Part shown: positions 1-64,000 of the stretch, in pieces | How the letters are laid out: each line of letters begins with the position of its first letter | Numbering within the stretch: the first letter of the stretch is position 1 | IMG/VR virus record: IMGVR_UViG_3300029267_004179 | Location: 40,020-104,019 of that record | Source: a virus | Reading direction: 5' to 3' (one strand) | Length of the DNA stretch: 64,000 nucleotides | Position numbers and translations under genes: made by a program | The notes under the pieces: model-generated | The model's database searches: none | What the model was told of the DNA's origin: nothing | Seen by the model: the letters and a program-made list of their open reading frames with translations, nothing else

Positions 1-14
1 GCCTTGAGTCAAGA

Positions 15-3000
15 ATGAAAAAGGGTCTTGGTGCTGGTAAAGCTGCAAAGGATATGGAGTCATTGGCAAGAGCTACCAAAATGACCCGCCTTGAAGTTGC
101 CCGTTTTCAAGCAAAGGTAGGAAATTATTCCGGTGCTTTGGCTACTCTTTCTGGCGGTGCCAAAAAAGCCTATAATTCTTTGTTCAGTTTGAAAACTATG
201 TTTGCATCTATGGGTGCTGCTATGGCTACCGGCGCAATCATCACTGCCGGTAAGAACTTCGAACAAACAATGGCGATAGTTCGAGGTGTCACTGGCGCTA
301 CCATAGAAGAGTTTGATGAGTTGTCTGCTGCTGCCCGCAGAATGGGTGAACAAACAGAATGGTCTGCAACACAAGCTGGTGATTCACTTCGATTTCTTGC
401 TATGGCCGGTTTTACCGTACAAGAAGCAATCACTGCCCTTCCATCTACCCTTAATCTTGCTACTGCTGGAAACCTTGAGCTTGGCCGTGCTGCCGATATT
501 GCATCTAATGCTATGACTGCATTAGGGCTTTCTGCGGAAGACCTTTCAAGAGTTAATGATGTCTTTGTCGCTACAGCTACCAGAAGTAATTCAACTGTTG
601 AAATGCTTGCTGAATCCTTTAAATATGTTGCGCCTACCGCAAAAGCACTGGGTTATGAAGTTGAAGAGCTTAATGCTTATCTTGGAAAGTTGCATGATGC
701 TGGCATTCAAGGTTCTATGGCAGGTACACAATTAAATCAAGCTATGCTAAGAACTCATAAAGTCTTTAAGAAGCTTGGTATAGATGGTGAAGGAAAGAGT
801 TTGCTTGATGCTCTTGAGGCAATGAAAGAGGCACAATGGGGTGTCAACGAAGTAATGGGGGTCTTCGCCGGTCGTGGTGGCAGGGCTATCCTTACATTGA
901 TGGATATGACCGATGGTATTAATAGTTTAACAGAAGCAAATAAAAACTCTGCCGGGGAAGCAAAACGACTTGCAGATATAATGCGGGATACTGTTCACGG
1001 TAGTTTTAAAAGGGTCGCTTCTGTTATTGAATCGGTAATGCTTGATATATTTGAAGAGTATAAAGGTAGCTTAAAAGAACTTTTACAAGATACTGCCGAA
1101 TGGATAGAACAAAACAAGACTGGCCTTGTTGGGTTTGTGACTGCTCTTGGAGAAGGGGCAAAAACAGCTACTGATTCTCTTGCAGCTATTGGTGGTTCTC
1201 TTGATGCTATCAGAAAGAGTTCTGGTTTTATTGGAGATTCATTTTCCGACCATCCTGAAATCTTGACCTTTGGCATGATGGGTCTTTTCCTTTTTGGAGT
1301 TCAAGGCGGTGCTGTTGTAGGCACACTTGCAATGGTTGTTAATTATTTGAATGATGCCTCCAAAATGGCTGGAATGATAGCCGGTGGTGCTGTTGATTTT
1401 TCTACTTTTATGGATAGTAATAATAAGGATATGAAGGAGTTAATTGTGGCATTTGAAAGGGGCGGCAATGCCGGTGTTGAATTTGTAGAAAAGCAGAGAA
1501 GAATCAAGGAACTTCAAATTTATTACGCTGACTTAAGAACAGAACTTAAGAAGACAACTGATATGCAAGATAGTTGGAGAGGAAGTTTTGTCAGTTCTTT
1601 TTATACAAAAGGTGACGACCCATATTCAAAGGAACTTGAAAAGACAAAAACAAAGATAATAGAAGTTAAGGCTGAGTTGGGTTTACTTCAAGCTCAGTCT
1701 GAAAATTATATAGATGTTTGGCAACATAAAGCTCAAGATATTTCAGCCCCATTAAGAAAACAAACAACTGAAACACTTCTTGCTTCTAAAGCAATGAAAG
1801 CATATAATGACAGTATTTATGCAATGAGGGGTAAACAAGAAGTAGTACCGGCAGACAACAGTAAATCTTTGGCTAAAATGGAAAAATATATCGAGGAAGT
1901 AAAAACCTTAAATATGTCCGCAAGGGAAGCGGATTTATATGATCAACAAAAGTGGTATGAAGAAAGACTCACTCATTTTGAAAAGTACGGTGGTGACATT
2001 GAAGCTCTTAACAAAGCAAACAACAAAACTATATCTGAAATAAATAAGAAGTACAGAAAAGACGCAATCAATGCTGATAAAAAAGCTTATGATAAACGCC
2101 TCAAGGCGATGGAAGATTATAAAAAGGGAATTCAGTCATATGCTGATGATTGGGCAGATATAAACAAAGAACTTGCGGTAGGTTTTGCTATTTCCCCCGA
2201 AGCAAACGAAGAAAGAACTGATTTTATGGAAGTGCAAAACGAATGGGACAGTATCACAGTTGATATTGAAAATGCAGCAAAAGAAGCAAGAGAAATCTGG
2301 AGGGATGCCTCTGAAGATATATCGGAAGACCTGTCTGATGCTTTCGGTAGTTTTATTGATGGGACTTATGATTCATGGGATGATCTTGTTGACCATATGA
2401 TGTCTACCTTTCAAGGTGCTGCTACTGAAATAGCAAATAAACAAATTAAAATGCTCTTTACTGATCCTGGCGGTGAAGAAATAAAAATGACTGAGATGGA
2501 AAAGTATGCTGCTGGTGGAGGTGCCATTGCTTCTGCATTTCAGGCTTATCAAAGTGCAAAACAAGGACAGGCAGGTGCAGCTATAGCTCAAGGCGTAGGT
2601 GCAGCATTGATGGCCTATGCTGCGGCGTCTGGGAGTGCCTATGTTATGATGGCGGCGGCAGTGGTGTCTGCTTTGGGTGGTCTTTTTGGTTCTCCTTCAG
2701 GTGGTGGTGGAATGAGACAATGGCAAGTAAGATATGATCCTTATAGGAGAATGACAGATGAAGAGCTTGCCATAGCGAAGAGGGAAGCATATGAACGTGG
2801 TGAGTATTATGAGCCCAGATATGCAAGGGGAAAGGAATCAGCCGAAGGTGGTCTTTGGATACTCCCGATAATTGACAGGGAGGGCAAGCCAGTAGAAGGA
2901 ACATATGACTGGAGAAGGCCGGTTGCTGAAGCTTTGCCAGCACCACAGACAGGATTTTGGGAAGCGTGGGGAGAAGGGTTTGAGCCTGTTGGTGATTCAA

Positions 3001-6000
3001 AGCAAAGGGCTATGATTGATGAAATCAACGAAACAATAGGCAAGGTTCAATCTGAAATATGGGATACTGTTAATGAATGGTTGAAAAACTTTTCCGATGC
3101 TGTTCAAGAGTCATTCCGTGCAAGAATGGAGACGATAGTTGTTAAGCTGTTTGATGTAACAAGAGGCGAAACGCTTTTTGTTACCACTGAAGATTACACC
3201 TATTGGATGAAAGAAGTGAGTCAACATGCTCAAGAAAAGTTTTTTCTTGCTATCCTTAACCCATTACGATTCACAATAATAGATGTTTTTGAAGAACTGG
3301 AAGAAAAATTTGGCAAACAAATAATAGGTGGATTCAATGTTGAAACTATACTTCAGGATGGAGAAATAGTTGATACGATAAGGAACTTTACAACTCAAGC
3401 GTTCGGGGTAAGTGCCAATTCTGTAATGGGGCGGTATTTAAGGTTTCTTGAAGAGTCAATGCAAAAGGAAGAAATGACACCTGAAGAAGTGGATAAATTA
3501 ATGCAGGTTCTTGCACAATTTAATGCAGCTTATACTAAAATGATGGAAGTTTATCAAGGGGTCATTGATCATACACAAAGTATTATATCTGATAGAACAG
3601 AATATGAACAGGCTTTATATGATATTCAAGAGTACTACCAAGATGCCTATGACACCTTAAAGGAGCTTGGTGCAAGTGAAGAACTACTTCTTGGCATTCG
3701 TGAGCAGGAAAGACAGGCAAATGAAAAGATAGTAAATGAGTTTGCAAAGGGTAGAAAAGAAATTGAATCAGAAATGAATCAGTATATTGAAGCTATCACA
3801 AATCCACTTGAAGGACTTGCGCTCGAATTGGATACGGTAAACACTCAATTTGATGCTTGGATAAGTAGCCTAAAGGAGCTTGGTGCAAGTCAAGCGGAAT
3901 TGGAACATGCCGAGGTGGAAAGGCATAGAGCCATTACTGCTGCAATAGAGAGTTATTATGGTAGTCTTTTAACGAGCTTGGTCAGTCCATTTCAAGAATT
4001 GGCAAAAAGTATTGAAGAACTTCAAGCTGAAATATCCGGCGCTTCTGAAGTAGATGTCCTTTCGAAAAAGTTAAATGAAATGAGAAAGGAAATGGGGATT
4101 GCCGGTGCAGAAGATTTGTTTGATTTTGGATGGCTTGGTGAAAACTTGGTAAAGAAAATTGAAACAGGTATAAGTGAACCGGCAAAGGAAGCTGTTGCCG
4201 CCTTATTTGGTGAAGGAAATGATCCGGGTGGTAATATAATAAGACCTTGGGATAGACATCCAGAACTTGGACCTACACCGGGAGTTATCAGTCCTTCTGC
4301 TGAACCGGAAGTTGCCGAGAATCAAGGAAAACAAGCTGCTGAAGTACTCAAAGAATACATTACTTCATGGACGCTTGGACTCCTTGAAAAAGGATCGATG
4401 GTTACAGAAGAAGCAATGAATGAAGCAATAGCAATGTGGTACCGGAATAATAGAGAGTTGGCAGGAATAGAAGCAATAAATGAAGAGATGATCACCGATC
4501 TTATTTCATCCTTAATGGGTAGTCTTGTCGAACCTTATGTTGAGGCTGCAAGGCAAGAAAAGTTTGGGCAGGTTTATAGTGAGGCTGTTGATTTTATAAA
4601 AAGGGAAATTCAAAGAGTATTTATAAGTGAAACCGGGGCTGGTGAAAAGACTTTCGCAGAGGCAGATGTAGAGCAAATAAAGAAACAGATATGGACAAAA
4701 ATGACTCAGGCAATTCCTGATGTTGATGTTATCAGAAATATCTTCTCTTCCATTTGGGATAGGTTATGGGAAGAATATACAGGGGGATATGCCGGTGTTG
4801 CTGGCGGCGTCGGGATTGATAAGGGGTTTGAAGGTCAAATTGATAGTTCTGTTAAGGCGCTTGTTGAAGAAGGTGTATCTCAGGAAGATATAGTTGAATA
4901 CTTAACTGTCCTGCGGGATTACTACAAGTCATTCTTTAAACAATTAAAGGATGATTGGGGAAAATGGGATAGTGTTAAAACAAACGCAGAAGAGGCAATT
5001 AATTTGATATCTACTGCATTAGAGCCTCAACGGTCGGTTTTGCAGAAGATACCCCAACTTATGGGTGAAAGCATAGAAGATATTGATGACTATATAAACA
5101 ATCTTAATGAATGGGTAACTGAAGCAAAGGCAGTTAAGACAAGTTTTGAAACATTTGCAAAAGGAGTACAGGAAGCAAAATTTAATATTAAAAAGACAAC
5201 CTACCTTGCCGGTAAGACAATTGAAGAGCAGGTAGGCGCTTATGATGACTATTTAAGTCTTGCATATAGTGAACTCCAAGGTGCTTATTATGGTGACCGT
5301 CCTGAAGAAGCCTTGGAGCTGATGAGCAGAATGCAAACACTTTTGATGGAAAGGTATAATCTTGAAAATCAATTAATTGAGGAGACCTACGGTAATATGA
5401 AAAACATAGAAGCCATAGTGACTTCAATAACAGACAAAATTCGGCAATTACGATATTCAGAATATAATTTACAGCTGCCGGTACAAAAGGCAGAGATTGC
5501 GACGGAAGATTATGCTACACTCCTTCAAGCTGCTCGAAGTGGAGATGCTGCGGATATTAATAAATATATTGGATTTATTGATACCTATTTGCGACAATCC
5601 ATGGATGCTTATAAATCGAACGAACAGTACCAAGAAATTTGGGAACAAGTAAACGATGATCTTGAAAGCCTTAATCTTACAATGCAAGCCTATACTTCCG
5701 AAGATACCATTTATTTGCAGAAGCTTAATGAGGCTGCCGACTATACCAACAATTGGCTTGAAAAAATCCAAGAGCATGCTGAGGAAGAAGGAGAAGAGAT
5801 GGGTCAAATTATAGGCGACCAGTCTGATACCCTTAAAAAACTACTCGGTAGATCGGGAGTTATAAACAGAAGTCTTGAAACGATAAACAATTCGATAAGT
5901 AATGTAGCATTGGCAATCAATAATCTTGAAGACCATTTGGCTTCAGCTATAGAAGGGATGGAAGGCGGCGGCGGTCTTGGCGGGTATACAGGTGGTTTAT

Positions 6001-6527
6001 CCGAGTCTGACAGATCGATTTTGAACGAACTTGCTACTCGATACTTTGATCCTGGTACGGGAGCCGAAGCGTTTACTGAAAGCATAAGTGAATTGGCGGT
6101 TCTTTATCAGCAATTGATGGCGGGTGGTGCAGATGCTTGGAGTGCTGCTGCATCTACATTTGGTTTGACAACCGAAAGATACCGGGCTGATTTTGAACTA
6201 CTCAAAAGTATTCTTCATTTTCAGGGCGGCGGTATGGCTAAAGGCCCGGATGAAGGGTATCCAGCTATATTGCATGGCATTGAGGCAGTTATCCCTATGA
6301 ATGGTGCAAATATTCCTGTCCAAATAGTTGGTGGTGGAAAGGATGCCACTTTGTTGGATGAGGTCAAAAAATCAAATCTTCTTCTTTCGGCATTGCTTAA
6401 CAAGGATAGCAAGGTTGATGTTCATATAGGAAATGAGAAATTTAAAGGAACTATCCGGAAAGAAGCGAATCAGCTTATGGTTGAGGTCCATGACCGTGGC
6501 GCTTATGGCAAAATGGTTGTGCCTTAA
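15..6527 (+). CDS. Tail tape measure protein (TP901-type N-terminal domain); probably 5'-truncated by the window
   Basis: 2170 aa, Ala/Glu-rich and helical. Typical TMP motifs (NFEQTMAIVRGVTGAT, LGKLHDAGIQGSMAGT) and C-terminal FQGGG..GP..GY..LHG.EAVIP. The frame is open to the window edge. Confidence 0.93.
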   Translation: MKKGLGAGKAAKDMESLARATKMTRLEVARFQAKVGNYSGALATLSGGAKKAYNSLFSLKTMFASMGAAMATGAIITAGKNFEQTMAIVRGVTGATIEEFDELSAAARRMGEQTEWSATQAGDSLRFLAMAGFTVQEAITALPSTLNLATAGNLELGRAADIASNAMTALGLSAEDLSRVNDVFVATATRSNSTVEMLAESFKYVAPTAKALGYEVEELNAYLGKLHDAGIQGSMAGTQLNQAMLRTHKVFKKLGIDGEGKSLLDALEAMKEAQWGVNEVMGVFAGRGGRAILTLMDMTDGINSLTEANKNSAGEAKRLADIMRDTVHGSFKRVASVIESVMLDIFEEYKGSLKELLQDTAEWIEQNKTGLVGFVTALGEGAKTATDSLAAIGGSLDAIRKSSGFIGDSFSDHPEILTFGMMGLFLFGVQGGAVVGTLAMVVNYLNDASKMAGMIAGGAVDFSTFMDSNNKDMKELIVAFERGGNAGVEFVEKQRRIKELQIYYADLRTELKKTTDMQDSWRGSFVSSFYTKGDDPYSKELEKTKTKIIEVKAELGLLQAQSENYIDVWQHKAQDISAPLRKQTTETLLASKAMKAYNDSIYAMRGKQEVVPADNSKSLAKMEKYIEEVKTLNMSAREADLYDQQKWYEERLTHFEKYGGDIEALNKANNKTISEINKKYRKDAINADKKAYDKRLKAMEDYKKGIQSYADDWADINKELAVGFAISPEANEERTDFMEVQNEWDSITVDIENAAKEAREIWRDASEDISEDLSDAFGSFIDGTYDSWDDLVDHMMSTFQGAATEIANKQIKMLFTDPGGEEIKMTEMEKYAAGGGAIASAFQAYQSAKQGQAGAAIAQGVGAALMAYAAASGSAYVMMAAAVVSALGGLFGSPSGGGGMRQWQVRYDPYRRMTDEELAIAKREAYERGEYYEPRYARGKESAEGGLWILPIIDREGKPVEGTYDWRRPVAEALPAPQTGFWEAWGEGFEPVGDSKQRAMIDEINETIGKVQSEIWDTVNEWLKNFSDAVQESFRARMETIVVKLFDVTRGETLFVTTEDYTYWMKEVSQHAQEKFFLAILNPLRFTIIDVFEELEEKFGKQIIGGFNVETILQDGEIVDTIRNFTTQAFGVSANSVMGRYLRFLEESMQKEEMTPEEVDKLMQVLAQFNAAYTKMMEVYQGVIDHTQSIISDRTEYEQALYDIQEYYQDAYDTLKELGASEELLLGIREQERQANEKIVNEFAKGRKEIESEMNQYIEAITNPLEGLALELDTVNTQFDAWISSLKELGASQAELEHAEVERHRAITAAIESYYGSLLTSLVSPFQELAKSIEELQAEISGASEVDVLSKKLNEMRKEMGIAGAEDLFDFGWLGENLVKKIETGISEPAKEAVAALFGEGNDPGGNIIRPWDRHPELGPTPGVISPSAEPEVAENQGKQAAEVLKEYITSWTLGLLEKGSMVTEEAMNEAIAMWYRNNRELAGIEAINEEMITDLISSLMGSLVEPYVEAARQEKFGQVYSEAVDFIKREIQRVFISETGAGEKTFAEADVEQIKKQIWTKMTQAIPDVDVIRNIFSSIWDRLWEEYTGGYAGVAGGVGIDKGFEGQIDSSVKALVEEGVSQEDIVEYLTVLRDYYKSFFKQLKDDWGKWDSVKTNAEEAINLISTALEPQRSVLQKIPQLMGESIEDIDDYINNLNEWVTEAKAVKTSFETFAKGVQEAKFNIKKTTYLAGKTIEEQVGAYDDYLSLAYSELQGAYYGDRPEEALELMSRMQTLLMERYNLENQLIEETYGNMKNIEAIVTSITDKIRQLRYSEYNLQLPVQKAEIATEDYATLLQAARSGDAADINKYIGFIDTYLRQSMDAYKSNEQYQEIWEQVNDDLESLNLTMQAYTSEDTIYLQKLNEAADYTNNWLEKIQEHAEEEGEEMGQIIGDQSDTLKKLLGRSGVINRSLETINNSISNVALAINNLEDHLASAIEGMEGGGGLGGYTGGLSESDRSILNELATRYFDPGTGAEAFTESISELAVLYQQLMAGGADAWSAAASTFGLTTERYRADFELLKSILHFQGGGMAKGPDEGYPAILHGIEAVIPMNGANIPVQIVGGGKDATLLDEVKKSNLLLSALLNKDSKVDVHIGNEKFKGTIRKEANQLMVEVHDRGAYGKMVVP

Positions 6528-6555
6528 TCTTAAAATTAACCGTGTTAATTTAGCT

Positions 6556-6627
6556 TATATTAAACGATCTGATAAAAACTAATATAAGGGTATAGGGTAA
6601 AAATTTTATAGGGGTTAAAAAGGAAAT
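6556..6627 (+). repeat. Dispersed intergenic element, copy 1 (core TAAGGG)
   Basis: TATATTAAACGATCTGATAAAAACTAATA-TAAGGG-TATAGGGTAAAAATTTTATAGGGGTTAAAAAGGAAAT; 71/72 identical to 48141-48212. Confidence 0.95.
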
Positions 6628-7897
6628 GCTTTTAATTGAAGTCACCATAAACGGAACAGTAAATTATCTTTCGATGGAAGGTATTGAATTGACGAGATGG
6701 TGGGATAACAAAGTGATTTCATTTACTGCTCCTAATTACACCATTAAGGATACTTATGGTGGTTATGTAGATGTTGAATTCGGAAACATAGAATTTTCAC
6801 CCGATCTTTTTCTTTCTCCTAATTGGCCTCCTCCTGCTGAATGCCCTATAGTTGTGAAATATACAGATACCGACGAAGCAAGTGCAGAGGTTCTTTTTGA
6901 TGGTACCTGCTATATCAGGAAAATAAACAGGGAATCAATAGTATATGACATCTTCGATGAAGCGTTTGATATAAATCTTTTGGATACTGCTGTTGATTAC
7001 AATGGGGATACCGTACCGTTACCAAGAGCTTTTGGGACTGTTACTTTTGTCAATCCGGTAAGACTACCGGATGCCGGTGGTTTCCCGATATGGCATAAAG
7101 GGAATATTCAAGGAGTACTTGGAACTAATTATTTCTGTTATGATGACGGAATAGATGTTTCAGTTAATTTCACCGATCTTGGCACTACCCTACAACAAAA
7201 CGTAGGGCTTGCCGGGGAACTTACATTATCAGGAGTTGGCCTTGAAACGACTCTTGACCAAGTTATGAGTTGGGGAGCTATAACTAAACTTGGTCTTGCC
7301 TATGATAATTCCGTTGGCAGGGTAGTGAGTCCACCAATTAATTATTGGGCGGCAGGGCAGGATAAAATAATATCTTTTTTATCAGATATATGCTTGTTTT
7401 TCACTCATCTTAATTATATCAGGAATAACACTCTTTATCTTGTAGATATGTTTCAAGATAATGGAACAAGAACTATTACTGAGTTTGAGTTCTTTCCTGC
7501 CGAGTATGATTATGAAGTCCCGATAAGGATAATAAAATCCGCATGGGAGAATCGCTTTTCTGTTTCTGAAACGATAGGGCAATATGTTAAGCATGTTCCT
7601 GATAAAACAGAAAGGACAACTGCTTTTCCGTATGGCAATTTAATGGAAGTAACACCATTCGATGATATCAAGTCAAATATAGAAGCTGCACTTGACAATA
7701 TATTACTTGTTCATCCAAAACCACGAGCAAGAGTTTCATTGCCTCTTTTGGGTAGTTTGCCTGTTCCCGGTGAAGCGATAACTCTTGAAGATACTTCACT
7801 TGCTGAAGATACAGATGTAGTTATAAGGTGCAGAAAAATTACTTACGATTTTAATAATGATGAAGTTGTAGTAGAAGGTGAAGGGACACTGACATAA
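6626..7897 (+). CDS. Putative tail/baseplate hub protein
   Basis: 423 aa, beta-rich, immediately after the TMP; position only. Confidence 0.6.
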   Translation: MLLIEVTINGTVNYLSMEGIELTRWWDNKVISFTAPNYTIKDTYGGYVDVEFGNIEFSPDLFLSPNWPPPAECPIVVKYTDTDEASAEVLFDGTCYIRKINRESIVYDIFDEAFDINLLDTAVDYNGDTVPLPRAFGTVTFVNPVRLPDAGGFPIWHKGNIQGVLGTNYFCYDDGIDVSVNFTDLGTTLQQNVGLAGELTLSGVGLETTLDQVMSWGAITKLGLAYDNSVGRVVSPPINYWAAGQDKIISFLSDICLFFTHLNYIRNNTLYLVDMFQDNGTRTITEFEFFPAEYDYEVPIRIIKSAWENRFSVSETIGQYVKHVPDKTERTTAFPYGNLMEVTPFDDIKSNIEAALDNILLVHPKPRARVSLPLLGSLPVPGEAITLEDTSLAEDTDVVIRCRKITYDFNNDEVVVEGEGTLT

Positions 7898-8868
7898 TGA
7901 AAGTAATTTATCCTGATAAAGTAACCGGCTTGACTCCATCATCTACCCCACTAACAGGGACAATAACCTTGACAAATGGTGGTAATGCGCTTCTTGGTGT
8001 CGGCACTTCTTTTACTACCGAGTTAACAAGTCAACAAGGGGATCAAATATATTTAGATGCTGATGGAGTGATAGTTGAGGTTGATGTGGTTGCAACTGAT
8101 CTTTTAGCTTCATTAACTGCTAATTACACTGGCGCTGGCGGTTCTGGGCCGGGAAGTATATATGAAGAAAAAGCGCTTTTCCCAAAGGAAAATGTTTCTG
8201 ATGATCATCCAAAGAAACCGTGGAAATCCGTATCAGATGATGCGACAATGCATGTGGCTGTTTCTGGCGGTAGTAATGCAATAGCAATCTTTGCAACAAA
8301 TGCTGAAACAATAACAGTTACAGTTATGAATGATATTGAAACGATTACTTTATGGGGGCCAGAAATATATGACTTACAGGGGATAGATACTTATTATGAA
8401 CTAATCACAGATACCGGTGAAAGATGGTATGTGCTTTGGGTAGATTATCCTTATCAAGCAAATCCTGTTAGTATAGTAGTTGATTTTGAATCACCGTCTG
8501 CAACAAGGGTAGGAATAATCAGAGCCGGTGCTACATATACTTTCCCAGACCCCAGATGGGGTTTGAGTGAAGGACTTGTTGACTACTCGATAATTAAGGA
8601 ATTAAGCAATGGTGCTACCTATATTCGCAAAAGAGATATAGTGAGAAAGTTTGATGGCGATATTACTATGGTAAGGGACCGTGATTTTTATAAGTTTATG
8701 CACAAGGTAATTAAGACAAAAGGACCGGGACCGCTTGCCTGGAAGGTATCAACTAATTTATCAAATTTCGATTGGGCTGTATTTGCAAGACCGCAAAACA
8801 TGCCGAGGGGAAGTCACACTTTCCCCGCTTGGAGTCGTGTCAATTTTCAATTACTTGAAGTTGTGTAG
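7897..8868 (+). CDS. Putative tail protein
   Basis: Translationally coupled to the previous gene; contains a tail-fibre-like TGTITLTNG..GVGTSFT segment. Confidence 0.6.
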   Translation: MKVIYPDKVTGLTPSSTPLTGTITLTNGGNALLGVGTSFTTELTSQQGDQIYLDADGVIVEVDVVATDLLASLTANYTGAGGSGPGSIYEEKALFPKENVSDDHPKKPWKSVSDDATMHVAVSGGSNAIAIFATNAETITVTVMNDIETITLWGPEIYDLQGIDTYYELITDTGERWYVLWVDYPYQANPVSIVVDFESPSATRVGIIRAGATYTFPDPRWGLSEGLVDYSIIKELSNGATYIRKRDIVRKFDGDITMVRDRDFYKFMHKVIKTKGPGPLAWKVSTNLSNFDWAVFARPQNMPRGSHTFPAWSRVNFQLLEVV

Positions 8869-8877
8869 GAGAATAAA

Positions 8878-9258
8878 ATGGGATCATATACTTGGAATGT
8901 CTTTCCGTTATCAGGGACTGCTAATTTTGAAGGAACTGCAAGGACTGCACTTGAGCAATGGAGAACCAATGCCAGTCTTATGGATAATGAGATAACTACA
9001 GCAAGGAGTACTTATCCGTCATTAAACGCAAGACTTGATGATATCCTTGGTAGTATCCCTCCTGGTACTATTACCTATGGGCAGTTGGACATCTTGAATG
9101 CTCCTACCGATACCTATCAACTTACCTATAATTTAGCAAGTGATAAGATGGAATGGGTAGTTCCTGGAGCTGCCGCTGATCCTGGCGATGTGCGTTTTGA
9201 AGCTGCTGATCCGAAACAATATCTTAATGAAAAATTAAGACAAAGATTTTTATTATAG
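8878..9258 (+). CDS. Putative tail-associated protein
   Basis: AGGAG RBS; EITTAR..YPSLNARLD motif common in phage tail proteins. Confidence 0.55.
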   Translation: MGSYTWNVFPLSGTANFEGTARTALEQWRTNASLMDNEITTARSTYPSLNARLDDILGSIPPGTITYGQLDILNAPTDTYQLTYNLASDKMEWVVPGAAADPGDVRFEAADPKQYLNEKLRQRFLL

Positions 9259-9267
9259 GAGGATAGT

Positions 9268-10002
9268 ATGCCTTTTGCTTATAATCGACTTGTTGAATGC
9301 AAAGCTATCGCAAATAGTGTTCAGACACAGTTTGCGAATCCGGCAGGAAAAACAACCTATATCAGAAGCATATCTATCCACAATGCTGCTGCTGTTACTA
9401 TTCCATTCGGATTGTATAATGTTCCTGATGTGGCCGGTGCAGTAGGTGTTGCTGGTGCTACAAATTGTTTCTATCTCAACACAATAGGACTACAACCGGG
9501 TGAGATATTAACTTTTGAATTTACTCCTCCAGGCATTATATTGGAGGATTTGAATGATACTATTCAAACCTACGCTTCTGACTTGACGGGTGCTTTGTCC
9601 TTTCAGATGTTCGGTGCTATTGAAACTACTATAGCACCGACTTTTAACTATAAGCGAATTATAGAGATGCAAGCCTTACCACTTGTAACAACTACGATCT
9701 TTGCCAATCCCGCAGCAACAACCACTTATATAAAACTTCTGATTCTTTGCAACCTTGACCCATCATCGAATTATGTGAGGGTTTGGAATGTTCCTGATGC
9801 TGCTGGTGCTGTTGGGGTAGTAAGTGATGGAACGCAGATTTTTGGTGATTCTGTTTTGGGGATGGCGGCAGAAGAAACAGTGATAATGGAGTTCCTTGAT
9901 GGCGGCTTGATGTTAGAGGATTTAAATGATACAATACAGGCAATTTCAGTTGCACCTACTACATGGAGTCCCACCATACAAGCATTTGGAGCGCAAGAAT
10001 AA
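9268..10002 (+). CDS. Virion protein with two tandem homologous beta domains
   Basis: FANPA..TTYI, NVPD.AGAVGV, LEDLNDTIQ and Q.FGA each occur twice. Confidence 0.6.
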   Translation: MPFAYNRLVECKAIANSVQTQFANPAGKTTYIRSISIHNAAAVTIPFGLYNVPDVAGAVGVAGATNCFYLNTIGLQPGEILTFEFTPPGIILEDLNDTIQTYASDLTGALSFQMFGAIETTIAPTFNYKRIIEMQALPLVTTTIFANPAATTTYIKLLILCNLDPSSNYVRVWNVPDAAGAVGVVSDGTQIFGDSVLGMAAEETVIMEFLDGGLMLEDLNDTIQAISVAPTTWSPTIQAFGAQE

Positions 10003-10011
10003 GGAGAAGTC

Positions 10012-10665
10012 ATGAAACGGATTTACTTCAATGATAGTGATTTGGTTATCTATGCCCCAAATTGGGTGTCCGATCTTCGTAAAAAACCAAATAGTACAAA
10101 GAATACTCAGTTGGCAAGGATTCTTGATGGTAGTTTATCGGAAACGGCTGATACTGTTAAAGATCAAAATGATGAAGATGTTGAAATCATCGAAGTTGAA
10201 CCGATAGAAGTTCTTAATCAAGGGGTAGACAATGCCGGGGTGCCGTGGCTTGAGACTGAGGATGATATCGAAGATAAGTTGGATGATTTTGACATATTTG
10301 TTTGTGTTCCTGCATATCTTCATATCACTTTTAATACTGATTTTGTAGTAAAAAACGATGGTACCGATACTGTTGAGTTTGATATAGCTTTCAGGGAAGG
10401 AAGTGATCCTGCTTCAACCTTGATAGATACTGATGATGATTTTCAGGTGGTGATGACAGAGCTTGATTACGAGTCGGTTTATGATATTTTCACATTAACC
10501 GGGATATCCGGTGGTGAGAAAAAGGGCATCGAATATACAACTACCGGAAATCCAAAAAGGATACATATATCAGAAACCGACTTGAAAGAAATAGTTGTTG
10601 ATGGAACAGAAATGAAAGTAATTTTGGTTGGAAATGAATCAATAACCGTTTACAGGGAGTTATAA
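10012..10665 (+). CDS. Acidic hypothetical tail-module protein
   Basis: AAGGAG RBS; 217 aa, Asp/Glu-rich. Confidence 0.55.
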   Translation: MKRIYFNDSDLVIYAPNWVSDLRKKPNSTKNTQLARILDGSLSETADTVKDQNDEDVEIIEVEPIEVLNQGVDNAGVPWLETEDDIEDKLDDFDIFVCVPAYLHITFNTDFVVKNDGTDTVEFDIAFREGSDPASTLIDTDDDFQVVMTELDYESVYDIFTLTGISGGEKKGIEYTTTGNPKRIHISETDLKEIVVDGTEMKVILVGNESITVYREL

Positions 10666-10666
10666 A

Positions 10667-12289
10667 ATGGGAATTACAACGTCATATAAGCCCGAGCAAA
10701 CAATGCTGAAAGAAATTCAGGATGGCAATCCTGCGGTCAGAACATGGGAAGCATTGAGGGATAATCTTCATGAAATAAGAAATGACACAGGCACTTTGAA
10801 TAGCACTGTAGTAGGCGATATCTATATTACTGGTGATACAGTCTTGTCTGAACCCTTGTTGTGTAATGACCTATATGTTTTAAATGAAGCAGAGCTTGAC
10901 TGTGGCGGGTTTGAAGTTCTTGTTCTGGGAAACCTTGTTATAAGGTCGGCAGAACTCATCAACTGTTTGAAGCTTGAGGTTTATGGAACGATTGATATCA
11001 ATCGGGCTGTTGGAGATACTTCTTTCACAAATCTACTTTACTGTGATGAAACGAACTGTCATGGTCAAGCGTGGTTTTACTATACGGAATGGGATAGAGC
11101 GGCAGGTGTAATTATTGAGCCCGCACCTACCGACTATATAAAACCACAATTGTTTGAAAGTGCTTTTTCATGGATAACTGCTTCAAACAATTATGCTGCT
11201 GCTTTTAGGTTCGCAGAAATTCATGTTGCCGGTACTTTCGGTTTTGCTTCAATTGGTGCAAATGCCTTTGCTCAATATTGTTGTCATCCGACAAAACTTT
11301 TTGTTAAGGGCGATATGAATATGTTCACTTGTACCCAACTCTTCCTTGCTGGAAGAGATATAACTACCCCTACTTCATGGAATGTTGTCGGATCATTCAC
11401 CCATAATCTTGCTGCTTTTACTTTAAACTTGACAGGCGGCGCTGGCGGCGCTGGCGTAATCGCCACTCATGCCGGTGCTGGTGGGGAGTTTAATGGTCCA
11501 CCAAACCAAACTGTAGGTGGTGCTACTGCTGGAACTTATAATGGTGGTGGTACGGGATATCGTGGAACCGGTGCTGGTGCTGCCGGTAGTCAAAAAGGTG
11601 GTGCAGGTGGTGCAGGTATTAATGGTCCCGGCGCTGGTGGGGGCGGTGGAGGCGGTGCTACTGACTTCAACTTTTATTATGGTAGTGGTGATCTTGGTTT
11701 AACATTCAACATGACATCACGTGGTGGTAATGGTGGAGCTGGTGGAGGTATAGGTGGTAATTCCGATGGTGGTGATGGCGGTGATGGTGGTGATGTAGCT
11801 GTTAGGTATACTGCCAATCAAATGACAATGCCTTTTACTGTTACTGGCGGGACCGGTGGTGCTGCTGGTGGCATTGGAGCTGCCGGTGCTAATGGTGCTG
11901 CCGGTAGCTCAAGTCATATTGTCGGAGCAGTTTTTGCCGGATATCGACCTGATATTCCAGTTCCTACTACTGCTGATGGTGCAACTACTGCTACTCTTTC
12001 ATGGAATGTTCCTGCTGATGATGATGGTGACAATCTTGATTTCCAAGTAGAAGTAGAAGAAAAATATACTCCATTTGTTTTTGTGACAATTTATCAAGAT
12101 GATAGTGATGCGAGTCCAGGTAAATTTTCTGGCGCTCCCCCTTATGCTCAAGGCGTAGGGAGTGTTACTTACACACCCGGTGGGTTAACTTCAGGGCAAT
12201 TGTACCGTTGGAGAGTAAGGGCTTTCAAAGATACTTCCACTTCTACATATAGTATTTTTACACAATGGCGTGAATTTTATGCTACTTAG
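10667..12289 (+). CDS. Glycine-rich tail fibre/adhesin with C-terminal fibronectin-III-like domain
   Basis: Long GGxGGxG tract; C-terminal TLSWN...LTSGQLYRWRVRA FN3-like signature. Confidence 0.7.
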   Translation: MGITTSYKPEQTMLKEIQDGNPAVRTWEALRDNLHEIRNDTGTLNSTVVGDIYITGDTVLSEPLLCNDLYVLNEAELDCGGFEVLVLGNLVIRSAELINCLKLEVYGTIDINRAVGDTSFTNLLYCDETNCHGQAWFYYTEWDRAAGVIIEPAPTDYIKPQLFESAFSWITASNNYAAAFRFAEIHVAGTFGFASIGANAFAQYCCHPTKLFVKGDMNMFTCTQLFLAGRDITTPTSWNVVGSFTHNLAAFTLNLTGGAGGAGVIATHAGAGGEFNGPPNQTVGGATAGTYNGGGTGYRGTGAGAAGSQKGGAGGAGINGPGAGGGGGGGATDFNFYYGSGDLGLTFNMTSRGGNGGAGGGIGGNSDGGDGGDGGDVAVRYTANQMTMPFTVTGGTGGAAGGIGAAGANGAAGSSSHIVGAVFAGYRPDIPVPTTADGATTATLSWNVPADDDGDNLDFQVEVEEKYTPFVFVTIYQDDSDASPGKFSGAPPYAQGVGSVTYTPGGLTSGQLYRWRVRAFKDTSTSTYSIFTQWREFYAT

Positions 12290-12297
12290 GAACTGAT

Positions 12298-12606
12298 ATG
12301 TTATTACCAAAAAAAACAGAAAAGAAGCCGAAAAAAGAAGGTAAAATAATAGATGAAATAAAAGGCATCCATGATCTTGAATTTCAAGCTAAAATTGATG
12401 CAGAAATTCTTTTACAAGTAAAAGAAATACAAAAGGATGTCTTGAGATACAATAGAGCTATGGAAGTATATAATGGAATAATAGCAGAGAAGGAGCGAAT
12501 TGCAAAAATTACCTCAAAAAGAATTAAAGAAAGTATCAGCTCAAACCGAAAAGTATTTTCGAAAAGAAAGAAAACAAATAAACAAAATATAAAGAATAGG
12601 AGGTAA
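12298..12606 (+). CDS. Basic hypothetical protein (possible paralog of the next gene)
   Basis: Shares a D.E..A..DA..L...K.I.KD..R...A pattern with 12609-12881. Confidence 0.55.
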   Translation: MLLPKKTEKKPKKEGKIIDEIKGIHDLEFQAKIDAEILLQVKEIQKDVLRYNRAMEVYNGIIAEKERIAKITSKRIKESISSNRKVFSKRKKTNKQNIKNRR

Positions 12607-12608
12607 TC

Positions 12609-12881
12609 ATGGAACAACCAATGACAGATGCAGAATATGATGCTCAGTATGATGCAAACACTTTGGCGAGAGCAAAGAATATCTTAAAGGATCAGAGTAG
12701 AAAAAGTGCCGCTGAAAAAGCAGCAAAAAGGATGGTAGAAAAAGAACAAAAAGAAGCTGATTCCTTAAGGGAGATTGCTGCCGGGAACGGCATTACACCT
12801 TCACAAAAAACTTCTTCGCCATTGACTGATGGTCTTCAAGGAGCAATGGATTCGGCTTATGGCGGGAAACGCTATCGGTAG
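12609..12881 (+). CDS. Hypothetical protein
   Basis: AGGAGG RBS; 90 aa. Confidence 0.6.
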   Translation: MEQPMTDAEYDAQYDANTLARAKNILKDQSRKSAAEKAAKRMVEKEQKEADSLREIAAGNGITPSQKTSSPLTDGLQGAMDSAYGGKRYR

Positions 12882-12892
12882 GTGGGGTAGTT

Positions 12893-13018
12893 ATGCCATT
12901 CGAAAGTAAAAAACAAGAAAAATGGATGAGAATAAACACGCCCAAATTGTATAAAGCTTGGGTTCGGAAATATGGTCATTATAAACCGAAGAAGAAGAAA
13001 TCATCCAAAAAGAAATGA
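12893..13018 (+). CDS. Small basic protein (41 aa), below the ORF-track cutoff
   Basis: MPFESKKQEKWMRINTPKLYKAWVRKYGHYKPKKKKSSKKK; G-rich RBS; fills the gap exactly; resembles MPF.S.KQ small phage proteins. Confidence 0.6.
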   Translation: MPFESKKQEKWMRINTPKLYKAWVRKYGHYKPKKKKSSKKK

Positions 13019-13033
13019 CTGAGGGGGGAGGTC

Positions 13034-13909
13034 ATGACAATAGATAATATTTTTCAGCCTATCGTAATTGCAGGTCATGAAGTTAACTATGATTTTTTGC
13101 AATTAACACCTATTACTCACAATGTAAAAGACTCCTTCACGTTCTCCTACGGCGGGTTTACTTGGGTTATATGCACTAATGTAGATCAAGGACCGAACGG
13201 TGGTGGTTTGACGGTTTTTAAAGAAGTAAATGGTATTTTGACTTTCCATGCAAATCTTTTTACCGGCAGATACAAAATGTGGGCTCCGAGAGTGGTCATT
13301 GAAGACGATGTGCTATACGTTTTGGTTACTGACACACAAGGGACCGGGAATGAGCCTGACTGGTACAACCACATGAGGGCTTTTAAGTTTCAGTATGCTA
13401 TCTTCAGTCCTACCAATTGGTGTAGCAATCCGGGGAAAATTGTTGTAGGTGATGACTCCTTCGGGATTATAGATGTTGAACTGTTCAAAATCGGGGAGTT
13501 CTACTACCTTTGCTATGTCATTATGGACTGGCACCAAGGGGAATGGTGGGACTTATGGTGTTCTTGTGCTAATAACTGGTCCGGCCCATTTACTTCTCCA
13601 AATAAGGTTAACTTTTCGGGAGCGACAGAACACGGAATAGAAGAAGCGCCTTGTTATAATAAAGATGATGGAATGTTTTATTTTTCAGTCAACGACAGTG
13701 CTACCATTTCATCTTTAAGGAGAGGTTATTTAATAAGCAGCGGTATAAATGCAGACGGTTCACAAATCCTGAATTTGAGCGAGGATGATATGTTTAGGAT
13801 GCAAGATGTCAGTGGTGGACTATGTACCCATCCTGATTTTTGGAAAGGAAAAATAAGAGCAACTGGAAAAGGTGTTCATGGATATCACATAATGGAGCAA
13901 ATCATCTGA
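13034..13909 (+). CDS. GH43-like five-bladed beta-propeller glycoside hydrolase
   Basis: WAP, IIDVELF and EEAP motifs in GH43 order, plus an N-terminal KD. Confidence 0.6.
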   Translation: MTIDNIFQPIVIAGHEVNYDFLQLTPITHNVKDSFTFSYGGFTWVICTNVDQGPNGGGLTVFKEVNGILTFHANLFTGRYKMWAPRVVIEDDVLYVLVTDTQGTGNEPDWYNHMRAFKFQYAIFSPTNWCSNPGKIVVGDDSFGIIDVELFKIGEFYYLCYVIMDWHQGEWWDLWCSCANNWSGPFTSPNKVNFSGATEHGIEEAPCYNKDDGMFYFSVNDSATISSLRRGYLISSGINADGSQILNLSEDDMFRMQDVSGGLCTHPDFWKGKIRATGKGVHGYHIMEQII

Positions 13910-13922
13910 TCGGAGCTGTAAA

Positions 13923-14279
13923 ATGCCTACCAAAAAAGACGATCCTTTCTTAAAGTTGGCTACCGCTGTTGAAAAATTAACAGGTAATCATCTTTGTGCT
14001 GGCGATAACTGCCCCAACTTCATAGGAGTAAAAGCATCTCAAAAAACATTTCAAGTGATTGTAATTTCTTTGATGGGAGTATTATGTATAATGGCAGGGG
14101 CAGTTATGCTTCAGCTTGCCGCATTTAAGGATGATTACAAAAATGATTATGCTAAGGTACAAGATGTTATAACAAGGGTAGGTGTGGTAGAAAAAGACAT
14201 AGAAACGCTTGAGATAAAAACAGACAATATCAATGCTCGTGTCTATAACCTTCAAATAAAAAATGCAAGGACTCCATAA
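13923..14279 (+). CDS. Single-TM coiled-coil membrane protein
   Basis: Hydrophobic VIVISLMGVLCIMAGAVML followed by a heptad-rich C-terminus. Confidence 0.6.
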   Translation: MPTKKDDPFLKLATAVEKLTGNHLCAGDNCPNFIGVKASQKTFQVIVISLMGVLCIMAGAVMLQLAAFKDDYKNDYAKVQDVITRVGVVEKDIETLEIKTDNINARVYNLQIKNARTP

Positions 14280-14280
14280 A

Positions 14281-15315
14281 ATGTCATTCTTATCGAATCT
14301 TATTTCAGGTATCACCGGCAAGAAGCTTGAAGAATCGGAACGACTTGTGGATGAAGCAAAATTAAGGATTCAATCGGCTTCTCAGGAATTACTTGAAGCA
14401 GCTTCAGAAGCAAAAGAACAAAGAGACCAGCTTGCTTTAAGTGAAAAAAAGTATAGGAATTTATTTCACAATTCACCGGTAGGTATGTTCAGGTTAAGTA
14501 ACGATGGAACAAAATTCCTTGAAGTCAACAATAGGTCTGTTGAAATTCTTGGCTATGATAGTGTTGAAGACTTGATGAATGTTCATCCGATTACTATTTG
14601 TGCGTCCGCTGACGTTTTTCATCGCATCCAATCAATACTTGATAACAAAGGAAGGGTTATCAAATATATCTTTTGTGGTCGGAAAAAGAATGGAGAAATT
14701 GTCACATTGGAATCATCCATGAAGGTCTACCCACACGAAGATTACACTGAAGGGACTGTGATTGATGTCACTGAAAGGGTGAGAATAGCAAAGCTGAAGC
14801 AATATGCCTATGAACTTGCCAATCAAATGGTTGATCTTGCGTGGTATAAGGATAGTAATTTGAAGTTTTTGTTTATTAATGCTTCCGGTTTAAAAGTCCT
14901 TTTCGGCCCGGATATGAAGCTTTCTGATGTAGAAGGATTAAGCGATATAGATGTTGTCAGAAAACATTACAAGGGAAATTATGATTCAAATCTTGTCGGA
15001 GAAGTCTGTCAAGCTACCGATAAGAAAACTATCGAAGCACGGAAACCATCCCGATTTATTGAAATTGCTAAAAATTTGGCAGGAGTAGAAGTCTGGCTTG
15101 ATGTTTTTAAGGTGCCTTGTTTTGCTACTGATGGAAAATTTGTATCAATAGTTGGAAATGCAAGGCTTATACATGAGAATATGCGGAGTGAATGTTCTTC
15201 TTTTTTAAAAGAGAAGATGGAAGAAGGCAAGGTTGATTTGGTTGCTGGGAAATTTTATCACCTAAAAGAATTTGAATATGCCGAACTAAGGGAAAGCATA
15301 ATCGATAAATCTTGA
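14281..15315 (+). CDS. Coiled-coil plus tandem PAS-domain protein with no output domain
   Basis: SEKKYRNLFHNSPVGMF..FLEVN..ILGY and DVTER (PAS/PAC 1); WYKDSNLKFLFINAS..W.DVFKVP..G.FV.IVG.AR (PAS 2). Start adjusted from 14263. Confidence 0.85.
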   Translation: MSFLSNLISGITGKKLEESERLVDEAKLRIQSASQELLEAASEAKEQRDQLALSEKKYRNLFHNSPVGMFRLSNDGTKFLEVNNRSVEILGYDSVEDLMNVHPITICASADVFHRIQSILDNKGRVIKYIFCGRKKNGEIVTLESSMKVYPHEDYTEGTVIDVTERVRIAKLKQYAYELANQMVDLAWYKDSNLKFLFINASGLKVLFGPDMKLSDVEGLSDIDVVRKHYKGNYDSNLVGEVCQATDKKTIEARKPSRFIEIAKNLAGVEVWLDVFKVPCFATDGKFVSIVGNARLIHENMRSECSSFLKEKMEEGKVDLVAGKFYHLKEFEYAELRESIIDKS

Positions 15316-15329
15316 AAAGAATCATCATC

Positions 15330-15412
15330 ATTTAAGATTCTATCAGCATAAAATAAAAAACTAATATAAGGGTATAGGGTAAAAATTTTATAGGCCTTAA
15401 AAAGGAAATAAG
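15330..15412 (+). repeat. Dispersed intergenic element, copy 2 (core TAAGGG)
   Basis: 15330-15401 is the exact reverse complement of 63902-63973. Confidence 0.95.
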
Positions 15413-15419
15413 GAAGCCG

Positions 15420-15848
15420 ATGGGAATCTTATTTAAACATTTTTCAGAAGTTCCTGAACGATTATGGAAATGGGATAATTTCAAACCGAATGAGTATTAT
15501 CTTTTTTGCCCGTGTTGCGGGGAGTTCTACCTTGATTTTGAAAGTATGGATCGACTTCAAGCTGCAAGGGATAATATCGGTAGTCCTATTCGAATTAACA
15601 GTGGGCATCGATGTCCTATTCATAATGCAAGGGTAGGTGGCGCTCCATTATCTCAGCACAAAAAAATTGCTTTTGATATTTCTGTTTTTAATAGCGACAA
15701 AAAGAAAGTCCTTGAAGGATTAAAAAAAGCAGGTTTTACCACATACGGGTTCTATAAAACTTTTGTTCATACTGATATTCGTAAGGGTAGAATGTGGTAT
15801 GGAAAAGGAGGTAAAGAGGCATGGATGGGATTAATTGGGCAGACGTGA
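15420..15848 (+). CDS. Endolysin, peptidase M15A family
   Basis: CPCCG, INSGHRC..HN..VGGA..SQH...AFDI and FVH.DIR zinc-peptidase motifs. Confidence 0.9.
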   Translation: MGILFKHFSEVPERLWKWDNFKPNEYYLFCPCCGEFYLDFESMDRLQAARDNIGSPIRINSGHRCPIHNARVGGAPLSQHKKIAFDISVFNSDKKKVLEGLKKAGFTTYGFYKTFVHTDIRKGRMWYGKGGKEAWMGLIGQT

Positions 15849-16351
15849 TAGGGGTAGGGGCATCTGCTGCCACCGGCGGCATTTTTGGACTCGTTGGTAG
15901 TCTTGTCGGCGCTGTTGGCAAATATTTCCAAAAGAAACAGGAACAGTCGTTTCTTCGGGAAAAATGGGATTATGAAACAAAGCTTCTTGAATTGAACATG
16001 AAAAAAGGAATACAAGAGTTTGATCATGAAATGGCATTAACCGCTCAACAAGGATCATGGTCGGGGCTTGAAGCATCGTATAAGCATGATGCATCTATAG
16101 GGCCAGTTCACAAGTGGGTAAATGATATAGTAAAGTTGTTTAGGCCGGTCTTAACTATCGCACTTTGGATTTTATGCGGAATAATCTTTTGGTGGTTTGG
16201 GCAGAAGGAGTTTTCTGAAACCCTTTCATCAGAAGATATTTTTATTTTAAAAAGATATATGATCCATACCACCTTCTTTGCTGCTGGTTCTGCTGCAATG
16301 TGGTGGTTCGGAGAACGGTCTTTAACTCCACCTGATATGAAACACAAATAG
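15821..16351 (+). CDS. Putative holin (3TM/GTA-holin-like)
   Basis: Overlaps the endolysin; ..RPVLT. and WWFGER motifs; several hydrophobic helices. Confidence 0.7.
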   Translation: MDGINWADVIGVGASAATGGIFGLVGSLVGAVGKYFQKKQEQSFLREKWDYETKLLELNMKKGIQEFDHEMALTAQQGSWSGLEASYKHDASIGPVHKWVNDIVKLFRPVLTIALWILCGIIFWWFGQKEFSETLSSEDIFILKRYMIHTTFFAAGSAAMWWFGERSLTPPDMKHK

Positions 16352-16359
16352 GTGATGCT

Positions 16360-16686
16360 ATGTTTAAAAAATACAAAGAATGGTCGATAGTAAAGAAGAT
16401 TACCGCTATCTGTGGGTTGATAACTGCCTTGGCAGGGGTCGTGACTCTTCTTTTTACTATCGATCATCGATTTGCTAAGAGTAGTGAGCTGAAGAAAGTC
16501 AAAACAAGGCTTGAGCATAAGATTGAAAGTGATCATTATCAGTGGTTGGAGCAAAGATCATATACTTTAAAGGATAGATATATTAATAAGCCTATGCCGC
16601 AGTCTGTGAAAGAAGAAATACGGAAAATTGAAGATGATTTGAAGTGGTTAAGGGAGAAGATTAAAAGCCTGATGAAAGATGATTAA
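16360..16686 (+). CDS. Membrane-anchored coiled-coil protein (lysis module)
   Basis: N-terminal TM segment; last gene of the + strand unit. Confidence 0.6.
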   Translation: MFKKYKEWSIVKKITAICGLITALAGVVTLLFTIDHRFAKSSELKKVKTRLEHKIESDHYQWLEQRSYTLKDRYINKPMPQSVKEEIRKIEDDLKWLREKIKSLMKDD

Positions 16687-16907
16687 TCATTGTGAACAAA
16701 ACACAGATCACCTATATGATCTTCCCATAATTGAACGTGTGCTTGTACTTCAGGATCATCTTCCAGCCCTTTTTCTTTGATGATATCTTTTAATTCTTGA
16801 ACTATTTCTTCTGTGACAAGTAGTCCTTTTATTATCTTGGATGTTTTCTCTGAATAACTTTTTCTATTTTTGAGCGGGTTTGGGAAAAAAGCAATAGTAG
16901 CACCCAT
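16683..16907 (-). CDS. Hypothetical protein
   Basis: Tightly packed minus-strand ORF. Confidence 0.55.
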   Translation of the reverse strand: MGATIAFFPNPLKNRKSYSEKTSKIIKGLLVTEEIVQELKDIIKEKGLEDDPEVQAHVQLWEDHIGDLCFVHND

Positions 16908-16908
16908 T

Positions 16909-17154
16909 TCACTTTCCTTTCTTCTTTTTTGGCGTCTTGGCCTGAAAGATTCTTGATCTTGCTTCTACAAGTTTTTCTATAACAACATCAACTTCTTCTT
17001 TTTTAAAAATCATCGAGTCCCAAATTGTAGTGCCTGGGTGTTTAATTTTTAGCAGAATCCTTTTGACATCATCTCCTCCTCTTGGGATATATTTAGACGC
17101 TTCTACTATGAGTTTGTCTCTTTTTAACTTTTTTTTCTTTCTTATTCTTTCCAT
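16909..17154 (-). CDS. Hypothetical basic protein
   Basis: AAGGAA RBS; packed ORF. Confidence 0.55.
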   Translation of the reverse strand: MERIRKKKKLKRDKLIVEASKYIPRGGDDVKRILLKIKHPGTTIWDSMIFKKEEVDVVIEKLVEARSRIFQAKTPKKKKGK

Positions 17155-17170
17155 AAAGTTTCCTTTTTTG

Positions 17171-17581
17171 TCAAATTACCCATTCACTTGGCCTTCTGAT
17201 TTTAAAGTCGCCATAGAAGTCTCTGCTTGAAGGATTATCTTCAGAAGAAAAACCTTCTTCACCTTCTATACCTACCTCATATTTTTCATCCAATTCTTTG
17301 TTGGTAAATTGCTTAAAGAATGAATTAAGGATACGGAAGAGCTTTTCATAGACAATAATCTTGTTTGCTACTTCTTTCATAATTTCATCGAAATGGGTGC
17401 AATACTCAGGAGAGATTACTGGGGTGTCATTAGATTTAAATCTAATGGCTTCATTTGTCCCATCTGTTAAATATTCTATGCGAAATAAACCATCATCTAT
17501 ATAGTCAAAAGTAAAGTCTTCATATTTATCATGTATGAAGTCGAATAGATCACATTGAAGCATTACAAGTTTTGTTTCCAT
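17171..17581 (-). CDS. Hypothetical protein
   Basis: AGGAGG RBS before METKL; start adjusted from 17632. Confidence 0.6.
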   Translation of the reverse strand: METKLVMLQCDLFDFIHDKYEDFTFDYIDDGLFRIEYLTDGTNEAIRFKSNDTPVISPEYCTHFDEIMKEVANKIIVYEKLFRILNSFFKQFTNKELDEKYEVGIEGEEGFSSEDNPSSRDFYGDFKIRRPSEWVI

Positions 17582-17591
17582 TATATTCCTC

Positions 17592-17819
17592 CTATTGTAT
17601 TGTGACTTCTTCAACTGAAAAGAAATCACCAAGATGGGTTTTTACATTTTCAATTAGAAGCCTTGAGTCTTCTTTGTCTTTTCCTTCCGGCATATTATCT
17701 GTTACTTCTATCATTTGGTTGATGAAAGTTTCATCAATTATCTCTTCTCCAGGTTCCCCGAATTTAAACCCAAGAGGATTTGGTCGGAATTTAAAAAGTA
17801 GTTTTTTCATAATTATCAC
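17592..17819 (-). CDS. Hypothetical protein
   Basis: Packed ORF. Confidence 0.5.
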   Translation of the reverse strand: MIIMKKLLFKFRPNPLGFKFGEPGEEIIDETFINQMIEVTDNMPEGKDKEDSRLLIENVKTHLGDFFSVEEVTIQ

Positions 17820-17847
17820 TTGTGCTATAGTGTGTGTATAGTTCTTT

Positions 17848-18210
17848 TTATATCTTCAAGTTTTTGTTTTTGTCCTGAATTCTTTTCCGTCTTGCTCGTT
17901 CTTTTTCAGCATCCTCTTTTAGACTTTTTAACTCAAGACAAATAGCCTTAACATTCCCGGCAGTTTCTAAGATAATTGTGTTATCATATACTACTTTAAG
18001 TTCGAATATGTTGGGCTTTATACTATAAACCCCTATATAGCTGTTAGTATCAGATATGATTTGGTTTCCTCTTGTTTCGGGGTTCATTCTAAGTCTAATT
18101 ATTTCTTTTTTATACCTATTTATCTGACGGTTGATTGTTTGTTTGTTTTCTTCCAAACTTATCCGTAGTCTTGCATCTTCTTTTGAAAGGTCAAACTTTT
18201 CATTTGGCAT
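17848..18210 (-). CDS. Hypothetical protein
   Basis: AAGGAG RBS. Confidence 0.55.
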   Translation of the reverse strand: MPNEKFDLSKEDARLRISLEENKQTINRQINRYKKEIIRLRMNPETRGNQIISDTNSYIGVYSIKPNIFELKVVYDNTIILETAGNVKAICLELKSLKEDAEKERARRKRIQDKNKNLKI

Positions 18211-18258
18211 TTTAGAACTCCTTTTGTTGAAGCCATTAATCGAACAACTATATCTAAT

Positions 18259-18450
18259 TTATTCATAAACCTTGCGGCAATGTCTGTCTTTCCAAGGTTG
18301 TTGGGTTTTTGCGTATCTATAGCATTTATCTCCATAAACACCCTTTGCTCCATAGTGGGCGAAACCACATAGTGGACAGCTACTATAATCACCTATATTA
18401 AAAATCCATTCACAGGAAGCACAAACCCTTAATTTTGCGTGTTGACCCAT
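18259..18450 (-). CDS. Small Zn-ribbon protein
   Basis: CASC...CPLC motif. Confidence 0.6.
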   Translation of the reverse strand: MGQHAKLRVCASCEWIFNIGDYSSCPLCGFAHYGAKGVYGDKCYRYAKTQQPWKDRHCRKVYE

Positions 18451-18453
18451 AGT

Positions 18454-18852
18454 CTAATCCATTGGCGTCATATACCCTTCGGTAATTTGATATAATTCAC
18501 ATCTGAACACAGTACAGCTACTTGTATTTCTTTTTTCGCAATTGGAACAGAAGATATAGCAGTGTTCAAGTTTTTCTTTCAGCTCATCACATTCATTTTC
18601 ACAGGTATCATATTTTTCTTTTAGTTCATTGACTTCTTTTTCATATTCGAGTTTTTCACTTCCAATGATCTCAATAATCCCTATTAGATCATCAGTTATT
18701 GATCTAATAGCATAGGTGTTAATCACAATCTCCTGCAACCGGTTAAAGTTTTCTTTTCTGATTACAGGAACACATTTTAATTCTGTAGCCATTTTGATTA
18801 TTTTTTCTTCTGCTTCTTTTATGGTTTTTAATATTTCAGATGTTTTTATCAT
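18454..18852 (-). CDS. Coiled-coil protein with Cys-rich C-terminus
   Basis: GGAGG RBS; coupled to the neighbouring gene. Confidence 0.55.
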   Translation of the reverse strand: MIKTSEILKTIKEAEEKIIKMATELKCVPVIRKENFNRLQEIVINTYAIRSITDDLIGIIEIIGSEKLEYEKEVNELKEKYDTCENECDELKEKLEHCYIFCSNCEKRNTSSCTVFRCELYQITEGYMTPMD

Positions 18853-19148
18853 TTAATCCTCCAGCATCTTATTCCCAAATGCCCATTTTCAACCACCTTT
18901 CGGCAGGTGAAATCCATATGCTTTTCAATTCTGCATTTCTTTGCTTTCTTCCGGCGAATAACACTCTGTTTAATGTTCATAATGGTGAAACATTGATCAC
19001 GATATGTTTTTGTCTTGATAAAGAAAGATTCACCGATGCTCATTTTATGGAAAGGGTATTTATTGAATGGCCTTGGTTTATTCTTTGGTCCTCTTTTGAT
19101 TTTTGGTAATGGTATTCCAGATTCAACAGTAGGCATATGGATAGTCAT
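18849..19148 (-). CDS. Small putative DNA-binding protein
   Basis: ESGIPLP...KYPF..M.IGESF...GIRCWRI pattern common in phage proteins. Confidence 0.6.
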   Translation of the reverse strand: MTIHMPTVESGIPLPKIKRGPKNKPRPFNKYPFHKMSIGESFFIKTKTYRDQCFTIMNIKQSVIRRKKAKKCRIEKHMDFTCRKVVENGHLGIRCWRIK

Positions 19149-19477
19149 ATATCCCCCATCTTTCCTTTTGCTTCTTCGTCAAGAAAAATCTTTTCACCCT
19201 TTGAAATGATGGTGAAAGACAGATCAGGATTCCCGTAAAGAATATAGTGTGCAAGGGTTTTATACTTGTCTTCCCGGTCAGCAAAGAAGGATTCAACCTT
19301 ATGATCATCCCATGATGCAGGGATAACTATCGGGATATTTAAGCTAATTTCCATTTTGGCATATCTTTTAATTAAAATACATTGATCGCTATGTACTTCG
19401 CCTACCCTTGACAAACATCCACGGCATATACAATCAACATCCCCTACGGCTTTTTCAGTTACGATATAATCCGACAT
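19145..19477 (-). CDS. Hypothetical protein with CxxC..H...C motif
   Basis: AAGGAG RBS; coupled. Confidence 0.55.
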   Translation of the reverse strand: MSDYIVTEKAVGDVDCICRGCLSRVGEVHSDQCILIKRYAKMEISLNIPIVIPASWDDHKVESFFADREDKYKTLAHYILYGNPDLSFTIISKGEKIFLDEEAKGKMGDI

Positions 19478-19483
19478 CTTAAC

Positions 19484-19812
19484 TACTCCTTACAAAGTCT
19501 GATTTTTACCAATTCTTCGGCATGACCATAGATGTGGAGCCCTTTACTTGCTGTGATGATGGGCCGGAAGCAACTACAATTTCATCAACCCTTTTTTCAA
19601 GATTCCCTAAACTGAAGATATATGGAACATATTCAACACACAGTTCACACCGGTAAAAGGTTTCTTCATCATTGTTGACAAGTAGTCCTTTATCGAATAA
19701 TTTGCAAATATTGTTACTACGATCAATAGGGCAATCACCACATTCTTTTTCTTTTTGTTTGTAGGTATCTGCCGGTTGAACTTTATGTATTTTTTAGAGT
19801 CATCGGTTATCA
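19484..19812 (-). pseudogene. Frameshifted Cys-rich gene
   Basis: MITDDS..PTNK continues in the -1 frame at an A-run as KECGDCP...C..RCELC; a further frame break occurs near the 3' end. Confidence 0.4.
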
Positions 19813-19994
19813 TTACTTTTCTCCTGAGAAACATGTGATCCACATAATGGGCATTTTGGAAGTCCTTTATTTTCACAATCTTCTATGTCACAATCTTCTA
19901 TATATCCTTGCCAAGAGCAGCTTTCATTACAGCATATACACCGAATACCAGGTAGGTGGTTATTAACAAAAGTTTTACTTTCTATTTTCATCAA
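19800..19994 (-). CDS. Small Zn-finger protein
   Basis: CICC...CPLC. Confidence 0.5.
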   Translation of the reverse strand: MMKIESKTFVNNHLPGIRCICCNESCSWQGYIEDCDIEDCENKGLPKCPLCGSHVSQEKSNDNR

Positions 19995-20123
19995 TCAAGT
20001 TCCTTAGTTTTTTCAACTCCATTTTAATCAGTACCCAGTCTTTCATTGGAGATTCGTTGGTTCAGAATGCTTCTGAAAATAGCTTGTCGAGTCTCTGTTC
20101 ATATTTTGGCAAGGGCTTAATTT

Positions 20124-20711
20124 TCATTTTATTTTACTCCACAATTCCTTTCTGAAAATATAGATATTGGCTTTTGTTCTACCTACTTTCAATGCTTCTT
20201 TTTTTGTCCACATAAAAATATCAACAGATCGTGTTATCTTCTTGCCTGTCCTTTTTGACTTGAATCCCATTCGATCATCGAACATAAAGATACCATACCC
20301 TTCAATCCAGATATAATCACCACGATTAAGTAACATCACCTTTTCAATATCTCTTGAGATAGCACAAATGCCTTGAGCCACGTTGGTTTGAAAGGCAGTT
20401 GTAAAAGGTGTATCATCTGTTTCATCAATGGAAGGACTATATGCAGTCACTTCTACCTGTGGGATGCAAAGAGCAAGGAGTTTTTGGGAGAATATTGTGT
20501 CTTTGATTATGGATAGTTGTCGGTTGGTCTCGGTCACTTCTGAATTGACTTTTTTAAGGATGTCAAAGTTGTTTTGGTTAAAATCAGACGGAGCAGTAAG
20601 AAATTTGGTATCGTAAAGTATATTCATAATGGCGATTGTCAGTATAGTAATTAATATAGCCAAAACTACAATTATATAATTTTGGGCTTTATCCCCAATG
20701 CTTGCTTTCAT
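20124..20711 (-). CDS. Membrane-anchored 3D-domain (peptidoglycan lytic transglycosylase-like) protein
   Basis: N-terminal TM; VTAYSPS.DETD.TPF.TA, AISRD, DRM and VDIFM 3D-domain motifs. Confidence 0.85.
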   Translation of the reverse strand: MKASIGDKAQNYIIVVLAILITILTIAIMNILYDTKFLTAPSDFNQNNFDILKKVNSEVTETNRQLSIIKDTIFSQKLLALCIPQVEVTAYSPSIDETDDTPFTTAFQTNVAQGICAISRDIEKVMLLNRGDYIWIEGYGIFMFDDRMGFKSKRTGKKITRSVDIFMWTKKEALKVGRTKANIYIFRKELWSKIK

Positions 20712-20729
20712 CCAAACTCCTTTATATTT

Positions 20730-20960
20730 TTATTTTTCTTCTACTACTGAACAATCACTTGGACCGCCTACCCATGAGTCAAGATAAGATTGTGCTTCTT
20801 GTTGTGATTCAAATTCAACCGGTGTTTCGCCTTGTCCTTCAGGACTTTTTTCAAAAAAGCCAAGTCCTAATATTTCACCTACAAATAGCCCACTTGTTTT
20901 TTTGATCTTATGCAAAACGGCATGGTTGTTGTTCCTTTCATTGCCATATTTTGTTTTCAT
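20730..20960 (-). CDS. Hypothetical protein
   Basis: Coupled ORF. Confidence 0.5.
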   Translation of the reverse strand: MKTKYGNERNNNHAVLHKIKKTSGLFVGEILGLGFFEKSPEGQGETPVEFESQQEAQSYLDSWVGGPSDCSVVEEK

Positions 20961-21223
20961 TCAAAATCATTCATATTTTTATTTTTATTTTTAAGCTCAA
21001 GAAGTATGTCGGCTAATACTTCTTGGATCGCTTTGACATCTGCTTGTAGCTCATCAACCTTCTGTTGATTTTCTATCGCTATAGTTTTGGTCGTGATGTA
21101 TTTAGGCTTGTTGGTGGTCTTGTTGAGCATGATGTTTTCAAACCAAAGAATAAAGGGAAAGACAATAGTGGCAGTAATAAAAACAATAAGAACACTCTTC
21201 CATATATCCTTTTTAAGTTTCAT
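20957..21223 (-). CDS. Single-TM coiled-coil protein
   Basis: Hydrophobic N-terminus; AGGGG RBS. Confidence 0.55.
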   Translation of the reverse strand: MKLKKDIWKSVLIVFITATIVFPFILWFENIMLNKTTNKPKYITTKTIAIENQQKVDELQADVKAIQEVLADILLELKNKNKNMNDFE

Positions 21224-21236
21224 ATCTATCCCCTGT

Positions 21237-21494
21237 TTATAAATACTTTACAACATATCCGATTAGGTCAGAGACTCCATGCCCCATTTCACATCCTGCG
21301 TGACAACTTATCAGAGCCAGTGGTTGACCTATAAGGATTTCCGGCATAGTATACCCATGAACAACAGCTACCAATATCTGTTGGGCATGGTTCTCGTTGG
21401 TGCAGCTATCGTCATACACCTTTCCACATAACCGGCATCTATACTGGAATATTGCTGTTTTCATATCTACCCCTTGAACTATGGCCTCAATCAC
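21237..21494 (-). CDS. Hypothetical Zn-binding protein
   Basis: YRCRLCG...H..C..G.G.SDLIG. Confidence 0.55.
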   Translation of the reverse strand: MIEAIVQGVDMKTAIFQYRCRLCGKVYDDSCTNENHAQQILVAVVHGYTMPEILIGQPLALISCHAGCEMGHGVSDLIGYVVKYL

Positions 21495-21915
21495 TTATGA
21501 AGTAATAATGTAAAAAAAGATTAGTCAAGACTGCTGCAAGAAAACAGGAAATTACAAAGGTAGCAATATACATTTCCCCTTACAGCTTCTTCACTAATTT
21601 TTTTATTTAAGAAGTCATTAATCTTTTTCATTATTTATCATATTCTTTCCTTATTCCTATGGCGTTAATTCTCATAGTAAGCCCTTTAATATCACGACTT
21701 ATTTCTTGTAATGAATGGTTCATCTCTTCCATTGTTTGGCTTATTTGATAAAGACCGACTTCTTTTTGAGTTTGAAGCCCTACCGATGTTTCTACTAATT
21801 CAGTTTTGGGCGAGGCTTCCTGTACTCCTTTTGACATTATTAGTGGAATTAACACAGAAAAACAACACCAAGAATAGCAAACACAATCATCAATTCCATA
21901 AAAGTTGCACCTTTA

Positions 21916-22344
21916 CTACCCATATTTATTTTCACAGCCTGTATCCTCCCCGATCATATTTTTAAAACCATATTTGACTGCTACGGCTTTAAAGAGTGGT
22001 AAACCATATTGTGCATAATAACTATCAGCGGAATCTTTTAATTTGTCATCAAGAACCCAAAGCCACATCTTAACAACGGCAAACATAAAACTTGCAGAAA
22101 TACCTCTTTTGTTCAATGCCTTTTCAAACCCAAAAGCTATATCGCTTTCCAGTTGCTTTAATACATTTTCTTCTGTGAACTCTTTCGGCGTCCAACTTTT
22201 ACCTTCTACCAACTCCATGCCAAGTAGGTCAAGTTTGTCTTCAGGGAAATAATCTGCAAGACGCCGGAAGTCACGTCCATCAAAGCAACGCCTTTCAAGC
22301 TCTTTAGTCTTAAGGGCAGTATAGATGTCTTTGAGTGTTTTCAT
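21916..22344 (-). CDS. Conserved-looking phage hypothetical protein
   Basis: 142 aa; FGFEKALNKRGISA and YAQYGLPLFKAVA. Confidence 0.65.
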   Translation of the reverse strand: MKTLKDIYTALKTKELERRCFDGRDFRRLADYFPEDKLDLLGMELVEGKSWTPKEFTEENVLKQLESDIAFGFEKALNKRGISASFMFAVVKMWLWVLDDKLKDSADSYYAQYGLPLFKAVAVKYGFKNMIGEDTGCENKYG

Positions 22345-22565
22345 TTTTCAAGCTTCCTTAATGTAATTACGTTTTCCATGGTTGTCCTGACATGACCCTT
22401 AATATCCGGGGTTATTCTGGTTTCAATTCTAAGGACGAAATATAGCTCTTCACTATCCATAAATCTTACACGCCTCCCGTGAGGTGGATTAAAGATAACA
22501 TTCGTTACCCTTTGAAGTTGAGTTCCCTTTTCATTGACAAAGACCGTTTCTTTCTTGTATCTCAT
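22341..22565 (-). CDS. Hypothetical protein
   Basis: Coupled ORF. Confidence 0.5.
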   Translation of the reverse strand: MRYKKETVFVNEKGTQLQRVTNVIFNPPHGRRVRFMDSEELYFVLRIETRITPDIKGHVRTTMENVITLRKLEK

Positions 22566-22567
22566 GA

Positions 22568-22753
22568 TTACACCTTCTTATAAAAAAACTTCCGTGGGAT
22601 GGAGGGAGACCTATTTTTTTTGACAAGAACACCTTTTTGAACCATGCCTTCAAGCAAATCGTGTTGGTAGCATTTAAGCTCTGATGGAGTATACCAAACT
22701 TCACATTCCATTCTTTTGAGAATTTTGTTCTGTACTTTGCTTAATCTTTTCAT
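22568..22753 (-). CDS. Small winged-helix-like protein
   Basis: LSKVQ.KIL..M...Y.P.EL....L..MV.KG.L pattern. Confidence 0.45.
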   Translation of the reverse strand: MKRLSKVQNKILKRMECEVWYTPSELKCYQHDLLEGMVQKGVLVKKNRSPSIPRKFFYKKV

Positions 22754-22814
22754 ATGTGTAATAACCGGGGCAATAGATGCCCCGGTTCCTTTACCTGTTA
22801 AGATACAGTGGGTA

Positions 22815-23057
22815 TTACCTTCTCACCCTTCCATCATCTTCACTTTCCCTGCTTTTTCTTATGGTGATTATATCTTTCCTGATTTTTGTCGCAGCTTTGA
22901 TCAGCACCATCATTTCTTTCCTTACTCTGGTCGCTGCAGCCTTGACGCCGGCATCAAACTTTAATGCATCGTTTTTGATTCCATGGATTTTCTCTTCATT
23001 GAAATAATCAGTGAATAGTTCGTCGATGCCTTCTTTTATTTTGACTTTTTGCCCCAT
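22815..23057 (-). CDS. Hc1-family (histone H1-like) nucleoid protein
   Basis: DALKFDAGVKAAATRVRKEMM.L.KAA..IRKDI matches the Hc1 pattern DAxKF.xGNKAAGTRxRKxM. Confidence 0.75.
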   Translation of the reverse strand: MGQKVKIKEGIDELFTDYFNEEKIHGIKNDALKFDAGVKAAATRVRKEMMVLIKAATKIRKDIITIRKSRESEDDGRVRR

Positions 23058-23117
23058 AATGCTTCCTTTCTTTGTATCTGTTATAGTTAATTGGCTAATA
23101 AAACAACAAATCAGTCA

Positions 23118-23351
23118 TCACCTCCTTTTACGCCTTATTCTTTTCAAACTACTTGTCCTTTTCTTTTTACTGCTTGGTGGCATACTCCTTATTTCTCCAC
23201 AGTCATAAGCATAATTTGCCCATAGCCTACACTTTGTGCATTTTTTAAGCTTTGGGTGATTCACATCTCCCGGCTTTCTTTTCGACATCTCTATACAAAC
23301 TTTTAAGTTAACATGAATTTGCCTTCTTTTGCAATAAAAGTAATTATCCAT
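23118..23351 (-). CDS. Cys-rich basic hypothetical protein
   Basis: First gene of the minus unit, directly downstream of repeat copy 3. Confidence 0.55.
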   Translation of the reverse strand: MDNYFYCKRRQIHVNLKVCIEMSKRKPGDVNHPKLKKCTKCRLWANYAYDCGEIRSMPPSSKKKRTSSLKRIRRKRR

Positions 23352-23367
23352 AATCTGTTAAGACTTT

Positions 23368-23431
23368 CTTATTTCCCTTTTAAGGCCTATAAAATTTTTA
23401 CCCTATACCCTACTATTAGTTTCAAAAGATC
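23368..23431 (-). repeat. Dispersed intergenic element, copy 3 (core GTAGGG)
   Basis: Reverse complement reads ..AAACTAATA-GTAGGG-TATAGGGTAAAAATTTTATAGGCCTTAAAAGGGAAATAAG. Confidence 0.93.
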
Positions 23432-23610
23432 ACATACCCTGTGTTAAATTGCAAATAGCTATGTTTGTATTTATTATAAGCCTTAAAGGGGCTTTATTTG
23501 TTAATTAAAATTATTAGCTAAAATCTTGTCTGTTGATTAGTATAGTTAATAGGGTTTAAGTTTAAAGATATTTTAAGTTAACCAAAACATCCTTATGAAT
23601 GCTTGTTTTC

Positions 23611-23745
23611 ATAAAAGAAAAAAAAGAAGAAAAAAAAGAAGAAAAAAAAGAAGAAAAAAGAAAGAAAGAAAGGTTTATAAAGAAAGAAAGAATAAAAGAA
23701 GAAAATAAAAGAAGAAAACAAAAGAAGAAAATAAAAGAAAAAATG
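23611..23745 (+). repeat. Polypurine low-complexity tract in the divergent gap
   Basis: About 130 nt almost entirely A/G, with AAAAAAAGAAG units. Confidence 0.85.
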
Positions 23746-23962
23746 ACTGTCAACTACCATGAAAAAATGGATACGTTTGAACAGAAGTAGTAAACAAACT
23801 TGTTGTTAGCAGAAGTAGTTGTTCAGCCTTCGGCTGTCTTCGCATGACATAGTCATGCTACGATTTTTAATTGCTATAAATTTTGCTCAAAATATTCTTT
23901 TAAAATCCATATAGACTTTTAAGTTTTTTAAGACTATAAAGAATCTTTCTACTAAAAAGTTT

Positions 23963-24595
23963 TTGCGATATCAGCATCGTTGGCCTATAATAAGTAATAT
24001 GCTTGAATTACATTTTGGCAAGATAGGACTATACATGAATGATGAGACAGAAGAACAAATCTGCAGAATAAAGATGCCGGATGAAGTAAAAAGAAGAGTA
24101 GAGCTAAAAAAGATATGCATTGCTTTGCACGAAGTTGAGAGTAGGTTTGCATCAATGCAGCATAGGAGGCCAAGATATTTTTTTGCTTTATTCAAAGAGT
24201 CTGGCAAGAAATATCACCGCACTCTTTTTAGGATTCTAAACTTCTTGAAGGATAAAAGAGGTGACTACAAAAATGATATCCTGTTTTTATCAAGAGATTA
24301 TTTTGAAGTTATTTTTAATTTTTATAACAAGATTAACAAGATGCCATTCATAGGGAATCTTGGCCCTTCATTGACTAACAAGATGAGGTTTGATGATTTC
24401 TTAATATCTTCCGAGATGGAAGATGAGTGTTATTGGAGGGTAAAGTCAAGTAACTATTGGGTAGTGAAGAGTAGAGCAAAGCTTGCGGCATTCAGATGTA
24501 GACAGGCTGATATAGATTTGAAAATAGTAATAGACAGGAATAAGGGTGTTGAAAATCAACATGACTTGAAAGTAATATATCCAGGAGAATATTGA
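23963..24595 (+). CDS. Hypothetical protein, first gene of the replication unit (start uncertain)
   Basis: Stop overlaps the start of the helicase. Confidence 0.6.
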   Translation: MRYQHRWPIISNMLELHFGKIGLYMNDETEEQICRIKMPDEVKRRVELKKICIALHEVESRFASMQHRRPRYFFALFKESGKKYHRTLFRILNFLKDKRGDYKNDILFLSRDYFEVIFNFYNKINKMPFIGNLGPSLTNKMRFDDFLISSEMEDECYWRVKSSNYWVVKSRAKLAAFRCRQADIDLKIVIDRNKGVENQHDLKVIYPGEY

Positions 24596-25953
24596 TGGCA
24601 GAATTTGATGAGTTTGACATTGGAGGGGATGACCAAGACAAAGTCATGATGCTTCTTGTTTACAACGATACTTTTTTATCAAGGTGCATCCGCAAAGGAG
24701 TTGAACCTGATCTTTTTTCTTCTAAACCAAGACGGAAGTTTTTCAAGATAGTTAAGAGTTTTTATGAGCAGTACAAAAAGGCTCCTGGTGATGATATAGC
24801 ATCAGTTTTGGCAGACGCTTTGTCTGGCCAATCGATGATTATGAGGGATGATGATATACCATTAATTGAAGAGTATGTAGACAGGCTATTCAGTGTTGAT
24901 TTAGATTCGATAAAATCTAAATATTTCATAGACAGAATAGAACTATTCATGAAGAAAAGAATAATGATGACTGCTACAAACTCTTTGATGAAGCTTAAAG
25001 ATAGATTTAATGTTGATACAGATAGGCCTTTAAGCATAATGGAGGATGCTGTAAGCAAGATAAAGTTAACTACAAGCAAAATGTCTGTAGAAAGCTTGCT
25101 TGGTGACAATGTTTATGAATATGACAGAGATATTCAAACAAAGTGGAATGTCCCTACAATTGACTTCCCGATAGGTGGTGGATTCTTTTCCGGCTCTTTT
25201 ACTGTGATTCAAGGGTATACAAGCAGGGGCAAGTCATGGGCAGCTACCCATCTTGCAAAGATGGCAACAAGGTTTGGAAATTCAGTTCTACTTGCCCAAA
25301 TAGAGATGGCAAACAAGACATCAAAGAGACGGATTAAGATGAGCTTTACAGGCCTTGCAGAAGGTGATGTGATAAAAAATGCAGCAGAAACAAGAAGGAT
25401 AATTAAATGCTCTATGTTGAAGCATTCTGATATCTTTCTGCTTAGTGATGATGAGAAGTCAACTTCTGTAGATTCTCTGCCAGATATTCTTGATGAGATT
25501 GAGGATACTCACAACAAAAGGGTAAAGCTTATCATTTTGGACTCAGCAGATGATATGTTACCTCCATCCGGAAGATATAGGAATAAAATTGAAAAAAGCA
25601 CAGCTACATATACTTGGCTTAAAAACTTTGCGAAGGATAATGATATATGCATCATAAATACTACACAAACACAGAGGATAGGTGAGAAGAAATATTGGTT
25701 GTCTACTGGTAATGTTGGTGATGACATAAACAAGATGAGAAAGGCAACTATTAGTTACTCAATCAACGCAACAGATTTTGAGGCAGCAATAGGGTTTTGT
25801 AGGATTTGGCTTAATAAGAATACTGATGGCCCAACAGGAGCAAAAGTTTGGCTGAGGCAGGACTATGGGAAAGGGCAGTTTGTAGTAGAACATGGACTTT
25901 ATGATAGAGAAGAGTACAGTGAGATGGTAAAGGAGTTCAGAAGCAATGAATAG
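24592..25953 (+). CDS. DnaB-like (SF4) replicative helicase
   Basis: Walker A GYTSRGKS, IEM, LIILDSAD, TTQTQR and KN..G motifs. Confidence 0.88.
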   Translation: MMAEFDEFDIGGDDQDKVMMLLVYNDTFLSRCIRKGVEPDLFSSKPRRKFFKIVKSFYEQYKKAPGDDIASVLADALSGQSMIMRDDDIPLIEEYVDRLFSVDLDSIKSKYFIDRIELFMKKRIMMTATNSLMKLKDRFNVDTDRPLSIMEDAVSKIKLTTSKMSVESLLGDNVYEYDRDIQTKWNVPTIDFPIGGGFFSGSFTVIQGYTSRGKSWAATHLAKMATRFGNSVLLAQIEMANKTSKRRIKMSFTGLAEGDVIKNAAETRRIIKCSMLKHSDIFLLSDDEKSTSVDSLPDILDEIEDTHNKRVKLIILDSADDMLPPSGRYRNKIEKSTATYTWLKNFAKDNDICIINTTQTQRIGEKKYWLSTGNVGDDINKMRKATISYSINATDFEAAIGFCRIWLNKNTDGPTGAKVWLRQDYGKGQFVVEHGLYDREEYSEMVKEFRSNE

Positions 25954-27496
25954 GGTAAGAAGAAAAAGAGTTGAAAAGCCTACTGATTGGAACTGGCTGA
26001 AGTTGTTGAGTAGAAAAGAGCTTGAGTCTATAGCCAGCTCCAATATGTATGTTTTTAAAACTACTCCTTGGGCTCACCAGCTGTCTTCATTTCTTGCTTG
26101 TATGGCAAACCCAGGGTTTTTGTGTTCTCTTGATTTAGGGACCGGCAAAACAAAAGTTGCTGTAGATGTATGCATGAATCTATATGGTAGCAAACTTAAA
26201 GTTTTTGTTGTTGCTTTGAATAGTGCATTAGGAAACTGGAAAGATGAAATACACAAACACTCAGATGCTCAAGCAACGATCTTAGCTGGCAGAATTGATG
26301 AGCGCATTGATTTGATTAAGGGTGATGGTTTTTTCATAATTAACTATGAAGGGCTCATGCGTTTGTGTTCAAAAACAGTTACTACTGTCAAAACGGTTGC
26401 TTGTGAGACGCCGGATGGCCCAAGGATAATTTCAAAAAAAAGAAATAGATGGGCAGTTGACAAAGCTATGATCCAGAAGCTTATGATGGCTAAATTTGAT
26501 GCTATTATATTTGATGAGTCTCATATGCTTAAAAATCACTTGAGTTTGACATTTAGAATAGCAAAAATTCTTTGCCGCAGAATAGACACAAGGATTCAGC
26601 TCACCGGTACTCCTATTGATAAAAATTTACTTGACCTTTGGTCGCAATATTATATAGCCGATTTTGGTAGTACTTTTGGGACCGGAATTGGCCAGTTCAG
26701 GAATGCATATTTTAAGGATAAAGGCTATTTTGGGCCTGACTGGAAAGTAACAAAGTCAGGTGAAAAAGTTATCAAAAGCAAGATGTACACAAAGTCTATT
26801 AGGTATACAGAAGATGAAGTTGATGAGCTGCCACCTAAGACATTTAGAACTATTTGTTTTGATCTTACAAAACAGCAAAGAAAGGTTTATGACAGGCTTT
26901 CTAAAATTTCTGGGGAAGAGAATGTTCAAGGCATAAAAGTTCAAGGCAAAACTCATGCGTTTAGGCAGATATGCAGCGGGTTTATACTTAAAACAAAGAA
27001 GGAGTTTTCTTCAAACCCTAAAATGGATGCCTTTATTGATCTTGTCGACACAATCATTGGTAGTCACAAGATTCTTGTTTTCTATGAATACATAACAGAA
27101 GCCAAGCTGATATCTAAAGTTTTGAAGAGGAAGAAGGTAAAGTTTTGTACTTTAAATGGTCAAACGAAAAATAAGCATAAAGAATATCGGAAGTTTCAGG
27201 AGAATGATAAGTATAGGCTTATGCTGGCACATCCAAAAACAGGTGGTGCAAGCCTTACTATCACAGCTGCAACCTATTGTGTTTTTTTCAGCAACGGCTC
27301 AAGCGTGATTCAGAGGAAACAGTGTATCAAAAGGATACATAGGGCTGGCCAAACAAAACGATGTTTTTTTTATGATCTTGTTGCTAATAGGAGTATAGAA
27401 GCATACATGAAGAAAAACCTTCGTAAAGGCATCGATGCTTTTGATCGCATAGTTGATGGCAACTCTTTTAAAAATGCTCTTATTGGGAGACAATAA
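25946..27496 (+). CDS. SNF2-family helicase
   Basis: DLGTGKT, INYE, DESH, LTGTP, and Q...RIHR.GQ. Confidence 0.92.
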   Translation: MNRVRRKRVEKPTDWNWLKLLSRKELESIASSNMYVFKTTPWAHQLSSFLACMANPGFLCSLDLGTGKTKVAVDVCMNLYGSKLKVFVVALNSALGNWKDEIHKHSDAQATILAGRIDERIDLIKGDGFFIINYEGLMRLCSKTVTTVKTVACETPDGPRIISKKRNRWAVDKAMIQKLMMAKFDAIIFDESHMLKNHLSLTFRIAKILCRRIDTRIQLTGTPIDKNLLDLWSQYYIADFGSTFGTGIGQFRNAYFKDKGYFGPDWKVTKSGEKVIKSKMYTKSIRYTEDEVDELPPKTFRTICFDLTKQQRKVYDRLSKISGEENVQGIKVQGKTHAFRQICSGFILKTKKEFSSNPKMDAFIDLVDTIIGSHKILVFYEYITEAKLISKVLKRKKVKFCTLNGQTKNKHKEYRKFQENDKYRLMLAHPKTGGASLTITAATYCVFFSNGSSVIQRKQCIKRIHRAGQTKRCFFYDLVANRSIEAYMKKNLRKGIDAFDRIVDGNSFKNALIGRQ

Positions 27497-27497
27497 G

Positions 27498-28445
27498 ATG
27501 CTTGTTGATTCTGTTGGGCTTATTGAGCATTTAGGAATTGACTATCATCCATCTGGTAAGAATGTGGCTTCAAATGATATAAATATTTGTTGTCCGTTTT
27601 GTGGTGAAGATGGCTATCATTTAGGGGTAAACAAGGATAATGGGCAAATTAACTGCTGGGTGTGTGGATTTGACTACCAGGACAGATATCCAAGCTTAAT
27701 AACTCTTGTTATGACTTTAAATGACTGCTCTTTTTTGGATGCTAAGAGCATAGTTGATGAATTTAAGCTTGATGACTTCGGTGACTTAGATGATAATAAA
27801 AATAGGCTTGTTGAGAGGAAAAATATCTTAATGCCTAAAGAGTGTGAGGACTTTTTCAAGACTAAGCACAAGAGATGGGCAAGTAAGGCTCTTGACTATT
27901 TGCATAGTAGAGGGTTTGATGAAAGTACTGTCAGGAAGTATAAGCTTAAATTTTGTATTCATGGTAAGTACAAATACCGGATAATGATCCCTATTACTTT
28001 TCTTGGCAAAGTAGTGAATTTTACAGGTAGGGATTTTACAAACAGGGGTGTTAACAGATATAAGCATTGTAAGAATGATTTTTCAGCTATGAGGCAAAAG
28101 AGCTTGCTTTACGGGCTGGATAATTTTATCGATTGTGGCAAATCTCACATCAGAATATTTGAGGGCCCAACAGATGTTTGGAGAATTGGAGATACAGCAG
28201 TTGGCTTGATGAGAAATAGGATATCAGATAGACAATTGTCTATCCTTTCTGTTTTGGGTCTTGAATCAGCATCTGTAATACTTGATTTTGGATCATATAG
28301 CAAGGCAGTTGCCATAGCTGAAGAGTTGAGTGTTTTTGTCAGGAGGGTTAAGGCTGTTGAGCTTGTTGGCAAGAAGGATGTAGCCGACATGTCAGCAGAT
28401 GAAGTTTTTAATTTAGAATCTACTTTTGATTGGATGGTGTTCTAA
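27498..28445 (+). CDS. DNA primase (Zn finger + TOPRIM)
   Basis: CPFC..CWVC; RIMIP, FTGR and FEGPTD. Start adjusted from 27453. Confidence 0.9.
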   Translation: MLVDSVGLIEHLGIDYHPSGKNVASNDINICCPFCGEDGYHLGVNKDNGQINCWVCGFDYQDRYPSLITLVMTLNDCSFLDAKSIVDEFKLDDFGDLDDNKNRLVERKNILMPKECEDFFKTKHKRWASKALDYLHSRGFDESTVRKYKLKFCIHGKYKYRIMIPITFLGKVVNFTGRDFTNRGVNRYKHCKNDFSAMRQKSLLYGLDNFIDCGKSHIRIFEGPTDVWRIGDTAVGLMRNRISDRQLSILSVLGLESASVILDFGSYSKAVAIAEELSVFVRRVKAVELVGKKDVADMSADEVFNLESTFDWMVF

Positions 28446-28705
28446 TGGGTTTTAATTATAAATATTATAGAAGCAGATACAAGCCAAAAGTTGTCAGTGA
28501 ACTTCCGAAAGACATGAGGTATATTACTGTGAAAGAGGCAGCTGACTATTACGGTGTTACAAGTCAAACTATTCGTCATTGGTATTTGTCCGGCAAATTA
28601 ATATCGGTGATGTATAACCGGAAGATTTTTGTCAGGGTATCAGGATCAATTAATGATATGTTAGGATTTGTGTCTAAAAAGGATATCAGACCTGGCGTTA
28701 TATAA
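28445..28705 (+). CDS. Excisionase/MerR-type HTH DNA-binding protein
   Basis: ITVKEAADYYGVTSQTIRHW..SGKL. Confidence 0.8.
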   Translation: MGFNYKYYRSRYKPKVVSELPKDMRYITVKEAADYYGVTSQTIRHWYLSGKLISVMYNRKIFVRVSGSINDMLGFVSKKDIRPGVI

Positions 28706-28720
28706 GAATTTTGCCGCTTT

Positions 28721-28803
28721 ATTTAGCTTGTATTAAACGATCTAATAAAAACTAATACCTATATATAGGGTAAAAATTTTATAGGCCTTAAAACGGAAAT
28801 AAG
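28721..28803 (+). repeat. Dispersed intergenic element, copy 4 (core CCTATA)
   Basis: TATTAAACGATCTAATAAAAACTAATA-CCTATA-TATAGGGTAAAAATTTTATAGGCCTTAAAACGGAAATAAG. Confidence 0.95.
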
Positions 28804-28925
28804 ACAGCTTTGCTGTTCAAACCGGACTTAAAGATGATAAATTGCTTAAAATAGGCTAAATTATGTTTTTTTTGATTATTTGTTAAAATTTATGTAAAAA
28901 TATAAAAATTTTTTATTCAATGATT

Positions 28926-28956
28926 AGGCGCTGTTATTCAGCGCCTTTTTTATTTT
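28926..28956 (+). terminator. Intrinsic terminator
   Basis: AGGCGCTG-TTATT-CAGCGCCT followed by a T-run. Confidence 0.8.
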
Positions 28957-29139
28957 CAAAGATAATGAGAGAAAATATATAAAAAAAGTTTTCATAAAAG
29001 CATTATATCATTGTTATCACTTGATAAAAATTTTTACAGTTTTCCGATAATCAATCATAAGCTTGGATTTTAGATGATTATCCGGTTTTACTTTTCCGCT
29101 GTATATTATAAAAAGGAACCTAAGTTTTATGATCTTTTA

Positions 29140-29540
29140 CATCGTCGAGTACGTTGAGGGGCTGGCAAGAGGATTGGCCGGATAAAATACCTTATAAAAA
29201 ACACCCCAAGAATTCAAACTCACTTGATGCCATCCGGGAAAAGTAACCAAGCGGGCCATAACTTAACCTTAAATTTTAAGGTTAAGCCTTTCAGGGCTGC
29301 GGAGACGAAATATGGAAGTCTCTTCCTGATAAGCCAAAAATCAGCCAAGAAAACGGGGAAACCCGATAAGGGCTGGGCGCCAAGGTGAAAAATTCATGTT
29401 GACCTATATATCTGCAAACCAAAGATTGGATTTCATCTCCATTATAACCAGCACGAATCAAGTAATGCTGCAGGAATTATCCTTTGGGCGGCATACCGCA
29501 TTGAATCAAGTAGATGTGCAGGAGCATATAGGTCAACAGC
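29140..29540 (+). ncRNA. Candidate structured leader or small RNA
   Basis: ORF-free. Stems: CATC..GAGT/ACTC..GATG, CTTAACCTTA/TAAGGTTAAG, CGGG-GAAA-CCCG and TGTTGACCTATAT/ATATAGGTCAACA, the last enclosing two hairpins with a GAATCAAGTA loop. Confidence 0.55.
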
Positions 29541-29546
29541 AATAAG

Positions 29547-29630
29547 GGATGATTTATCATCCCAACTAAGCTTTTGTCTTTATATAAAGGACAGAAGTTT
29601 AGTTGGGTTTATAAGGCATTTTTATAAAAC
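29547..29630 (+). promoter_or_regulatory. Three overlapping hairpins upstream of an RBS (putative RNase III site or switch)
   Basis: GGGATGA/TCATCCC overlaps a ~21-bp stem CCCAACTAAGCTTTTGTCTTT/AAAGGACAGAAGTTTAGTTGGG, which overlaps TTTATAA/TTATAAA. Confidence 0.55.
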
Positions 29631-29654
29631 TTTAACTTTAATTAGGAGGGAATT

Positions 29655-30008
29655 ATGTCTGATAATAAAAATGATATTAGTATAATAGATGCTATAGGTT
29701 CTTTAAGGCCTTTCACAGAAGGTGATTGGCAAGGGTACAGTGGAGCTGAAGGCGACAATCCATTAATTGCTGAAATTGGCAGTTTCATCTTTATTATCGA
29801 TGAAGCTGGCATCCAGGTAGATTATGTCCATGATTTTGATGAAACTGATGAAGATGGAGAACCCATTCTTGGAAGTCCTTGGGATGAGAGGTTTTTGTCC
29901 TTGGGCACTCAGTGTGTTAGCATCGCTGTTTTCTTTGAGATTTTCCGACTTATAAATAGCGAAGGCATCACTATGAGTGATGCCTTGGATAAGCTGAACT
30001 TTAAATAA
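29655..30008 (+). CDS. Acidic hypothetical protein (probable first early gene)
   Basis: AGGAGG RBS. Confidence 0.7.
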   Translation: MSDNKNDISIIDAIGSLRPFTEGDWQGYSGAEGDNPLIAEIGSFIFIIDEAGIQVDYVHDFDETDEDGEPILGSPWDERFLSLGTQCVSIAVFFEIFRLINSEGITMSDALDKLNFK

Positions 30009-30040
30009 TATGAATGATATAAGCAGAAAATGGAGGAGAT

Positions 30041-30259
30041 ATGAGGGAATTTGAGAGGCTGAGCCATATGATGACAGAGGAGTTTCATTTAATAGACTGC
30101 GGAACATTTTATGAGACAACTGATAACAGATTTGTTGGTTACCCGCAAGGGCCAAATCAAAATGATGGGTTGCTTGTGCTTGATCGTAAAATGGATAAGT
30201 ATGTTGGTTTTTTCCAGGACGTGAAAGAAGCCAACTTTGCTGTAAATTTAATTGAATAG
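30041..30259 (+). CDS. Hypothetical protein
   Basis: GGAGG RBS. Confidence 0.65.
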   Translation: MREFERLSHMMTEEFHLIDCGTFYETTDNRFVGYPQGPNQNDGLLVLDRKMDKYVGFFQDVKEANFAVNLIE

Positions 30260-30267
30260 GAGGCAAG

Positions 30268-30663
30268 ATGAAATTAAAAAAGAAGACAAGCCCTAAAATC
30301 AGCAAGAAGGAATGGGCAAGGATGCTTGCCCTTGTTGACTCAGCAGCATCTTTAAAAGTTGAGGTTGACAGCCTGAAAAATACTTTGGAGGATATGAAAG
30401 GCACTCTGAAGGAATTTGCAGCTCGTGCCAAAGTAAAGAAAATTAAAAGCAAAAATTATACCGCTGCTTTTAAGGACGGAAAAAAGACAGAGATTGACCC
30501 TGAGCTGTTTTATGATGAGGTAGATGATATTGATGATTTTATTTCGTCAATATCGGTGAAGGTGACTGAGGCAAGGGAAGTATTGTCAGCAAAAGCGATT
30601 GATAAAATTGCATTTGTGGAAGTTAAGCCATATAATTCTGTTTCTTTTAAATTTATCGATTGA
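30268..30663 (+). CDS. Coiled-coil hypothetical protein
   Basis: AGGAGG RBS. Confidence 0.7.
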   Translation: MKLKKKTSPKISKKEWARMLALVDSAASLKVEVDSLKNTLEDMKGTLKEFAARAKVKKIKSKNYTAAFKDGKKTEIDPELFYDEVDDIDDFISSISVKVTEAREVLSAKAIDKIAFVEVKPYNSVSFKFID

Positions 30664-30694
30664 TGTCTATTTTGAAAGTATTCTGGTTAGATAG

Positions 30695-30755
30695 CACCGA
30701 AACAGCCGCAAGGCTGTCTATCATGGGTGGTTCCATGGTACTGATGAGGTAGCCA
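30695..30755 (+). ncRNA. Type II hammerhead ribozyme 1
   Basis: ACC-GAAA-CAGCC[GCAA]GGCTG-TC^-TATCATGG[GTGGTT]CCATGGTA-CTGATGA-GGT; full core; GUC cleavage after 30718. Confidence 0.92.
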
Positions 30756-30845
30756 AATAAAATATAAAGTTTGACAAACTGAAAATAATGTTTAAAACAG
30801 CTTTCGATGGTATTGAACCGCACTATTAATAAAAAGGAGGATAAA

Positions 30846-31055
30846 ATGGTCTTCGCAACTTTTAATACGATCAATGGGAAAAGGTCTGGAAGGGTCATTC
30901 AAGCCCATTCCAAGTCCATTATTGTCCAACTGTGTTCTTTTAAAAGGAACAAGATTACCAGGATGCATCAGATCATCCCGGAAAAAGTAATCACTCGGCA
31001 TCTGGAAAAACACAGAGTAAAAATATATGATGAGAAGGTGATCCCCATCAACTAA
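30846..31055 (+). CDS. Hypothetical basic protein
   Basis: AAGGAGG RBS; start adjusted from 30807. Confidence 0.65.
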   Translation: MVFATFNTINGKRSGRVIQAHSKSIIVQLCSFKRNKITRMHQIIPEKVITRHLEKHRVKIYDEKVIPIN

Positions 31056-31057
31056 AA

Positions 31058-31118
31058 CACCGAAACCGGGCTTGTCCCGGTCGTGGTAGGGTTGTGCCTA
31101 CCGCCTGATGATGTAGCT
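31058..31118 (+). ncRNA. Type II hammerhead ribozyme 2 (G10.1 to U variant)
   Basis: ACC-GAAA-CCGGG[CTTGT]CCCGG-TC^-GTGGTAGG[GTTGTG]CCTACCGC-CTGATGA-TGT; the first stem II pair is broken. Confidence 0.85.
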
Positions 31119-31143
31119 GAATGAATATAAAAGGGAGGATATT

Positions 31144-31379
31144 ATGAAAAAACGAAGGCTATATGTGGTTAGAGGGTCCGAAGACGGCATCGTAGGTGTT
31201 TACACCAACATCAAGCTTGCTTGGGAAAAGCCATTAAGGGCTTGAATGGTCATACCGGAAGTTATGCGGAAGCCGTGGTAATGCTTAAAAAATCACATTA
31301 TTTCACAGTTGAGTAAAAAGTCCCTGAAATGGGAGTCAAAGCAATATACTATATCAGTCTTCATTATTTAAATGAATAA
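31144..31379 (+). pseudogene. Frameshifted/nonsense small gene
   Basis: GGAGG RBS; MKKRRLYVVRGSEDG..AWEK, then continues in the -1 frame (AIKGLNGHTGSYAEA..) with an internal TAA. Confidence 0.45.
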
Positions 31380-31406
31380 GTTTAAAAAACTATAAAGGAG
31401 GTAAAA

Positions 31407-31637
31407 ATGGCATTCAGAATCCTAATTCATGATGATAAAATTGGTGGAGTCGAAGACGTTCTGGAGATGGATTTGGACGTGGCACTAACTCCCAAAGGAC
31501 AACTCACCGCATGGCTTCATCGACGCATTGTCAATGAAATCAAAAAAGTGGCAGAAGTGGCCGAAATGAGTTCAAACCAAAAATGGTTTAAAAAGGCAAG
31601 AAGGACAATATTGATTGAACCGGCAAGCGGAAAATAA
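31407..31637 (+). CDS. Hypothetical protein
   Basis: AAGGAGGT RBS. Confidence 0.7.
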   Translation: MAFRILIHDDKIGGVEDVLEMDLDVALTPKGQLTAWLHRRIVNEIKKVAEVAEMSSNQKWFKKARRTILIEPASGK

Positions 31638-31638
31638 A

Positions 31639-31699
31639 CACCGAAACGGCCGCAAGGCCGTCGTGGTAGGGTTGTGCCTACCGCCTGATGAGGTAGCCA
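31639..31699 (+). ncRNA. Type II hammerhead ribozyme 3
   Basis: ACC-GAAA-CGGCC[GCAA]GGCCG-TC^-GTGGTAGG[GTTGTG]CCTACCGC-CTGATGA-GGT; cleavage after 31662. Confidence 0.92.
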
Positions 31700-31732
31700 A
31701 ATAAAATACAAACAATATAAAAGGAGGATATT

Positions 31733-33148
31733 ATGAAGAAGGCTGATGACATCACAAGTTATTTGAGAGCTGGATTCAGTGCTTTCTGGGTAACTACTCA
31801 AGAGCCAAGAAGGGCTGTTGAGGTGCTGACTGAGAAGATTGAGCAATTTGTCCGGAAGGATGGTGGCAAATACAGGATTGGCAATTGGAACTGTCTTGGT
31901 GGTGATCCTGTAAAGGCCTTGTCTATCAATGGTGATTTTAATGTAAAATTCTTGATGAACTATCATTGGTTCATCAAGAAACCACCTGTTGTGCAGACAA
32001 TTCAGGATAACATAGAAGTCTGGAAAAATCATGGCAATGCTATCATAGTTGTTTCTCCTGTGATGGATATCCCCATTGAGCTTGAAAAGGATTTTGTACC
32101 TTTGTCATTGGAGCTGCCTGATGAAAAGGCCATTAAAAAGTCTTTCCAATACATTTCTGAGAGTACAAACGGGGCTGTTAAAGTGCCAGATGGGACTGAT
32201 TTTGATAAGCTTGTGTCTGCCTCAAAAGGGCTTACACAGCTGGAATTAGAAAACACATTGGCCTTGTCTGTTGTGAAGAAAAGAAATTTTGATAGTGAGG
32301 TCATTTCTGATCATAAAGCCAGCATCGTTGAAAAAAGTGGACTTTTGGAGATAGTTAAGCCAACTATTACATTTGATGATGTGTGTGGTTATGACCAGAT
32401 TAAACAGTTTGTCCTTTCTACTATCCGCAAGCCTGAAGCAAAGGGCATCTTAATTCTTGGTCCACCTGGATGTGGTAAAACGATGTTCATGAATGCTCTT
32501 GTCGGCACTACCGGGAAAATAGGACTTAACCTGAATTTTGGGAAGATGTTCTCAAAATATCAGGGTGAGACTGACCAGAACATCGAAGCAGCTATAAAGG
32601 TGATTGAGGCCATCGGTGACTGTATTGTGATGGTAGATGAGTTTGAGAAGCAATTTGCCGGTGCTGCTTCTACCGGTGAAACAGATAGTGGTGTGACCAG
32701 AAGGGCAACTGGCCGATGGTTGAGGTTTATGCAAGAAAGGCCAAAAGGTGTTTATATCATCGGCACATGCAACTCATTTAGAGGCATGCCGCCTGAGTAT
32801 CTGAGGCCTGGAAGATGGGACAGCAGCCCTTTCTTCATTGATCTTCCGAGTCAAGGCGAAAAAATGGAGATCATGGCATATTATTTGGGGAAATACAGGC
32901 TGGCTGTCGATGGGAGAACACCAAGACTGCCGGCCATGGATAAATGGACTGGAGCTGAAATTGAAGCGTGCTGCCGTAATGCTTCAATGATGGAGTGCTC
33001 TGTGGCTGATGCATCAAAGTTCGTTTTGCCTCAGGCAAAAACTATGGAAGATGAAATTTCCGAGCTGAGGACATGGTCGAAAGGCAGGACAATTCCAGCA
33101 ACCATTGTGATAAAGAAAAAGAAAAAGAAAAGGGTAATTGACACATAG
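31733..33148 (+). CDS. Ycf46-like AAA+ ATPase
   Basis: Degenerate N-terminal AAA (T.EP.R, IPIELEKDF); active GPPGCGKT, VDEFEK, TCN and LRPGRWD; C-terminal LR.W..GR..PA. Confidence 0.85.
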   Translation: MKKADDITSYLRAGFSAFWVTTQEPRRAVEVLTEKIEQFVRKDGGKYRIGNWNCLGGDPVKALSINGDFNVKFLMNYHWFIKKPPVVQTIQDNIEVWKNHGNAIIVVSPVMDIPIELEKDFVPLSLELPDEKAIKKSFQYISESTNGAVKVPDGTDFDKLVSASKGLTQLELENTLALSVVKKRNFDSEVISDHKASIVEKSGLLEIVKPTITFDDVCGYDQIKQFVLSTIRKPEAKGILILGPPGCGKTMFMNALVGTTGKIGLNLNFGKMFSKYQGETDQNIEAAIKVIEAIGDCIVMVDEFEKQFAGAASTGETDSGVTRRATGRWLRFMQERPKGVYIIGTCNSFRGMPPEYLRPGRWDSSPFFIDLPSQGEKMEIMAYYLGKYRLAVDGRTPRLPAMDKWTGAEIEACCRNASMMECSVADASKFVLPQAKTMEDEISELRTWSKGRTIPATIVIKKKKKKRVIDT

Positions 33149-33158
33149 TTACAGTTAG

Positions 33159-33248
33159 GTGACCAGGTTTTCCTGGTCACCTGTTAAGGTAGCAAGCTGA
33201 AATCTTTGTTCTTGCTACCTTAACAGGTGATAGCTGTTTACTATCAAC
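33159..33248 (+). promoter_or_regulatory. Three overlapping hairpins upstream of an RBS (second instance)
   Basis: AGGTGACCAGG/CCTGGTCACCT overlaps the perfect 20-bp TCACCTGTTAAGGTAGCAAG/CTTGCTACCTTAACAGGTGA, which overlaps TGATAG/CTATCA. Confidence 0.6.
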
Positions 33249-33274
33249 ACTTATTCATATAAAATGGAGGGATT

Positions 33275-33475
33275 ATGGCTAAAAAAGTGGAGATTATTCT
33301 TGGCAAAGACGGCTCTGTAAAGATTGAGGCCTTTGGGTTTAAAGGCTCATCTTGCGAAGAAGCTGTGGAATTTTTGAAAAAGACATTGGGTGATCCTGAA
33401 ACGCACGATTTGAAATCCTCCTATTATGAGGATGATTGTTTAGTTAATGGGCTGCCCAGCGGTTATTGCGGTTAA
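33275..33475 (+). CDS. DUF2997-family protein
   Basis: I.KDG.V.IEA.GFKG.SC......L...LG.......YY. Confidence 0.8.
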   Translation: MAKKVEIILGKDGSVKIEAFGFKGSSCEEAVEFLKKTLGDPETHDLKSSYYEDDCLVNGLPSGYCG

Positions 33476-33502
33476 TGCTTGACTATTAATTGGAGGGACA
33501 AT

Positions 33503-33895
33503 ATGAGCCATATTAGCACATACAAAGCAAAAATTAAGGACATCGATGCTTTTATTCAAACACTTTCTGATGCCGGATATGCATGGCGTCAAGGGGATTT
33601 GACAGTCAAGCAGTTTGGCCGTAACTGGATAAAGTGTCATACTGCTTTCAAACTGCCAGGCTGGCAGTATGAGATTGCAATAAACAATGAAGGTGAGCTG
33701 CTCTATGATCACTTTGGCAGCAAGCCTTCAGTGGTTGTCAATGGCAAATCCGTTAGAACAATGGACATTTTAGGGAAGACAATCCAAGATTATAATGAGC
33801 AATCTATTGTGTCGCATGCATGGATGGAATGTGATAATGTTACCACTGAAGATTTGGAAGGTGGTGACAAAAGGGTTGTTCTTGAATGGCTGTAA
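33503..33895 (+). CDS. DUF1257 (Ycf35-like) protein
   Basis: MSH.ST.K.KI.D.......L...GY and Q.Y..... pattern; start adjusted from 33479. Confidence 0.75.
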   Translation: MSHISTYKAKIKDIDAFIQTLSDAGYAWRQGDLTVKQFGRNWIKCHTAFKLPGWQYEIAINNEGELLYDHFGSKPSVVVNGKSVRTMDILGKTIQDYNEQSIVSHAWMECDNVTTEDLEGGDKRVVLEWL

Positions 33896-33942
33896 TGGAT
33901 GTCTTATAGCTGTGAATGTTTCAGATCGGAATGGAGGGTAAA

Positions 33943-34860
33943 ATGAAGAGAATCAGAAGAACTCAGGTGATGGAGAAGTTTGATCTTTTTGAAAGAGGGG
34001 TGCTTATTACCTTGGACACGAGATGTTGGGGAGCATCAGCCAAGGTGGATGACCTGACGATGAAAGGCCTTTTGAAGGAAGATAAGGCTATGTTAGCTGA
34101 TGAGATAGTTGCAGTTCAATCTCTTGTGCCTGACAAGTCAAAGCTTGCTTACATATGGCATGTCCGTGACGAGGCAAGGCGATTTGCCCAAACCAATTCG
34201 ATGCCTTCAACTATTCGTGGTCACATGTTTATTCCGAAGGATATGATTGAGTATGTTGACCATGGGCTGGCTGACCGGGAAAGAAGATTCTGGATGGGTG
34301 TGGATGAATTTCTGTTGGAATATGAAGGGCTGAGACTGAAGAAGCAAATTGAAAGCCCAGACTTGTATGATCAGTCAAAATATCCTGATGCAAATAGGAT
34401 GCGACAGCGGTTCAAGTTCAGATGGACATTCCGGATGTTTGATGTGCCAAGTTCTGAAACAGGGTTATTATCGCCGGAAATGTACAAGGCTGAAGTCAAA
34501 AAATTCAAGCAGGATATGGTTGATGCCAGAGACAGTATCATTTCCATAATCTCAAAAGAGTTTTTGGAAAGGATTGATTCTTTGAGGAAGCAGTGCAGCG
34601 GTGATAAGATTAGCACAGCAACTGTTGACGGGCTGAATAATTTTCTTGAAAAGTTTGATAATGTTTGGGGCGGATTCTTTGCTCATAAGCAGCTCAAGAG
34701 CATGATCAAGGATGTTAAAGCATACATGGCCGGAACAGAAGCAGATATGCTCCGGTATGATGAATCATTCAGGTCAATGGTTGGGAAGAAAATGGCTGAA
34801 GTTGGGAAGGACTTCAAAGCTGCCGGTGGTGCCCGTATCGGCAGAAAGCTGGACATATGA
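33943..34860 (+). CDS. DUF3150-like helical protein
   Basis: WGAS.K, G..FIP, F...Y, YP......RF.F.W pattern; ends RKLDI. Confidence 0.5.
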   Translation: MKRIRRTQVMEKFDLFERGVLITLDTRCWGASAKVDDLTMKGLLKEDKAMLADEIVAVQSLVPDKSKLAYIWHVRDEARRFAQTNSMPSTIRGHMFIPKDMIEYVDHGLADRERRFWMGVDEFLLEYEGLRLKKQIESPDLYDQSKYPDANRMRQRFKFRWTFRMFDVPSSETGLLSPEMYKAEVKKFKQDMVDARDSIISIISKEFLERIDSLRKQCSGDKISTATVDGLNNFLEKFDNVWGGFFAHKQLKSMIKDVKAYMAGTEADMLRYDESFRSMVGKKMAEVGKDFKAAGGARIGRKLDI

Positions 34861-36128
34861 GTGCGATGAAACCAGTTGTTCCTGGATTGGATAGGATGAT
34901 CTATAAGATAGCCCAATTCTGGATCAAATTCATTCCGAACCGGTCCTGTTTAGAGTTTGAGGATTTGGTTCAGGAGTGCTATCTGGAGCATGTTAAGGCA
35001 CAGAAAAGGTTTGACGAGTCAAAAGGGGTTAAATATACCACCTATCTTTATAAGGCTTTGTGGTGGCGGTGTTCAGCTATAGCCAAAACAGAGCTGAAAT
35101 ATAAAAATAGGGAGTTTGACAACCCATTGCCTCAGAAACCTTCTGTGCCTGAGGATGATTATCTTGTTTATGAGGGCATTTGGGCATTATCACTTCTTAG
35201 CAAGTCCTTTGCCGACATGATAATTAACGGTATTCCTGACACGCTTTTTAAACATCTTCGTCAGCATGCTGAGGATATCAAGGAAAGGAATGGCTGGAAG
35301 AATGGGTTTAGGACTTTTAGACTAAATAAGACTATTGTTGAAAGATTTTTTGGAATATCTATCAGCAAACTGAGGCACTGTTACTATAATTATAATAGAG
35401 ATGATTATGAAGTTAACTTTTTAACAATGGAGGGGTTGAAAATGGAAGAAAAAAGATTAAAGGGTTTTGCCAGCGCAGTTGGAATTTCATGGGATGATTC
35501 TGTGGACATGCAAGAACAGATTTTAGATGCCATAGATGATATGGGTGAGAAGGAGTGGAAGGAACTTCCTGAAAACATCCGTGCCTGGTCGAATAAGAAA
35601 AACAAAGAGGCTGCCGCCGCCGCAAAGGCAAGCAAGCCGACAAAAGCCAAGGACAAAGATGAGCTGAAAAAGGCCAAAGACGGCGCCAAGGAAAAGGCTG
35701 AAAAGAAAAAGGCTGTTAAAAAGCAGTCAAAGGAATATCCTACCAGATTTAAAGAGGGCACAAATGGCCATCAAATCACTGCGTTTGTTGAGGAAGCTGG
35801 CAGTGATGGGATCAGCATCACTTCTCTTATCAAGAAATGTGAAAAGGCAAAGGTGAACAGCCCTAATGTTTCAGGAAGGGTGCGGCATGTGATGCGTATG
35901 TGCACAACGATTGAAGTTGATCCACATTGCGGTCTTCTGCGTAAAGATAATGATTTATTCTTTTGGGTTGGCCCGAAGTCTGAAACTGATGCCGAGAAGC
36001 CGGCAAAACCGGCAAAGAAAGAAAAGAAAGAAGAGAAAAAACCGGCAAAGAAAGAAAAGAAAGAAAAGAAAGAAGAGAAAAAACCGGCAAAGAAAGAAAA
36101 GAAAACGAAAAAATTCAAAAAGAAGTAA
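34857..36128 (+). CDS. Sigma-70 region-2-like protein read in frame into a Lys-rich DNA-binding protein (internal start at 35442)
   Basis: EFEDLVQE.Y......RFD.SKG.KY.TY.Y; internal GGAGG RBS plus ATG at 35442; C-terminal KPAKKEKKEEK repeats. Confidence 0.7.
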   Translation: MSAMKPVVPGLDRMIYKIAQFWIKFIPNRSCLEFEDLVQECYLEHVKAQKRFDESKGVKYTTYLYKALWWRCSAIAKTELKYKNREFDNPLPQKPSVPEDDYLVYEGIWALSLLSKSFADMIINGIPDTLFKHLRQHAEDIKERNGWKNGFRTFRLNKTIVERFFGISISKLRHCYYNYNRDDYEVNFLTMEGLKMEEKRLKGFASAVGISWDDSVDMQEQILDAIDDMGEKEWKELPENIRAWSNKKNKEAAAAAKASKPTKAKDKDELKKAKDGAKEKAEKKKAVKKQSKEYPTRFKEGTNGHQITAFVEEAGSDGISITSLIKKCEKAKVNSPNVSGRVRHVMRMCTTIEVDPHCGLLRKDNDLFFWVGPKSETDAEKPAKPAKKEKKEEKKPAKKEKKEKKEEKKPAKKEKKTKKFKKK

Positions 36129-36138
36129 CAACTATGTT

Positions 36139-36188
36139 AAGGCCCACCAAGGGGATGAGTTGAGACTCCCTTTGGTGGGCCTTTTTTT
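36139..36188 (+). terminator. Intrinsic terminator
   Basis: AAGGCCCACCAAGGGGA/TCCCTTTGGTGGGCCTT plus a T-run. Confidence 0.85.
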
Positions 36189-36210
36189 GTGCCATAATTT
36201 CATGTGCTGC

Positions 36211-36264
36211 TTTTAAGGCCTATAAAATTTTTACCCTATATATAGGTATTAGTTTTTTATTTTA
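36211..36264 (-). repeat. Dispersed intergenic element, copy 5 (core CCTATA)
   Basis: Reverse complement reads AAAAAACTAATA-CCTATA-TATAGGGTAAAAATTTTATAGGCCTTAAAA. Confidence 0.95.
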
Positions 36265-36342
36265 GCATCATTATAGGCTTGATCCTGCTTGTTATTTTTA
36301 TAATATAGTTAAGTACAGAATATACACTATACTCATCACACT

Positions 36343-37386
36343 ATGGAGGATGATATGGATGATAAATATAGCATGAAGAAAATAATTATACTTGGAGCAG
36401 GACTTGCAGGATCAGTTGCATATAATGCTTTGTCTTCGATGGCTCCTGTTGTTTACGAAGCAAAGTCAGAGGATAGGTCTGGGCTAAATGAACATCATGC
36501 TGTGATGAGGTTCAGGAACACAGATATTGGGAAGTATCTTGGGTGTGAGATGGTCCCGGTTTGTGCTACTAAGTCTGTGTTCAGGGATGGACAGCTATTT
36601 GATGTGGCAACTATAGCTGATAACAATGAGTATTCCCTGAAATGTTATGGGTCTTTAGCAGACAGGAGTTTGCATTCGCTTGGAAGGGTTGAAAGGTATA
36701 TAGCTTGTGTAAGGCCTATGTCTGGGCAAATTGTTGTATATGATGCAAAAGTTGAAGAGGTTTTTAAAATAGAAGGAGTGTGCGGCATGATGTTTAGTAG
36801 CCAAGGAGATGTCAACTTGGCAGCATCAGAGAATAGGCTGAGGTATGACATTTGCATTAGCACTTTGCCTTTGCCTGTTATTCTTAGGATATGCGGCATA
36901 AATCATCACATGAAGTTTAAATCGAAACCTATCACTGTCAGAACTTGTTACTTGGATTTTGAATCTTCAGTCCATCAAACTGTATACTTTCCATCTCATG
37001 AATTTCATGCGTATCGTGCTACACTTCAAAACAGCAGATTAATTGTAGAATTTGATGGCAAGCTTGATTCTCCGATAGATTCTTGTGTTGTGGATAAAGA
37101 AACATTGGAGGTAATGAAGATATTTGGCCTTGGTAGTATACAGAGTTGGGGATCAGATACAAAAGTACAGCCGATGGGCAAAATTGTTCCTGTTGATGAT
37201 GATTCCAGAAGGGCAGCAATAATGGAGTTAACAGATATGTACAATATTTATTCTCTTGGTAGGTATGCCACATGGCGTCCATTGAGGGCAGATCACCTTG
37301 TTAATGATATTGCAAAAATCCAAAGGATGATAAATGTATCTGAGAAGAAAAAGAAGTATTATGAAAAGTTATCCGGTAGTCTATAA
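36343..37386 (+). CDS. FAD-dependent oxidoreductase (UDP-galactopyranose mutase/PPO-like fold)
   Basis: IILGAGLAG..VYEA Rossmann motif; YD..ISTLPLP; SLGRYATWR. Confidence 0.8.
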   Translation: MEDDMDDKYSMKKIIILGAGLAGSVAYNALSSMAPVVYEAKSEDRSGLNEHHAVMRFRNTDIGKYLGCEMVPVCATKSVFRDGQLFDVATIADNNEYSLKCYGSLADRSLHSLGRVERYIACVRPMSGQIVVYDAKVEEVFKIEGVCGMMFSSQGDVNLAASENRLRYDICISTLPLPVILRICGINHHMKFKSKPITVRTCYLDFESSVHQTVYFPSHEFHAYRATLQNSRLIVEFDGKLDSPIDSCVVDKETLEVMKIFGLGSIQSWGSDTKVQPMGKIVPVDDDSRRAAIMELTDMYNIYSLGRYATWRPLRADHLVNDIAKIQRMINVSEKKKKYYEKLSGSL

Positions 37387-37421
37387 TTAATTAGACAGAT
37401 TAAACTATTAGAGGAGGGAAG

Positions 37422-38198
37422 ATGAAGGTACATCTACTCAATTACACAAATGAGGCAAAGGACTTGCTTATTTTTAGCAAACGCACAAGGCATATGGCAA
37501 ATGCAGACGCACTTGAGAAAGTGAAGAGCATGACAGAAGCTGAGAAGGACAAAGAACTTGATTATGTTTTCAACACAATTGGCAGCAGTTGGGAATTTGT
37601 CTCCTATACTTTTTTGATTGAGGACGTCACCAGGGCGTTTACTCATCAGCTGGTAAGGCATAGGGTTGGGACGGCGTTTGCACAACAGGCAATGAGGGTG
37701 GCAAGGATGGAAGACTTTGGCTATCTTGTGCCTCCTAAGTTTAGTTTAGCTGCTGTTGAGTCTTATTCTAACATTATGAGCAATATTCAGGAAGGATACG
37801 ATGCCCTTCTTGTGGAGTTTGATGCTGATCAGCAAGATGCCAGAGGAGTACTCCCAACAAATATTCATACAAACATTTTGTTCAAGGTCAATTTAAGAGC
37901 TATTGCTGATATTTCTCATATTCGGCTTTGTATTAGAGCACAAGGGGAGTTTCAGAATGTCGCTTTTAGGATGAAAAAGTTGATTGAATCAGTTCATCCT
38001 TGGGCAGGAAGAGTACTTGGCCCTGAGTGTATAGTGAATTGGAGATGTGCTTTCCCGAAGTATAAACAGTGTCCTATTAAGGAGATGCATCTGTGGCTGA
38101 ATGGTCCTGCGGATGAAGAGATTGCTGAAATGAATTTTCAGTGGGAGTCAATTACAGGGTACGACCCTCAGCCAGATATAGTTAAATCATGGGAATAG
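37422..38198 (+). CDS. thyX: Flavin-dependent thymidylate synthase ThyX
   Basis: EF..YTF.IE.VTR.FTHQLVRHR, QQAMR (variant of SxR), DARGVLP and R.C.RAQ.E. Confidence 0.88.
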   Translation: MKVHLLNYTNEAKDLLIFSKRTRHMANADALEKVKSMTEAEKDKELDYVFNTIGSSWEFVSYTFLIEDVTRAFTHQLVRHRVGTAFAQQAMRVARMEDFGYLVPPKFSLAAVESYSNIMSNIQEGYDALLVEFDADQQDARGVLPTNIHTNILFKVNLRAIADISHIRLCIRAQGEFQNVAFRMKKLIESVHPWAGRVLGPECIVNWRCAFPKYKQCPIKEMHLWLNGPADEEIAEMNFQWESITGYDPQPDIVKSWE

Positions 38199-38208
38199 TA
38201 GGTATGAT

Positions 38209-38907
38209 GTGGCAAATCAAAAGTTAAGGCATGAAGAATTGCTCGCAGCACGGCACTCAAGATTTTCAGGGAAGAGTGTTAAAGAGTATATTAATGATCA
38301 GCTGGGTGTTCCTGGCAAATCAAGTTTAATCACTGATGAGTCTTTCGAAGAAGCAAGGGAGCAATGTGCTGGAATTAGGAATGGCACTCTTGTTATGCTT
38401 GATGGGGTTGTTTATACAAGGGAAGAGTATTCTGAAAAAGTAAAGGCAGAAAGAAGGGAAAGAAGGAGAGCAAAAAGAAGAAGGAGAACAGAAAGAAGGA
38501 TGATGACAGATTCCCCTTCTTACAGTGATTCTGGAAGGACGATGGCTGATAAAAGTAATGCACAAGGAAATAGATTGCCTATAGGACATTCTCAATCCAG
38601 GTCTTATATTGAATTTGAAATAGTGTCTATTTTGAGTCAAACAGATAAATCTTATTATGTTATGTTCAATAGGAACACTTCTGCTTATATAGCAAAAAGC
38701 CAATCAATATATGATATGAATAAGCCAAATAGGATCAAGATCAAACCATGGCTTGTTCACAAGGCAGAACTTGTTGTAAGAGCAAGCAAGCAAATAATCA
38801 ACCCTGTGACTGATTCACCTACAGTTGTTGAAAAACATAAGCTTAAACAGGAGCCAAAGGAAAGATGGGAAAAACAGAGAAGATCGAAAAGGAAAATAGA
38901 CATATGA
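38209..38907 (+). CDS. Hypothetical basic protein
   Basis: 232 aa with an Arg-rich linker; ends RKIDI. Confidence 0.6.
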   Translation: MANQKLRHEELLAARHSRFSGKSVKEYINDQLGVPGKSSLITDESFEEAREQCAGIRNGTLVMLDGVVYTREEYSEKVKAERRERRRAKRRRRTERRMMTDSPSYSDSGRTMADKSNAQGNRLPIGHSQSRSYIEFEIVSILSQTDKSYYVMFNRNTSAYIAKSQSIYDMNKPNRIKIKPWLVHKAELVVRASKQIINPVTDSPTVVEKHKLKQEPKERWEKQRRSKRKIDI

Positions 38908-39254
38908 ACAACCATTTCTTTCAAGGGGATGTAGAAGAGACGGATGCAATGATAAAGAAGATATTTGATGACTCCTTGAGAATGATGCTTGAAAAGAATA
39001 GAAGCCGTGGTGACTGTTGGAGAGGAGTTGGCCTCAAAGGTGCTTTTTTAGAGATTAGAGCTTCATTTATGAGATTGAAGAATCTTGCTTGGTATGGGTC
39101 AGCTCCTGTGTTGCATGGTGATGAAGCTGTGCTTGAGTATAAAAAGGAACTGTTGAATGTTTTGGTTGATTTGCGCTGCTTTGCTGTTCTTGGTGAGATG
39201 TCTGTTCTTACAGACAATTGGGAAGGTGATGATGATATTGATTCTGAACTATGA
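38904..39254 (+). CDS. DUF1599 / nucleotide-modification-associated domain protein
   Basis: KN..RGD.W...G.KG....I.....RLKNL...L.DL..FA pattern; start adjusted from 38865. Confidence 0.7.
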   Translation: MNNHFFQGDVEETDAMIKKIFDDSLRMMLEKNRSRGDCWRGVGLKGAFLEIRASFMRLKNLAWYGSAPVLHGDEAVLEYKKELLNVLVDLRCFAVLGEMSVLTDNWEGDDDIDSEL

Positions 39255-39272
39255 TTTGAAGGAGTATTCAAT

Positions 39273-40325
39273 ATGGATGACTATCGATCTTATAAAAATG
39301 ACAAGGTTGTCAGGTTTGTTGATTCACTTAAACACAGCTGGAGGATATTTCCACCATCACTTCAGATAGGCATAACTGATTCCTGTTTTAATAAATGCCC
39401 TATGTGTGGGCATTGGAGGAGAAAGAAGAAATACAGCCTTAACACGGAGAGGCTTATTAGGTTTCTTGAAATGGGGAAGAAGTTGGGGCTTGAATCTGTG
39501 GGTTATAGTGGAGGTGATCCACTTGCATATGCCAAAATAAATGATGTTATGAAATGGCATATTGGCAACAATGTGTCTTTCGGCATAGTCACTGCAGGGT
39601 ATGTACCTTACTGTGTTGAATATAGCCTTTTGAGGTGTGCAAGTTGGGTCAGAGTCAGCCTTGATGCTGTTGGTGAAGAAAGGTATAGGAAATTTAGAGG
39701 GTCTGTTGCATTTTCGGATGTTGACAGGTCTATTAATGACATGCTGGATGCCAGGGTAAGGCTTGGTGTTGGAATAACCTTGCATTCAGGCAACTCTGAT
39801 TATGTTGGTGAAGTGCTTGACTATTGCAAATCAAAAGGGATAGAAGAAGTAAGAGTCTGGGTTGTAAGAAGGCATTCAAAGATGGACATGTCTTTTAAAC
39901 AGAGGATGAAGCTTGCTTCAACACTTGCTAAGTATTTGGAAGATGATTACTATTCAATCACAGACACCAACTTTTCTACTACCATCGACACATTGACATC
40001 AGATAATATTGATGTGATAGGCTTTGACCGGTGCTATGCATGTTTGTATCAGCTGTTCATAGATTCTGATGGCAGTATCTATGCTTGCTGTACTGCTGCA
40101 GGAGACACTGAATCTAAAAGCAGAATGGAGCCGTTTTCTAACATATATTTTGATATGCCGATTGTTAGTAGTCTTGGTTGGGAGAGGATTGCAAAGAAGG
40201 TCCGGGCATTTCACTCAAAGGAGTATAGTGATCTTCCTGATGTTTGCAAAGATGAATGTATAGTCAGACATCGCATAGCTAATAACATAGCCATGAAGAG
40301 CTGGCACAGACAGGATTTTCAATAA
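39273..40325 (+). CDS. Radical SAM enzyme with SPASM/twitch domain
   Basis: CFNKCPMC, SGGDP and RVSLDA; C-terminal C....L.IDSDG..YACC..C..C. Confidence 0.92.
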   Translation: MDDYRSYKNDKVVRFVDSLKHSWRIFPPSLQIGITDSCFNKCPMCGHWRRKKKYSLNTERLIRFLEMGKKLGLESVGYSGGDPLAYAKINDVMKWHIGNNVSFGIVTAGYVPYCVEYSLLRCASWVRVSLDAVGEERYRKFRGSVAFSDVDRSINDMLDARVRLGVGITLHSGNSDYVGEVLDYCKSKGIEEVRVWVVRRHSKMDMSFKQRMKLASTLAKYLEDDYYSITDTNFSTTIDTLTSDNIDVIGFDRCYACLYQLFIDSDGSIYACCTAAGDTESKSRMEPFSNIYFDMPIVSSLGWERIAKKVRAFHSKEYSDLPDVCKDECIVRHRIANNIAMKSWHRQDFQ

Positions 40326-41122
40326 TGAATGAAATCTATGATAGCCCTGAAACAGGATTTGTGTCTGCTACAAGATCATTGCTATTATGCAGGAAACAAT
40401 ATGGCTCTATGTATCATTGTAGGCTGACTCCAAACCACAACTATGCGTTTGAAGATGAAATATTTGATAGGAGCTGGGGTGAATATAAGGAGAAGTATAA
40501 AGGTGGTAGGCTCATCAGTTGGGGTAGGTTTTTAATTGAAGCTGTTTTTCCTGATCATTTGTATATTGAAAATGGCAGGTCATTGATCAACTTGATAAAT
40601 GATAAGAGGTTCAATGATGAGCCATCAGCTACAAAGAAGGGTACATTTCATAGTCATATTGGCCGGATGTGCAGGCCAAGGGAAGTGTTTGATGACACTG
40701 AATATGTTGGGTATCTTGATTACACATTGGATAGATGGTCAAGAGGGAATCATAGATCATATCCTCACTTCTTCTTTGACTGTGAGTCGCCTGAATGGAT
40801 GTTTAGGGAGCTTTTTGTGAATCCAAACCAAATAAGGTCTGGAAGAGTTGCAAATAGTTGTACTTCAAATATTGCTTTTAGATGGGATAGTAAATCTGAG
40901 AAAGCATATATATATCAGATTTTGAAGCACACTCAATGGAGTCATCTGTATGGAGATTTTTGCGGAACTGCTTCATTTGCAAGAGCATTTTGTAGTGAGC
41001 TTTCTATACCTATGCCCAGCTGCAATATAGTTATATTTGCAGTGTCTGCAACTATGGACCGCCCAAAACAAGCCAAGATGATTGTACATGATTTTGATGA
41101 AAGGTATTTACAAAATGACTAA
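40325..41122 (+). CDS. Diverged thymidylate-synthase-fold protein (possible pyrimidine-modifying enzyme)
   Basis: SC...I.FR, then HLYGDF and a helix-strand arrangement aligning by eye to TS PC..QF..G.PFN; the canonical RSxD motif is absent. Confidence 0.5.
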   Translation: MNEIYDSPETGFVSATRSLLLCRKQYGSMYHCRLTPNHNYAFEDEIFDRSWGEYKEKYKGGRLISWGRFLIEAVFPDHLYIENGRSLINLINDKRFNDEPSATKKGTFHSHIGRMCRPREVFDDTEYVGYLDYTLDRWSRGNHRSYPHFFFDCESPEWMFRELFVNPNQIRSGRVANSCTSNIAFRWDSKSEKAYIYQILKHTQWSHLYGDFCGTASFARAFCSELSIPMPSCNIVIFAVSATMDRPKQAKMIVHDFDERYLQND

Positions 41123-41501
41123 TAATCAGTTTACAGTAGCTGTAGATTTTGATGGCGTTATAAATAATTATAGCCGATATAAAGGCAAAGGTGTATTTGA
41201 AGAGCCTGTGCCTGGAGTTGTTGAAGCATTTAGAACTATGAAGGCTGCAGGTTGGACTATAATAATTAATACAACAAGGTCGGAAACCTGGCTTATTGAG
41301 GAATATTGCAAGAAACATGGAATTTTGTTTGACTACATAAACCATAACCCTGCTAACAATGTGCTACATTTGTCTCCTACAAAAGTCATAGCAGATGTGT
41401 ATGTAGATGACAGGAATGTAAGGTTTGATGGCAATTGGTGTAAGGCTATAGATGAAATAAGGAATTTTAAGCCTTGGTATAGGAGGAAAGATGAGGAATA
41501 A
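41115..41501 (+). CDS. HAD-superfamily phosphatase
   Basis: VAVDFDGVI, INTTR and K..ADVYVDDR. Confidence 0.9.
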   Translation: MTNNQFTVAVDFDGVINNYSRYKGKGVFEEPVPGVVEAFRTMKAAGWTIIINTTRSETWLIEEYCKKHGILFDYINHNPANNVLHLSPTKVIADVYVDDRNVRFDGNWCKAIDEIRNFKPWYRRKDEE

Positions 41502-44500
41502 TCAGTGGTGCCATTTGCATTTACATACTCAATATTCTGTTCTTGATGGATACGGATCAGCGGAACAATATGCTGAGAGGGCAAAAGAGATAGGCTTTAC
41601 CCATATGGCTATTACTGATCATGGCAATGTGGATGGAGCAATACAGTTTCAAAAGGCTTGTGAGGCTAATGATATAACTCCTATTATTGGTTGTGAGGCA
41701 TATATTGTTCCTGATATGTCCAACCGTAGTAAAGAGAAAAGATATCACATTTCATTGTTCGCCATGAATAGTAATGGTTGGCAAAATATTCTCAAGATGC
41801 TTACTGTTGCGAACATGCAAGGCTTTTATTATAGGCCAAGGATTGATCCTGAGCTATTGCTTGAGCACTGCGACGGAGTACTTGTCTCAACTGCTTGTTG
41901 CTATGGTTATTTAAGAATGCCTAATGGGGCTGATCTTATTAAGGCGCTTAATGAAGTGACGGAAGTTGTGCTTGAAGTTATGCCTGTTGATATGAAGGAG
42001 CAAAGAGAAGTTAACAGATGGTGTCTTGACTTGTCCGAATCCACTGGTATCCCAATCATAGCCACTAATGATTGCCATTATATTCTTAAAGACCAAAGCA
42101 AACTTCAGGAAACACTTCTTGCTGTGCAAAGGAAAGTCAAATGGAATGACCCGAACAGATGGAAATTCGATATAGATGACTTATACTTAAAGACTGCTGA
42201 TGAGATGGTTCCAGGCTTGGTTAAACAAGGAGTAGAAAGGGGCTTGGCAGAGCAAGTATTGAGGAATACAATGCTCATAGCTGAGAAATGCAGTTTCAGA
42301 ATAGAACAAGTGCCTGTTACTTTGCCTGATATCCACATCCCAGGCTATGAAGAACTACCTGAAGATGACCAGCTGACACATGTTACTTTAGATGGCCTCA
42401 ATAGACTATCAGAAGTTCATAGCTATATTGATGATGATATTGATTCCTACTATGATAGGGTTGAAGATGAGCTTTATCATATCATCAATCTTGGTTTTTC
42501 CAGATATTTTTTGATAGTTTGGGAGCTGATTGACTGGTGCAAGAAAAACAACATACTTACTGGGCCGGGAAGAGGTAGTGTAGGTGGCAGTCTTGTTGCT
42601 TATTGTCTTGGCATTACTGCTGTTGATCCTATTAAGTATGGACTTGTATTCACAAGGTTCATTTCACCTGCAAGAATAGATTTGCCGGATATAGATATGG
42701 ATTTCGAAGATAGGCATAGAGGGAAGATCAGGAAGCATCTTGAGTATAAGTATGGCAAATACAATGTTATAGGTTTGTCTACCTTTGCGAAAATGAATGG
42801 TAGGTCGTGTTTAAGGGATGTGGCAAGAGTATTTGATGTTCCATTAGTCGATGTAGGGGCTGCTGCAAAATCTATAGTTGTTAGATCAGTTGGTGATTTT
42901 AGATCATCTTTTACTATCACAGATGCGTTTGATACTTTTGAAGATGGTAAGAAATTTAAAAAGAAGTATCCAGAAGTGACAAGGATATCTATAGCTATGG
43001 AGGGTCAAATCCGTGGGACAGGCAAACATGCTGCTGCTATGTGTGTTTCAGCTAATGATGTAAGATCAGGTGTGCATAATAGTCTTTCCTATAGATCAAA
43101 AGAACTTCTTGCAAATTGGGGCAAGGAAGATGCCGAGTATATGGGGCTGATGAAGCTTGATGTGCTTGGGCTAAATGCTCTTACAGTGTTGGCTGAGTCA
43201 ATAAGCCTTGTTAAGGATAGACATGGCATAGAAGTTGATCTTGAGACTATACCTTTGGATGATGAGAAGGTTTATTCAGAGTTTTCAAGAGGCAATACAG
43301 TTGGTGTGTTCCAGTTTGCTGGCCAGGGAGCAATTAAACTGTGCCGAGAAATTGGAGTGGAGAATTTTGACGAACTTGTAGCTGTAAATGCTTTGAATAG
43401 GCCTGGTCCTTTGAGGTCAGGAATGACTACTGATTATACAAATATCAAACATGGGAAGAAGAAAAAGCCAAATCTTCATCCCATAATGAATAGGATAACA
43501 GAAAACACTCAAGGCATGGTGATATATCAAGAGCAGATTATGTTTATTATTTCAGAACTTGCTGGGTTGCCTTGGAGAACTGCGGATGTTGTTCGGAAAG
43601 TAATATCCAAAGGAAAAGGTGAAGAGCAGTTCATGAAATTTAAGGATATGTTTGTTGAGGGATGTGTGAATAAAGGTACTATATCAAGGAAGGAAGCAGA
43701 AAAGGCTTTCAAATCTTATAAACATGCCGGATCATACATGTTCAACAAATCTCATGCAGTTGAATACAGCCTTATTGCTTACTGGGAAGCATGGTTCAAA
43801 ACTCATTATCCGGTAGAATATATGGTTGGAATATTATCTTATGGCCCAACTCATAAAGATAAAAAGCATATTCATGTTAATGAAGCCAAAAGGCTTGGAG
43901 TTAAGCTTGCACTACCTAACATAAACAAATCTATGGCAAAGTTATGGACAGCGGATGAAGAGGGCAATTTGAGGATACCACTTTGTGAAATTAAAGGCAT
44001 CGGTCCTGCTGCTGCAAATGTTATTGTGTCTGAAAGAAAAAAGAATGGTGATTATACATCAAAAAATAATTTTGAGTCAAGGGTTGAAAAGAGGAGATGT
44101 AATAAAAGGGTAAAAGAGCTGCTTGATAAGGTCGGTGTTTGGGAAGAAGATAGTGATGCACTCCTTGATGATAAAAGGCTTGAGGAATTATCTCTTTATT
44201 TTGATTTTGACCTTTCTAATGATCCTATGTTCAGATATAGGAAAGCAGTCAAAAAGATTTCAGAGCATGTAGACTTGGTCAAGCTTAAAGGTGTCAGCAC
44301 CAAACAGGTCAAGGAGAAGAGTTTTTATTTTGGATATATAGCAAGTATCAAGTATGGGTATAAGGAAAAAGTAGGGCAAAACAAGAAAGATGATGCTGGC
44401 CTTGGTGGCGTGTATGCCTATTTTGAGGATAGCACTAATTCAACTATGTTGACTTTTAATCCAGAGCTATACAAGAATAGAAAGGATGAGATAGAACATT

Positions 44501-45216
44501 GTGCTGAGAGGTGGGCTCTTGTCAGGGCAAATTCGCCTTTCGGAACAGACAGCCTTTACTGCAATGAAATCTGGTTTGCTGATGATATTTTATCTGGAAA
44601 ATTGGATGATTCAGGGATAGCTTTGGCAGATGAATATGATTACAGCAAATCAGATTTGGTAGTAGATGGGGTTGCTTTATCCGACTGTCAAGCTTGTCAG
44701 TTTAGGCAGGAGTGTAAAGCTCCTGTTTATCCTACCTATGGAGATGTCAATGCAATGATAATTGGTGAGGCTCCAGGCAAAGATGAGGACAGAGTTGGCA
44801 AAGGGTTTGTTGGCGGCAGCGGTAACTTATTGTTTGATAAGAATCTGCACAAGATTGGTGTTAGAAGGGAGCACTGCCATATAACAAATGTGAATAAGTG
44901 TTGGCCGAGTAAATCAAGGACTCCGAAGAAAACTCAGGTGAATAAATGCAGGAAATGGCTTGACAGAGAAATTGAGATAGTAAAGCCATTTGTTATACTT
45001 GCACTTGGTAATACATGCATGAAGTATTTCCTTGGAGAAGATTCTGGCATTATGGCCAAGAATGCATCTACTGAATGGAATGATAGGTATAATTGCTGGA
45101 TATGTTGGGGCATTCATCCTGCTTCTGTTCTCAGGTCACCAGAAAATAGAACAATGTTCAAACAGGCATTGGACAATTTTGCTCATGTGTTTAGCACCAT
45201 AGGGTTTGGTTTATAA
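41491..45216 (+). CDS. dnaE: DNA polymerase III alpha (PHP + Pol) fused to a C-terminal family-4 uracil-DNA glycosylase
   Basis: HLHLHT.YS.LDG, TDHG, GRGS, PDIDMDF, KLDVLGL and FNKSH; C-terminal CQAC, GEAPG..ED, FVG.SG, TNV.KC.P and HPA. Confidence 0.95.
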   Translation: MRNNQWCHLHLHTQYSVLDGYGSAEQYAERAKEIGFTHMAITDHGNVDGAIQFQKACEANDITPIIGCEAYIVPDMSNRSKEKRYHISLFAMNSNGWQNILKMLTVANMQGFYYRPRIDPELLLEHCDGVLVSTACCYGYLRMPNGADLIKALNEVTEVVLEVMPVDMKEQREVNRWCLDLSESTGIPIIATNDCHYILKDQSKLQETLLAVQRKVKWNDPNRWKFDIDDLYLKTADEMVPGLVKQGVERGLAEQVLRNTMLIAEKCSFRIEQVPVTLPDIHIPGYEELPEDDQLTHVTLDGLNRLSEVHSYIDDDIDSYYDRVEDELYHIINLGFSRYFLIVWELIDWCKKNNILTGPGRGSVGGSLVAYCLGITAVDPIKYGLVFTRFISPARIDLPDIDMDFEDRHRGKIRKHLEYKYGKYNVIGLSTFAKMNGRSCLRDVARVFDVPLVDVGAAAKSIVVRSVGDFRSSFTITDAFDTFEDGKKFKKKYPEVTRISIAMEGQIRGTGKHAAAMCVSANDVRSGVHNSLSYRSKELLANWGKEDAEYMGLMKLDVLGLNALTVLAESISLVKDRHGIEVDLETIPLDDEKVYSEFSRGNTVGVFQFAGQGAIKLCREIGVENFDELVAVNALNRPGPLRSGMTTDYTNIKHGKKKKPNLHPIMNRITENTQGMVIYQEQIMFIISELAGLPWRTADVVRKVISKGKGEEQFMKFKDMFVEGCVNKGTISRKEAEKAFKSYKHAGSYMFNKSHAVEYSLIAYWEAWFKTHYPVEYMVGILSYGPTHKDKKHIHVNEAKRLGVKLALPNINKSMAKLWTADEEGNLRIPLCEIKGIGPAAANVIVSERKKNGDYTSKNNFESRVEKRRCNKRVKELLDKVGVWEEDSDALLDDKRLEELSLYFDFDLSNDPMFRYRKAVKKISEHVDLVKLKGVSTKQVKEKSFYFGYIASIKYGYKEKVGQNKKDDAGLGGVYAYFEDSTNSTMLTFNPELYKNRKDEIEHCAERWALVRANSPFGTDSLYCNEIWFADDILSGKLDDSGIALADEYDYSKSDLVVDGVALSDCQACQFRQECKAPVYPTYGDVNAMIIGEAPGKDEDRVGKGFVGGSGNLLFDKNLHKIGVRREHCHITNVNKCWPSKSRTPKKTQVNKCRKWLDREIEIVKPFVILALGNTCMKYFLGEDSGIMAKNASTEWNDRYNCWICWGIHPASVLRSPENRTMFKQALDNFAHVFSTIGFGL

Positions 45217-45256
45217 GGAAGGTATAACTTTTTACTATAATATAGCAGAGGTAGTT

Positions 45257-45811
45257 ATGACAAAATATGACGATCTAACTTATATTGATAAAAATAATCT
45301 TGATGATGAGTGCTGCATTCTTCCTGCTCTTTTTGATTATTGGTCAGAAAGAGAATGTGAATTTAGAGAAGAAGTTGATATTGCTAAAGATAAGCTTGAA
45401 GTTGTTAAGGCACAAGTTGATCTTTATTATAGATCGATGTCTTTAAAAGATATCGAAGAAAAAAGGGGTCAGAGCATAACTTCAAAAACAGAAAGTGCTA
45501 TCAAGTCTTTGATTGTGGATGACGATAGGGTAAAGGCTGCTCATGACCACTATCATGAAGTGAGGAAAAAGCATAGGGTGTTTACAAGACTTCTGAAGAG
45601 GATTGAAGTTAAGAAATGGGGGCTTGATAACCTTGTTAAGCTTCATGGTCAAGGGTATTTTTCAGAAATTAAAGGTGGAGTCAAAGAGAGATCAATTATA
45701 GCTATGAAGAAAAGGCTTGCAGATGAAATAAAAAGGGATTCAGAGAAAAACGAATCTAAATGGTCAAAAAAGGTTAAAAGAATCAGAAAAAGAAAGGAGA
45801 AAAGATCATGA
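45257..45811 (+). CDS. UvsY-like recombination mediator
   Basis: Helical; TE.AIKS.I..D motif; upstream of SSB and RecA. Start adjusted from 45206. Confidence 0.5.
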   Translation: MTKYDDLTYIDKNNLDDECCILPALFDYWSERECEFREEVDIAKDKLEVVKAQVDLYYRSMSLKDIEEKRGQSITSKTESAIKSLIVDDDRVKAAHDHYHEVRKKHRVFTRLLKRIEVKKWGLDNLVKLHGQGYFSEIKGGVKERSIIAMKKRLADEIKRDSEKNESKWSKKVKRIRKRKEKRS

Positions 45812-46926
45812 GTAAAAGGAAATGGAGCAAGAAAGGTGTGACTCAGAGTAATCTGAAAAAGGTGCATGAATCTGCCGGCGATAAGTGGACTCCTGTAATT
45901 GTTGGGTATCTGAACAGCGATATAAAAATGTTTGTGCCGAAAGAGGGTGAGAATAAGATCAGAATTATTCAGCCTCTTGAAGTGGATGATCTTGGGTACT
46001 ATGGCAGGGAAGTTCATTTTCATCGTGGCGTCGGGCCGATGGACCATTACTATATCTGTTTGAGAAGGATGAGGTCGCAGAGATGTTTTATCTGTGAACT
46101 TCAAACAAGCGAACTGTGGGATGAAGACCCAGAACTTGCAAAAACCTTCTATCCTGACACCCGTGTTTTGATGTGGGTTCTGAATCTGAACAGTGATGAT
46201 CCTGATGAGCCACTTCTTTGGAGCTGTGCCAAGTCGCTGGCAGAAAGCATTCTTGGCCAGAGTCATAAGAAAGAAACGGAAGTGTACACTGATGTTTCTC
46301 ATCCTACTGAAGGTGTGCCTGTATTCTTTGACCGTAAAGGGAAGGGGCTGAAAACTAAGTATCAGAATGTTCAATTGGGGGAAGAGCAGACAGAACTGGA
46401 GGAATCACTTCTGGATGAGATCGATTATTTTGACAATCTGATCATTTGGCCTGAATATGATCAGGTAAAGGCTGCTTATTACGGAGATGAAGTTGAAGAA
46501 GATGAAACTTCTGAGCATGATGATATCCCAGAAAGTGTTGAAAGCTCTGAAGAAGATCAACCGGATGAGGATTGTTTCCAAAAGAAGTTTGATGAGTATG
46601 AAGAATGTGATGACTGTAAATGGCGTGATGACTGCAAGCCTAAAGAAGAAGATCAACCGGATGAGGATTGTTTCCAAAAGAAGTTTGATGAGTATGAAGA
46701 ATGTGATGACTGTAAATGGCGTGATGACTGCAAGCCTAAAAAGCAGAAGAAAGAGCCTAAAAAGCAGAAGAAAGAGGCGAAGAAGGAAAAGAAAGAGGCG
46801 AATAAGGAAAAGAAGGAAAAGAAAGAGGCGAAGAAGGGAAAGAAGTCGGACGGCGCTGACAAGAAAAAGAAAAGCATAAAGGAGAAGCTGAAGAAGCAGA
46901 TTGCCGACAGAAAGAAGAAAAAATAA
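45808..46926 (+). CDS. gp32-like single-stranded DNA-binding protein with duplicated Cys4 motif and Lys-rich tail
   Basis: F.PKEG.N.IRI, H..C..C.ICE, D...P.EG and R.GKG..TKY. Confidence 0.75.
   Translation: MSKRKWSKKGVTQSNLKKVHESAGDKWTPVIVGYLNSDIKMFVPKEGENKIRIIQPLEVDDLGYYGREVHFHRGVGPMDHYYICLRRMRSQRCFICELQTSELWDEDPELAKTFYPDTRVLMWVLNLNSDDPDEPLLWSCAKSLAESILGQSHKKETEVYTDVSHPTEGVPVFFDRKGKGLKTKYQNVQLGEEQTELEESLLDEIDYFDNLIIWPEYDQVKAAYYGDEVEEDETSEHDDIPESVESSEEDQPDEDCFQKKFDEYEECDDCKWRDDCKPKEEDQPDEDCFQKKFDEYEECDDCKWRDDCKPKKQKKEPKKQKKEAKKEKKEANKEKKEKKEAKKGKKSDGADKKKKSIKEKLKKQIADRKKKK
46549..46740 (+). repeat. Perfect 96-bp tandem duplication (2 copies) within the SSB gene
   Basis: EEDQPDEDCFQKKFDEYEECDDCKWRDDCKPK twice, identical at DNA level. 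Confidence 0.95.
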
Positions 46927-46943
46927 CCATCATTGTGTCTAAT

Positions 46944-46982
46944 AAGGCCATTTGCCTATAATCGGGCAGATGGCCTTTTATT
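46944..46982 (+). terminator. Intrinsic terminator
   Basis: AAGGCCATTTGCC/GGCAGATGGCCTT plus TTATT. Confidence 0.7.
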
Positions 46983-47000
46983 AACCAGAAAGAAGGAATC

Positions 47001-48101
47001 ATGACTGAAAGAGTTAAAAGAGCAAAAAAACAAGATGCCGAAGAAGAGAATATTGAAGAAGAGATCATGAACAAGGAGGTTAAGGACACAAGGCCTGTTG
47101 AGTTCATCCATTCAGGATCAACTATGCTTAATGAAGCATTATCTCAAAAGGCCAAAGGTGGTGGTTGGGCAAGAAACAGGATACTCAATATCGTTGGTGA
47201 CGGCTCAAGCGGTAAGACTATTCTTGCAATCCAGCTCTGCTATATTTGTTTCAAAACTCTGATGGTAACAAAGTCAAATATATTTCCTCCTGTTAAAAAA
47301 CTCATCATTATTTACAACAATCCAGAAGCTGTTATGGACTTTCCACTTCAATCAATGTATGGTGAAGATTTTATTGATGCTGTGGAATGGCGCCATGATT
47401 CTACAGTAGAAGCAACAGGAAGGGATTATTTGAGAAGAGTTAAGGCCTTGAAAAAGGGTGAGGCTCTTATTTATGTTGTTGATTCATGGGATGCTCTTGA
47501 TAGTGAAGAAGAGTCAAAAGCATTTGATGAAGCGATAATGAAAGATGAGCAAATGGAAGGTAGCTATAACTTGGGCAAGCAGATGTTTGCTTCAAAGCTG
47601 TTCTTTAAAAAGTGCTGTGATGAGATGCTTGGCAAGGATGCTACTTTGTGTATCATATCACAAGTCAGGGACAGAATAGGTGTTTCATTTGGCAAGAAGA
47701 AATACAGAGCTGGCGGTAAAGCTTTGGACTTCTATACTCATCAGGTTTGTTGGCTGCGAGTTGTCAAGAAGGTCCCAAGAGTAGTGAGAGGAAGGGAAAG
47801 AATCTGGCGTGTTGAGATAGAAGGGCATGTTGAGCGGAATAAGACTGCCATTCCATATAGAAAGGCTACTTTTGGGATTGTGTTTGGATATGGCATTGAT
47901 GATGTCTCATCGATGGTGGATTGGCTTTTTAAGAAAGGGCCATATATATTGCCAAGCATTGATAAGCCATATAAAGATCGGAAGTCTTTCATTCAACGTG
48001 TTTATGATGACAATCTTATAGCTGAACTTAGGGATGAAGTGGACAAAGAGGTAATGGAAGTTAACAAAGGTTTTGAGGTAGATTGGAAACAAGAGTTTTA
48101 A
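47001..48101 (+). CDS. recA: RecA/UvsX-family recombinase
   Basis: SGS..L..AL, GDGSSGKT, VVDS, ISQVR..IG..FG and GGKALDFY. Confidence 0.92.
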   Translation: MTERVKRAKKQDAEEENIEEEIMNKEVKDTRPVEFIHSGSTMLNEALSQKAKGGGWARNRILNIVGDGSSGKTILAIQLCYICFKTLMVTKSNIFPPVKKLIIIYNNPEAVMDFPLQSMYGEDFIDAVEWRHDSTVEATGRDYLRRVKALKKGEALIYVVDSWDALDSEEESKAFDEAIMKDEQMEGSYNLGKQMFASKLFFKKCCDEMLGKDATLCIISQVRDRIGVSFGKKKYRAGGKALDFYTHQVCWLRVVKKVPRVVRGRERIWRVEIEGHVERNKTAIPYRKATFGIVFGYGIDDVSSMVDWLFKKGPYILPSIDKPYKDRKSFIQRVYDDNLIAELRDEVDKEVMEVNKGFEVDWKQEF

Positions 48102-48140
48102 TTCTGCTTGTATTTTAAAAATACAGCCACCAGCATGCTC

Positions 48141-48215
48141 TATATTAAACGATCTAATAAAAACTAATATAAGGGTATAGGGTAAAAATTTTATAGGGGT
48201 TAAAAAGGAAATAAG
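48141..48215 (+). repeat. Dispersed intergenic element, copy 6 (core TAAGGG)
   Basis: Near-identical to copy 1. Confidence 0.95.
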
Positions 48216-48226
48216 AGGAAATTGAT

Positions 48227-49096
48227 GTGAGGGTATTAATTGTTGACTGTTATGCTGTAGCACGTGCTGCTCAATATGTGAAATCTTCTATGCATATGAG
48301 GTATATTGACCAGCCTACAAATGTTATTTATGGATTCATAATTAAGATCATCTCAATTGCAGAGATTGCGCAGCCCGATGTTATAGCATTTGCTTGGGAC
48401 TCAAAGCATGGTATAGATGGCAGACTAAAAGCTTTCCCGGATTACAAAAAAGAAAGGATTAAAAAGAAGAAAACGAAGACTCCAGAGGAAATTGAATCTG
48501 ATAACTTTGCAAATCAGCAAATAGACTTGCTGAGGGATGAGATTTTGCGTTCTCTTGGTTTTTCAAATGTGTACTTTAAAGATGGATTTGAAGGGGATGA
48601 TATAGTAGCAAGCTTGGTATATTCAAATCCAGGTAATAAGTTTATTATTTTATCATCAGATAATGACTTTTATCAGCTTCTTGGAGATGATACACATATG
48701 ATACTTCCAGGCCAGGTTGTTTTTACCGAAAAATCATTGATGAAGAAATGGGGAGTTACGCCTGATGAGTGGGCTATTGTCAAATGTATAGCTGGATGTA
48801 AAGGCGATGAGGTGCCGGGAGTTGAAAGGGTAAAGGAAAAGACAGCTATCAAATTTTTACATGGCAAACTTAAAGAGACTACAAAAGCATATCAGAAGAT
48901 CATGGAAAGTGAAGAGTTGATAAAAAGGAACTTTGATCTTGTAGTTCTGCCGCTTGATGGTACTCCTGAGATAATAGTTAAGAAAGATAAAACTTTTAAG
49001 GCTAAAAATTATATGGATGTGATGAAAAGATTTGGCTTTATGAGTCTTATGACTGATGAAAGATTAAAGCGTTGGTTGAGGGTTATGAATGGCTAA
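48227..49096 (+). CDS. 5'-3' exonuclease / flap endonuclease
   Basis: LIVD, AWD, YK..R, EGDD, SSDNDFYQL and G...D.VPGV. Confidence 0.92.
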   Translation: MRVLIVDCYAVARAAQYVKSSMHMRYIDQPTNVIYGFIIKIISIAEIAQPDVIAFAWDSKHGIDGRLKAFPDYKKERIKKKKTKTPEEIESDNFANQQIDLLRDEILRSLGFSNVYFKDGFEGDDIVASLVYSNPGNKFIILSSDNDFYQLLGDDTHMILPGQVVFTEKSLMKKWGVTPDEWAIVKCIAGCKGDEVPGVERVKEKTAIKFLHGKLKETTKAYQKIMESEELIKRNFDLVVLPLDGTPEIIVKKDKTFKAKNYMDVMKRFGFMSLMTDERLKRWLRVMNG

Positions 49097-49613
49097 GAAA
49101 AATTTATCCAAAAAAAGTAAAACAGCTCTTCGGAATAAAAGAAGGGGCAAAGGTTTCCAGTCTACTTTGGCCAAACTTACAGGTGGCCGGAATATAGGAA
49201 CACTTGGTGGCGAAGATGTAGAGCATGATGAGTTTTCTTATGAAGCCAAGACTTTGAAAGGTGGCTTCATAGGAGATAGATGGCTTGCTGCTCTTGAATC
49301 TAAGATGGAAAACTGTAAAACTTGTGCAGTGATATGGTCAAATGGCTTGGGCCACCCAGCTCTTGCTATGTTAAGGTTTGATAATTGGGTTAATAGGAAT
49401 GACTGCACATATTTTTGTGCCAAAAAGATTACAAAGAGATTTAAAGGTGCAAAGATGTTTGATCAATGTGTAAAAAACTGCCCAGCCGGTAAGACTCCGG
49501 TTGTTGTGGTCCATTCAGTTGGGCAGTATCATAAAAATGACATAGTTGTGATCCAGTATGATGATTTAGCAAAGCTTGTTTGTCTAAGAGTATCGAAGAA
49601 AGTAAAAATATGA
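49089..49613 (+). CDS. PD-(D/E)xK nuclease, putative Holliday junction resolvase
   Basis: KRRGK.F, GG.DV and YEAK; C-terminal subdomain appears duplicated. Confidence 0.6.
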   Translation: MAKKNLSKKSKTALRNKRRGKGFQSTLAKLTGGRNIGTLGGEDVEHDEFSYEAKTLKGGFIGDRWLAALESKMENCKTCAVIWSNGLGHPALAMLRFDNWVNRNDCTYFCAKKITKRFKGAKMFDQCVKNCPAGKTPVVVVHSVGQYHKNDIVVIQYDDLAKLVCLRVSKKVKI

Positions 49614-50701
49614 TCAAGCACATAAGGCTTAAATATTTTCAAGGGTATAAAGACTCTACATTTGAATTTACTCCTGGTATTAATACAATTATAGGGGTTA
49701 CCCAATCAGGCAAAACATCCCTACCAAGAGCTATTGATTTGGTGAATAGGAATAGGCCTTTTGGGTTTCAGTATAACCATAATTATTCAGATAACAATGC
49801 CACTGAGGTTGAGATCGGAACTGTTGAAGGAGATGTGGTTTCAATTGAAAAAAGTAAAACTAATAACAATTCAGTCTCAACTATATACAAGGCAAATGGA
49901 GAAAGGTTCAAAGGCAAGGTAGTGCCTGACATGGTCAGCTCTATCCTCAACCTTGGTGATTTGAACTATCAGAACCAACTTGAAGCAAGAAAACTATCAT
50001 TATCCACTCCTGGGGATATTGCCAAGATAATAAATAAGGCAGTCAAGGCAGAGCAGTCTCATATGATGATAAAAGCAGCCAATTCAAAGATTGACTCTAT
50101 GAAGGCTGAATGTAAAGTCCATAAGAAGGATATAGAACGTGATGAAGCAAGGCTTGTAGATTTTGAAGGGCTTGATCAAGTAAGTGTTATGATAGCTGAC
50201 GCAGAGGAATTATCAGATGAAAAAGTAAAACTTATCGATGAACTTCAGTCTATATCTGAACTCATAGAAGATTGGTATGATTCTGATGAGGATGAGCATC
50301 GATATTCAGATTTGCCAAAGATACAAAAGTCCATTGGGAGGCTTGAGTTTAAAATAGATAATTATAAAACTTTATCCGCTGATAAAAATAGCTTGGATGA
50401 GCTGGTCAATGAACATAACAAGGCAAGCTCAGCATCAGATATCAAAGTAGACACAATAAGCAAGCTGATATCCGATGCTGAAGAAATTATAGACAGTATA
50501 GACAATTTGGAGGAAATAGGTGATGAACTATGTAATTTGTTTGATGCCATAGACAGAGTTGATGAAACATCCGGAAAGTCAGCCAATGCGTCAGGTAAAT
50601 TAAAGGATGAACTGTTAAAGCTTGGTAAGTGCCCATTTTGTGATACTAAAATTACCAAGAAGAAAGCATTGGAGGTCATTAGAAAATATGAAGTTTGTTA
50701 G
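49610..50701 (+). CDS. Rad50/SbcC N-terminal half (Walker A, Q-loop, coiled coil, Zn hook)
   Basis: I.L..FQ...D...EF..G.N.I.G..QSGKT; QNQL; CPFC. Confidence 0.88.
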   Translation: MIKHIRLKYFQGYKDSTFEFTPGINTIIGVTQSGKTSLPRAIDLVNRNRPFGFQYNHNYSDNNATEVEIGTVEGDVVSIEKSKTNNNSVSTIYKANGERFKGKVVPDMVSSILNLGDLNYQNQLEARKLSLSTPGDIAKIINKAVKAEQSHMMIKAANSKIDSMKAECKVHKKDIERDEARLVDFEGLDQVSVMIADAEELSDEKVKLIDELQSISELIEDWYDSDEDEHRYSDLPKIQKSIGRLEFKIDNYKTLSADKNSLDELVNEHNKASSASDIKVDTISKLISDAEEIIDSIDNLEEIGDELCNLFDAIDRVDETSGKSANASGKLKDELLKLGKCPFCDTKITKKKALEVIRKYEVC

Positions 50702-51641
50702 TTTAAGCGACATACATTTGGTCACTGCTAATCCTGTTGCGAGAAAAGATAATATTTTGGATACTCAAAATTTGAAGCTGGAATATGCTTTTGAGTTTGC
50801 CGCAGATACCGGCTCATCTATACTTCAAGCAGGTGATTTTCCTGATTCCCCAAGAAGCTGGCATTTGCTGCCAATGCTTATAAGGATGATTCAGAAGCAT
50901 GGAGTTCAGATATTTGGCGTGTACGGCCAACATGATACATACCTATATTCAGAGGAATTAAGGCATGCAACTACTCTTGGTGTGCTTAACCACATAGGCC
51001 TTATCAACATAGTTGATGATGAGCCGTATGAAGCGGAGCCGGGAACTTTTATTACAGGTGTCAGTTTTGGCGGTGAAGTGCCAAAGCCTGTTGAAGGTGC
51101 AGATTTGAATATTCTGGTTATTCACAAAGGGATATCAAACGCCCCACTATGGCCTGGTCATAAGTATACAAAGGCAAGTTCTTTCCTCAAAAAGCACAAA
51201 TATGACTTTATTCTGTGCGGCGATATTCACAAGAAGTTCATTAACAGGTCAAAAGGCAGGATTATCTGCAATACTGGACCTATGTTAAGGATTGAGGCTA
51301 CTGATGAGATGCTTACTCATAAACCAGGGTTTTATGTTTATGATACAGAAGATCGCAGCATCCAATGGGAAGAGATACCACATCTACCATCTTCAGAAGT
51401 GCTTTCCAGAGACCATATAGAGTCAAGGCTGAGAGCAGAGGAAGCAGCAGAGGAGTTTTCCTCTGGCATTAAGCAAATGCTCAAAGAGGACGGCTATGAC
51501 TTTGTTACTGATAAAGATAAGTATAGTTTTATAGATACACTTCATAATATTATACAGTCAGGAAGTCTTGAAGATGAAATAACTAAAATTTTGATTGAGA
51601 TAGCGGGTGAAATCGATGACACCAGAGCAAAAACTGATTAG
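50688..51641 (+). CDS. Mre11/SbcD metallophosphoesterase nuclease
   Basis: SDIH, AGD, GQHD, GDIH and NTG. Confidence 0.9.
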   Translation: MKFVSLSDIHLVTANPVARKDNILDTQNLKLEYAFEFAADTGSSILQAGDFPDSPRSWHLLPMLIRMIQKHGVQIFGVYGQHDTYLYSEELRHATTLGVLNHIGLINIVDDEPYEAEPGTFITGVSFGGEVPKPVEGADLNILVIHKGISNAPLWPGHKYTKASSFLKKHKYDFILCGDIHKKFINRSKGRIICNTGPMLRIEATDEMLTHKPGFYVYDTEDRSIQWEEIPHLPSSEVLSRDHIESRLRAEEAAEEFSSGIKQMLKEDGYDFVTDKDKYSFIDTLHNIIQSGSLEDEITKILIEIAGEIDDTRAKTD

Positions 51642-51867
51642 TTTGAAGGATATCGCAGAGTCACTGATAACAAAGGTAGCAATAGCCAAGTCTGAAAAGG
51701 CAAAGATTATCAAGAATCTGCAGAAAAGGCACAATATTAAGACTATAGATGCAGCTATTGCCAGAGCAGATGAAATATCAGAACAACTTCCCGAACTTGA
51801 AAAGAGCCTAAGCACTCTTGTTGATGACATAGAGCTTAGGTTGAAGAGGATTGAGGATGAGCAATAA
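51616..51867 (+). CDS. Small coiled-coil protein (possible Rad50 arm fragment)
   Basis: Heptad-rich; lies between Mre11 and the Rad50 C-half. Confidence 0.6.
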   Translation: MTPEQKLISLKDIAESLITKVAIAKSEKAKIIKNLQKRHNIKTIDAAIARADEISEQLPELEKSLSTLVDDIELRLKRIEDEQ

Positions 51868-52492
51868 TTTATCTGCTTTAAAGGAAAAATATATAAAGCT
51901 TGAGTCTTCCCGTCAGTCTATCCAAGATTCTATAGGTCATAAGACAGAAAGGATAGCTATACTGGATAAAAGAATAATGGACTATATCCAAGCAAGGTCC
52001 ATTGTTTCTGAAATTGCCCAAGCAACAGTAGGGAAGTTTTTGGCTAATATTGAGAAGATTATATCCAGTGCATTAACTTCTGTTTTTGAAAAACCACTAC
52101 AACTTAAACTTGACTTCAAAGAAAAGGCCAACAGACTACAATGCAAATCCATTATCATAGATAATGGTTATGAATATGATCCACGCTATGATAAAGGCGG
52201 AGGTATGCTTGATATACTTGATTTTGCATTTCGTATTGTCTTTTGGGCTATAGAAAGGCCAAGGAGAAGGAACTTAATCATATTAGATGAGCCCTTTACC
52301 GGCTTAGGTGTAAAAGCAGTAGAAGCAGCTATAATGCTTAAACACTTATCCAAAGCAGTATCAGAGGCGTTGAAAACAGAGCCATTACAGATAATCATAT
52401 TGACTCATATAATTGAATTGATGCAGGTATCTGATACCTGTTATAATGTGACTAATGACGGAACTACGAGTACAATCAAAAGACTAAAGTGA
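51857..52492 (+). CDS. Rad50/SbcC C-terminal half (signature, Walker B, H-loop)
   Basis: KGGG..D...FA.R, LIILDEPF and IILTH. Confidence 0.88.
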   Translation: MSNNLSALKEKYIKLESSRQSIQDSIGHKTERIAILDKRIMDYIQARSIVSEIAQATVGKFLANIEKIISSALTSVFEKPLQLKLDFKEKANRLQCKSIIIDNGYEYDPRYDKGGGMLDILDFAFRIVFWAIERPRRRNLIILDEPFTGLGVKAVEAAIMLKHLSKAVSEALKTEPLQIIILTHIIELMQVSDTCYNVTNDGTTSTIKRLK

Positions 52493-52764
52493 TTCAAATG
52501 GCTACATATGTTTACACTTTTAGTTGTAATTGCTTAGTACCAACATCAAAAAGGCTACCAAGAAACCAGAAAGGACGCAAGGCTTGCCCTATTCATGATA
52601 CAGCAGTTGTCAGTATTGAGAAGCTTTGCTCATGTTGTAAGTCGGCTACAGTACACCACACCAATTATTTCCTATGTATAGATTGCTTCAGAAAACCAAC
52701 CAACCCATTTGATGAGGAAGGTGAACTTCCATGGCCAAATCTCAGCAGCAGCAGCTCTTCTTAA
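52489..52764 (+). CDS. Cys-rich hypothetical protein
   Basis: C.C..CP.H..CSCC..CIDC. Confidence 0.55.
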   Translation: MIQMATYVYTFSCNCLVPTSKRLPRNQKGRKACPIHDTAVVSIEKLCSCCKSATVHHTNYFLCIDCFRKPTNPFDEEGELPWPNLSSSSSS

Positions 52765-52928
52765 TAGTGTTATTTTAACGGTCAGTTTATTAGTTAAAAT
52801 GGTGCTATAGTATTCTATTAAGTGCCTTTCAAAATACTTCTAATTTTTTCAAATAAAAAAAGTCTTTATTTAAATATAAATTTTTTATATATTACTCCTT
52901 ATGCTTTCATATTATAGGAGGGAACTGT

Positions 52929-53513
52929 ATGGAGAGGATTAGGAGACCAACAAGAGCTGATACGAGAGTGCCAAGGAAACCAGGTAGGAAGAAGGGGCAA
53001 ACTGCTGGTATAACATGGCGTAGGCAATTGTTCATTAATGCTTATTGTGAAATGGTAGTACCAAGTGTCTATGCTGCTTTCAAGAAGGCAGGGTATAGGG
53101 CAAGGGGTGCTCCAGGTAGGGTTGCAGCTTGGAAGGTGAGGTGGCAACCTGATGTAGCTGAGGCTATTAGGGAACGTCAGCTGAGGATGAGGGCTGAATC
53201 GGAGCTGACTGAGAGGGATATTCTTGAGGAGTTGAAGAAGATAGCCACTATAGATGTCAGGAACCTGTATAATGGTGACGGGTCACTAAAGGCTTTGCAT
53301 GAGATTGATGATTATACTGCCGCTGCTATAGCTGGTGTTGATATAGCTATTAACAAGGAAGGTGAGGCCTATATTAGGAAGGTTAAGACGTGCGACAGGC
53401 AAAAGGCCTTGTTAATGTATGGCAAGCATTTAGGCATGTTTACTCCTGATAGGACAAGTGATAATCAAGGTGCTCCGGTTGAGCTGATAATTGAGGAAGA
53501 CAAGGATGACTGA
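52929..53513 (+). CDS. terS: Terminase small subunit
   Basis: RQLF..AY, A..KAGY, L.EL.KIA, DG.LK, D..KAL...GKHLGMF. Confidence 0.88.
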   Translation: MERIRRPTRADTRVPRKPGRKKGQTAGITWRRQLFINAYCEMVVPSVYAAFKKAGYRARGAPGRVAAWKVRWQPDVAEAIRERQLRMRAESELTERDILEELKKIATIDVRNLYNGDGSLKALHEIDDYTAAAIAGVDIAINKEGEAYIRKVKTCDRQKALLMYGKHLGMFTPDRTSDNQGAPVELIIEEDKDD

Positions 53514-54837
53514 TAATGTGACACCTAATAGGACAAGATATCTTGCCCGGTCTCATCAGATGAAAGTAATCAGGTCAACTAAGCGCAATATATTTATGGG
53601 TGGTGGAGTAGGGTGTGGCAAAACAGATGCAGGATCACTTTGGGTGGTTAAACAAGTGAAGAAAACACCAAAAGGTGTAATAGGAATAGTAGCTGCAAAC
53701 TCATATAGTCAGCTAATAGATTCAACCCTAAGAAACCTGTACAAAAACTTCAGAAGCTGGAACATACCTATTTCCCCGTCAGAACCACCTACAAGGCATC
53801 ATCCTGTCAATTTAAGAGTATGGAATGGAGTAAACTGGATAGAGATTATTTGCCGATCTTTGGACAACTATGCATTGCTATCTGGTGTCGAAGTAGGATG
53901 GACTTGGACAGATGAATGCTGGATGACTAAAAGAGAAGCCATTGACATCCTATTTGCCAGATTAAGGGACAGGAGGATGGAGAACCAAATGCTATTTACA
54001 ACCACTCTTGATGACCCTTCCTCCTGGATGTATGAATTATTTGTGGACAACTTTGATGAAGATATCATGGAAGTCTTATATGCCACAACTTTTGATAATG
54101 AAAAGAACTTGGCAAAGGGTTATATATCCACTTTGCAAAGGTTGTATGATAGAAGACTTTATAAGAGAATGGTGCTGTCTAAATGGGTATCCCTTACAGG
54201 TGAGCAAATATATCACTCTTTTGACCGGACTAAGCACAGTAATGAAATAGCCGAATTTGACCCAAATTTACCTATACTTTGGAGTCATGATTTCAATATT
54301 GGGGTTGGAAAGCCAATGTCCTCTTGTCTATGCCAGATGAAGAATGGTGAGTCTCCAAGCGGTATATTTAGGCCGGAACTTCATGTATTTGATGAAATCA
54401 TATTAGATGGGACAAGAACACAAGGGGCAATAGAAGAGTTCCAGTCTTCAGACTATTACAGGAAGGGCTTATCAGGCGTTGTGATCTATGGAGATGCTAC
54501 TGGAAGGCATAGGGATACCCGAAGTAATAGGACTGATTATACACTGCTGGAAAACGAAGGATTCACAGATCAGAAAGTCCCAACAAAGAATCCTCCTATT
54601 AGAAGCAGGCATAATGCTGTTAACTCTTTGTTGCAGAATCAAGAGGGTGATGTTAGATTGATAGTGCACCCAAGATGCAAGACTATTTTGAAAGGGTTGG
54701 AAACAGTTCATATTAAGAAGGGTGCTCAATATATAGAGGAGGAAACCAGGGAGCAACACGTCACAACTGCATTAGGGTATTTAGTGAATCGTGAGTTCCC
54801 AATAGAAAGGCCTATGGCTGTAAGCCAAGAGGTATGA
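53506..54837 (+). CDS. terL: Terminase large subunit
   Basis: GGVGCGKT, W.DE, ARLR, TTT, DFN, YGDATG and H..TALGY. Confidence 0.92.
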   Translation: MTDNVTPNRTRYLARSHQMKVIRSTKRNIFMGGGVGCGKTDAGSLWVVKQVKKTPKGVIGIVAANSYSQLIDSTLRNLYKNFRSWNIPISPSEPPTRHHPVNLRVWNGVNWIEIICRSLDNYALLSGVEVGWTWTDECWMTKREAIDILFARLRDRRMENQMLFTTTLDDPSSWMYELFVDNFDEDIMEVLYATTFDNEKNLAKGYISTLQRLYDRRLYKRMVLSKWVSLTGEQIYHSFDRTKHSNEIAEFDPNLPILWSHDFNIGVGKPMSSCLCQMKNGESPSGIFRPELHVFDEIILDGTRTQGAIEEFQSSDYYRKGLSGVVIYGDATGRHRDTRSNRTDYTLLENEGFTDQKVPTKNPPIRSRHNAVNSLLQNQEGDVRLIVHPRCKTILKGLETVHIKKGAQYIEEETREQHVTTALGYLVNREFPIERPMAVSQEV

Positions 54838-54851
54838 TATTGGAGGTAATT

Positions 54852-56297
54852 ATGAAAGCTGAAAATTCTGTTAATGTGCCGACTGAAGACTATTTAACCT
54901 ATATGGCTCATTTAAGCCCTGTCTTGTCATTGCTTAGTGGGACAAGAGGCATGAGAGAAGCCGGTGAGATGCTGTTGCCAAGATCAGAGGGGGAATCAGA
55001 GAAGGGTTATGCAGCAAGGCTTAAAAGGTCATTTTTGAAAAACTATTTCAGAAGGACGTTGCAAAAGATGACAGGAGAAGTGTTGTCTAAAAAGATTGTT
55101 GTGAATCCTCAGAGTAGTTCTAAAGAAATTGACTTGATTGTAGCAGATGTTGATCAGCTTGGGAATGATATAACAAGGTTTTCAGGACCTGTATTGTTAA
55201 GTGGTATAGCAGATGGCTTCACAGCAGTTCAAGTTGACTATCCGGATGTCAAAAAAGTCGAGAAGGATGGTATCTTGTACTATAATGATGAAGATGGCCC
55301 TGATCCTGGGTGGAAGCAATTTACTGCTGAGGTTGAGCAAGCAAAAGGCTGGAGGCCATATTTTATTCATATCAAATCTAAGAACATCATAGGAGGTAGG
55401 GCTGAACTTGTTGATGGGAAAATAGTGATAAAACAACTTAGGATCAAAGAATATTCAGATGAACCTGCTGGCAGCTATGGGACAAAGAGGGCTGAGCATA
55501 TCCGTGTTCTTGAGCCAGGCAAGTGGGAGTTATATGAAGAAATCAAAGATGCTAAAGGGCAAAAAACATGGGAAGTAATAAAAAGCGGAACAACGGCGCT
55601 TAACTATATTCCTGTTCATTTTTACAAAACTGGCGAAGCACTATCATTACTTACCAACAAACCTCCATTAGAAGATTTGGCAGACATGAATATATGCCAC
55701 TGGCAGTCAAGTAGTGACCAACGCAATATTTTGCATTACTCAAGATTTGCTATGTGGTTCGGGAAGATGCTACCTATAGATGGGACCGGCAAAGTTAAGT
55801 TTGGGGGCAATAGGCTTTTACTTGGCAAAGACCCAGAAAGTGATTTAAAAGTTGTAGAGCATACAGGGAAAGCAATTGAGGCTGGACGGAATGATCTGAA
55901 GGATTTGGAAGAAGGTATGGCGATGTACGGCTTGACATTCATGATGCCAAAGACTGGTAATATAACAGCAACAAGTCATGCAATTGATAGTAGTGAAAAT
56001 GATAGCTCTTTAAAGCTTTGGGCACTGCAATATCAGGACTTTCTGAAGAGCTGCTTTGAAACGGCGTTGGATTTTATGGGGGCTGAAAGTGAAGTGATAG
56101 TTGAGGTGAACACAGATTTCAAGTCATTTCTGGAAGATGTATCAGTTCAAGCACTGCTTAAAGGATTTGAAAAGGGGCTGTTCCCAAGGGAGTTGGTATT
56201 TGATGAGTATAAAAGAAGAGGCATCATCCATAGTGAAACAGATTTTGTTGACGTTTTGGCTATGATAGAAGACGATTTGAGATCAAGTACTGTTTAA
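54852..56297 (+). CDS. Portal protein (DUF4055-like)
   Basis: G...MR.AGE..LP...E....Y..RL; PPL.DLA..N..HWQ..SD; follows TerL. Confidence 0.85.
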   Translation: MKAENSVNVPTEDYLTYMAHLSPVLSLLSGTRGMREAGEMLLPRSEGESEKGYAARLKRSFLKNYFRRTLQKMTGEVLSKKIVVNPQSSSKEIDLIVADVDQLGNDITRFSGPVLLSGIADGFTAVQVDYPDVKKVEKDGILYYNDEDGPDPGWKQFTAEVEQAKGWRPYFIHIKSKNIIGGRAELVDGKIVIKQLRIKEYSDEPAGSYGTKRAEHIRVLEPGKWELYEEIKDAKGQKTWEVIKSGTTALNYIPVHFYKTGEALSLLTNKPPLEDLADMNICHWQSSSDQRNILHYSRFAMWFGKMLPIDGTGKVKFGGNRLLLGKDPESDLKVVEHTGKAIEAGRNDLKDLEEGMAMYGLTFMMPKTGNITATSHAIDSSENDSSLKLWALQYQDFLKSCFETALDFMGAESEVIVEVNTDFKSFLEDVSVQALLKGFEKGLFPRELVFDEYKRRGIIHSETDFVDVLAMIEDDLRSSTV

Positions 56298-56300
56298 TAT

Positions 56301-56329
56301 TTGATGAACCTTGTTGCTGTTTCTATAAT
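56301..56329 (+). promoter_or_regulatory. Sigma-70-like promoter
   Basis: TTGATG-17 nt-TATAAT ahead of the accessory block. Confidence 0.55.
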
Positions 56330-56391
56330 AATATAGGATATAAAGTTTTATAATTTACATAGAATGGCCAGCCTATAATAGGGGGATCAAT

Positions 56392-56679
56392 ATGAAACAG
56401 GAAATTAAAAAATTTGCTGAGAGGGTAGAATCTCTTTTAATAAGGAAATATCATTCATCCTCACGAATCGGTATAAACTTCGGTAAGAAGTATGCCAAGT
56501 TAATTCATACTTCTTTCGAAACAACCCAAACAGTCTTTTGTTTTGTAGTTATTGAAACAGGAGATATCTTAAAACCTGCCAATTGGAAAACCCCGACAAA
56601 AGGTTTACGTGGCAATATTAATGATGAGCACAAAGGAATGTCATGGGTCACACCTACCGGTATTCGCTCAAAAAGATAA
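56392..56679 (+). CDS. Common phage hypothetical protein
   Basis: GKKY.K..V.CFV...GDILKPA.WK.P.KG.RGNI. Confidence 0.7.
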   Translation: MKQEIKKFAERVESLLIRKYHSSSRIGINFGKKYAKLIHTSFETTQTVFCFVVIETGDILKPANWKTPTKGLRGNINDEHKGMSWVTPTGIRSKR

Positions 56680-56704
56680 TCAACTAAAGTAAAGGTAGGT
56701 TGTT

Positions 56705-57283
56705 ATGAAAGTTGCAAAGCTTTTCAGGAACTTGATCGAAAACCAACAATTCATCAATTGGAAGACTTATGATTTGGTTTGCCAATCAATAAAGAAATGG
56801 CACAATATATGTTATCATTTCGGTGAAGACCGTCGGGCTTTTAACTGCTCATTATGTCTTGAGTATCAGGAAGTGCAACAGGGCAATTGTTGGGAGCTTT
56901 GTCCTCTTTCAGTAGTTATGGAAGAACATTGTAATGATGACAGCTCTGTATGGAAGAAATGGTTTAGTCATAATATGGAGCATTATCAGTATGTTTATCC
57001 TGATATTGATATTGTAGGAGATGTAAATAGAGTCGTGCCTAATTGCAGTATTTGTCTTGAGCTGGCAGAAAAAATGCTTTTTACCCTCGTCATGCTGAAC
57101 ACCCTTATATTTGTGGGACTAAGCCATCATGGGAAAGCAACTGCAATCGAAAGGCGTACTCCTCCAGAAATGCAGAAACATCATCTTTGTGTTGCTATGG
57201 AACTAATGATGGCAAGAATGGAACTAATGATGGCAAGAAGTGAGATGGACAAGGTGTTTTGTGATACCAAAAAAGGTAGGTAA
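56705..57283 (+). CDS. Cys-rich hypothetical protein (paralog of 59773-60357)
   Basis: QSI.KW.NI..H.G.D....NC.LC..C..CPL..C; internal 21-bp tandem duplication. Confidence 0.7.
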   Translation: MKVAKLFRNLIENQQFINWKTYDLVCQSIKKWHNICYHFGEDRRAFNCSLCLEYQEVQQGNCWELCPLSVVMEEHCNDDSSVWKKWFSHNMEHYQYVYPDIDIVGDVNRVVPNCSICLELAEKMLFTLVMLNTLIFVGLSHHGKATAIERRTPPEMQKHHLCVAMELMMARMELMMARSEMDKVFCDTKKGR

Positions 57284-57285
57284 TA

Positions 57286-57528
57286 ATGGATAAATTATGT
57301 CTGTGGTGTGATAACTTCCATATGGACCCCGGATGCGATGATTATCCCGAATATACGCCGGGAGACCTTGCGGAAGTCTCTTGTTCTAAAGGTCGCTATT
57401 CATTAGTAGATTATATTACAAGGGAGGAGTATTCAAAGGCGATATTAACTGCTGTTGACTGTAATGACTTTTACCTTGATCCTGCCGTTAAAAATCTTCT
57501 AATGGAGAAGGGTATTTTGTGGGGGTGA
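57286..57528 (+). CDS. Small Cys-containing protein
   Basis: CLWC..C.KG..A.DC.DF. Confidence 0.6.
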   Translation: MDKLCLWCDNFHMDPGCDDYPEYTPGDLAEVSCSKGRYSLVDYITREEYSKAILTAVDCNDFYLDPAVKNLLMEKGILWG

Positions 57529-57532
57529 TTGA

Positions 57533-57748
57533 ATGAGTGCCATTTGGGTACATGAAGTTTGTGGTAATGCTCCTGTACACCCTGAAACTCTTATATGTAT
57601 GAAGTGCCAAACACCTGTTTTTCTGGAGGAGTGCAATAAGTGGCAGGTGTCGGATGAGTGGGTTAGTAACCACCCAGCCGCATCTATATATCTGGTGGAT
57701 GTGTCAGGAATGAGGGATAAAGCAAATGAAGATAAAACAGATAGATGA
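57533..57748 (+). CDS. Small Zn-ribbon protein
   Basis: H..CG..C.KC. Confidence 0.5.
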   Translation: MSAIWVHEVCGNAPVHPETLICMKCQTPVFLEECNKWQVSDEWVSNHPAASIYLVDVSGMRDKANEDKTDR

Positions 57749-58100
57749 AAAAAATAAGATGGATTTAATAAAACATTTAACCCGGCACAAAGAATTTTCT
57801 GAAAAAACCTTTGGGCCAGGGAACAGAACATTGGGTCTTTGTAATCACATTGCAAAGGAGTTGGAGGAAATAAAGTCCTCCCCTTTCGATCTTATGGAAT
57901 GGATTGATGTTGTGATTTTGGGTTTTGATGGTGCTTGGAGAGCCGGTTTCACACCTGAAGAGATTGCAAAGGCGTTAGAGGTTAAGCAGTCTATCAACAA
58001 GGAAAGAGAGTGGCCCGATTGGAGGACAGCAGAATCAGGGAAGCCCATAGAGCATATTCGCACAGTGAAAAGTGAAGGGAAAGTGAATAATGGGTTGTGA
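57726..58100 (+). CDS. DUF550 dATP/dGTP pyrophosphohydrolase
   Basis: FS.KTFGPG.R..G...HI.KEL.EI, EWIDVVIL..DGAWRAG and N..REWPDWR. Confidence 0.9.
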   Translation: MKIKQIDEKNKMDLIKHLTRHKEFSEKTFGPGNRTLGLCNHIAKELEEIKSSPFDLMEWIDVVILGFDGAWRAGFTPEEIAKALEVKQSINKEREWPDWRTAESGKPIEHIRTVKSEGKVNNGL

Positions 58101-58308
58101 ATTTTCAGACAGAGTAAGAGCGTTTAAAATAAAGATGGTGCAAGAGTTGTTTGACCAACTTACCGAAAGTGACAAGCAAGCATTTGTCTGAACATATGGT
58201 GACATAAACAAGATTCCAGAGGATAAAACATACCGAATTTATTACCACTGCAAAAGAGCATTGAACCACCGGGCAGCCATTGCCACTAAGGCGAAAGGAA
58301 GGAAATAA
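58090..58308 (+). pseudogene. 72-codon gene interrupted by an in-frame TGA (58189)
   Basis: MGCEF..QAFV*TYGDINKIPEDK..; overlaps the upstream stop and ends 6 nt before the next start. Confidence 0.55.
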
Positions 58309-58314
58309 TGAAAA

Positions 58315-58659
58315 ATGGAAATTCAAGCAGAAAAAAAAGTCTGGGTTGCCTGGACGAACACAGATCGTAATGAGGGGCGAGGGTCCGAAATCCCTCTTGC
58401 GGTCTGTGAAACCAGAACAACCGCCGAGCGTATCGGCAAGGCGGGCGGAGTCCAGGGTCATGACTGTAAGGTTACCGAGGAAACCGCAATAAAGGTAGAT
58501 AACCGCTGGCTTGTCCCGGTCATAGTCGGAATCCAGGAAGCAACTGACGAAGATATTCGAAAAGAGAAAGCGGAAAAGCGCCTTTCCGCCACTTTAAAAA
58601 AAGCCAAAGACGCAGGCTTGTCAAGGGAAGAGATAGAAATTTTAAAAGGAAGTGGATGA
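58315..58659 (+). CDS. Phage hypothetical protein
   Basis: VAWTNTD..EGRG...AVC...TA.R.GK..GVQG..C. Confidence 0.7.
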   Translation: MEIQAEKKVWVAWTNTDRNEGRGSEIPLAVCETRTTAERIGKAGGVQGHDCKVTEETAIKVDNRWLVPVIVGIQEATDEDIRKEKAEKRLSATLKKAKDAGLSREEIEILKGSG

Positions 58660-58690
58660 ACCCCATTGCCGGAAAGGAGAGGATATAAAA

Positions 58691-58918
58691 ATGAAAGAGT
58701 TTGGATATTTTGAAGGTGATCCTGCAAAAATACACCTAATGAGTGTTAGGATTGGTGGGGGAGAATATACTGTTTGTGGGCTAGCTTACGATATTGGAGG
58801 ACCGGAAGAAGAGAAATCATGGTTAGGTGATTTCATTACCACCAATAAGCGAACGGTAACTTGCCCAGGTTGTATCGTTGAAATAAAAAATTGCAGAGGC
58901 GTTAAGTGCGCTTCATAA
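58691..58918 (+). CDS. Small Zn-binding protein
   Basis: H..T.CG...VTCP.C; start adjusted from 58652. Confidence 0.6.
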   Translation: MKEFGYFEGDPAKIHLMSVRIGGGEYTVCGLAYDIGGPEEEKSWLGDFITTNKRTVTCPGCIVEIKNCRGVKCAS

Positions 58919-58946
58919 CCGGTCCACGCCGGGCAGGAAGGGAATT

Positions 58947-59123
58947 ATGAAAATAAGAATTAAATTACCGCAGAACAACCCGTCATGATTACGCCGATCA
59001 GACACCCTCAACGATGCGTTAAAGCGTGCTGATTTTTTGGCCGATCCGCATGGACGGTGGTATTCCGGCATGATGTCCGATAGGAAAGATTTACGCCGAA
59101 TTGCATTATTAGCGAAGGAGTAG
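58947..59123 (+). pseudogene. Small gene interrupted by an in-frame TGA (58986)
   Basis: GGAAGG RBS; MKIRIKLPQNNPS*LRRSDTLNDALKRADFL..KDLRRIALLAKE. Confidence 0.4.
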
Positions 59124-59323
59124 CTGAAATGACTATCGATGGAGATACAATCATAACCAACTGAACAGGTCAATGCAGGTTGTTGAGGGCATAAAGCGCA
59201 ATCTTCTTCGGCTGGGCCGTAGGACCCCTTGCAATCATATTCCTGTCTCATGGCCGGATAAACTTGATAAAGACAAAAAATAATTTATATCTTTTTTCTA
59301 TAATAATATATAATGGAATTAAT

Positions 59324-59400
59324 CGGGGTGTGGCCCAGCTTGGTAGGGCGCTTGCCTTGGGAGCAAGAAGTCGTTGGTTCAAATCCAACCATCCCGACCA
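59324..59400 (+). tRNA. tRNA-Pro(TGG)
   Basis: Full cloverleaf; anticodon arm CTTGC-CTTGGGA-GCAAG; GTTCAAATC T-loop; encoded CCA. Confidence 0.95.
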
Positions 59401-59409
59401 TTAAAATAC

Positions 59410-59480
59410 GCACCGAAGACCATGGGGTCAAACTGGTTCCAGACCAGTAGAATAGGGTTCGATTCCTTATCGGTGAGCTA
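59410..59480 (+). tRNA. Atypical or degenerate tRNA-Trp(CCA)-like element
   Basis: ACTGG-TTCCAGA-CCAGT anticodon arm; GGTTCGATTCC T-arm; minimal D-arm; 1:72 mismatch; ends CTA rather than CCA. Confidence 0.6.
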
Positions 59481-59510
59481 AGAGAAGTAGAGTGTAGAAA
59501 AGGAGATGAT

Positions 59511-59762
59511 ATGTTAAAGGTTTATATCTCAAAAGATTATAGGTGAAACCCTATTGGTGTAATATTGTCCAAGAATCAGGCTATGGCTGAAATAGCCTTT
59601 GTTGCTATGAAAATAGGACATCATATCATAGAAGAAATTGACCTTACAGATGAGGATGTCGGGGTTAATGGTACTGTATTCTTGTTGAGTTCGGTTGAAA
59701 AAAAGATTGTAGGTTCGTCCGGCAAAACAATAGAATACCGTCACTGGCATAGAGGCATATGA
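59511..59762 (+). pseudogene. 83-codon gene interrupted by an in-frame TGA (59544)
   Basis: AAGGAG RBS; MLKVYISKDYR*NPIGVILSKNQ.. in frame with ORF-track 59565-59762. Confidence 0.55.
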
Positions 59763-59772
59763 GGAGAACTGC

Positions 59773-60357
59773 ATGGCTGAAAATAAAGTTGAAGAAATAT
59801 TATCCGAGCTATCTTTAACAGGGGAAGCTGTTTTGGATAATTTAGATAAAAGTCCTGAATTTATTACCTGGAAATGGTTGGATATTACCTACCAGTCAAT
59901 AGTAAAGTGGCGTAACATTCGGTTTCATAATGGCAATGATCATAAGATGCAAAATTGTGCTTTGTGCCAGGAGGCTGATAATATATTTGCCCGTCCACTA
60001 TATAGCCTTGATAAAGATGCCGAGCACCATCTTTGTGATTATTGCCCACTTGGTGTTTGCATTGCTGAATGTGATGATGTTGGATCACCATACTGGGAAT
60101 GGAATGATTATTTATATTCTTTTGAGCATGGTTTACACTCTGCGAAGGAAGATAAGAGTTTGGGGTTGGCTGATAACATGATTTATATGTTGTTTTTTCT
60201 TCACTATTCGATAAAATTGAAATTATATATCAAATATAAAATATCATCTTATGCTTATTTTCAAGATAATGTAGAACCGGAGTTATATGATTATGCCTTG
60301 GTTTCTTGGTGGGCATTAATGGGATGTAGTTTAGGAATGGGAGTATATAACGGATAA
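59773..60357 (+). CDS. Cys-rich hypothetical protein (paralog of 56705-57283)
   Basis: Same motif series as 56705-57283. Confidence 0.7.
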   Translation: MAENKVEEILSELSLTGEAVLDNLDKSPEFITWKWLDITYQSIVKWRNIRFHNGNDHKMQNCALCQEADNIFARPLYSLDKDAEHHLCDYCPLGVCIAECDDVGSPYWEWNDYLYSFEHGLHSAKEDKSLGLADNMIYMLFFLHYSIKLKLYIKYKISSYAYFQDNVEPELYDYALVSWWALMGCSLGMGVYNG

Positions 60358-60409
60358 TTGGAAGAACTTTAGTGTGAATTCAATCATTTGTACTATTTAA
60401 GGAGGAGTA

Positions 60410-60661
60410 ATGGAAAAACTTGCAAAAGCGGTAAAACTTGCGGTGGAAATAAAGGAAGAGTCATTTGATAAGGAAATGGCCGAAGAAAATAAAGACAAAA
60501 AATTCTTTGATTTTAACAAATGCTACAAAATCTCTTTGAGGGAAGCTGCAGACAAGGCTGCTGAGAAAGTTGGGTTTGATGAGAGGGGAGCATTTCCGGT
60601 TTATCTTCTGTTAGAATATTGCTGGAATGATATTCTTGATTGGGCAAAAAAGTTCGATTAA
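60410..60661 (+). CDS. Hypothetical protein
   Basis: AAGGAGG RBS. Confidence 0.7.
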   Translation: MEKLAKAVKLAVEIKEESFDKEMAEENKDKKFFDFNKCYKISLREAADKAAEKVGFDERGAFPVYLLLEYCWNDILDWAKKFD

Positions 60662-60713
60662 GAGTTGCATAAAGAGACTATAATAGATAAAGAACTATAA
60701 AATATTTTAGGGA

Positions 60714-61540
60714 GAAAAAAGATGGCATGTATAAATAGAATTGGGACAAGCACAAGAAGATCAGACTTGTCTATACATGCCATCTTTTTTCGGCCCTTTT
60801 ACGTCGGAAAGCCTGTCATTATTATTCCCTTTGCCATAAGTGTATTATTCTTCGCAATGGGTAAATGCGTCCGGCGTTTGGGATATTCATTGACCCCGGT
60901 TTTTGCCAATTGGGCCAGGAGCCCAATTCTAAAATTTATTCTTACTGCCCGGTAGTTTTTACTGACCGGGCAGAACTGCTGTTCTGTTGGACACTTATTG
61001 GACCGACGAGAATAGTGGTGACTCTACTACGCCATAAAAAAAGTATATAATTAGTATGGAGGACAGAAGCCAAATGAATGGACTTCTTAAAATTGAAAGT
61101 TGGCGTATTGTGTGTGTGGCCGATACTTGCTAACATAATCATCGGCTTCATGTAGCACCTCAAGGGCATAGTCCCGAGTCTCTGTTGAAGAAGAGTAAGA
61201 TCATTGACTATGCCCTTGAGTCGGATAATTGTGAAGTTTCCGGTTGCTGTGGGAATATTGCTGATGAACTACCTGTACCCGCCGCACCGGTCGGTATTAA
61301 ACCCTCGCTCGGCACCACTCGGCATTGGTCTCGATTATTTTCACCGACTGAAAGTAGTTACTGTAACGGTGATTGATTCGACTTATAGATTGTGCTGTAC
61401 CGGGCCAGGAGAGACATTGTCATTGTAGATTGGCATTAACCCTTTCCCCTCCCCGGCAGACTTACTTTTGGTGTTCCAGTTATGTATAGTGATGTCGGTG
61501 GTGCTGGTATTAACACCTTGGTTCTGCCGGGGGTTTTTGA
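60714..61540 (+). ncRNA. Candidate large structured non-coding RNA (~830 nt)
   Basis: No credible ORF; many nested stems (20-bp 60714-33/60772-91; 15-bp 61159-73/61206-20; 10-bp 61451-60/61523-32); G-U pairs favour the + strand. Confidence 0.65.
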
Positions 61541-61556
61541 GGTTGAGTAGTTATCT

Positions 61557-61634
61557 GTTCCCGTAGTCCAAAAAGGCAAAGGACACGAGGCTTTCAATCT
61601 CGGTACGTGGGTTCAAGTCCCACCGGGAACACCA
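61557..61634 (+). tRNA. tRNA-Glu(TTC)
   Basis: GTTCCCG/CGGGAAC acceptor; CGAGG-CTTTCAA-TCTCG; GGTTCAAGTCC; encoded CCA. Confidence 0.93.
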
Positions 61635-61655
61635 ACCTGCTTTATTGAAATTAAC

Positions 61656-61696
61656 AAAAGGGCAGTGGTCGTTTATGGCCCTGCCCTTTTCTTTTT
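61656..61696 (+). terminator. Intrinsic terminator after tRNA-Glu
   Basis: AAAAGGGCAG..CTGCCCTTTT plus CTTTTT. Confidence 0.8.
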
Positions 61697-61723
61697 GGTT
61701 CTTTTGGTAGAATAGGAGCAGAT

Positions 61724-62050
61724 ATGAAAGCTTTCATTTTTAGGGTTTTCTGTGATGATTACAATACTGCTCATGTGATAAGAAAGACCATAGAGCTTAT
61801 TGGAAATGGCGATTCTGTTTGTGTAACTACCTTTGATGGTAGAAAGTATGAAGTTGTGCAGCAGCAGAATTTACCTGTCAAAGTAAGATCGGAAGTGCCT
61901 TTTGTCAATATCATGGCTGGTGCTACATTTGATCTTGTGAAGAGTCGCACTTGTGGGGAAGGATACTTGCATAGGGGGAGTGAAACTCTGCTACCTATAG
62001 ATTTTGTAATGCAAAACTTGGAAACAGGAGGTTTTACCGGCTTTTTTTAA
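61724..62050 (+). CDS. Hypothetical protein
   Basis: AGGAG RBS. Confidence 0.65.
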   Translation: MKAFIFRVFCDDYNTAHVIRKTIELIGNGDSVCVTTFDGRKYEVVQQQNLPVKVRSEVPFVNIMAGATFDLVKSRTCGEGYLHRGSETLLPIDFVMQNLETGGFTGFF

Positions 62051-62076
62051 GAAAACCATAATAAGGAGTTATAAGG

Positions 62077-62412
62077 ATGATTAAAAGAATTATCGAGATT
62101 AATATGAATGATGAAGATTTTTACAAAGTGGTGGCTTTTGTTTCTAAAATGGCAGGTATGGTTGCTGCCGAAGGTAAGGGTGAAATTGAAATATATGACG
62201 ATGCTGATTTTAAGGTAGTTAAAAGGCAGGAGAAGTATGTCTTAACCGAGGACTATCATGGAATAAAAAAGGGGACCATTGCATATTTGGAAAGAAGAGG
62301 TCCTGTTTCCAGTAATTCATATACATTGATTGGTCCTGATGGGGAGGCACCTTTGGTTGTTGGTCGCAGCTTTGTCGAAACCGAAAGACTTTTTGAACCC
62401 TATAAAGGGTAG
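62077..62412 (+). CDS. Hypothetical protein
   Basis: RBS present; packed ORF. Confidence 0.65.
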   Translation: MIKRIIEINMNDEDFYKVVAFVSKMAGMVAAEGKGEIEIYDDADFKVVKRQEKYVLTEDYHGIKKGTIAYLERRGPVSSNSYTLIGPDGEAPLVVGRSFVETERLFEPYKG

Positions 62413-62437
62413 GGCAAGATGAGCAAAAGGGGAAGCA

Positions 62438-62950
62438 ATGGAATTTATATGGTTTTGGATTTGTAAGGGGGCGGCTGAATTTTTAATCGGCTTGTTTTTT
62501 GTCGGAGCTGTGTTCTCGGTTATATTTGCCGGTGATTTTGCCAAGATGATTAAACAATGGCGATGCAAACATAAAAAGTATTACAACTACGCAGGACAGG
62601 CAAAGTGTGTTAAGTGCCGTAAAGTTCTTGGTAGTTATCAGGAGTTCGAAAATGGAGGCAAAATGAAAACTATTGAAAGTAAAACTACCTGTCCGATGTG
62701 TGGGCATAATAAATGGGAAGTACAGAAGAAGACTTCCGGCATGGGTGTTTTCATTCTGGTTATCGGTTGGATAGTATCGTTGTCGGCTTGTTCGAAGGTT
62801 GCAACGTCCGCTTCTATTGGTGGTTTTGGTGGAATACTTTCGGGTATTCTTATTTTTATTCCATTGATCTTGATCTTCTTTTTTACCGCAAGGAAGTATG
62901 ATAATATTGATTATGTTTGTTTGAACTGCAAGCATATAACAAAATTATAG
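62438..62950 (+). CDS. Membrane Zn-ribbon protein (LITAF-like C-half; internal start at 62663)
   Basis: CPMC-TM-TM-CLNC; internal GGAGG plus ATG. Confidence 0.6.
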   Translation: MEFIWFWICKGAAEFLIGLFFVGAVFSVIFAGDFAKMIKQWRCKHKKYYNYAGQAKCVKCRKVLGSYQEFENGGKMKTIESKTTCPMCGHNKWEVQKKTSGMGVFILVIGWIVSLSACSKVATSASIGGFGGILSGILIFIPLILIFFFTARKYDNIDYVCLNCKHITKL

Positions 62951-62975
62951 GGGTAGAACTATATTAGCAGGTCAG

Positions 62976-63254
62976 TTGGTGATGGAAGGAGACTTTATGC
63001 AAAAAATAATAGTGATTGAGTCTAACGATGAACTGTTCCTTTCCAGCTTCCTTGACGCCTTGGATGGAATCATGATTCCCCCTAAATTTGGTGAATTTAA
63101 AACCTATATAATGTATGATGGGGATGGTAGTACTCCAAACTACTGCTTTGATCCTGATAATCCCCATCCTAAATTCAAGGTTGTTCAATCTTTAGTGGAT
63201 AAAAACAAATATCGAAAGGGGTGTCAAAATGACTTTGCCAAACCCGAAGGATAG
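62976..63254 (+). CDS. Hypothetical protein
   Basis: Packed ORF; start probably at the AAGGAG-preceded MQKII. Confidence 0.6.
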   Translation: MVMEGDFMQKIIVIESNDELFLSSFLDALDGIMIPPKFGEFKTYIMYDGDGSTPNYCFDPDNPHPKFKVVQSLVDKNKYRKGCQNDFAKPEG

Positions 63255-63756
63255 AGAAGAAATGGTTAAATTGTTGGGCAAGATGATTATAGCACTTGAG
63301 GATGATCCTGATGTTAAAAAAAATATTTTTACCCCGGCATTACTGGTTGTGATTCAAGGCTTAAACTTCGCCTTGAAAGCAGGACTGCAGGAAGAGCTAA
63401 TTGTGGCGCTTGACGATGTAGTTCAGGAGTCCATCGAGAAGACAAAGCCTAAGCCTGAAAGGAAAGTGATAGAAGTCTATTGGGTAAAACTAAATGATCT
63501 AATTACACTTCTGACTACCGAACCGGTGACTCCCGGCAAAGACCGTTCTTTTCCTGTTTTGGGATACATTGAACGTGTTTATAAAACCGGAATATGGTCT
63601 GTTTGCTTTCTGCCGGATGGGTCAAAAACACAAACAGATGCGGTTGTGATGGTTTATAAAACCAATAGTCAAGAATCAGCACAATCTAAACTTATTAGTT
63701 ATATTGAGGAGAAAACGAATTGCCCATTAAAAGAAGTAAAGACCCCAGCAAGATAG
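63229..63756 (+). CDS. Hypothetical protein
   Basis: 175 aa; overlaps the previous gene. Confidence 0.65.
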   Translation: MTLPNPKDREEMVKLLGKMIIALEDDPDVKKNIFTPALLVVIQGLNFALKAGLQEELIVALDDVVQESIEKTKPKPERKVIEVYWVKLNDLITLLTTEPVTPGKDRSFPVLGYIERVYKTGIWSVCFLPDGSKTQTDAVVMVYKTNSQESAQSKLISYIEEKTNCPLKEVKTPAR

Positions 63757-63901
63757 TTGAGCGGTGTAAATTAAGATTAAACCTGTGCGAAGATATAGCA
63801 GCACAGTGAATTTGAAAACACTTTAATGAAACCACACAACCTCTGCTAAATAGATTATAATAAGAGTAGATAGGCTGATCATTAACTGTTCGGCCAAACT
63901 C

Positions 63902-63973
63902 TTTAAGGCCTATAAAATTTTTACCCTATACCCTTATATTAGTTTTTTATTTTATGCTGATAGAATCTTAAAT
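63902..63973 (-). repeat. Dispersed intergenic element, copy 7 (core TAAGGG)
   Basis: Exact reverse complement of 15330-15401. Confidence 0.95.
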
Positions 63974-64000
63974 AAACAGACAAGGATTAAAGATTATGGG

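Follow-up and report, generated by a model that had tools for sequence, protein, structure and literature searches.

The DNA analysed here (hereafter the window) makes up the right-hand 64 kb of a complete IMG/VR virus record of 104,019 bp. All genes from 23963 to 57283 of the window lie on the + strand. Within this run of genes we identified a block in which small open reading frames (ORFs) alternate with hammerhead ribozyme sequences. Its order is as follows: ORFs of 117, 72 and 131 aa, hammerhead copy 1, a 69-aa ORF, copy 2, a split ORF and a 76-aa ORF, copy 3, and an ATPase gene (Table 1). The ribozymes lie in the replication module, with genes for a DnaB-like helicase, a SNF2 helicase, a primase and an HTH protein 5' of the block, and genes for a DUF2997 protein, an unknown protein, a DUF3150 protein, a sigma-like protein, ThyX and a Pol III alpha-type polymerase 3' of the ATPase.

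Table 1. Hammerhead elements and adjoining genes of the block (positions in the window)
Feature	Position	Strand	Remarks
131-aa ORF	30268..30663	+	no known family; last gene before copy 1
Hammerhead copy 1, type II	30695..30758	+	RF02276 59.4 bits, E 9e-10
69-aa ORFan	30846..31055	+	between copies 1 and 2; AGGAGG at 30835-30840
Hammerhead copy 2, type II, probably impaired	31058..31122	+	RF02276 43.4 bits
Split small gene	31144..31316	+	3' of copy 2; frame change
76-aa ORFan	31407..31637	+	TAA ends 1 nt before copy 3
Hammerhead copy 3, type II	31639..31702	+	RF02276 49.4 bits
AAA+ ATPase, 471 aa	31733..33148	+	first gene after copy 3; AGGAGG at 31722-31727

The three co-oriented copies lie inside 1 kb, each separated from the next by one or two small ORFs. 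Copies 2 and 3 begin 2 nt and 1 nt, respectively, after a TAA stop codon, and 31 nt separate the stop codon of the 131-aa ORF from copy 1. On the 3' side of every copy there is an A-rich spacer, followed by AGGAGG or GGGAGG placed 5 nt before an ATG. The arrangement described in the original prediction (a ribozyme that follows a stop codon and precedes an A-rich spacer and a strong ribosome-binding site, RBS) was therefore recovered at all three joints.

The ATPase belongs to Pfam PF00004 (E 3e-18) and PHROG 8638. The small ORFs (those starting at 30846, 31144 and 31407, and the three upstream of copy 1) had no Pfam or PHROG family, no tblastn match in GenBank phages and no match in ~1 Mb of hammerhead-bearing viral loci; a blastn comparison of the region 28500-36000 with GenBank phages was likewise negative. 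The split gene consists of a 33-aa frame ending at 31245 and a 31-aa frame that runs from 31224 in the -1 frame, the switch being located near GGGAAAAG (31224-31231). This gene is either a pseudogene or the carrier of an A_AAG slippage site. Its frame change and the defects of copy 2 (see below) are identical in contigs of three studies, with no indel there, and copy 2 together with its split gene may represent a decaying cassette.

The phage is present at marine sediment and seawater sites. A search for RNA runs containing 29600-33200 gave none, and the DNA contigs that cover the three copies contain no joints, indels or base differences. In three DNA runs, the contig to the left of stem I of copy 2 (30063-31109) had ~0.6 of the word depth of the right-hand contigs, and in two runs this left contig ends near 30063-30076. 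The drop in depth may reflect strain variation, and contig depth cannot rank the parts of the region.

No + strand terminator was found between the copies. A reading of the hairpins as intrinsic terminators was rejected, since they have no U-run on the + strand and the terminator-like matches lie on the gene-less - strand. A strong terminator-like hairpin is present at 28926-28946, followed by ~700 nt devoid of ORFs, before the ribozyme-bearing block. Further downstream, the Pol III alpha-type polymerase (41491-45216; 1241 aa, with PHP, NTPase, finger and HhH domains) carries a C-terminal domain of the uracil-DNA-glycosylase superfamily (residues 1085-1229).

Structure and inequality of the three elements

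The elements were analysed with the Rfam covariance model Hammerhead_II (RF02276), whose curated gathering score is 37 bits. All three copies exceed this score (Table 1), all lie on the same strand as the genes, and Hammerhead_II was retained for them in Rfam clan competition. With the default Rfam filters only copies 1 and 3 were reported, and permissive filters added copy 2. A search of the whole 104,019-bp genome revealed no hammerhead beyond these three. The pattern CGAAA..GTC..CTGATGA with correct spacings occurs three times in the 64-kb window, compared with 0.01 occurrences expected from shuffled sequences.

The core of a hammerhead was defined as C3 U4 G5 A6 N7 G8 A9, G12 A13 A14, the pair A15.1-U16.1, and any base except G (H17) at the cleavage site. 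None of copies 1-3 has lost any of the 11 core nucleotides or the A15.1-U16.1 pair, and each contains CUGAUGA, GAAA, the closing A..U pair and the GUC triplet. The topology is that of type II, i.e. loops cap stems I and III, and the 5' and 3' ends lie in stem II. From 5' to 3', an element consists of a stem II strand (ACC), G12-A14, a 6-bp hairpin III, C17, an 8-bp hairpin I, CUGAUGA, the second stem II strand and a tail. In copy 1, stem II is ACC/GGU, stem III has 6 bp and a GCAA loop, stem I has 8-9 bp, and the minimum-free-energy fold recovers all three stems. The core and the three stems of copy 3 are also canonical. C17 corresponds to 30718 (copy 1), 31082 (copy 2) and 31662 (copy 3), and the predicted cut just 3' of each of these nucleotides agrees with the cleavage positions originally proposed.

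Differences between the copies preserve pairing, as had originally been noted for stems I and III. In stem I, both bases of six of the eight pairs are changed when copy 1 is set against copies 2/3, and stem III is different in each of the three copies; all of these stems remain paired. In an alignment of 15 copies from this phage, its relative G001 and a third phage, 96.6% of cells are standard pairs (68% in column shuffles and 35-46% with slid partners), and double changes were found in 10 of the 14 pairs. The presence of three type II hammerhead sequences between small phage genes is thus confirmed.

Copy 3 is a mosaic of the other two, with a stem III like that of copy 1 and a stem I like that of copy 2. 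Over the first 23 nt, a single compensated pair sets it apart from copy 1. Then comes a 32-nt tract (31660-31691), comprising GUC, stem-loop I and CUGAUGA, which is identical to 31080-31111 of copy 2. The next 17 nt are those of copy 1, and the leader beyond them resembles that of copy 2. In three runs, the assembly graph represents the 32-nt tract as a repeat node of its own.

The original prediction treated the three copies as near-equivalent, a view that did not stand. Copy 1 contains the suggested pseudoknot between loop I (UGGUU, 30728-30732) and the 3' tail (AGCCA, 30751-30755), with 4-5 bp, and it is the only copy to do so. For this feature we required at least 4 bp between loop I and the tail, a level at which most, not all, type II members have a pseudoknot. 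Copies 2 and 3 have an identical stem-loop I, with UUGU in the pseudoknot register. Opposite this loop, the tail of copy 2 (GCUG) produces a central U-U mismatch, leaving a best pseudoknot of 3 bp, and the tail of copy 3 (GCCA) a central U-C mismatch (31673 opposite 31698), so that neither copy exceeds 3 contiguous pseudoknot bp. Since a hammerhead with the loop UUGU on another viral contig has a matching tail (GCAG), the mismatch cannot be attributed to a misreading of the register. Among 95 distinct viral type II hammerheads, loop I forms a mean of 4.46 contiguous bp with its own tail and 3.22 with the tails of other copies; this preference indicates that the class-typical pseudoknot is real in that set.

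Copy 2 has a second defect. U31112 (10.1) stands opposite C31061 (11.1), giving a U-C mispair that adjoins the core, whereas the pair 10.1-11.1 is G-C in copies 1 and 3; copy 2 is the sole failure at this position among the 15 aligned elements. An alternative stem II register with an extra U after A9 (as in relative L136) was also considered for copy 2 and did not restore pairing. A 10.1-11.1 mispair was used as a criterion for rejecting candidates by Perreault et al. (2011; PMC3088659), who also found that pseudoknot mutations slowed a tested type II ribozyme 20-fold to >100-fold. We infer an order of activity of copy 1 > copy 3 > copy 2, copy 1 being predicted to cut fast, copy 3 at a lower rate and copy 2 poorly or not at all. 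Given the broken pair of copy 2 and the unmatched pseudoknots of copies 2 and 3, the three proposed cuts may amount to one fast, one slower and one poor or absent.

Hammerheads of related phages and the site before the ATPase gene

The related complete 95-kb phage G001 (locus L035) encodes an ATPase with 45% identity to that of the window, as well as DUF2997, unknown and DUF3150 proteins, and carries 15 type II hammerheads in 12 kb (14 Rfam matches and one found with a custom model). This array occupies positions 2050-14263 of L035, on the minus strand. Nearly all of its copies abut the stop codon upstream, and the Shine-Dalgarno sequence (SD) and ATG of a small gene follow 20-30 nt downstream; several copies have an identical stem III combined with a different stem I and pseudoknot. 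With the exception of one zinc-ribbon protein, the genes of the array are ORFans.

From the 15-copy alignment we derived a model and ran it on 676 kb of ATPase-encoding loci. A hammerhead was found directly before the orthologous ATPase gene in L131, L132 and L136, in addition to G001, at 43-49% protein identity; five diverged lineages, including the phage studied here, therefore share this arrangement. In L131 and L139, hammerheads are located directly after the ATPase gene. The copies of the relatives that precede the ATPase covary, with stem II being ACC/GGU, GUC/GAC or GCC/GGC, and their pseudoknots differ. Some variants of the core were noted, namely an extra U between A9 and G10.1 (L136, 633-699), UUGAUGA in place of CUGAUGA (L132, 24-92) and CCGAUGA (G001; L035, 2050-2127).

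Four of the five rows with a hammerhead group in a single 7-row subclade of the ATPase tree, and the phage of this study is placed in a neighbouring polytomy; the distribution requires three hammerhead changes, against a mean of 4.8 when shuffled. No hammerhead was found in the 11 other relatives with sufficient upstream sequence, and a search of hammerhead-less relatives for other Rfam ribozyme classes returned nothing at E < 0.1. The existence of close relatives of the ATPase module without a ribozyme implies that cutting is dispensable for that gene set. Several of the hammerhead-less relatives (for example L129, L130 and L138) have, at this site, a spacer of ~100-136 nt with a GC-rich tetraloop hairpin and no U-run. 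These hairpin sites are at ~4900-4997 in L129, ~4870-4997 in L130 and ~4900-4988 in L138, and the tetraloop is UUCG or GAAA. Because a ribozyme is present in some lineages and a hairpin in others, the gap before the ATPase gene looks like a conserved RNA-structure or boundary site.

Gene order in this region is not uniform. It is DUF2997, unknown gene, ATPase and DUF3150 in L124, L125 and L035, whereas in the phage of this study (31733-34860) the ATPase gene comes first, right after copy 3.

The layout of viral hammerheads was also surveyed. Of 104 viral type II hammerheads, 74% start no more than 6 nt from the end of an open frame of at least 40 codons (5.5% at random), the commonest stop-to-ribozyme distances being -1 and 0. 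In ~70%, an SD-led start codon lies 20-40 nt downstream.

Proposed division of a polycistronic transcript and competing explanations

We propose, with moderate confidence, that the elements are cis-acting ribozymes which divide the polycistronic + strand transcript of the replication/accessory module without the participation of host nucleases. The proposal builds on the identity of the motifs, their covariation, the gene context and the conserved position before the ATPase gene, and it is from these that cleavage itself and the fates of the products are inferred. Hammerhead cleavage leaves C17 with a 2',3'-cyclic phosphate and the following base with a 5'-OH. Each copy would fold during transcription and the 2'-OH of C17 would attack the adjoining phosphate, so that the RNA would break after 30718 and 31662, and after 31082 weakly or never. 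The upstream product would carry the stem III hairpin at its 3' end, terminated by a 2',3'-cyclic phosphate ~25 nt beyond the stop codon. This distance should be enough for normal termination of translation, and the hairpin end would be a poor substrate for 3' exonucleases. The downstream product would begin with a 5'-OH flush with the stem I hairpin, and would retain its own A-rich spacer and strong SD. As the two products are joined by a stem II of just 3 bp, they are expected to separate, which would make the cut effectively irreversible.

The predicted pieces are an RNA extending up to 30718, a fragment covering 30719-31662 and an ATPase message starting at 31663; if copy 2 works, the central fragment would be resolved into 30719-31082 (364 nt) and 31083-31662. 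The outcome would be a set of hairpin-capped messages of a single or a few genes, translated and degraded independently, with no need for host RNase III or RNase E. Whether the new ends stabilise or destabilise the messages is host-dependent. The 5'-OH product of the glmS ribozyme, for example, is degraded faster in Bacillus, by RNase J1. The predicted accessibility of the SD in cut versus uncut RNA rose only relative to a -300 nt context and did not rise relative to a -150 nt context, a difference that is not robust. The cutting of transcripts into cassettes is the standard hypothesis for hammerhead clusters (PMC3088659; PMC6765202), and this hypothesis fits the anatomy of the block.

The inequality of the copies also bears on a different explanation, namely that they are genuine hammerheads which have largely become decaying relics, with only copy 1 or none cutting usefully, and that their stable hairpins matter for stability or spacing. 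We regard this as unlikely. It draws on the state of copy 2 (broken 10.1-11.1 pair, mismatched tail and a frameshifted gene behind it), the unmatched loop common to copies 2 and 3, the plain GC-rich hairpin in the same gap of several hammerhead-less relatives, and the absence of ribozymes from many relatives. Against decay speak the 11 core nucleotides and the A15.1-U16.1 pair, which are whole in all copies, the stems, which are still paired despite many double changes, and the position before the ATPase gene, which has been kept with a full core at 43-49% protein identity.

The shared sequence of the copies was originally suggested to drive cassette shuffling. In this explanation, the joints formed by a ribozyme and an SD serve as patches of DNA homology, at which small accessory genes are gained, lost and swapped by recombination. 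Several features are compatible with this: copy 3 is mosaic, 32 nt are identical between copies 2 and 3, the leader ATATAAAAGG..AGGATATTATGAA follows both of these copies, the genes between the copies are ORFans, and relatives have from 0 to 15 copies and a variable gene order in the ATPase region. Against shuffling, no cassette was seen in two contexts in ~1 Mb of hammerhead-bearing viral loci and no contig fuses copy 2 to copy 3 with loss of the intervening 580 bp. Moreover, the mosaic is based on few positions, for which duplication and drift account equally well, and 32 nt of identity is short for efficient homologous recombination. We therefore consider a role in shuffling improbable.

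The two functions might also be combined, the ~100-nt unit of ribozyme and RBS being a portable cassette boundary that acts as RNA cutter and recombination patch together. This is a speculative notion, to which we attach little confidence. If true, it would account for the presence of three copies here, 15 in the sister phage and none elsewhere, and in copy 2, with its defects and the frameshifted gene behind it, we would be seeing a cassette on its way to decay.

Cleavage might instead be conditional on translation of the upstream gene, with a terminating ribosome covering the stem II strand, GAAA and part of stem III and thereby gating the cut. The closeness of stop codon and ribozyme, which are within 6 nt of each other in 74% of the 104 surveyed viral elements and 1-2 nt apart in copies 2 and 3, is in keeping with such a mechanism, but tight packing is usual in phage genomes and explains the abutment alone, and there are 31 nt between copy 1 and the stop of the 131-aa ORF; we judge this reading very unlikely. 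Hardly credible is the rejoining of doubly cut cassette RNAs to circles by the reverse reaction of the ribozymes or a host RtcB-type ligase, a possibility raised by Perreault et al. (PMC3088659) and compatible with the 5'-OH and 2',3'-cyclic phosphate that a released cassette would bear and with the stem II (ACC/GGU) common to the copies, through which any 5' half could pair with any 3' half, because a search by these authors for circular or spliced products was negative, ends 364-580 nt apart would probably not be held together by a stem II of 3 bp, and copy 2, which both small circles require, looks impaired.

Relation to known systems

The proposed division of the transcript has a counterpart in phage T7, in which, according to Dunn and Studier, RNase III sites reportedly lie between the early genes. 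In both cases a polycistronic transcript would be cut between genes into gene-sized mRNAs with 3' ends in protective hairpins. T7 relies on a protein enzyme of the host that leaves a 5'-phosphate and a 3'-OH, whereas self-cutting in the block would give a 5'-OH and a 2',3'-cyclic phosphate. A parallel may also be drawn with the synthetic ribozyme insulators of the RiboJ type, said to have been introduced by Lou et al. in 2012. In these, too, a hammerhead ahead of the RBS strips off the upstream RNA context and leaves a fixed 5' leader. RiboJ is an engineered derivative of a plant satellite RNA ribozyme and is employed as a single unit, whereas the copies described here are natural, of type II and arrayed.

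Clusters of hammerheads around single prophage genes, including a type II form with a pseudoknot, were described by Perreault et al. (2011; PMC3088659). Triple hammerheads occur, for instance, around ardA in Agrobacterium tumefaciens, and the triple arrangement cleaves both in vitro and in E. coli; the same authors proposed that long phage transcripts are processed in this way (PMC3088659). As in those clusters, several gene-oriented hammerheads of the window bracket one or two small genes, the identities of which vary. The present case differs in that the host molecule is an uncultured 104-kb phage of lytic appearance, that two of the three copies have no matched pseudoknot and one of them breaks the 10.1-11.1 pair, and that the position of one copy, before an AAA ATPase gene, is conserved in diverged relatives.

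Three type II hammerheads near phage-like genes of Desulfovibrio vulgaris were found by cyPhyRNA-seq to cleave in vivo (PMC8782182). They belong to the same Rfam family and have a similar gene neighbourhood, and two of them are ~300 nt apart. The D. vulgaris elements are experimentally active, whereas cleavage by the copies of this study is a prediction. The array of G001 provides a further parallel, as its ribozymes are also placed between a stop codon and an SD with ATG among small ORFans, although the window has only three copies.

The function of bacterial and phage hammerheads was still described as open in a review published in 2019 (PMC6765202). Phage hammerhead clusters have been known since 2011, and what is added here is a series of graded defects, a conserved ribozyme position before an ATPase gene and a sister phage with 15 copies. 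A canonical copy, a copy with a pseudoknot mismatch and a copy with an added stem II defect are present on one transcript, which makes the block a compact natural test set. Furthermore, since the ribozyme before the ATPase gene has been kept in some relatives and a plain hairpin is found in several others, these phages, together with the 15-copy sister, make the role of cutting testable by comparison.

Follow-up and report, generated by a model that had tools for sequence, protein, structure and literature searches.

The seven co-oriented open reading frames at 36343-41501 on the + strand of the window (the whole 64-kb stretch analysed, which forms the end of a complete IMG/VR phage genome of 104 kb) constitute a variant of a widespread phage cassette that, by a modest balance of probability, makes a hypermodified pyrimidine for the phage's own DNA. 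The product would probably derive from thymidine or 5-hydroxymethyl-uracil and bear a sugar-like side chain, and the copy of the cassette with ORF5 and ORF6 probably gives an undescribed modified pyrimidine. An earlier note had proposed a so far undescribed pathway of base modification that supplies the replicase; this general idea survives the test of co-conservation in related phages, and finds outside support in the modified T of Pbunavirus phages F8 and 14-1, which share the core genes. Counted in its favour are the tight operon after a strong terminator and its coupling to dnaE, the conservation of the ThyX-to-DnaE slot, the fusions of the helical domain, the resemblance of ORF1 to UDP-galactopyranose mutase (UGM) and of the ORF5 model to DesII and BlsE, and the thymidylate synthase (TS) fold of ORF6 with its invariant Cys. 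The cassette was counted as the sole nucleotide-metabolism gene set of the phage genome, and its features are as follows.

36139..36185, + strand: intrinsic terminator, a GC-rich long inverted repeat followed by a T-run, read directly
36343..37386, + strand: ORF1, 347 aa, compact flavoprotein whose fold is of the UGM / amine-oxidase class; cassette core gene
37422..38198, + strand: ORF2, 258 aa, divergent ThyX (flavin-dependent thymidylate synthase family); core gene
38209..38907, + strand: ORF3, 232 aa, orphan, very basic with an Arg/Lys low-complexity stretch; GTG start and weak ribosome-binding site
38865..39254, + strand: ORF4, small all-helical domain carrying a KN..RGD motif; 116 aa from the ATG at 38904 (the more likely start) or 129 aa if read from the first ATG
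39273..40325, + strand: ORF5, 350 aa, accessory and lineage-specific radical SAM protein whose C-terminal domain resembles SPASM/twitch
40325..41122, + strand: ORF6, 265 aa, orphan family of thymidylate-synthase fold; accessory enzyme
41082..41501, + strand: ORF7, 139 aa from TTG, 128 aa from the more likely ATG at 41115; HAD-superfamily phosphatase, core
41491..45216, + strand: DnaE-type polymerase ending in a uracil-DNA glycosylase (UDG) domain of family-4 type; downstream anchor, translationally coupled to ORF7

The coordinates and orientation given earlier for the seven reading frames were correct, and the view that they form one coupled unit running into the polymerase agrees well with the tight or overlapping junctions (10-35-nt gaps or overlaps) and with the terminator on the 5′ side. 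From its sequence, this terminator is predicted to close the upstream unit (sigma-like gene) and to form the 5′ boundary of the cassette transcription unit; a simple hairpin scan with loops of 3-8 bases did not return it, its loop being probably longer. ORF1 and ThyX are separated by a 35-nt gap, with the ribosome-binding site GAGGAGG, ThyX and ORF3 by a 10-nt gap, and ORF4 and the radical SAM gene by an 18-nt gap. Overlaps were found for ORF3 and ORF4 (ATGA, given the ORF4 start at 38904), the radical SAM gene and ORF6 (1 nt), ORF6 and ORF7 (8 nt, given the ORF7 start at 41115), and ORF7 and DnaE (11 nt).

ORF1, previously called an FAD oxidoreductase, is confirmed as a flavoprotein by an N-terminal GxGxxG motif at residues 18-23, a match to phrog_4828 (6e-49), Atlas structure matches to Amino_oxidase/NAD_binding_8/GLF clusters (amine oxidase/PPO/UGM, TM 0.76-0.82), and the match of its family profile to UGM 4dsg, the best in PDB (E 5.8e-5), which falls outside the dinucleotide-binding motif. 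The GxGxxG motif and the overall fold are shared with the UGM / flavin amine-oxidase family, but the matched enzymes are 100-150 residues longer and the Pfam search with ORF1 gave no match. Full-length homologs are present in 361 cultured phages, and in the two records inspected, Pbunavirus DL68 and Serratia phage Hera, the homolog is located 5′ of ThyX and DnaE, with ORF1, ThyX and a HAD-helical fusion in the same order. ORF2 is indeed a ThyX-family protein (Pfam Thy1, 1.2e-34), which, when aligned to T. maritima ThyX, retains the RHR motif, R90, R147 and R174 and carries Ala for S88 and Phe for H53; the canonical Ser and His are lost in its subfamily, which was found in all related loci as well as in the PB1-like and Hera phages. 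As these two residues are missing and the score of 86.4 bits against TIGR02170 stays just below the NCBI equivalog cut-off of 87.9, the proposed supply of dTMP by ThyX is uncertain.

The cluster was found to be co-conserved in related phages, the radical SAM gene occupying the ThyX-to-DnaE slot in about 20 viral contigs and lying outside it, among the loci of close homologs, only in one rearranged contig (L024). DnaE-UDG fusions about 50% identical to that of the window are carried by L009, L013, L019 and L027. Contig L009 has the radical SAM gene without ORF6, L008 has ORF6 without the radical SAM gene, and the PB1-like phages have neither; this separability speaks against the proposed division of labour, in which ThyX was to free the TS-fold and radical SAM proteins for making a modified nucleotide. 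Judged by gene content, ORF6 and the radical SAM gene are accessory and separable, and the core consists of the helical domain together with the flavoprotein, the HAD and the divergent ThyX. The accessory genes vary by lineage: some loci have an SDR and a VOC-like protein, others ORF6, and the radical SAM gene may be present or absent in either type. This variation was counted in favour of hypermodification, and is, we infer, common in hypermodification clusters under arms-race selection.

ORF4, which gave no sequence match in Pfam or PDB, appears from its fusions to be the hub domain of the cassette. Domains of this type are fused to HAD in L002 and L009, to HAD plus SDR in L007 and L027, to SDR in L008, to radical SAM in P0041, and to an NT5C-type HAD in P0093; in addition, hhalign aligned ORF4 with the C-terminal domain of PB1 gp52 and Hera gp57 (E 8.6e-5, probability 60%, 84 columns). 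The earlier description of ORF4 as DUF1599-like is poorly backed: PF07659 gave no match anywhere in the genome even at E<=10, and the leads are an Atlas neighbour cluster with DUF1599 on 11% of its members and a faint match (E=0.05) in a fused homolog. ORF7 was correctly named a HAD phosphatase, as indicated by the DFDGV motif (DxD) near its N-terminus, phrog_1238 (2.4e-23) and an NCBIfam BT0820-type HAD match (6e-12, below the model cut-off). It represents the split half of the HAD-helical fusion of the relatives; no direct match was obtained between ORF7 and the HAD_PNKP domain of the PB1 gp52 type, and the putative correspondence with the PB1 gp52 HAD is drawn from gene position and from the link through ORF4. 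Neither the HAD nor the helical protein is obviously a purging enzyme, as had been proposed. The helical domain is fused to HAD, SDR and radical SAM itself, and these fusions suggest that the HAD and the helical protein share a substrate with the tailoring enzymes. ORF3 matched nothing in Pfam, PHROG or NCBIfam, and no homolog was found in the same slot of the related loci.

For ORF5, the radical SAM part of the original call stands (PF04055, 1.5e-12; CxxxCxxC at residues 38-45), and for the SPASM part the model stays under its cut-off in ORF5 and exceeds it in the homologs. The family comprises only 45 clusters among 5.8 billion proteins, in which C45 and C254/C272/C273/C325/C329 are invariant and C38 and C42 nearly so; the five conserved C-terminal Cys suggest an auxiliary Fe-S cluster. 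The AF2 model (pLDDT 92.8) was matched in VIA by DesII (Z 24.9 over 334 residues), BlsE (24.0), SkfB (23.2), MoaA (20.8) and viperins (about 19). DesII, a TDP-4-amino-4,6-dideoxyglucose deaminase and the best full-length structural match, and BlsE, the cytosylglucuronate decarboxylase in second place, both act on a sugar joined to a nucleotide or nucleobase, but sequence identity is 13%, the five conserved C-terminal Cys distinguish the ORF5 family, and SkfB, SuiB, anSME and MoaA follow within a narrow spread of 2-4 Z units under the best match. The BlsE equivalog model gave 24.9 bits on ORF5 against a cut-off of 400. A search for a cultured representative of ORF5 found none.

The predicted structure of ORF6 (AF2, pLDDT 84, pTM 0.86) bears out the diverged TS-fold call, with sequence similarity to TS being absent: no match was obtained in Pfam or PDB, PF00303 matched nothing in the genome at E<=10, and the hhalign probability against TS was 0.1%, i.e., no detectable homology. 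In Foldseek and VIA its neighbours were the dCMP hydroxylase AfhB (Z 13.8), MilA (Z 13.3) and ThyA (about 12.4), all TS-superfamily matches falling within about 1.5 Z units so that MilA is not singled out. The family is confined to the cassette and consists of 39 clusters among 1.84 billion representatives, with a Pfam domain on 0 of 33 members and no match among cultured phages. Its sole invariant column is Cys179, located where the strand bearing the TS nucleophile begins. ORF6 thus shares with ThyA, T4 gp42, MilA and the flavin-dependent 5-hydroxy-dCMP synthases, AfhB of HY126 and RB69 gp48 (PMC13326640), the same fold (Z 12-14 over about 190-200 residues) and a Cys at the nucleophile strand, but the RSxD and N177 regions of these pyrimidine-C5 enzymes cannot be aligned to it with confidence.

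Taken from these models, the best reading of ORF5 and ORF6 is as lineage-specific tailoring enzymes. C5 of a pyrimidine mononucleotide would be activated by the divergent ThyX, or here by the Cys-dependent TS-fold ORF6, to give dTMP and/or a 5-hydroxymethyl-type intermediate. The UGM-like ORF1 may handle a sugar or sugar-phosphate donor, ORF7 may take phosphate off the donor or the adduct, and the helical domain of ORF4 could serve as a shared substrate-binding or docking module. The DesII/BlsE-like ORF5 would then remodel the sugar-like side chain, e.g., by dehydration, decarboxylation or oxidation, leading to a product unlike that of the PB1-like phages; this chemistry might take place on free nucleotides or on DNA.

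Counted against hypermodification are the narrow fold spread of ORF5, the failure to map the base-specificity residues in ORF6, the weak DUF1599 link, the fact that neither ORF5 nor ORF6 has a cultured representative, and two properties of the genome. The absence of PurZ, 7-deazaguanine and glycosyltransferase genes, noted earlier for the window, extends to the whole 104-kb genome (no PurZ, TGT/DpdA, GT-A or GT-B), and no dNMP kinase or dUTPase was found in the phage genome, so that a pre-replicative or classical glycosylation route lacks these enzymes. Short palindromes are strongly avoided: CTAG occurs 2 times versus about 187 expected, CGCG 0 times, and the observed/expected ratio of 6-mer palindromes has a median of 0.66, which implies that any modification gives the DNA no broad protection.

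An unlikely but not negligible explanation is ordinary nucleotide-pool management, in which ThyX makes dTMP for replication of canonical DNA, the HAD acts as a (deoxy)nucleotidase or as an end-repair phosphatase like PNKP, ThyX redox is backed by the flavoprotein, and ORF3 and the radical SAM and TS-fold proteins are passengers with no connection to it. ORF2 is a clear Pfam ThyX member with its key arginines kept, the HAD relatives match PNKP-phosphatase and NT5C models, and the palindrome avoidance suggests largely unprotected DNA. The polymerase, with Pfam domains PHP, DNA_pol3_alpha, finger and HHH_6, carries the UDG domain at residues 1085-1229 (1.3e-25), which fits uracil exclusion from thymine-containing DNA. 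However, 5-7 chemically unrelated enzymes share one slot in about 20 contigs and are fused via the helical domain, standard dTMP supply has no place for a flavoenzyme like UGM or a radical SAM protein like DesII/BlsE, and modified T is present in cultured relatives with the core genes.

Somewhat less probable still is that ORF6 and ORF5, possibly with the core, make a modified nucleotide or nucleoside that stays free instead of entering DNA, by a logic like that of the peptidyl-nucleoside antibiotic pathways, for host takeover or against host defence. Among the best structural neighbours are, for ORF6, MilA, which hydroxymethylates CMP in mildiomycin biosynthesis, and, for ORF5, BlsE of blasticidin S biosynthesis; in the mildiomycin cluster, a TS-fold enzyme stands alongside a BlsE-like radical SAM protein. 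The palindrome avoidance agrees with unmodified DNA, and the genome offers no phage dNMP kinase for taking a modified dNMP to the triphosphate. Against this, MilA is tied with the other TS-superfamily matches of ORF6, the genes sit inside the replication module in coupling with dnaE, and the cassette and scanned neighbours contain no nucleosidase, glycosyltransferase or peptide-forming enzyme, GT-A and GT-B being absent genome-wide. Very improbable is the supply or recycling of a ThyX cofactor (folate, pterin or flavin) without base modification, the SDR of relatives being a pteridine or dihydrofolate reductase and a MoaA-like radical SAM protein acting on GTP: weak MoaA-type matches are the best of ORF5 in NCBIfam, SDRs take the slot in many relatives, and dihydrofolate would be expected from a ThyA-like ORF6 reaction, but the phage genome has no SDR at all, the Pfam scan of the cassette and flanking genes found no GTP cyclohydrolase or other pterin-pathway gene, the ORF5 structure is closer to DesII and BlsE than to MoaA, and a UGM-like flavoenzyme misfits the scheme.

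Pyrimidine hypermodification, the preferred reading, was finally compared with known systems. The PB1-like phages (F8, 14-1, DL68) are the nearest relatives with measured DNA chemistry and have the same order of flavoprotein, ThyX of the same divergent subfamily, HAD plus helical domain, and DnaE; they differ in that HAD and helical domain are in one protein (gp52), that DnaE follows a separate exonuclease and has no UDG domain, and that protein identity to the cassette is only about 27-36% (ORF1, ThyX, DnaE). About one quarter of T in the DNA of F8 and 14-1 is replaced by thymidine derivatives with masses of 362 and 390 Da, described as being of the sugar-alcohol and aldopentose types (Yee et al. 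2025 preprint, PMC12191111). This preprint assigns no genes to the modification, and the tie to the core genes is circumstantial. The thymidine hypermodification systems of ViI, M6 and SP10 (Lee et al. 2018; PMC8989533) likewise have clustered genes; a TS-fold enzyme takes part in building the hypermodified thymidines, helped in M6 by radical SAM and flavin enzymes. They start, however, from a recognisable dUMP hydroxymethylase, unlike ORF6 with its lack of TS sequence similarity, and their 5-hmU DNA kinase and amino-acid:DNA transferases act on DNA (PMC8989533), whereas the present cassette is built round ThyX and a UGM-like flavoenzyme.

The gene block at 36343-41501 is a member of the ThyX-to-DnaE cassette family of the PB1-like phages, and it carries an accessory pair, a radical SAM protein (ORF5) and a TS-fold protein (ORF6), that is without a cultured representative. 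The window spans bases 40020-104019 of an IMG/VR virus record. This record of 104,019 bp, rated complete by CheckV, carries genes for a DnaB-like helicase, SNF2 helicase, primase, RecA-like, FEN-like and SbcCD-like proteins, terminase and portal around the cassette, surroundings typical of a tailed phage, and a near-identity DNA search with the cassette block gave no match among cultured phages. The block and its borders are arranged as follows.

33916-36185: upstream unit, a DUF3150 protein and a sigma-70-region-2 protein, also kept just upstream of the cassette in relatives
36139-36185: terminator, a long GC-rich hairpin with a T-run, closing the unit upstream of the cassette
36343-37386, plus strand: ORF1, flavoprotein
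37422-38198, plus strand: ORF2, ThyX
38209-38907, plus strand: ORF3, basic protein
38865-39254, plus strand: ORF4, helical protein; likely start at the ATG at 38904, in an ATGA overlap with the stop of ORF3
39273-40325, plus strand: ORF5, radical SAM protein
40325-41122, plus strand: ORF6, TS-fold protein
41082-41501, plus strand: ORF7, HAD protein; likely start at the ATG at 41115
41491-45216, plus strand: DnaE with a UDG domain

The earlier note had described seven co-oriented ORFs, for the most part coupled, as a single unit that leads into the polymerase. All seven were found on the plus strand at these coordinates, and the description is correct, since the junctions inside the block are short gaps or overlaps, ORF7 overlaps dnaE by 11 nt and a terminator lies upstream. 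The AT-rich intergenic stretch after this terminator carries one copy of a dispersed AAACTAATA-type element. At its C-terminus the DnaE has a UDG domain of the family-4 type, which covers residues 1085-1229 and shows GEAPG and HPA motifs (Pfam UDG, 1.3e-25), and the same fusion is kept in four related IMG/VR loci (L009, L013, L019 and L027). In other related contigs (L008:11208-15710, L026:11050-16086 and L011:11973-16920) DnaE measures 1500-1678 aa and has within it an insertion that may be an intein, and that of L011 is split into two adjacent ORFs. Right after DnaE, at 45206-46926, stand two ORFs of 201 and 372 aa without Pfam match, which keep this position in relatives and may encode replication accessory proteins. 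Three tRNA genes (Pro-TGG, Trp-CCA and Glu-TTC) are located in the late region at 59324-61634.

The conservation of the cluster among related phages, set beforehand as the refuting test for the base-modification pathway proposed in the earlier note, was analysed using 22 IMG/VR loci with the radical SAM family and one more with the ORF6 family. It holds: in the loci of close homologs the radical SAM gene lies between a ThyX gene of the same subfamily and dnaE in all but one rearranged contig, and an ORF1 homolog is usually found directly upstream of ThyX. The slot between ThyX and DnaE always contains HAD and a small helical domain, and its variable content includes an SDR, a protein like gp60 of Serratia phage Hera (annotated as glyoxalase/dioxygenase; hereafter VOC-like), the TS-fold protein, the radical SAM protein and a few unassigned families. 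ORF6 is present in seven loci, usually adjoining the radical SAM gene; one locus (L008) carries ORF6 without radical SAM, and another (L009) radical SAM without ORF6. By tblastn of the window's whole genome, no SDR, VOC-like, gp52/gp57, 'family 5' or 'family 6' protein was found elsewhere in it.

Among cultured phages, full-length homologs of ORF1 were identified in 361, mostly Pbunavirus. The gene order in both Pseudomonas phage DL68 and Serratia phage Hera is ORF1-like protein, ThyX, HAD fusion (gp52 in the PB1 type, gp57 in Hera), exonuclease and DnaE, and Hera additionally carries an SDR and a VOC-like protein. The PB1-like arrangement of an ORF1-type flavoprotein, a divergent ThyX, and HAD plus helical domain, in order upstream of DnaE, was found also in the window, where HAD and the helical domain are encoded by separate genes, whereas they are fused in the PB1-like cassette.

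In hhalign the ORF4 family matches the C-terminal domain of gp52/gp57 across 84 columns at E 8.6e-5, the two having the motif KN..(R/Y)G(D/N) in common, and ORF4 itself is a small helical protein in its Atlas model. Natural fusions were found of HAD with ORF4 (L002 and L009), of HAD, ORF4 and SDR (L007 and L027), of ORF4 with SDR (L008), of ORF4 with radical SAM (the homologous protein P0041) and of an NT5C-type HAD with ORF4 (P0093). The helical domain is the hub of the cassette, because such fusions join it to HAD, SDR and radical SAM, and ORF7 and ORF4 in the window represent the split form of the core fusion, as is seen from the HAD-ORF4 fusions in L002/L009 and L007/L027. ORF4 gave no tblastn match in cultured phages, and PDB sequence searches, both single-sequence and profile, gave nothing useful. 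The label 'DUF1599-like', which had been attached to ORF4, failed in the profile test, for PF07659 matched nothing in the genome at E<=10 and did not match ORF4 at E<=0.01; what is left are weak leads, namely a faint match (E=0.05) in L007, where the homolog is a fusion, and the presence of DUF1599 on 11% of the members of a neighbouring Atlas cluster. ORF7 retains an intact DxD in a DFDGV motif near its N-terminus (HAD motif I, DxDx(T/V)) and matches phrog_1238 (2.4e-23), BT0820-type HAD (6e-12) and HAD-IIIA (2.8e-5). The motif, together with scores that for the latter two stay under the equivalog cut-offs, makes ORF7 a member of the HAD phosphatase superfamily outside its named subfamilies. 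No direct match was obtained between ORF7 and the PB1-type HAD.

For the upstream genes of the cassette, the evidence comes from profiles and models (folds of ORF1 and ORF4 were taken from Atlas models; AF2 models were made for ORF5 and ORF6). ORF1 carries an N-terminal GxGxxG motif that is invariant across the family, and matches phrog_4828 and no model in a Pfam scan. Its ESM Atlas model showed TM scores of 0.76-0.82 to clusters of flavin amine oxidase, protoporphyrinogen oxidase and UDP-galactopyranose mutase (UGM). PDB sequence searches, single-sequence and profile, gave nothing useful except with the family profile (17 members), for which the best solved relative was UGM (4dsg, E 5.8e-5), the match lying outside the Rossmann motif. 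ORF2 scored 120.2 bits (1e-34) against Pfam Thy1 (PF02511), above the curated threshold of 24.8, and 86.4 bits against the NCBI equivalog TIGR02170, just short of its cut-off of 87.9. Aligned to Thermotoga maritima ThyX, it retains the RHR motif, R90, R147 and R174, and departs from the motif RHRxxxxxxxSxR by replacement of S88 with Ala; the active-site H53 is replaced with Phe, and both replacements are common to the whole phage ThyX subfamily. ORF3, a very basic protein, is an orphan: the related loci contain no homolog, and neither Pfam nor PHROG gave a match.

ORF5 contains the cluster motif CxxxCxxC (C38, C42 and C45) and scored 48.5 bits against PF04055 (cut-off 29.5). Its score against the SPASM model PF13186 was 18.8 bits, under the cut-off of 21.5; the L002 homolog reached 22.9, many family members carry PF13186, and five C-terminal cysteines are invariant in the family. 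Among 5.8 billion proteins this family amounts to no more than 45 clusters, every one of them metagenomic, and by tblastn just four matches were obtained, weak ones that come from uncultured records, and none from cultured phages. In the AF2 model (pLDDT 92.8) the best fold matches were DesII (Z 24.9, over the full length) and BlsE (Z 24.0), with RiPP maturases, MoaA and viperins 2-6 Z units below. The modelled likeness to BlsE and DesII does not go beyond the fold (Z 24-25, with an identity of 13%), the BlsE equivalog TIGR04466 giving 24.9 bits against a cut-off of 400. A role of ORF5 as anaerobic RNR activase was rejected: a search for class I/II RNR found none, the C-terminal domain is SPASM-like and the match to NrdG is weak.

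The TS fold of ORF6, described in the earlier note as diverged, was borne out by structure and by no sequence profile. The AF2 model (pLDDT 84, pTM 0.86) gave a Foldseek probability of 1.00 and VIA Z scores of 12-14 (rmsd about 3.2 A, 190-200 residues aligned), with AfhB, MilA and many ThyA entries effectively tied. On the sequence side, PF00303 found no match in the whole genome at E<=10, Pfam none on any of 33 ORF6 family members, PDB searches with ORF6 (single-sequence and profile) none, and hhalign against an 80-sequence ThyA alignment gave a non-significant probability of 0.1%. An exhaustive profile search of 1.84 billion representatives recovered no more than 39 clusters, and no bridge to canonical TS. 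Cys179, the only invariant column among the 33 members, falls on C146 of the Escherichia coli enzyme in a permissive, statistically non-significant hhalign alignment. For the residues that set base specificity and product, namely N177 (versus D), D169 (versus N) and L143, two alignments conflict and neither is reliable, G214 being placed at N177 by eye and D211 at D169 by hhalign. No tblastn match to ORF6 was obtained in cultured phages, and the genomic contexts of its homologs P0005, P0008 and P0009 were taken indirectly, via the IMG/VR loci. Another, unassigned family of about 260 aa adjoins the radical SAM gene in SDR/VOC-type cassettes (L017:9135-9962, L018:3112-3879, L020:6074-6859 and L022:9208-9999); hhalign detected no relationship of the ORF6 family to these proteins, nor to the 343-aa and 143-aa proteins of L009 or to ORF3.

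The connection to modified DNA comes from the cultured relatives. According to a 2025 preprint (PMC12191111), enzymes with TG-containing sites fail to cut the virion DNA of Pbunavirus F8 and 14-1, in which about a quarter of the thymidines have given way to new nucleosides of 362 and 390 Da. By our own arithmetic, these are the masses of 5-hydroxymethyl-dU with a tetritol or a pentose added and water lost. A literature search found no later paper that assigns genes to this modification. A UGM-like flavoenzyme, a phosphatase and sugar-tailoring enzymes beside a C5-activating enzyme fit this chemistry, as circumstantial evidence. We retain the gene unit of the earlier note and add the Pbunavirus link; the note's interpretation as an undescribed base-modification pathway is supported in part, and on balance we lean towards a modified pyrimidine for DNA as the product of the cassette.

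An alternative is that the DNA of this phage is canonical. In the whole genome CTAG occurs 2 times against about 187 expected and CGCG 0 times against about 34, eight of the six-base palindromes do not occur at all, and for six-base palindromes as a class the ratio of observed to expected has a median of 0.66, against 1.00 for non-palindromes. This DNA has been under past Type II restriction pressure, and avoidance of such strength implies that a modification, if there is one, is partial or leaves those sites unprotected. It counts as evidence against the modified pyrimidine and fits canonical DNA, and is also compatible with a partial, context-limited modification as in Pbunavirus. A 7-deazaguanine or PurZ system was rejected because TGT and PurZ are absent from the genome.

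Production of a modified pyrimidine, the reading we favour, would proceed on nucleotides or on DNA. ThyX and/or ORF6 would activate C5 of a pyrimidine mononucleotide, the UGM-like flavoenzyme would process a sugar or sugar-phosphate donor, the HAD-helical module would bind and dephosphorylate, and the radical SAM protein would remodel the side chain; lineage-specific accessory sets would then yield differing final bases. Against this reading, the whole-genome search found no dNMP/thymidylate kinase, trimeric dUTPase, dCMP deaminase or class I/II RNR, so that a pre-replicative route would have to rely on kinases of the host. As a tentative and rather doubtful extension, we propose a hypermodified pyrimidine route that uses neither glycosyltransferase nor DNA kinase, in which a rewired ThyX (or, in this lineage, the orphan Cys-dependent ORF6) might activate C5, the UGM-like flavoenzyme and the HAD-helical module might attach a chain derived from sugar-phosphate, and the DesII/BlsE-like radical SAM protein might remodel this chain to a base not yet seen.

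Pbunaviruses rank among the phages in widest therapeutic use against Pseudomonas aeruginosa. That their DNA is hypermodified is a recent finding, for which the biosynthetic genes are unassigned, and the ThyX-to-DnaE cassette is the obvious candidate. The metagenomic variants separate a core (flavoprotein, ThyX, HAD and helical domain) from swappable modules (SDR, VOC-like, radical SAM and TS-fold), a split that says concretely which genes to knock out or to express heterologously. The proposed pathway, should it be confirmed, would represent a new biosynthetic logic for DNA hypermodification and assign functions to two new enzyme families, one with the TS fold and one of radical SAM type. Both bear on restriction evasion, on modification-dependent defences, of which the END nucleases are an example, and on the enzymatic synthesis of modified DNA.

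In comparison with known systems, the absence of PurZ, 7-deazaguanine and glycosyltransferase genes, as had been noted from the sequence, was supported by the genome search, which found no PurZ, TGT or common glycosyltransferase. PHROG/Pfam annotation of the cassette ORFs and scanned neighbours, a general scan without models dedicated to either, detected no 5-hmU DNA kinase or amino-acid:DNA transferase family. Gene clusters for phage DNA hypermodification are already known as a kind, and what is new here is the accessory pair of ORF5 and ORF6, of which ORF6 resembles the TS-fold C5 enzymes, and ORF5 resembles DesII and BlsE, in fold only. In agreement with the earlier note, the gene set is unlike the known pathways: the cassette differs from the ViI/M6-type thymidine pathway, the T4 or RB69 cytosine pathways, the 7-deazaguanine pathway and the PurZ pathway.

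Follow-up and report, generated by a model that had tools for sequence, protein, structure and literature searches.

The window, i.e., the whole analyzed stretch of 64,000 nt, comprises the final 64 kb of a 104,019-nt IMG/VR virus record rated complete by CheckV; the source is an uncultured phage from marine sediment and seawater with a genome of approximately 104 kb. Within an otherwise densely coding block, a gap of 895 nt (60662–61556), with no ORF longer than 77 aa in code 11, separates an 83-codon gene (stop at 60661) from the gene for tRNA-Glu(UUC), which follows directly. The neighboring genes and the tRNA are all on the + strand. Both the long gap and its position immediately upstream of tRNA-Glu agree with the initial annotation, and every motif named there is found at the position it gave. 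The features are as follows.

60714–60791, + strand: hairpin I1, a perfect 20-bp stem (60714–60733/60772–60791) with A6...T6 at its base and a 38-nt, partly paired loop
60722–60955, + strand: 77-codon ORF with GGGAG 8 nt upstream and its start codon inside the 20-bp stem of I1; codon score −0.07, shadow-ORF-like
60797–61023, + strand: domain D1, with a 100-nt irregular arm (60807–60904) and hairpins 60908–60928, 60945–60973, and 60975–61019
61024–61309, + strand: domain D2, with hairpins 61065–61087, 61099–61134, and 61275–61297, and a 129-nt arm (61139–61267) containing I2
61159–61173/61206–61220, + strand: stem I2, perfect 15 bp, within the D2 arm
61310–61556, + strand: 3′ part D3, a poorly defined fold with a C-rich tract CCCUUUCCCCUCCCC (61440–61454)
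61451–61460/61523–61532, + strand: final stem of D3, 10 bp, followed by U5 (61534–61538); terminator-like, p 0.54
61557–61634, + strand: tRNA-Glu (anticodon UUC), found by ARAGORN and by the Rfam tRNA model (60.7 bits), with CCA encoded and an unusually long D-loop
61659–61696, + strand: GC-rich hairpin (AGGGCAG...CTGCCCT) followed by TTTTCTTTTT, read from the sequence; local z −3.5 (61601–61800)

The G+C content of the gap, 0.437, is the highest among the genome's ORF-poor gaps of at least 250 nt (0.29–0.42 in the others), and the GC skew, +0.3 to +0.45 in the genes on either side, drops to about 0–0.1 in the gap. No copies of the gap sequence are present elsewhere in the genome. The stretch is found, with identical sequence, in five DNA runs from four studies (marine sediment and seawater metagenomes), and among the listed runs no RNA dataset contains it; at 59700–62500, contigs of three runs are identical to the window with zero variants, and a fourth run covers this region in fragments only. 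The portal protein is at most 47% identical to any of 5.8 billion proteins searched and at most 35% identical to those of deposited phages, while a DnaE search yielded one relative, 32% identical; the phage forms a lineage of its own. Both genes next to the gap (194 aa and 108 aa; 59773–62050) proved to be ORFans when compared with libraries of 1.8 and 5.8 billion proteins, and a search of IMG/VR with both proteins gave no homologs. At position ~63931, 69 nt before the record end and 2.4 kb from the RNA locus, contigs of three separate runs (two from sediment, one from seawater) stop at one position, which points to a true end of the genome or a terminal repeat and not to an arbitrary break in the assembly.

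By every test run (codon usage, Pfam, translated searches) the gap looks non-coding. Its ORFs have codon log-likelihoods of −0.07 to −0.11, with one at +0.07; the reference medians are −0.11 for shadow ORFs and +0.20 for real small genes. Pfam showed no match to six-frame pieces of the gap, and tblastn showed none in 1.14 Mb of related loci or in 50,697 phage records; the neighboring genes are also ORFans, hence the missing homologs of the gap ORFs say little. Reading with code 4 (TGA = W) or with TAG as Gln opened no convincing frame in the gap. We regard it as quite unlikely that the region codes for one or several small ORFan proteins and that its hairpins serve translation or transcript stability. 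The candidates would be the hydrophobic 77-codon ORF (60722–60955), which has a plausible ribosome-binding site (GGGAG 8 nt before ATG 60722), is called as a gene on four contigs, and encodes a 17-residue hydrophobic segment, and a 19-codon ORF (61074–61133) with GGAGGA 10 nt before ATG 61074; the real genes nearby are likewise ORFans. However, the codon score of the 77-codon ORF is within the shadow-ORF range; its start codon and codons 17–23 form the perfect 20-bp duplex; hydrophobic ORFs arise by chance on a T-rich strand; no homolog and no Pfam or tblastn match is seen; and such genes would account for no more than one third of the gap. The 19-codon ORF (MNGLLKIESWRIVCVADTC) lies inside D2 and is in frame with ATG 61056; its GGAGGA–ATG arrangement (61058–61133) could be due to chance, with about 0.1 expected.

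Folding of an 857-nt stretch of the gap gives z −6.1 relative to shuffled sequences, and z −4.3 without the 5′ hairpin I1 (760 nt), compared with +0.83, +1.06, and −0.35 for three coding controls of 857 nt. The centroid retains 83% of the MFE energy in the gap vs 55–70% in the coding controls. The signal is mainly local, coming from I1, the hairpin cluster 60905–61023, and the I2 arm. D1 has z −4.7 (200 shuffles), with hairpin pair probabilities of 0.94–1.0 and a mean positional entropy of 0.67; D2 has z −3.5, pair probabilities of 0.9–1.0, and an entropy of 0.68; D3 (61305–61556) has a non-significant z of −1.5, with 14 of 200 shuffles folding as well, and an entropy of 1.35. A 14-bp A-run/U-run helix, 61024–61040 with 61534–61550, is predicted to close D2 and D3 together (p about 0.6–0.7).

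These results bear on the initial annotation, which had proposed an RNA of ~830 nt with nested long-range pairings. Its perfect stems of 20 and 15 bp (I1 and I2) are both real, and so is its final stem followed by a U-run. The nested pairs CGTCGG/CCGACG, ATAAGTGT/ACACTTAT, CAATGGGTA/TATTCATTG, and GAAGCC/GGCTTC, on the other hand, have ensemble pair probabilities of about 0; forced on the first domain, they give a fold at −62.5 kcal/mol, 17 kcal/mol above the MFE of −79.5 and no better than shuffled sequence (−58.5 ± 4.5). The repeat GGGCCAGGAG is indeed present twice, at 60912 and 61402, but chance alone would give about 0.4 such 10-mer repeats in 895 nt (estimate). The proposal is supported as to a stretch that is non-coding, thermodynamically unusual, and directly upstream of a tRNA; the first 78 nt have the appearance of a boundary hairpin more than of a part of the RNA, and the 3′ third is poorly defined.

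The minus-strand z-scores equal those of the + strand, i.e., the signal consists of Watson–Crick inverted repeats, and therefore thermodynamics neither fixes the strand nor proves that an RNA is made. Among the perfect hairpins with arms of at least 15 nt, two of the three in the 104-kb genome are in the gap; the number of perfect inverted repeats of at least 8 bp is modestly raised, 7 in the gap vs 2.25 ± 1.6 in shuffles, the reference being a window mean of 4.1 per 895 nt and a maximum of 15 near 28.5 kb. Perfect stems of 15–20 bp are generally commoner in terminators, processing sites, and DNA palindromes than in conserved tertiary folds. The equal strand scores and the perfect palindromes are consistent with non-functional or decaying foreign DNA, or with palindromes acting at the DNA level as protein-binding sites in recombination, replication, or packaging, so that the flanking terminators would be the only RNA-level elements. 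Foreign origin would also explain the higher G+C; the locus is 2.4 kb from the contig end common to three assemblies; and the region has no counterpart in the rest of the genome or in the databases searched. Still, we consider this explanation unlikely: no iterons, direct repeats, or AT-rich unwinding region are seen; the terminase genes are far away; a non-functional stretch of 0.77 kb is unusual in a tightly packed phage genome; and D1 and D2 form well-defined multi-hairpin folds. Elsewhere in the window, the densest perfect inverted repeats (15 per 895 nt vs the mean of 4.1) are at 28200–29700; a link between the gap and the GAAUCAAGUA loops of the structured leader at 29 kb was considered and rejected.

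Hairpin I1 begins 52 nt past the stop of the 83-codon gene. With T6 within the stem and a 38-nt loop, it is outside the rule of the terminator scan. The only other perfect 20-bp hairpin in the genome (33177–33230, loop 14) directly follows a gene ending at 33148 and is overlapped by an 11-bp hairpin (33157–33230); it may likewise signal a transcript boundary. Given its position after a stop, its A6/T6 base, and the other 20-bp hairpin also following a gene end, I1 is probably an operon-boundary element, i.e., a bidirectional terminator or an RNase III-type processing site, and not a part of an ornate fold.

At the other end, a GC-containing stem with a U-run at once after it, as in intrinsic terminators, is seen both at 61659–61696 and at 61516–61532 followed by GTTTTTG. 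The former is the probable intrinsic terminator closing the unit of RNA and tRNA; it lies downstream of the tRNA, and U5 of the gap is 18 nt from the start of tRNA-Glu. In the 3′ part of the gap, TTGGTGTTCC (61468–61477) is a perfect 10-nt complement of the 3′ acceptor strand plus CCA of tRNA-Glu (61626–61635); such complementarity has a chance of ~6% (estimate) and hence is unexplained rather than significant. Neither the 19-mer of the tRNA-Glu D-arm nor the 22-mer of its T-arm/acceptor had hits (0 each) in the IMG/VR contigs searched.

We compared the locus with Rfam 15, using cmscan at gathering scores on the window and with permissive filters (E ≤ 10) on 60300–61800. At gathering scores, solely two tRNAs and two type II hammerheads are detected in the window, all outside the gap; with E ≤ 10 on 60300–61800, besides the tRNA, there are only chance miRNA-like matches to the long hairpin. 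Apart from these, the gap has no match to any family in Rfam 15, including GOLLD, ROOL, group I/II introns, RNase P, tmRNA, and self-cleaving ribozymes, nor is any tmRNA predicted by ARAGORN. Membership in GOLLD (RF02032) or ROOL (RF03087), suggested initially, fails at E ≤ 10 for both models: the best match to RF02032 in the genome is 13 nt long, scores 4.2 bits, and is outside the gap; the 574-position model RF03087 has no match at E ≤ 10, with the control genomes also matchless and so providing no positive control. The group II intron piece RF01998 is absent from the genome, and the first 40 kb of the genome contain no Rfam family. Judged by these models, the stretch belongs to no described RNA family.

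Several smaller elements were also considered. The sequence CUGAUGA at 61261 has no GAAA core partner and no Rfam hit, and a hammerhead in the gap was rejected. The tRNA model gave no second hit in the gap at E ≤ 10; a tRNA look-alike at 61419–61494 (relaxed ARAGORN) is at chance level, as 36–49 such hits occur per shuffled 104-kb genome. The two type II hammerhead ribozymes of the window are on the + strand at 30695–30758 and 31639–31702, with scores of 59.4 and 49.4 bits, above the Rfam gathering score.

Searches for homologs of the gap, likewise proposed at the outset, yielded none in the phage collection, IMG/VR, JGI metagenome contigs, GTDB genome contigs, or 49 related virus records. Here, blastn at a distant setting found no homolog in 50,697 phage records. 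The portal used as a single query found no relatives, and a portal alignment search gave 80 loci (30–45% identity); the gap, compared with these 80 loci and with three whole relatives by nhmmer, blastn, and tblastn, gave no match, the three relatives having no tRNAs, and there was no match in 45 further virus records. A single-sequence covariance model of 60905–61023 found only itself in 1.0 Mb. The loop plus linker pattern gave 18 chance hits in metagenome contigs, the best of them inside a coding region; the twin GGGCCAGGAG pattern gave 4 chance hits in GC-rich phages; and the 20-mer of hairpin 60908–60928 gave 2 chance hits in GC-rich bacteria.

The reading we prefer, with a probability of about 0.5, is an orphan non-coding structured RNA unit made of stem-loop domains, co-transcribed with tRNA-Glu, and functional in either architecture, i.e., as one large RNA or as several modules. 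The gap itself, its missing coding signal, its composition, and its unusual folding energy are shown by the data; we infer the transcription, strand, processing, and function of the stretch as follows. A protein-free phage transcription unit on the + strand (60792–61696) would end in tRNA-Glu, bounded upstream by the 20-bp hairpin (60714–60791) and downstream by the terminator (61659–61696). The ~765 nt between them and the tRNA (60792–61556) would most likely be made as structured RNA comprising D1, D2, and the looser 3′ part. RNase P, cutting at the 5′ end of the tRNA (61557), would release a 765-nt leader; an RNase III-type enzyme could cut the long perfect duplexes, with a possible further cut at I2; and this processing may yield one or several stable structured RNAs. 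By context, their function could be that of an accessory RNA of the phage tRNA island, like GOLLD, ROOL, and the T4 stable RNAs.

GOLLD and ROOL are large structured RNAs encoded beside phage tRNA genes; they form RNA-only cages, and their function is unknown. We find it doubtful that the locus makes one large ornate RNA of this kind (about 750–830 nt), of a new class, stable, highly folded, possibly self-assembling, and released from the tRNA precursor. Its size, the adjacent phage tRNA, and the strong overall folding signal argue for it, as does the 14-bp helix 61024–61040/61534–61550 closing D2 and D3; GOLLD and ROOL share this context (PMC12286853). It is weakened, however, by the missing match to the GOLLD and ROOL models, by the initially proposed long-range helices with p about 0 and the ill-defined D3, by a signal chiefly from local hairpins with no supported pseudoknot, and by the lack of any homolog, hence of covariation. 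Within the preferred reading of a structured unit co-transcribed with tRNA-Glu, the evidence leans toward a string of smaller modules as the product rather than one large RNA.

Only tentatively might the 765-nt stretch be the first member, and as yet the only one, of a new class of giant tRNA-linked phage RNAs. It is similarly speculative that this class would be an analogue of GOLLD and ROOL, unrelated to them in sequence and secondary structure, and released from the precursor of tRNA-Glu through cuts by RNase III and RNase P. Each independent class in the niche of GOLLD and ROOL would help to show what this niche selects for. The candidate, which comes from a phage lineage without close relatives, could be such a class; as a single sequence, it is no more than a lead. 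What it offers in practice is a bounded target (60792–61556, + strand) for metatranscriptome mapping and in vitro structure probing.

GOLLD and ROOL have been reported near phage tRNA islands, and the marine GOLLD env-38 adjoins a tRNA (PMC12286853). As with GOLLD, located in phages or prophages near a tRNA and ~800 nt long, the locus is in a virus record, with a gap of 765–895 nt; it is, like GOLLD, a non-coding phage stretch of ~0.8 kb directly beside a tRNA gene, here from a marine metagenome. Unlike GOLLD, the gap is not matched by the 416-position model, which covers the conserved 3′ region of GOLLD, and the 3′ part, which is the conserved core in GOLLD, is the least structured part of the gap. 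The likeness to ROOL is in a phage-borne, tRNA-island-associated, multi-hairpin stretch of several hundred nucleotides, predicted here from sequence; the differences are the lack of a match to the ROOL model at E ≤ 10 and of supported pseudoknots in the gap.

Two further systems have features in common with the locus. The species 1 and 2 RNAs of phage T4 are tRNA-like RNAs of 120–140 nt with unknown function, co-transcribed with the phage tRNAs and released by tRNA-processing enzymes. The gap is similarly non-coding and beside a phage tRNA, and co-transcription is what we infer here, but, unlike these RNAs, it contains no detectable tRNA-like module. The terminators and RNase III hairpins of phage operons are resembled by I1 (20 bp, A6/T6 flanks) and by the stem plus U5 at 61451–61538; however, these would explain only ~170 nt, with D1 and D2 (~510 nt) left over.
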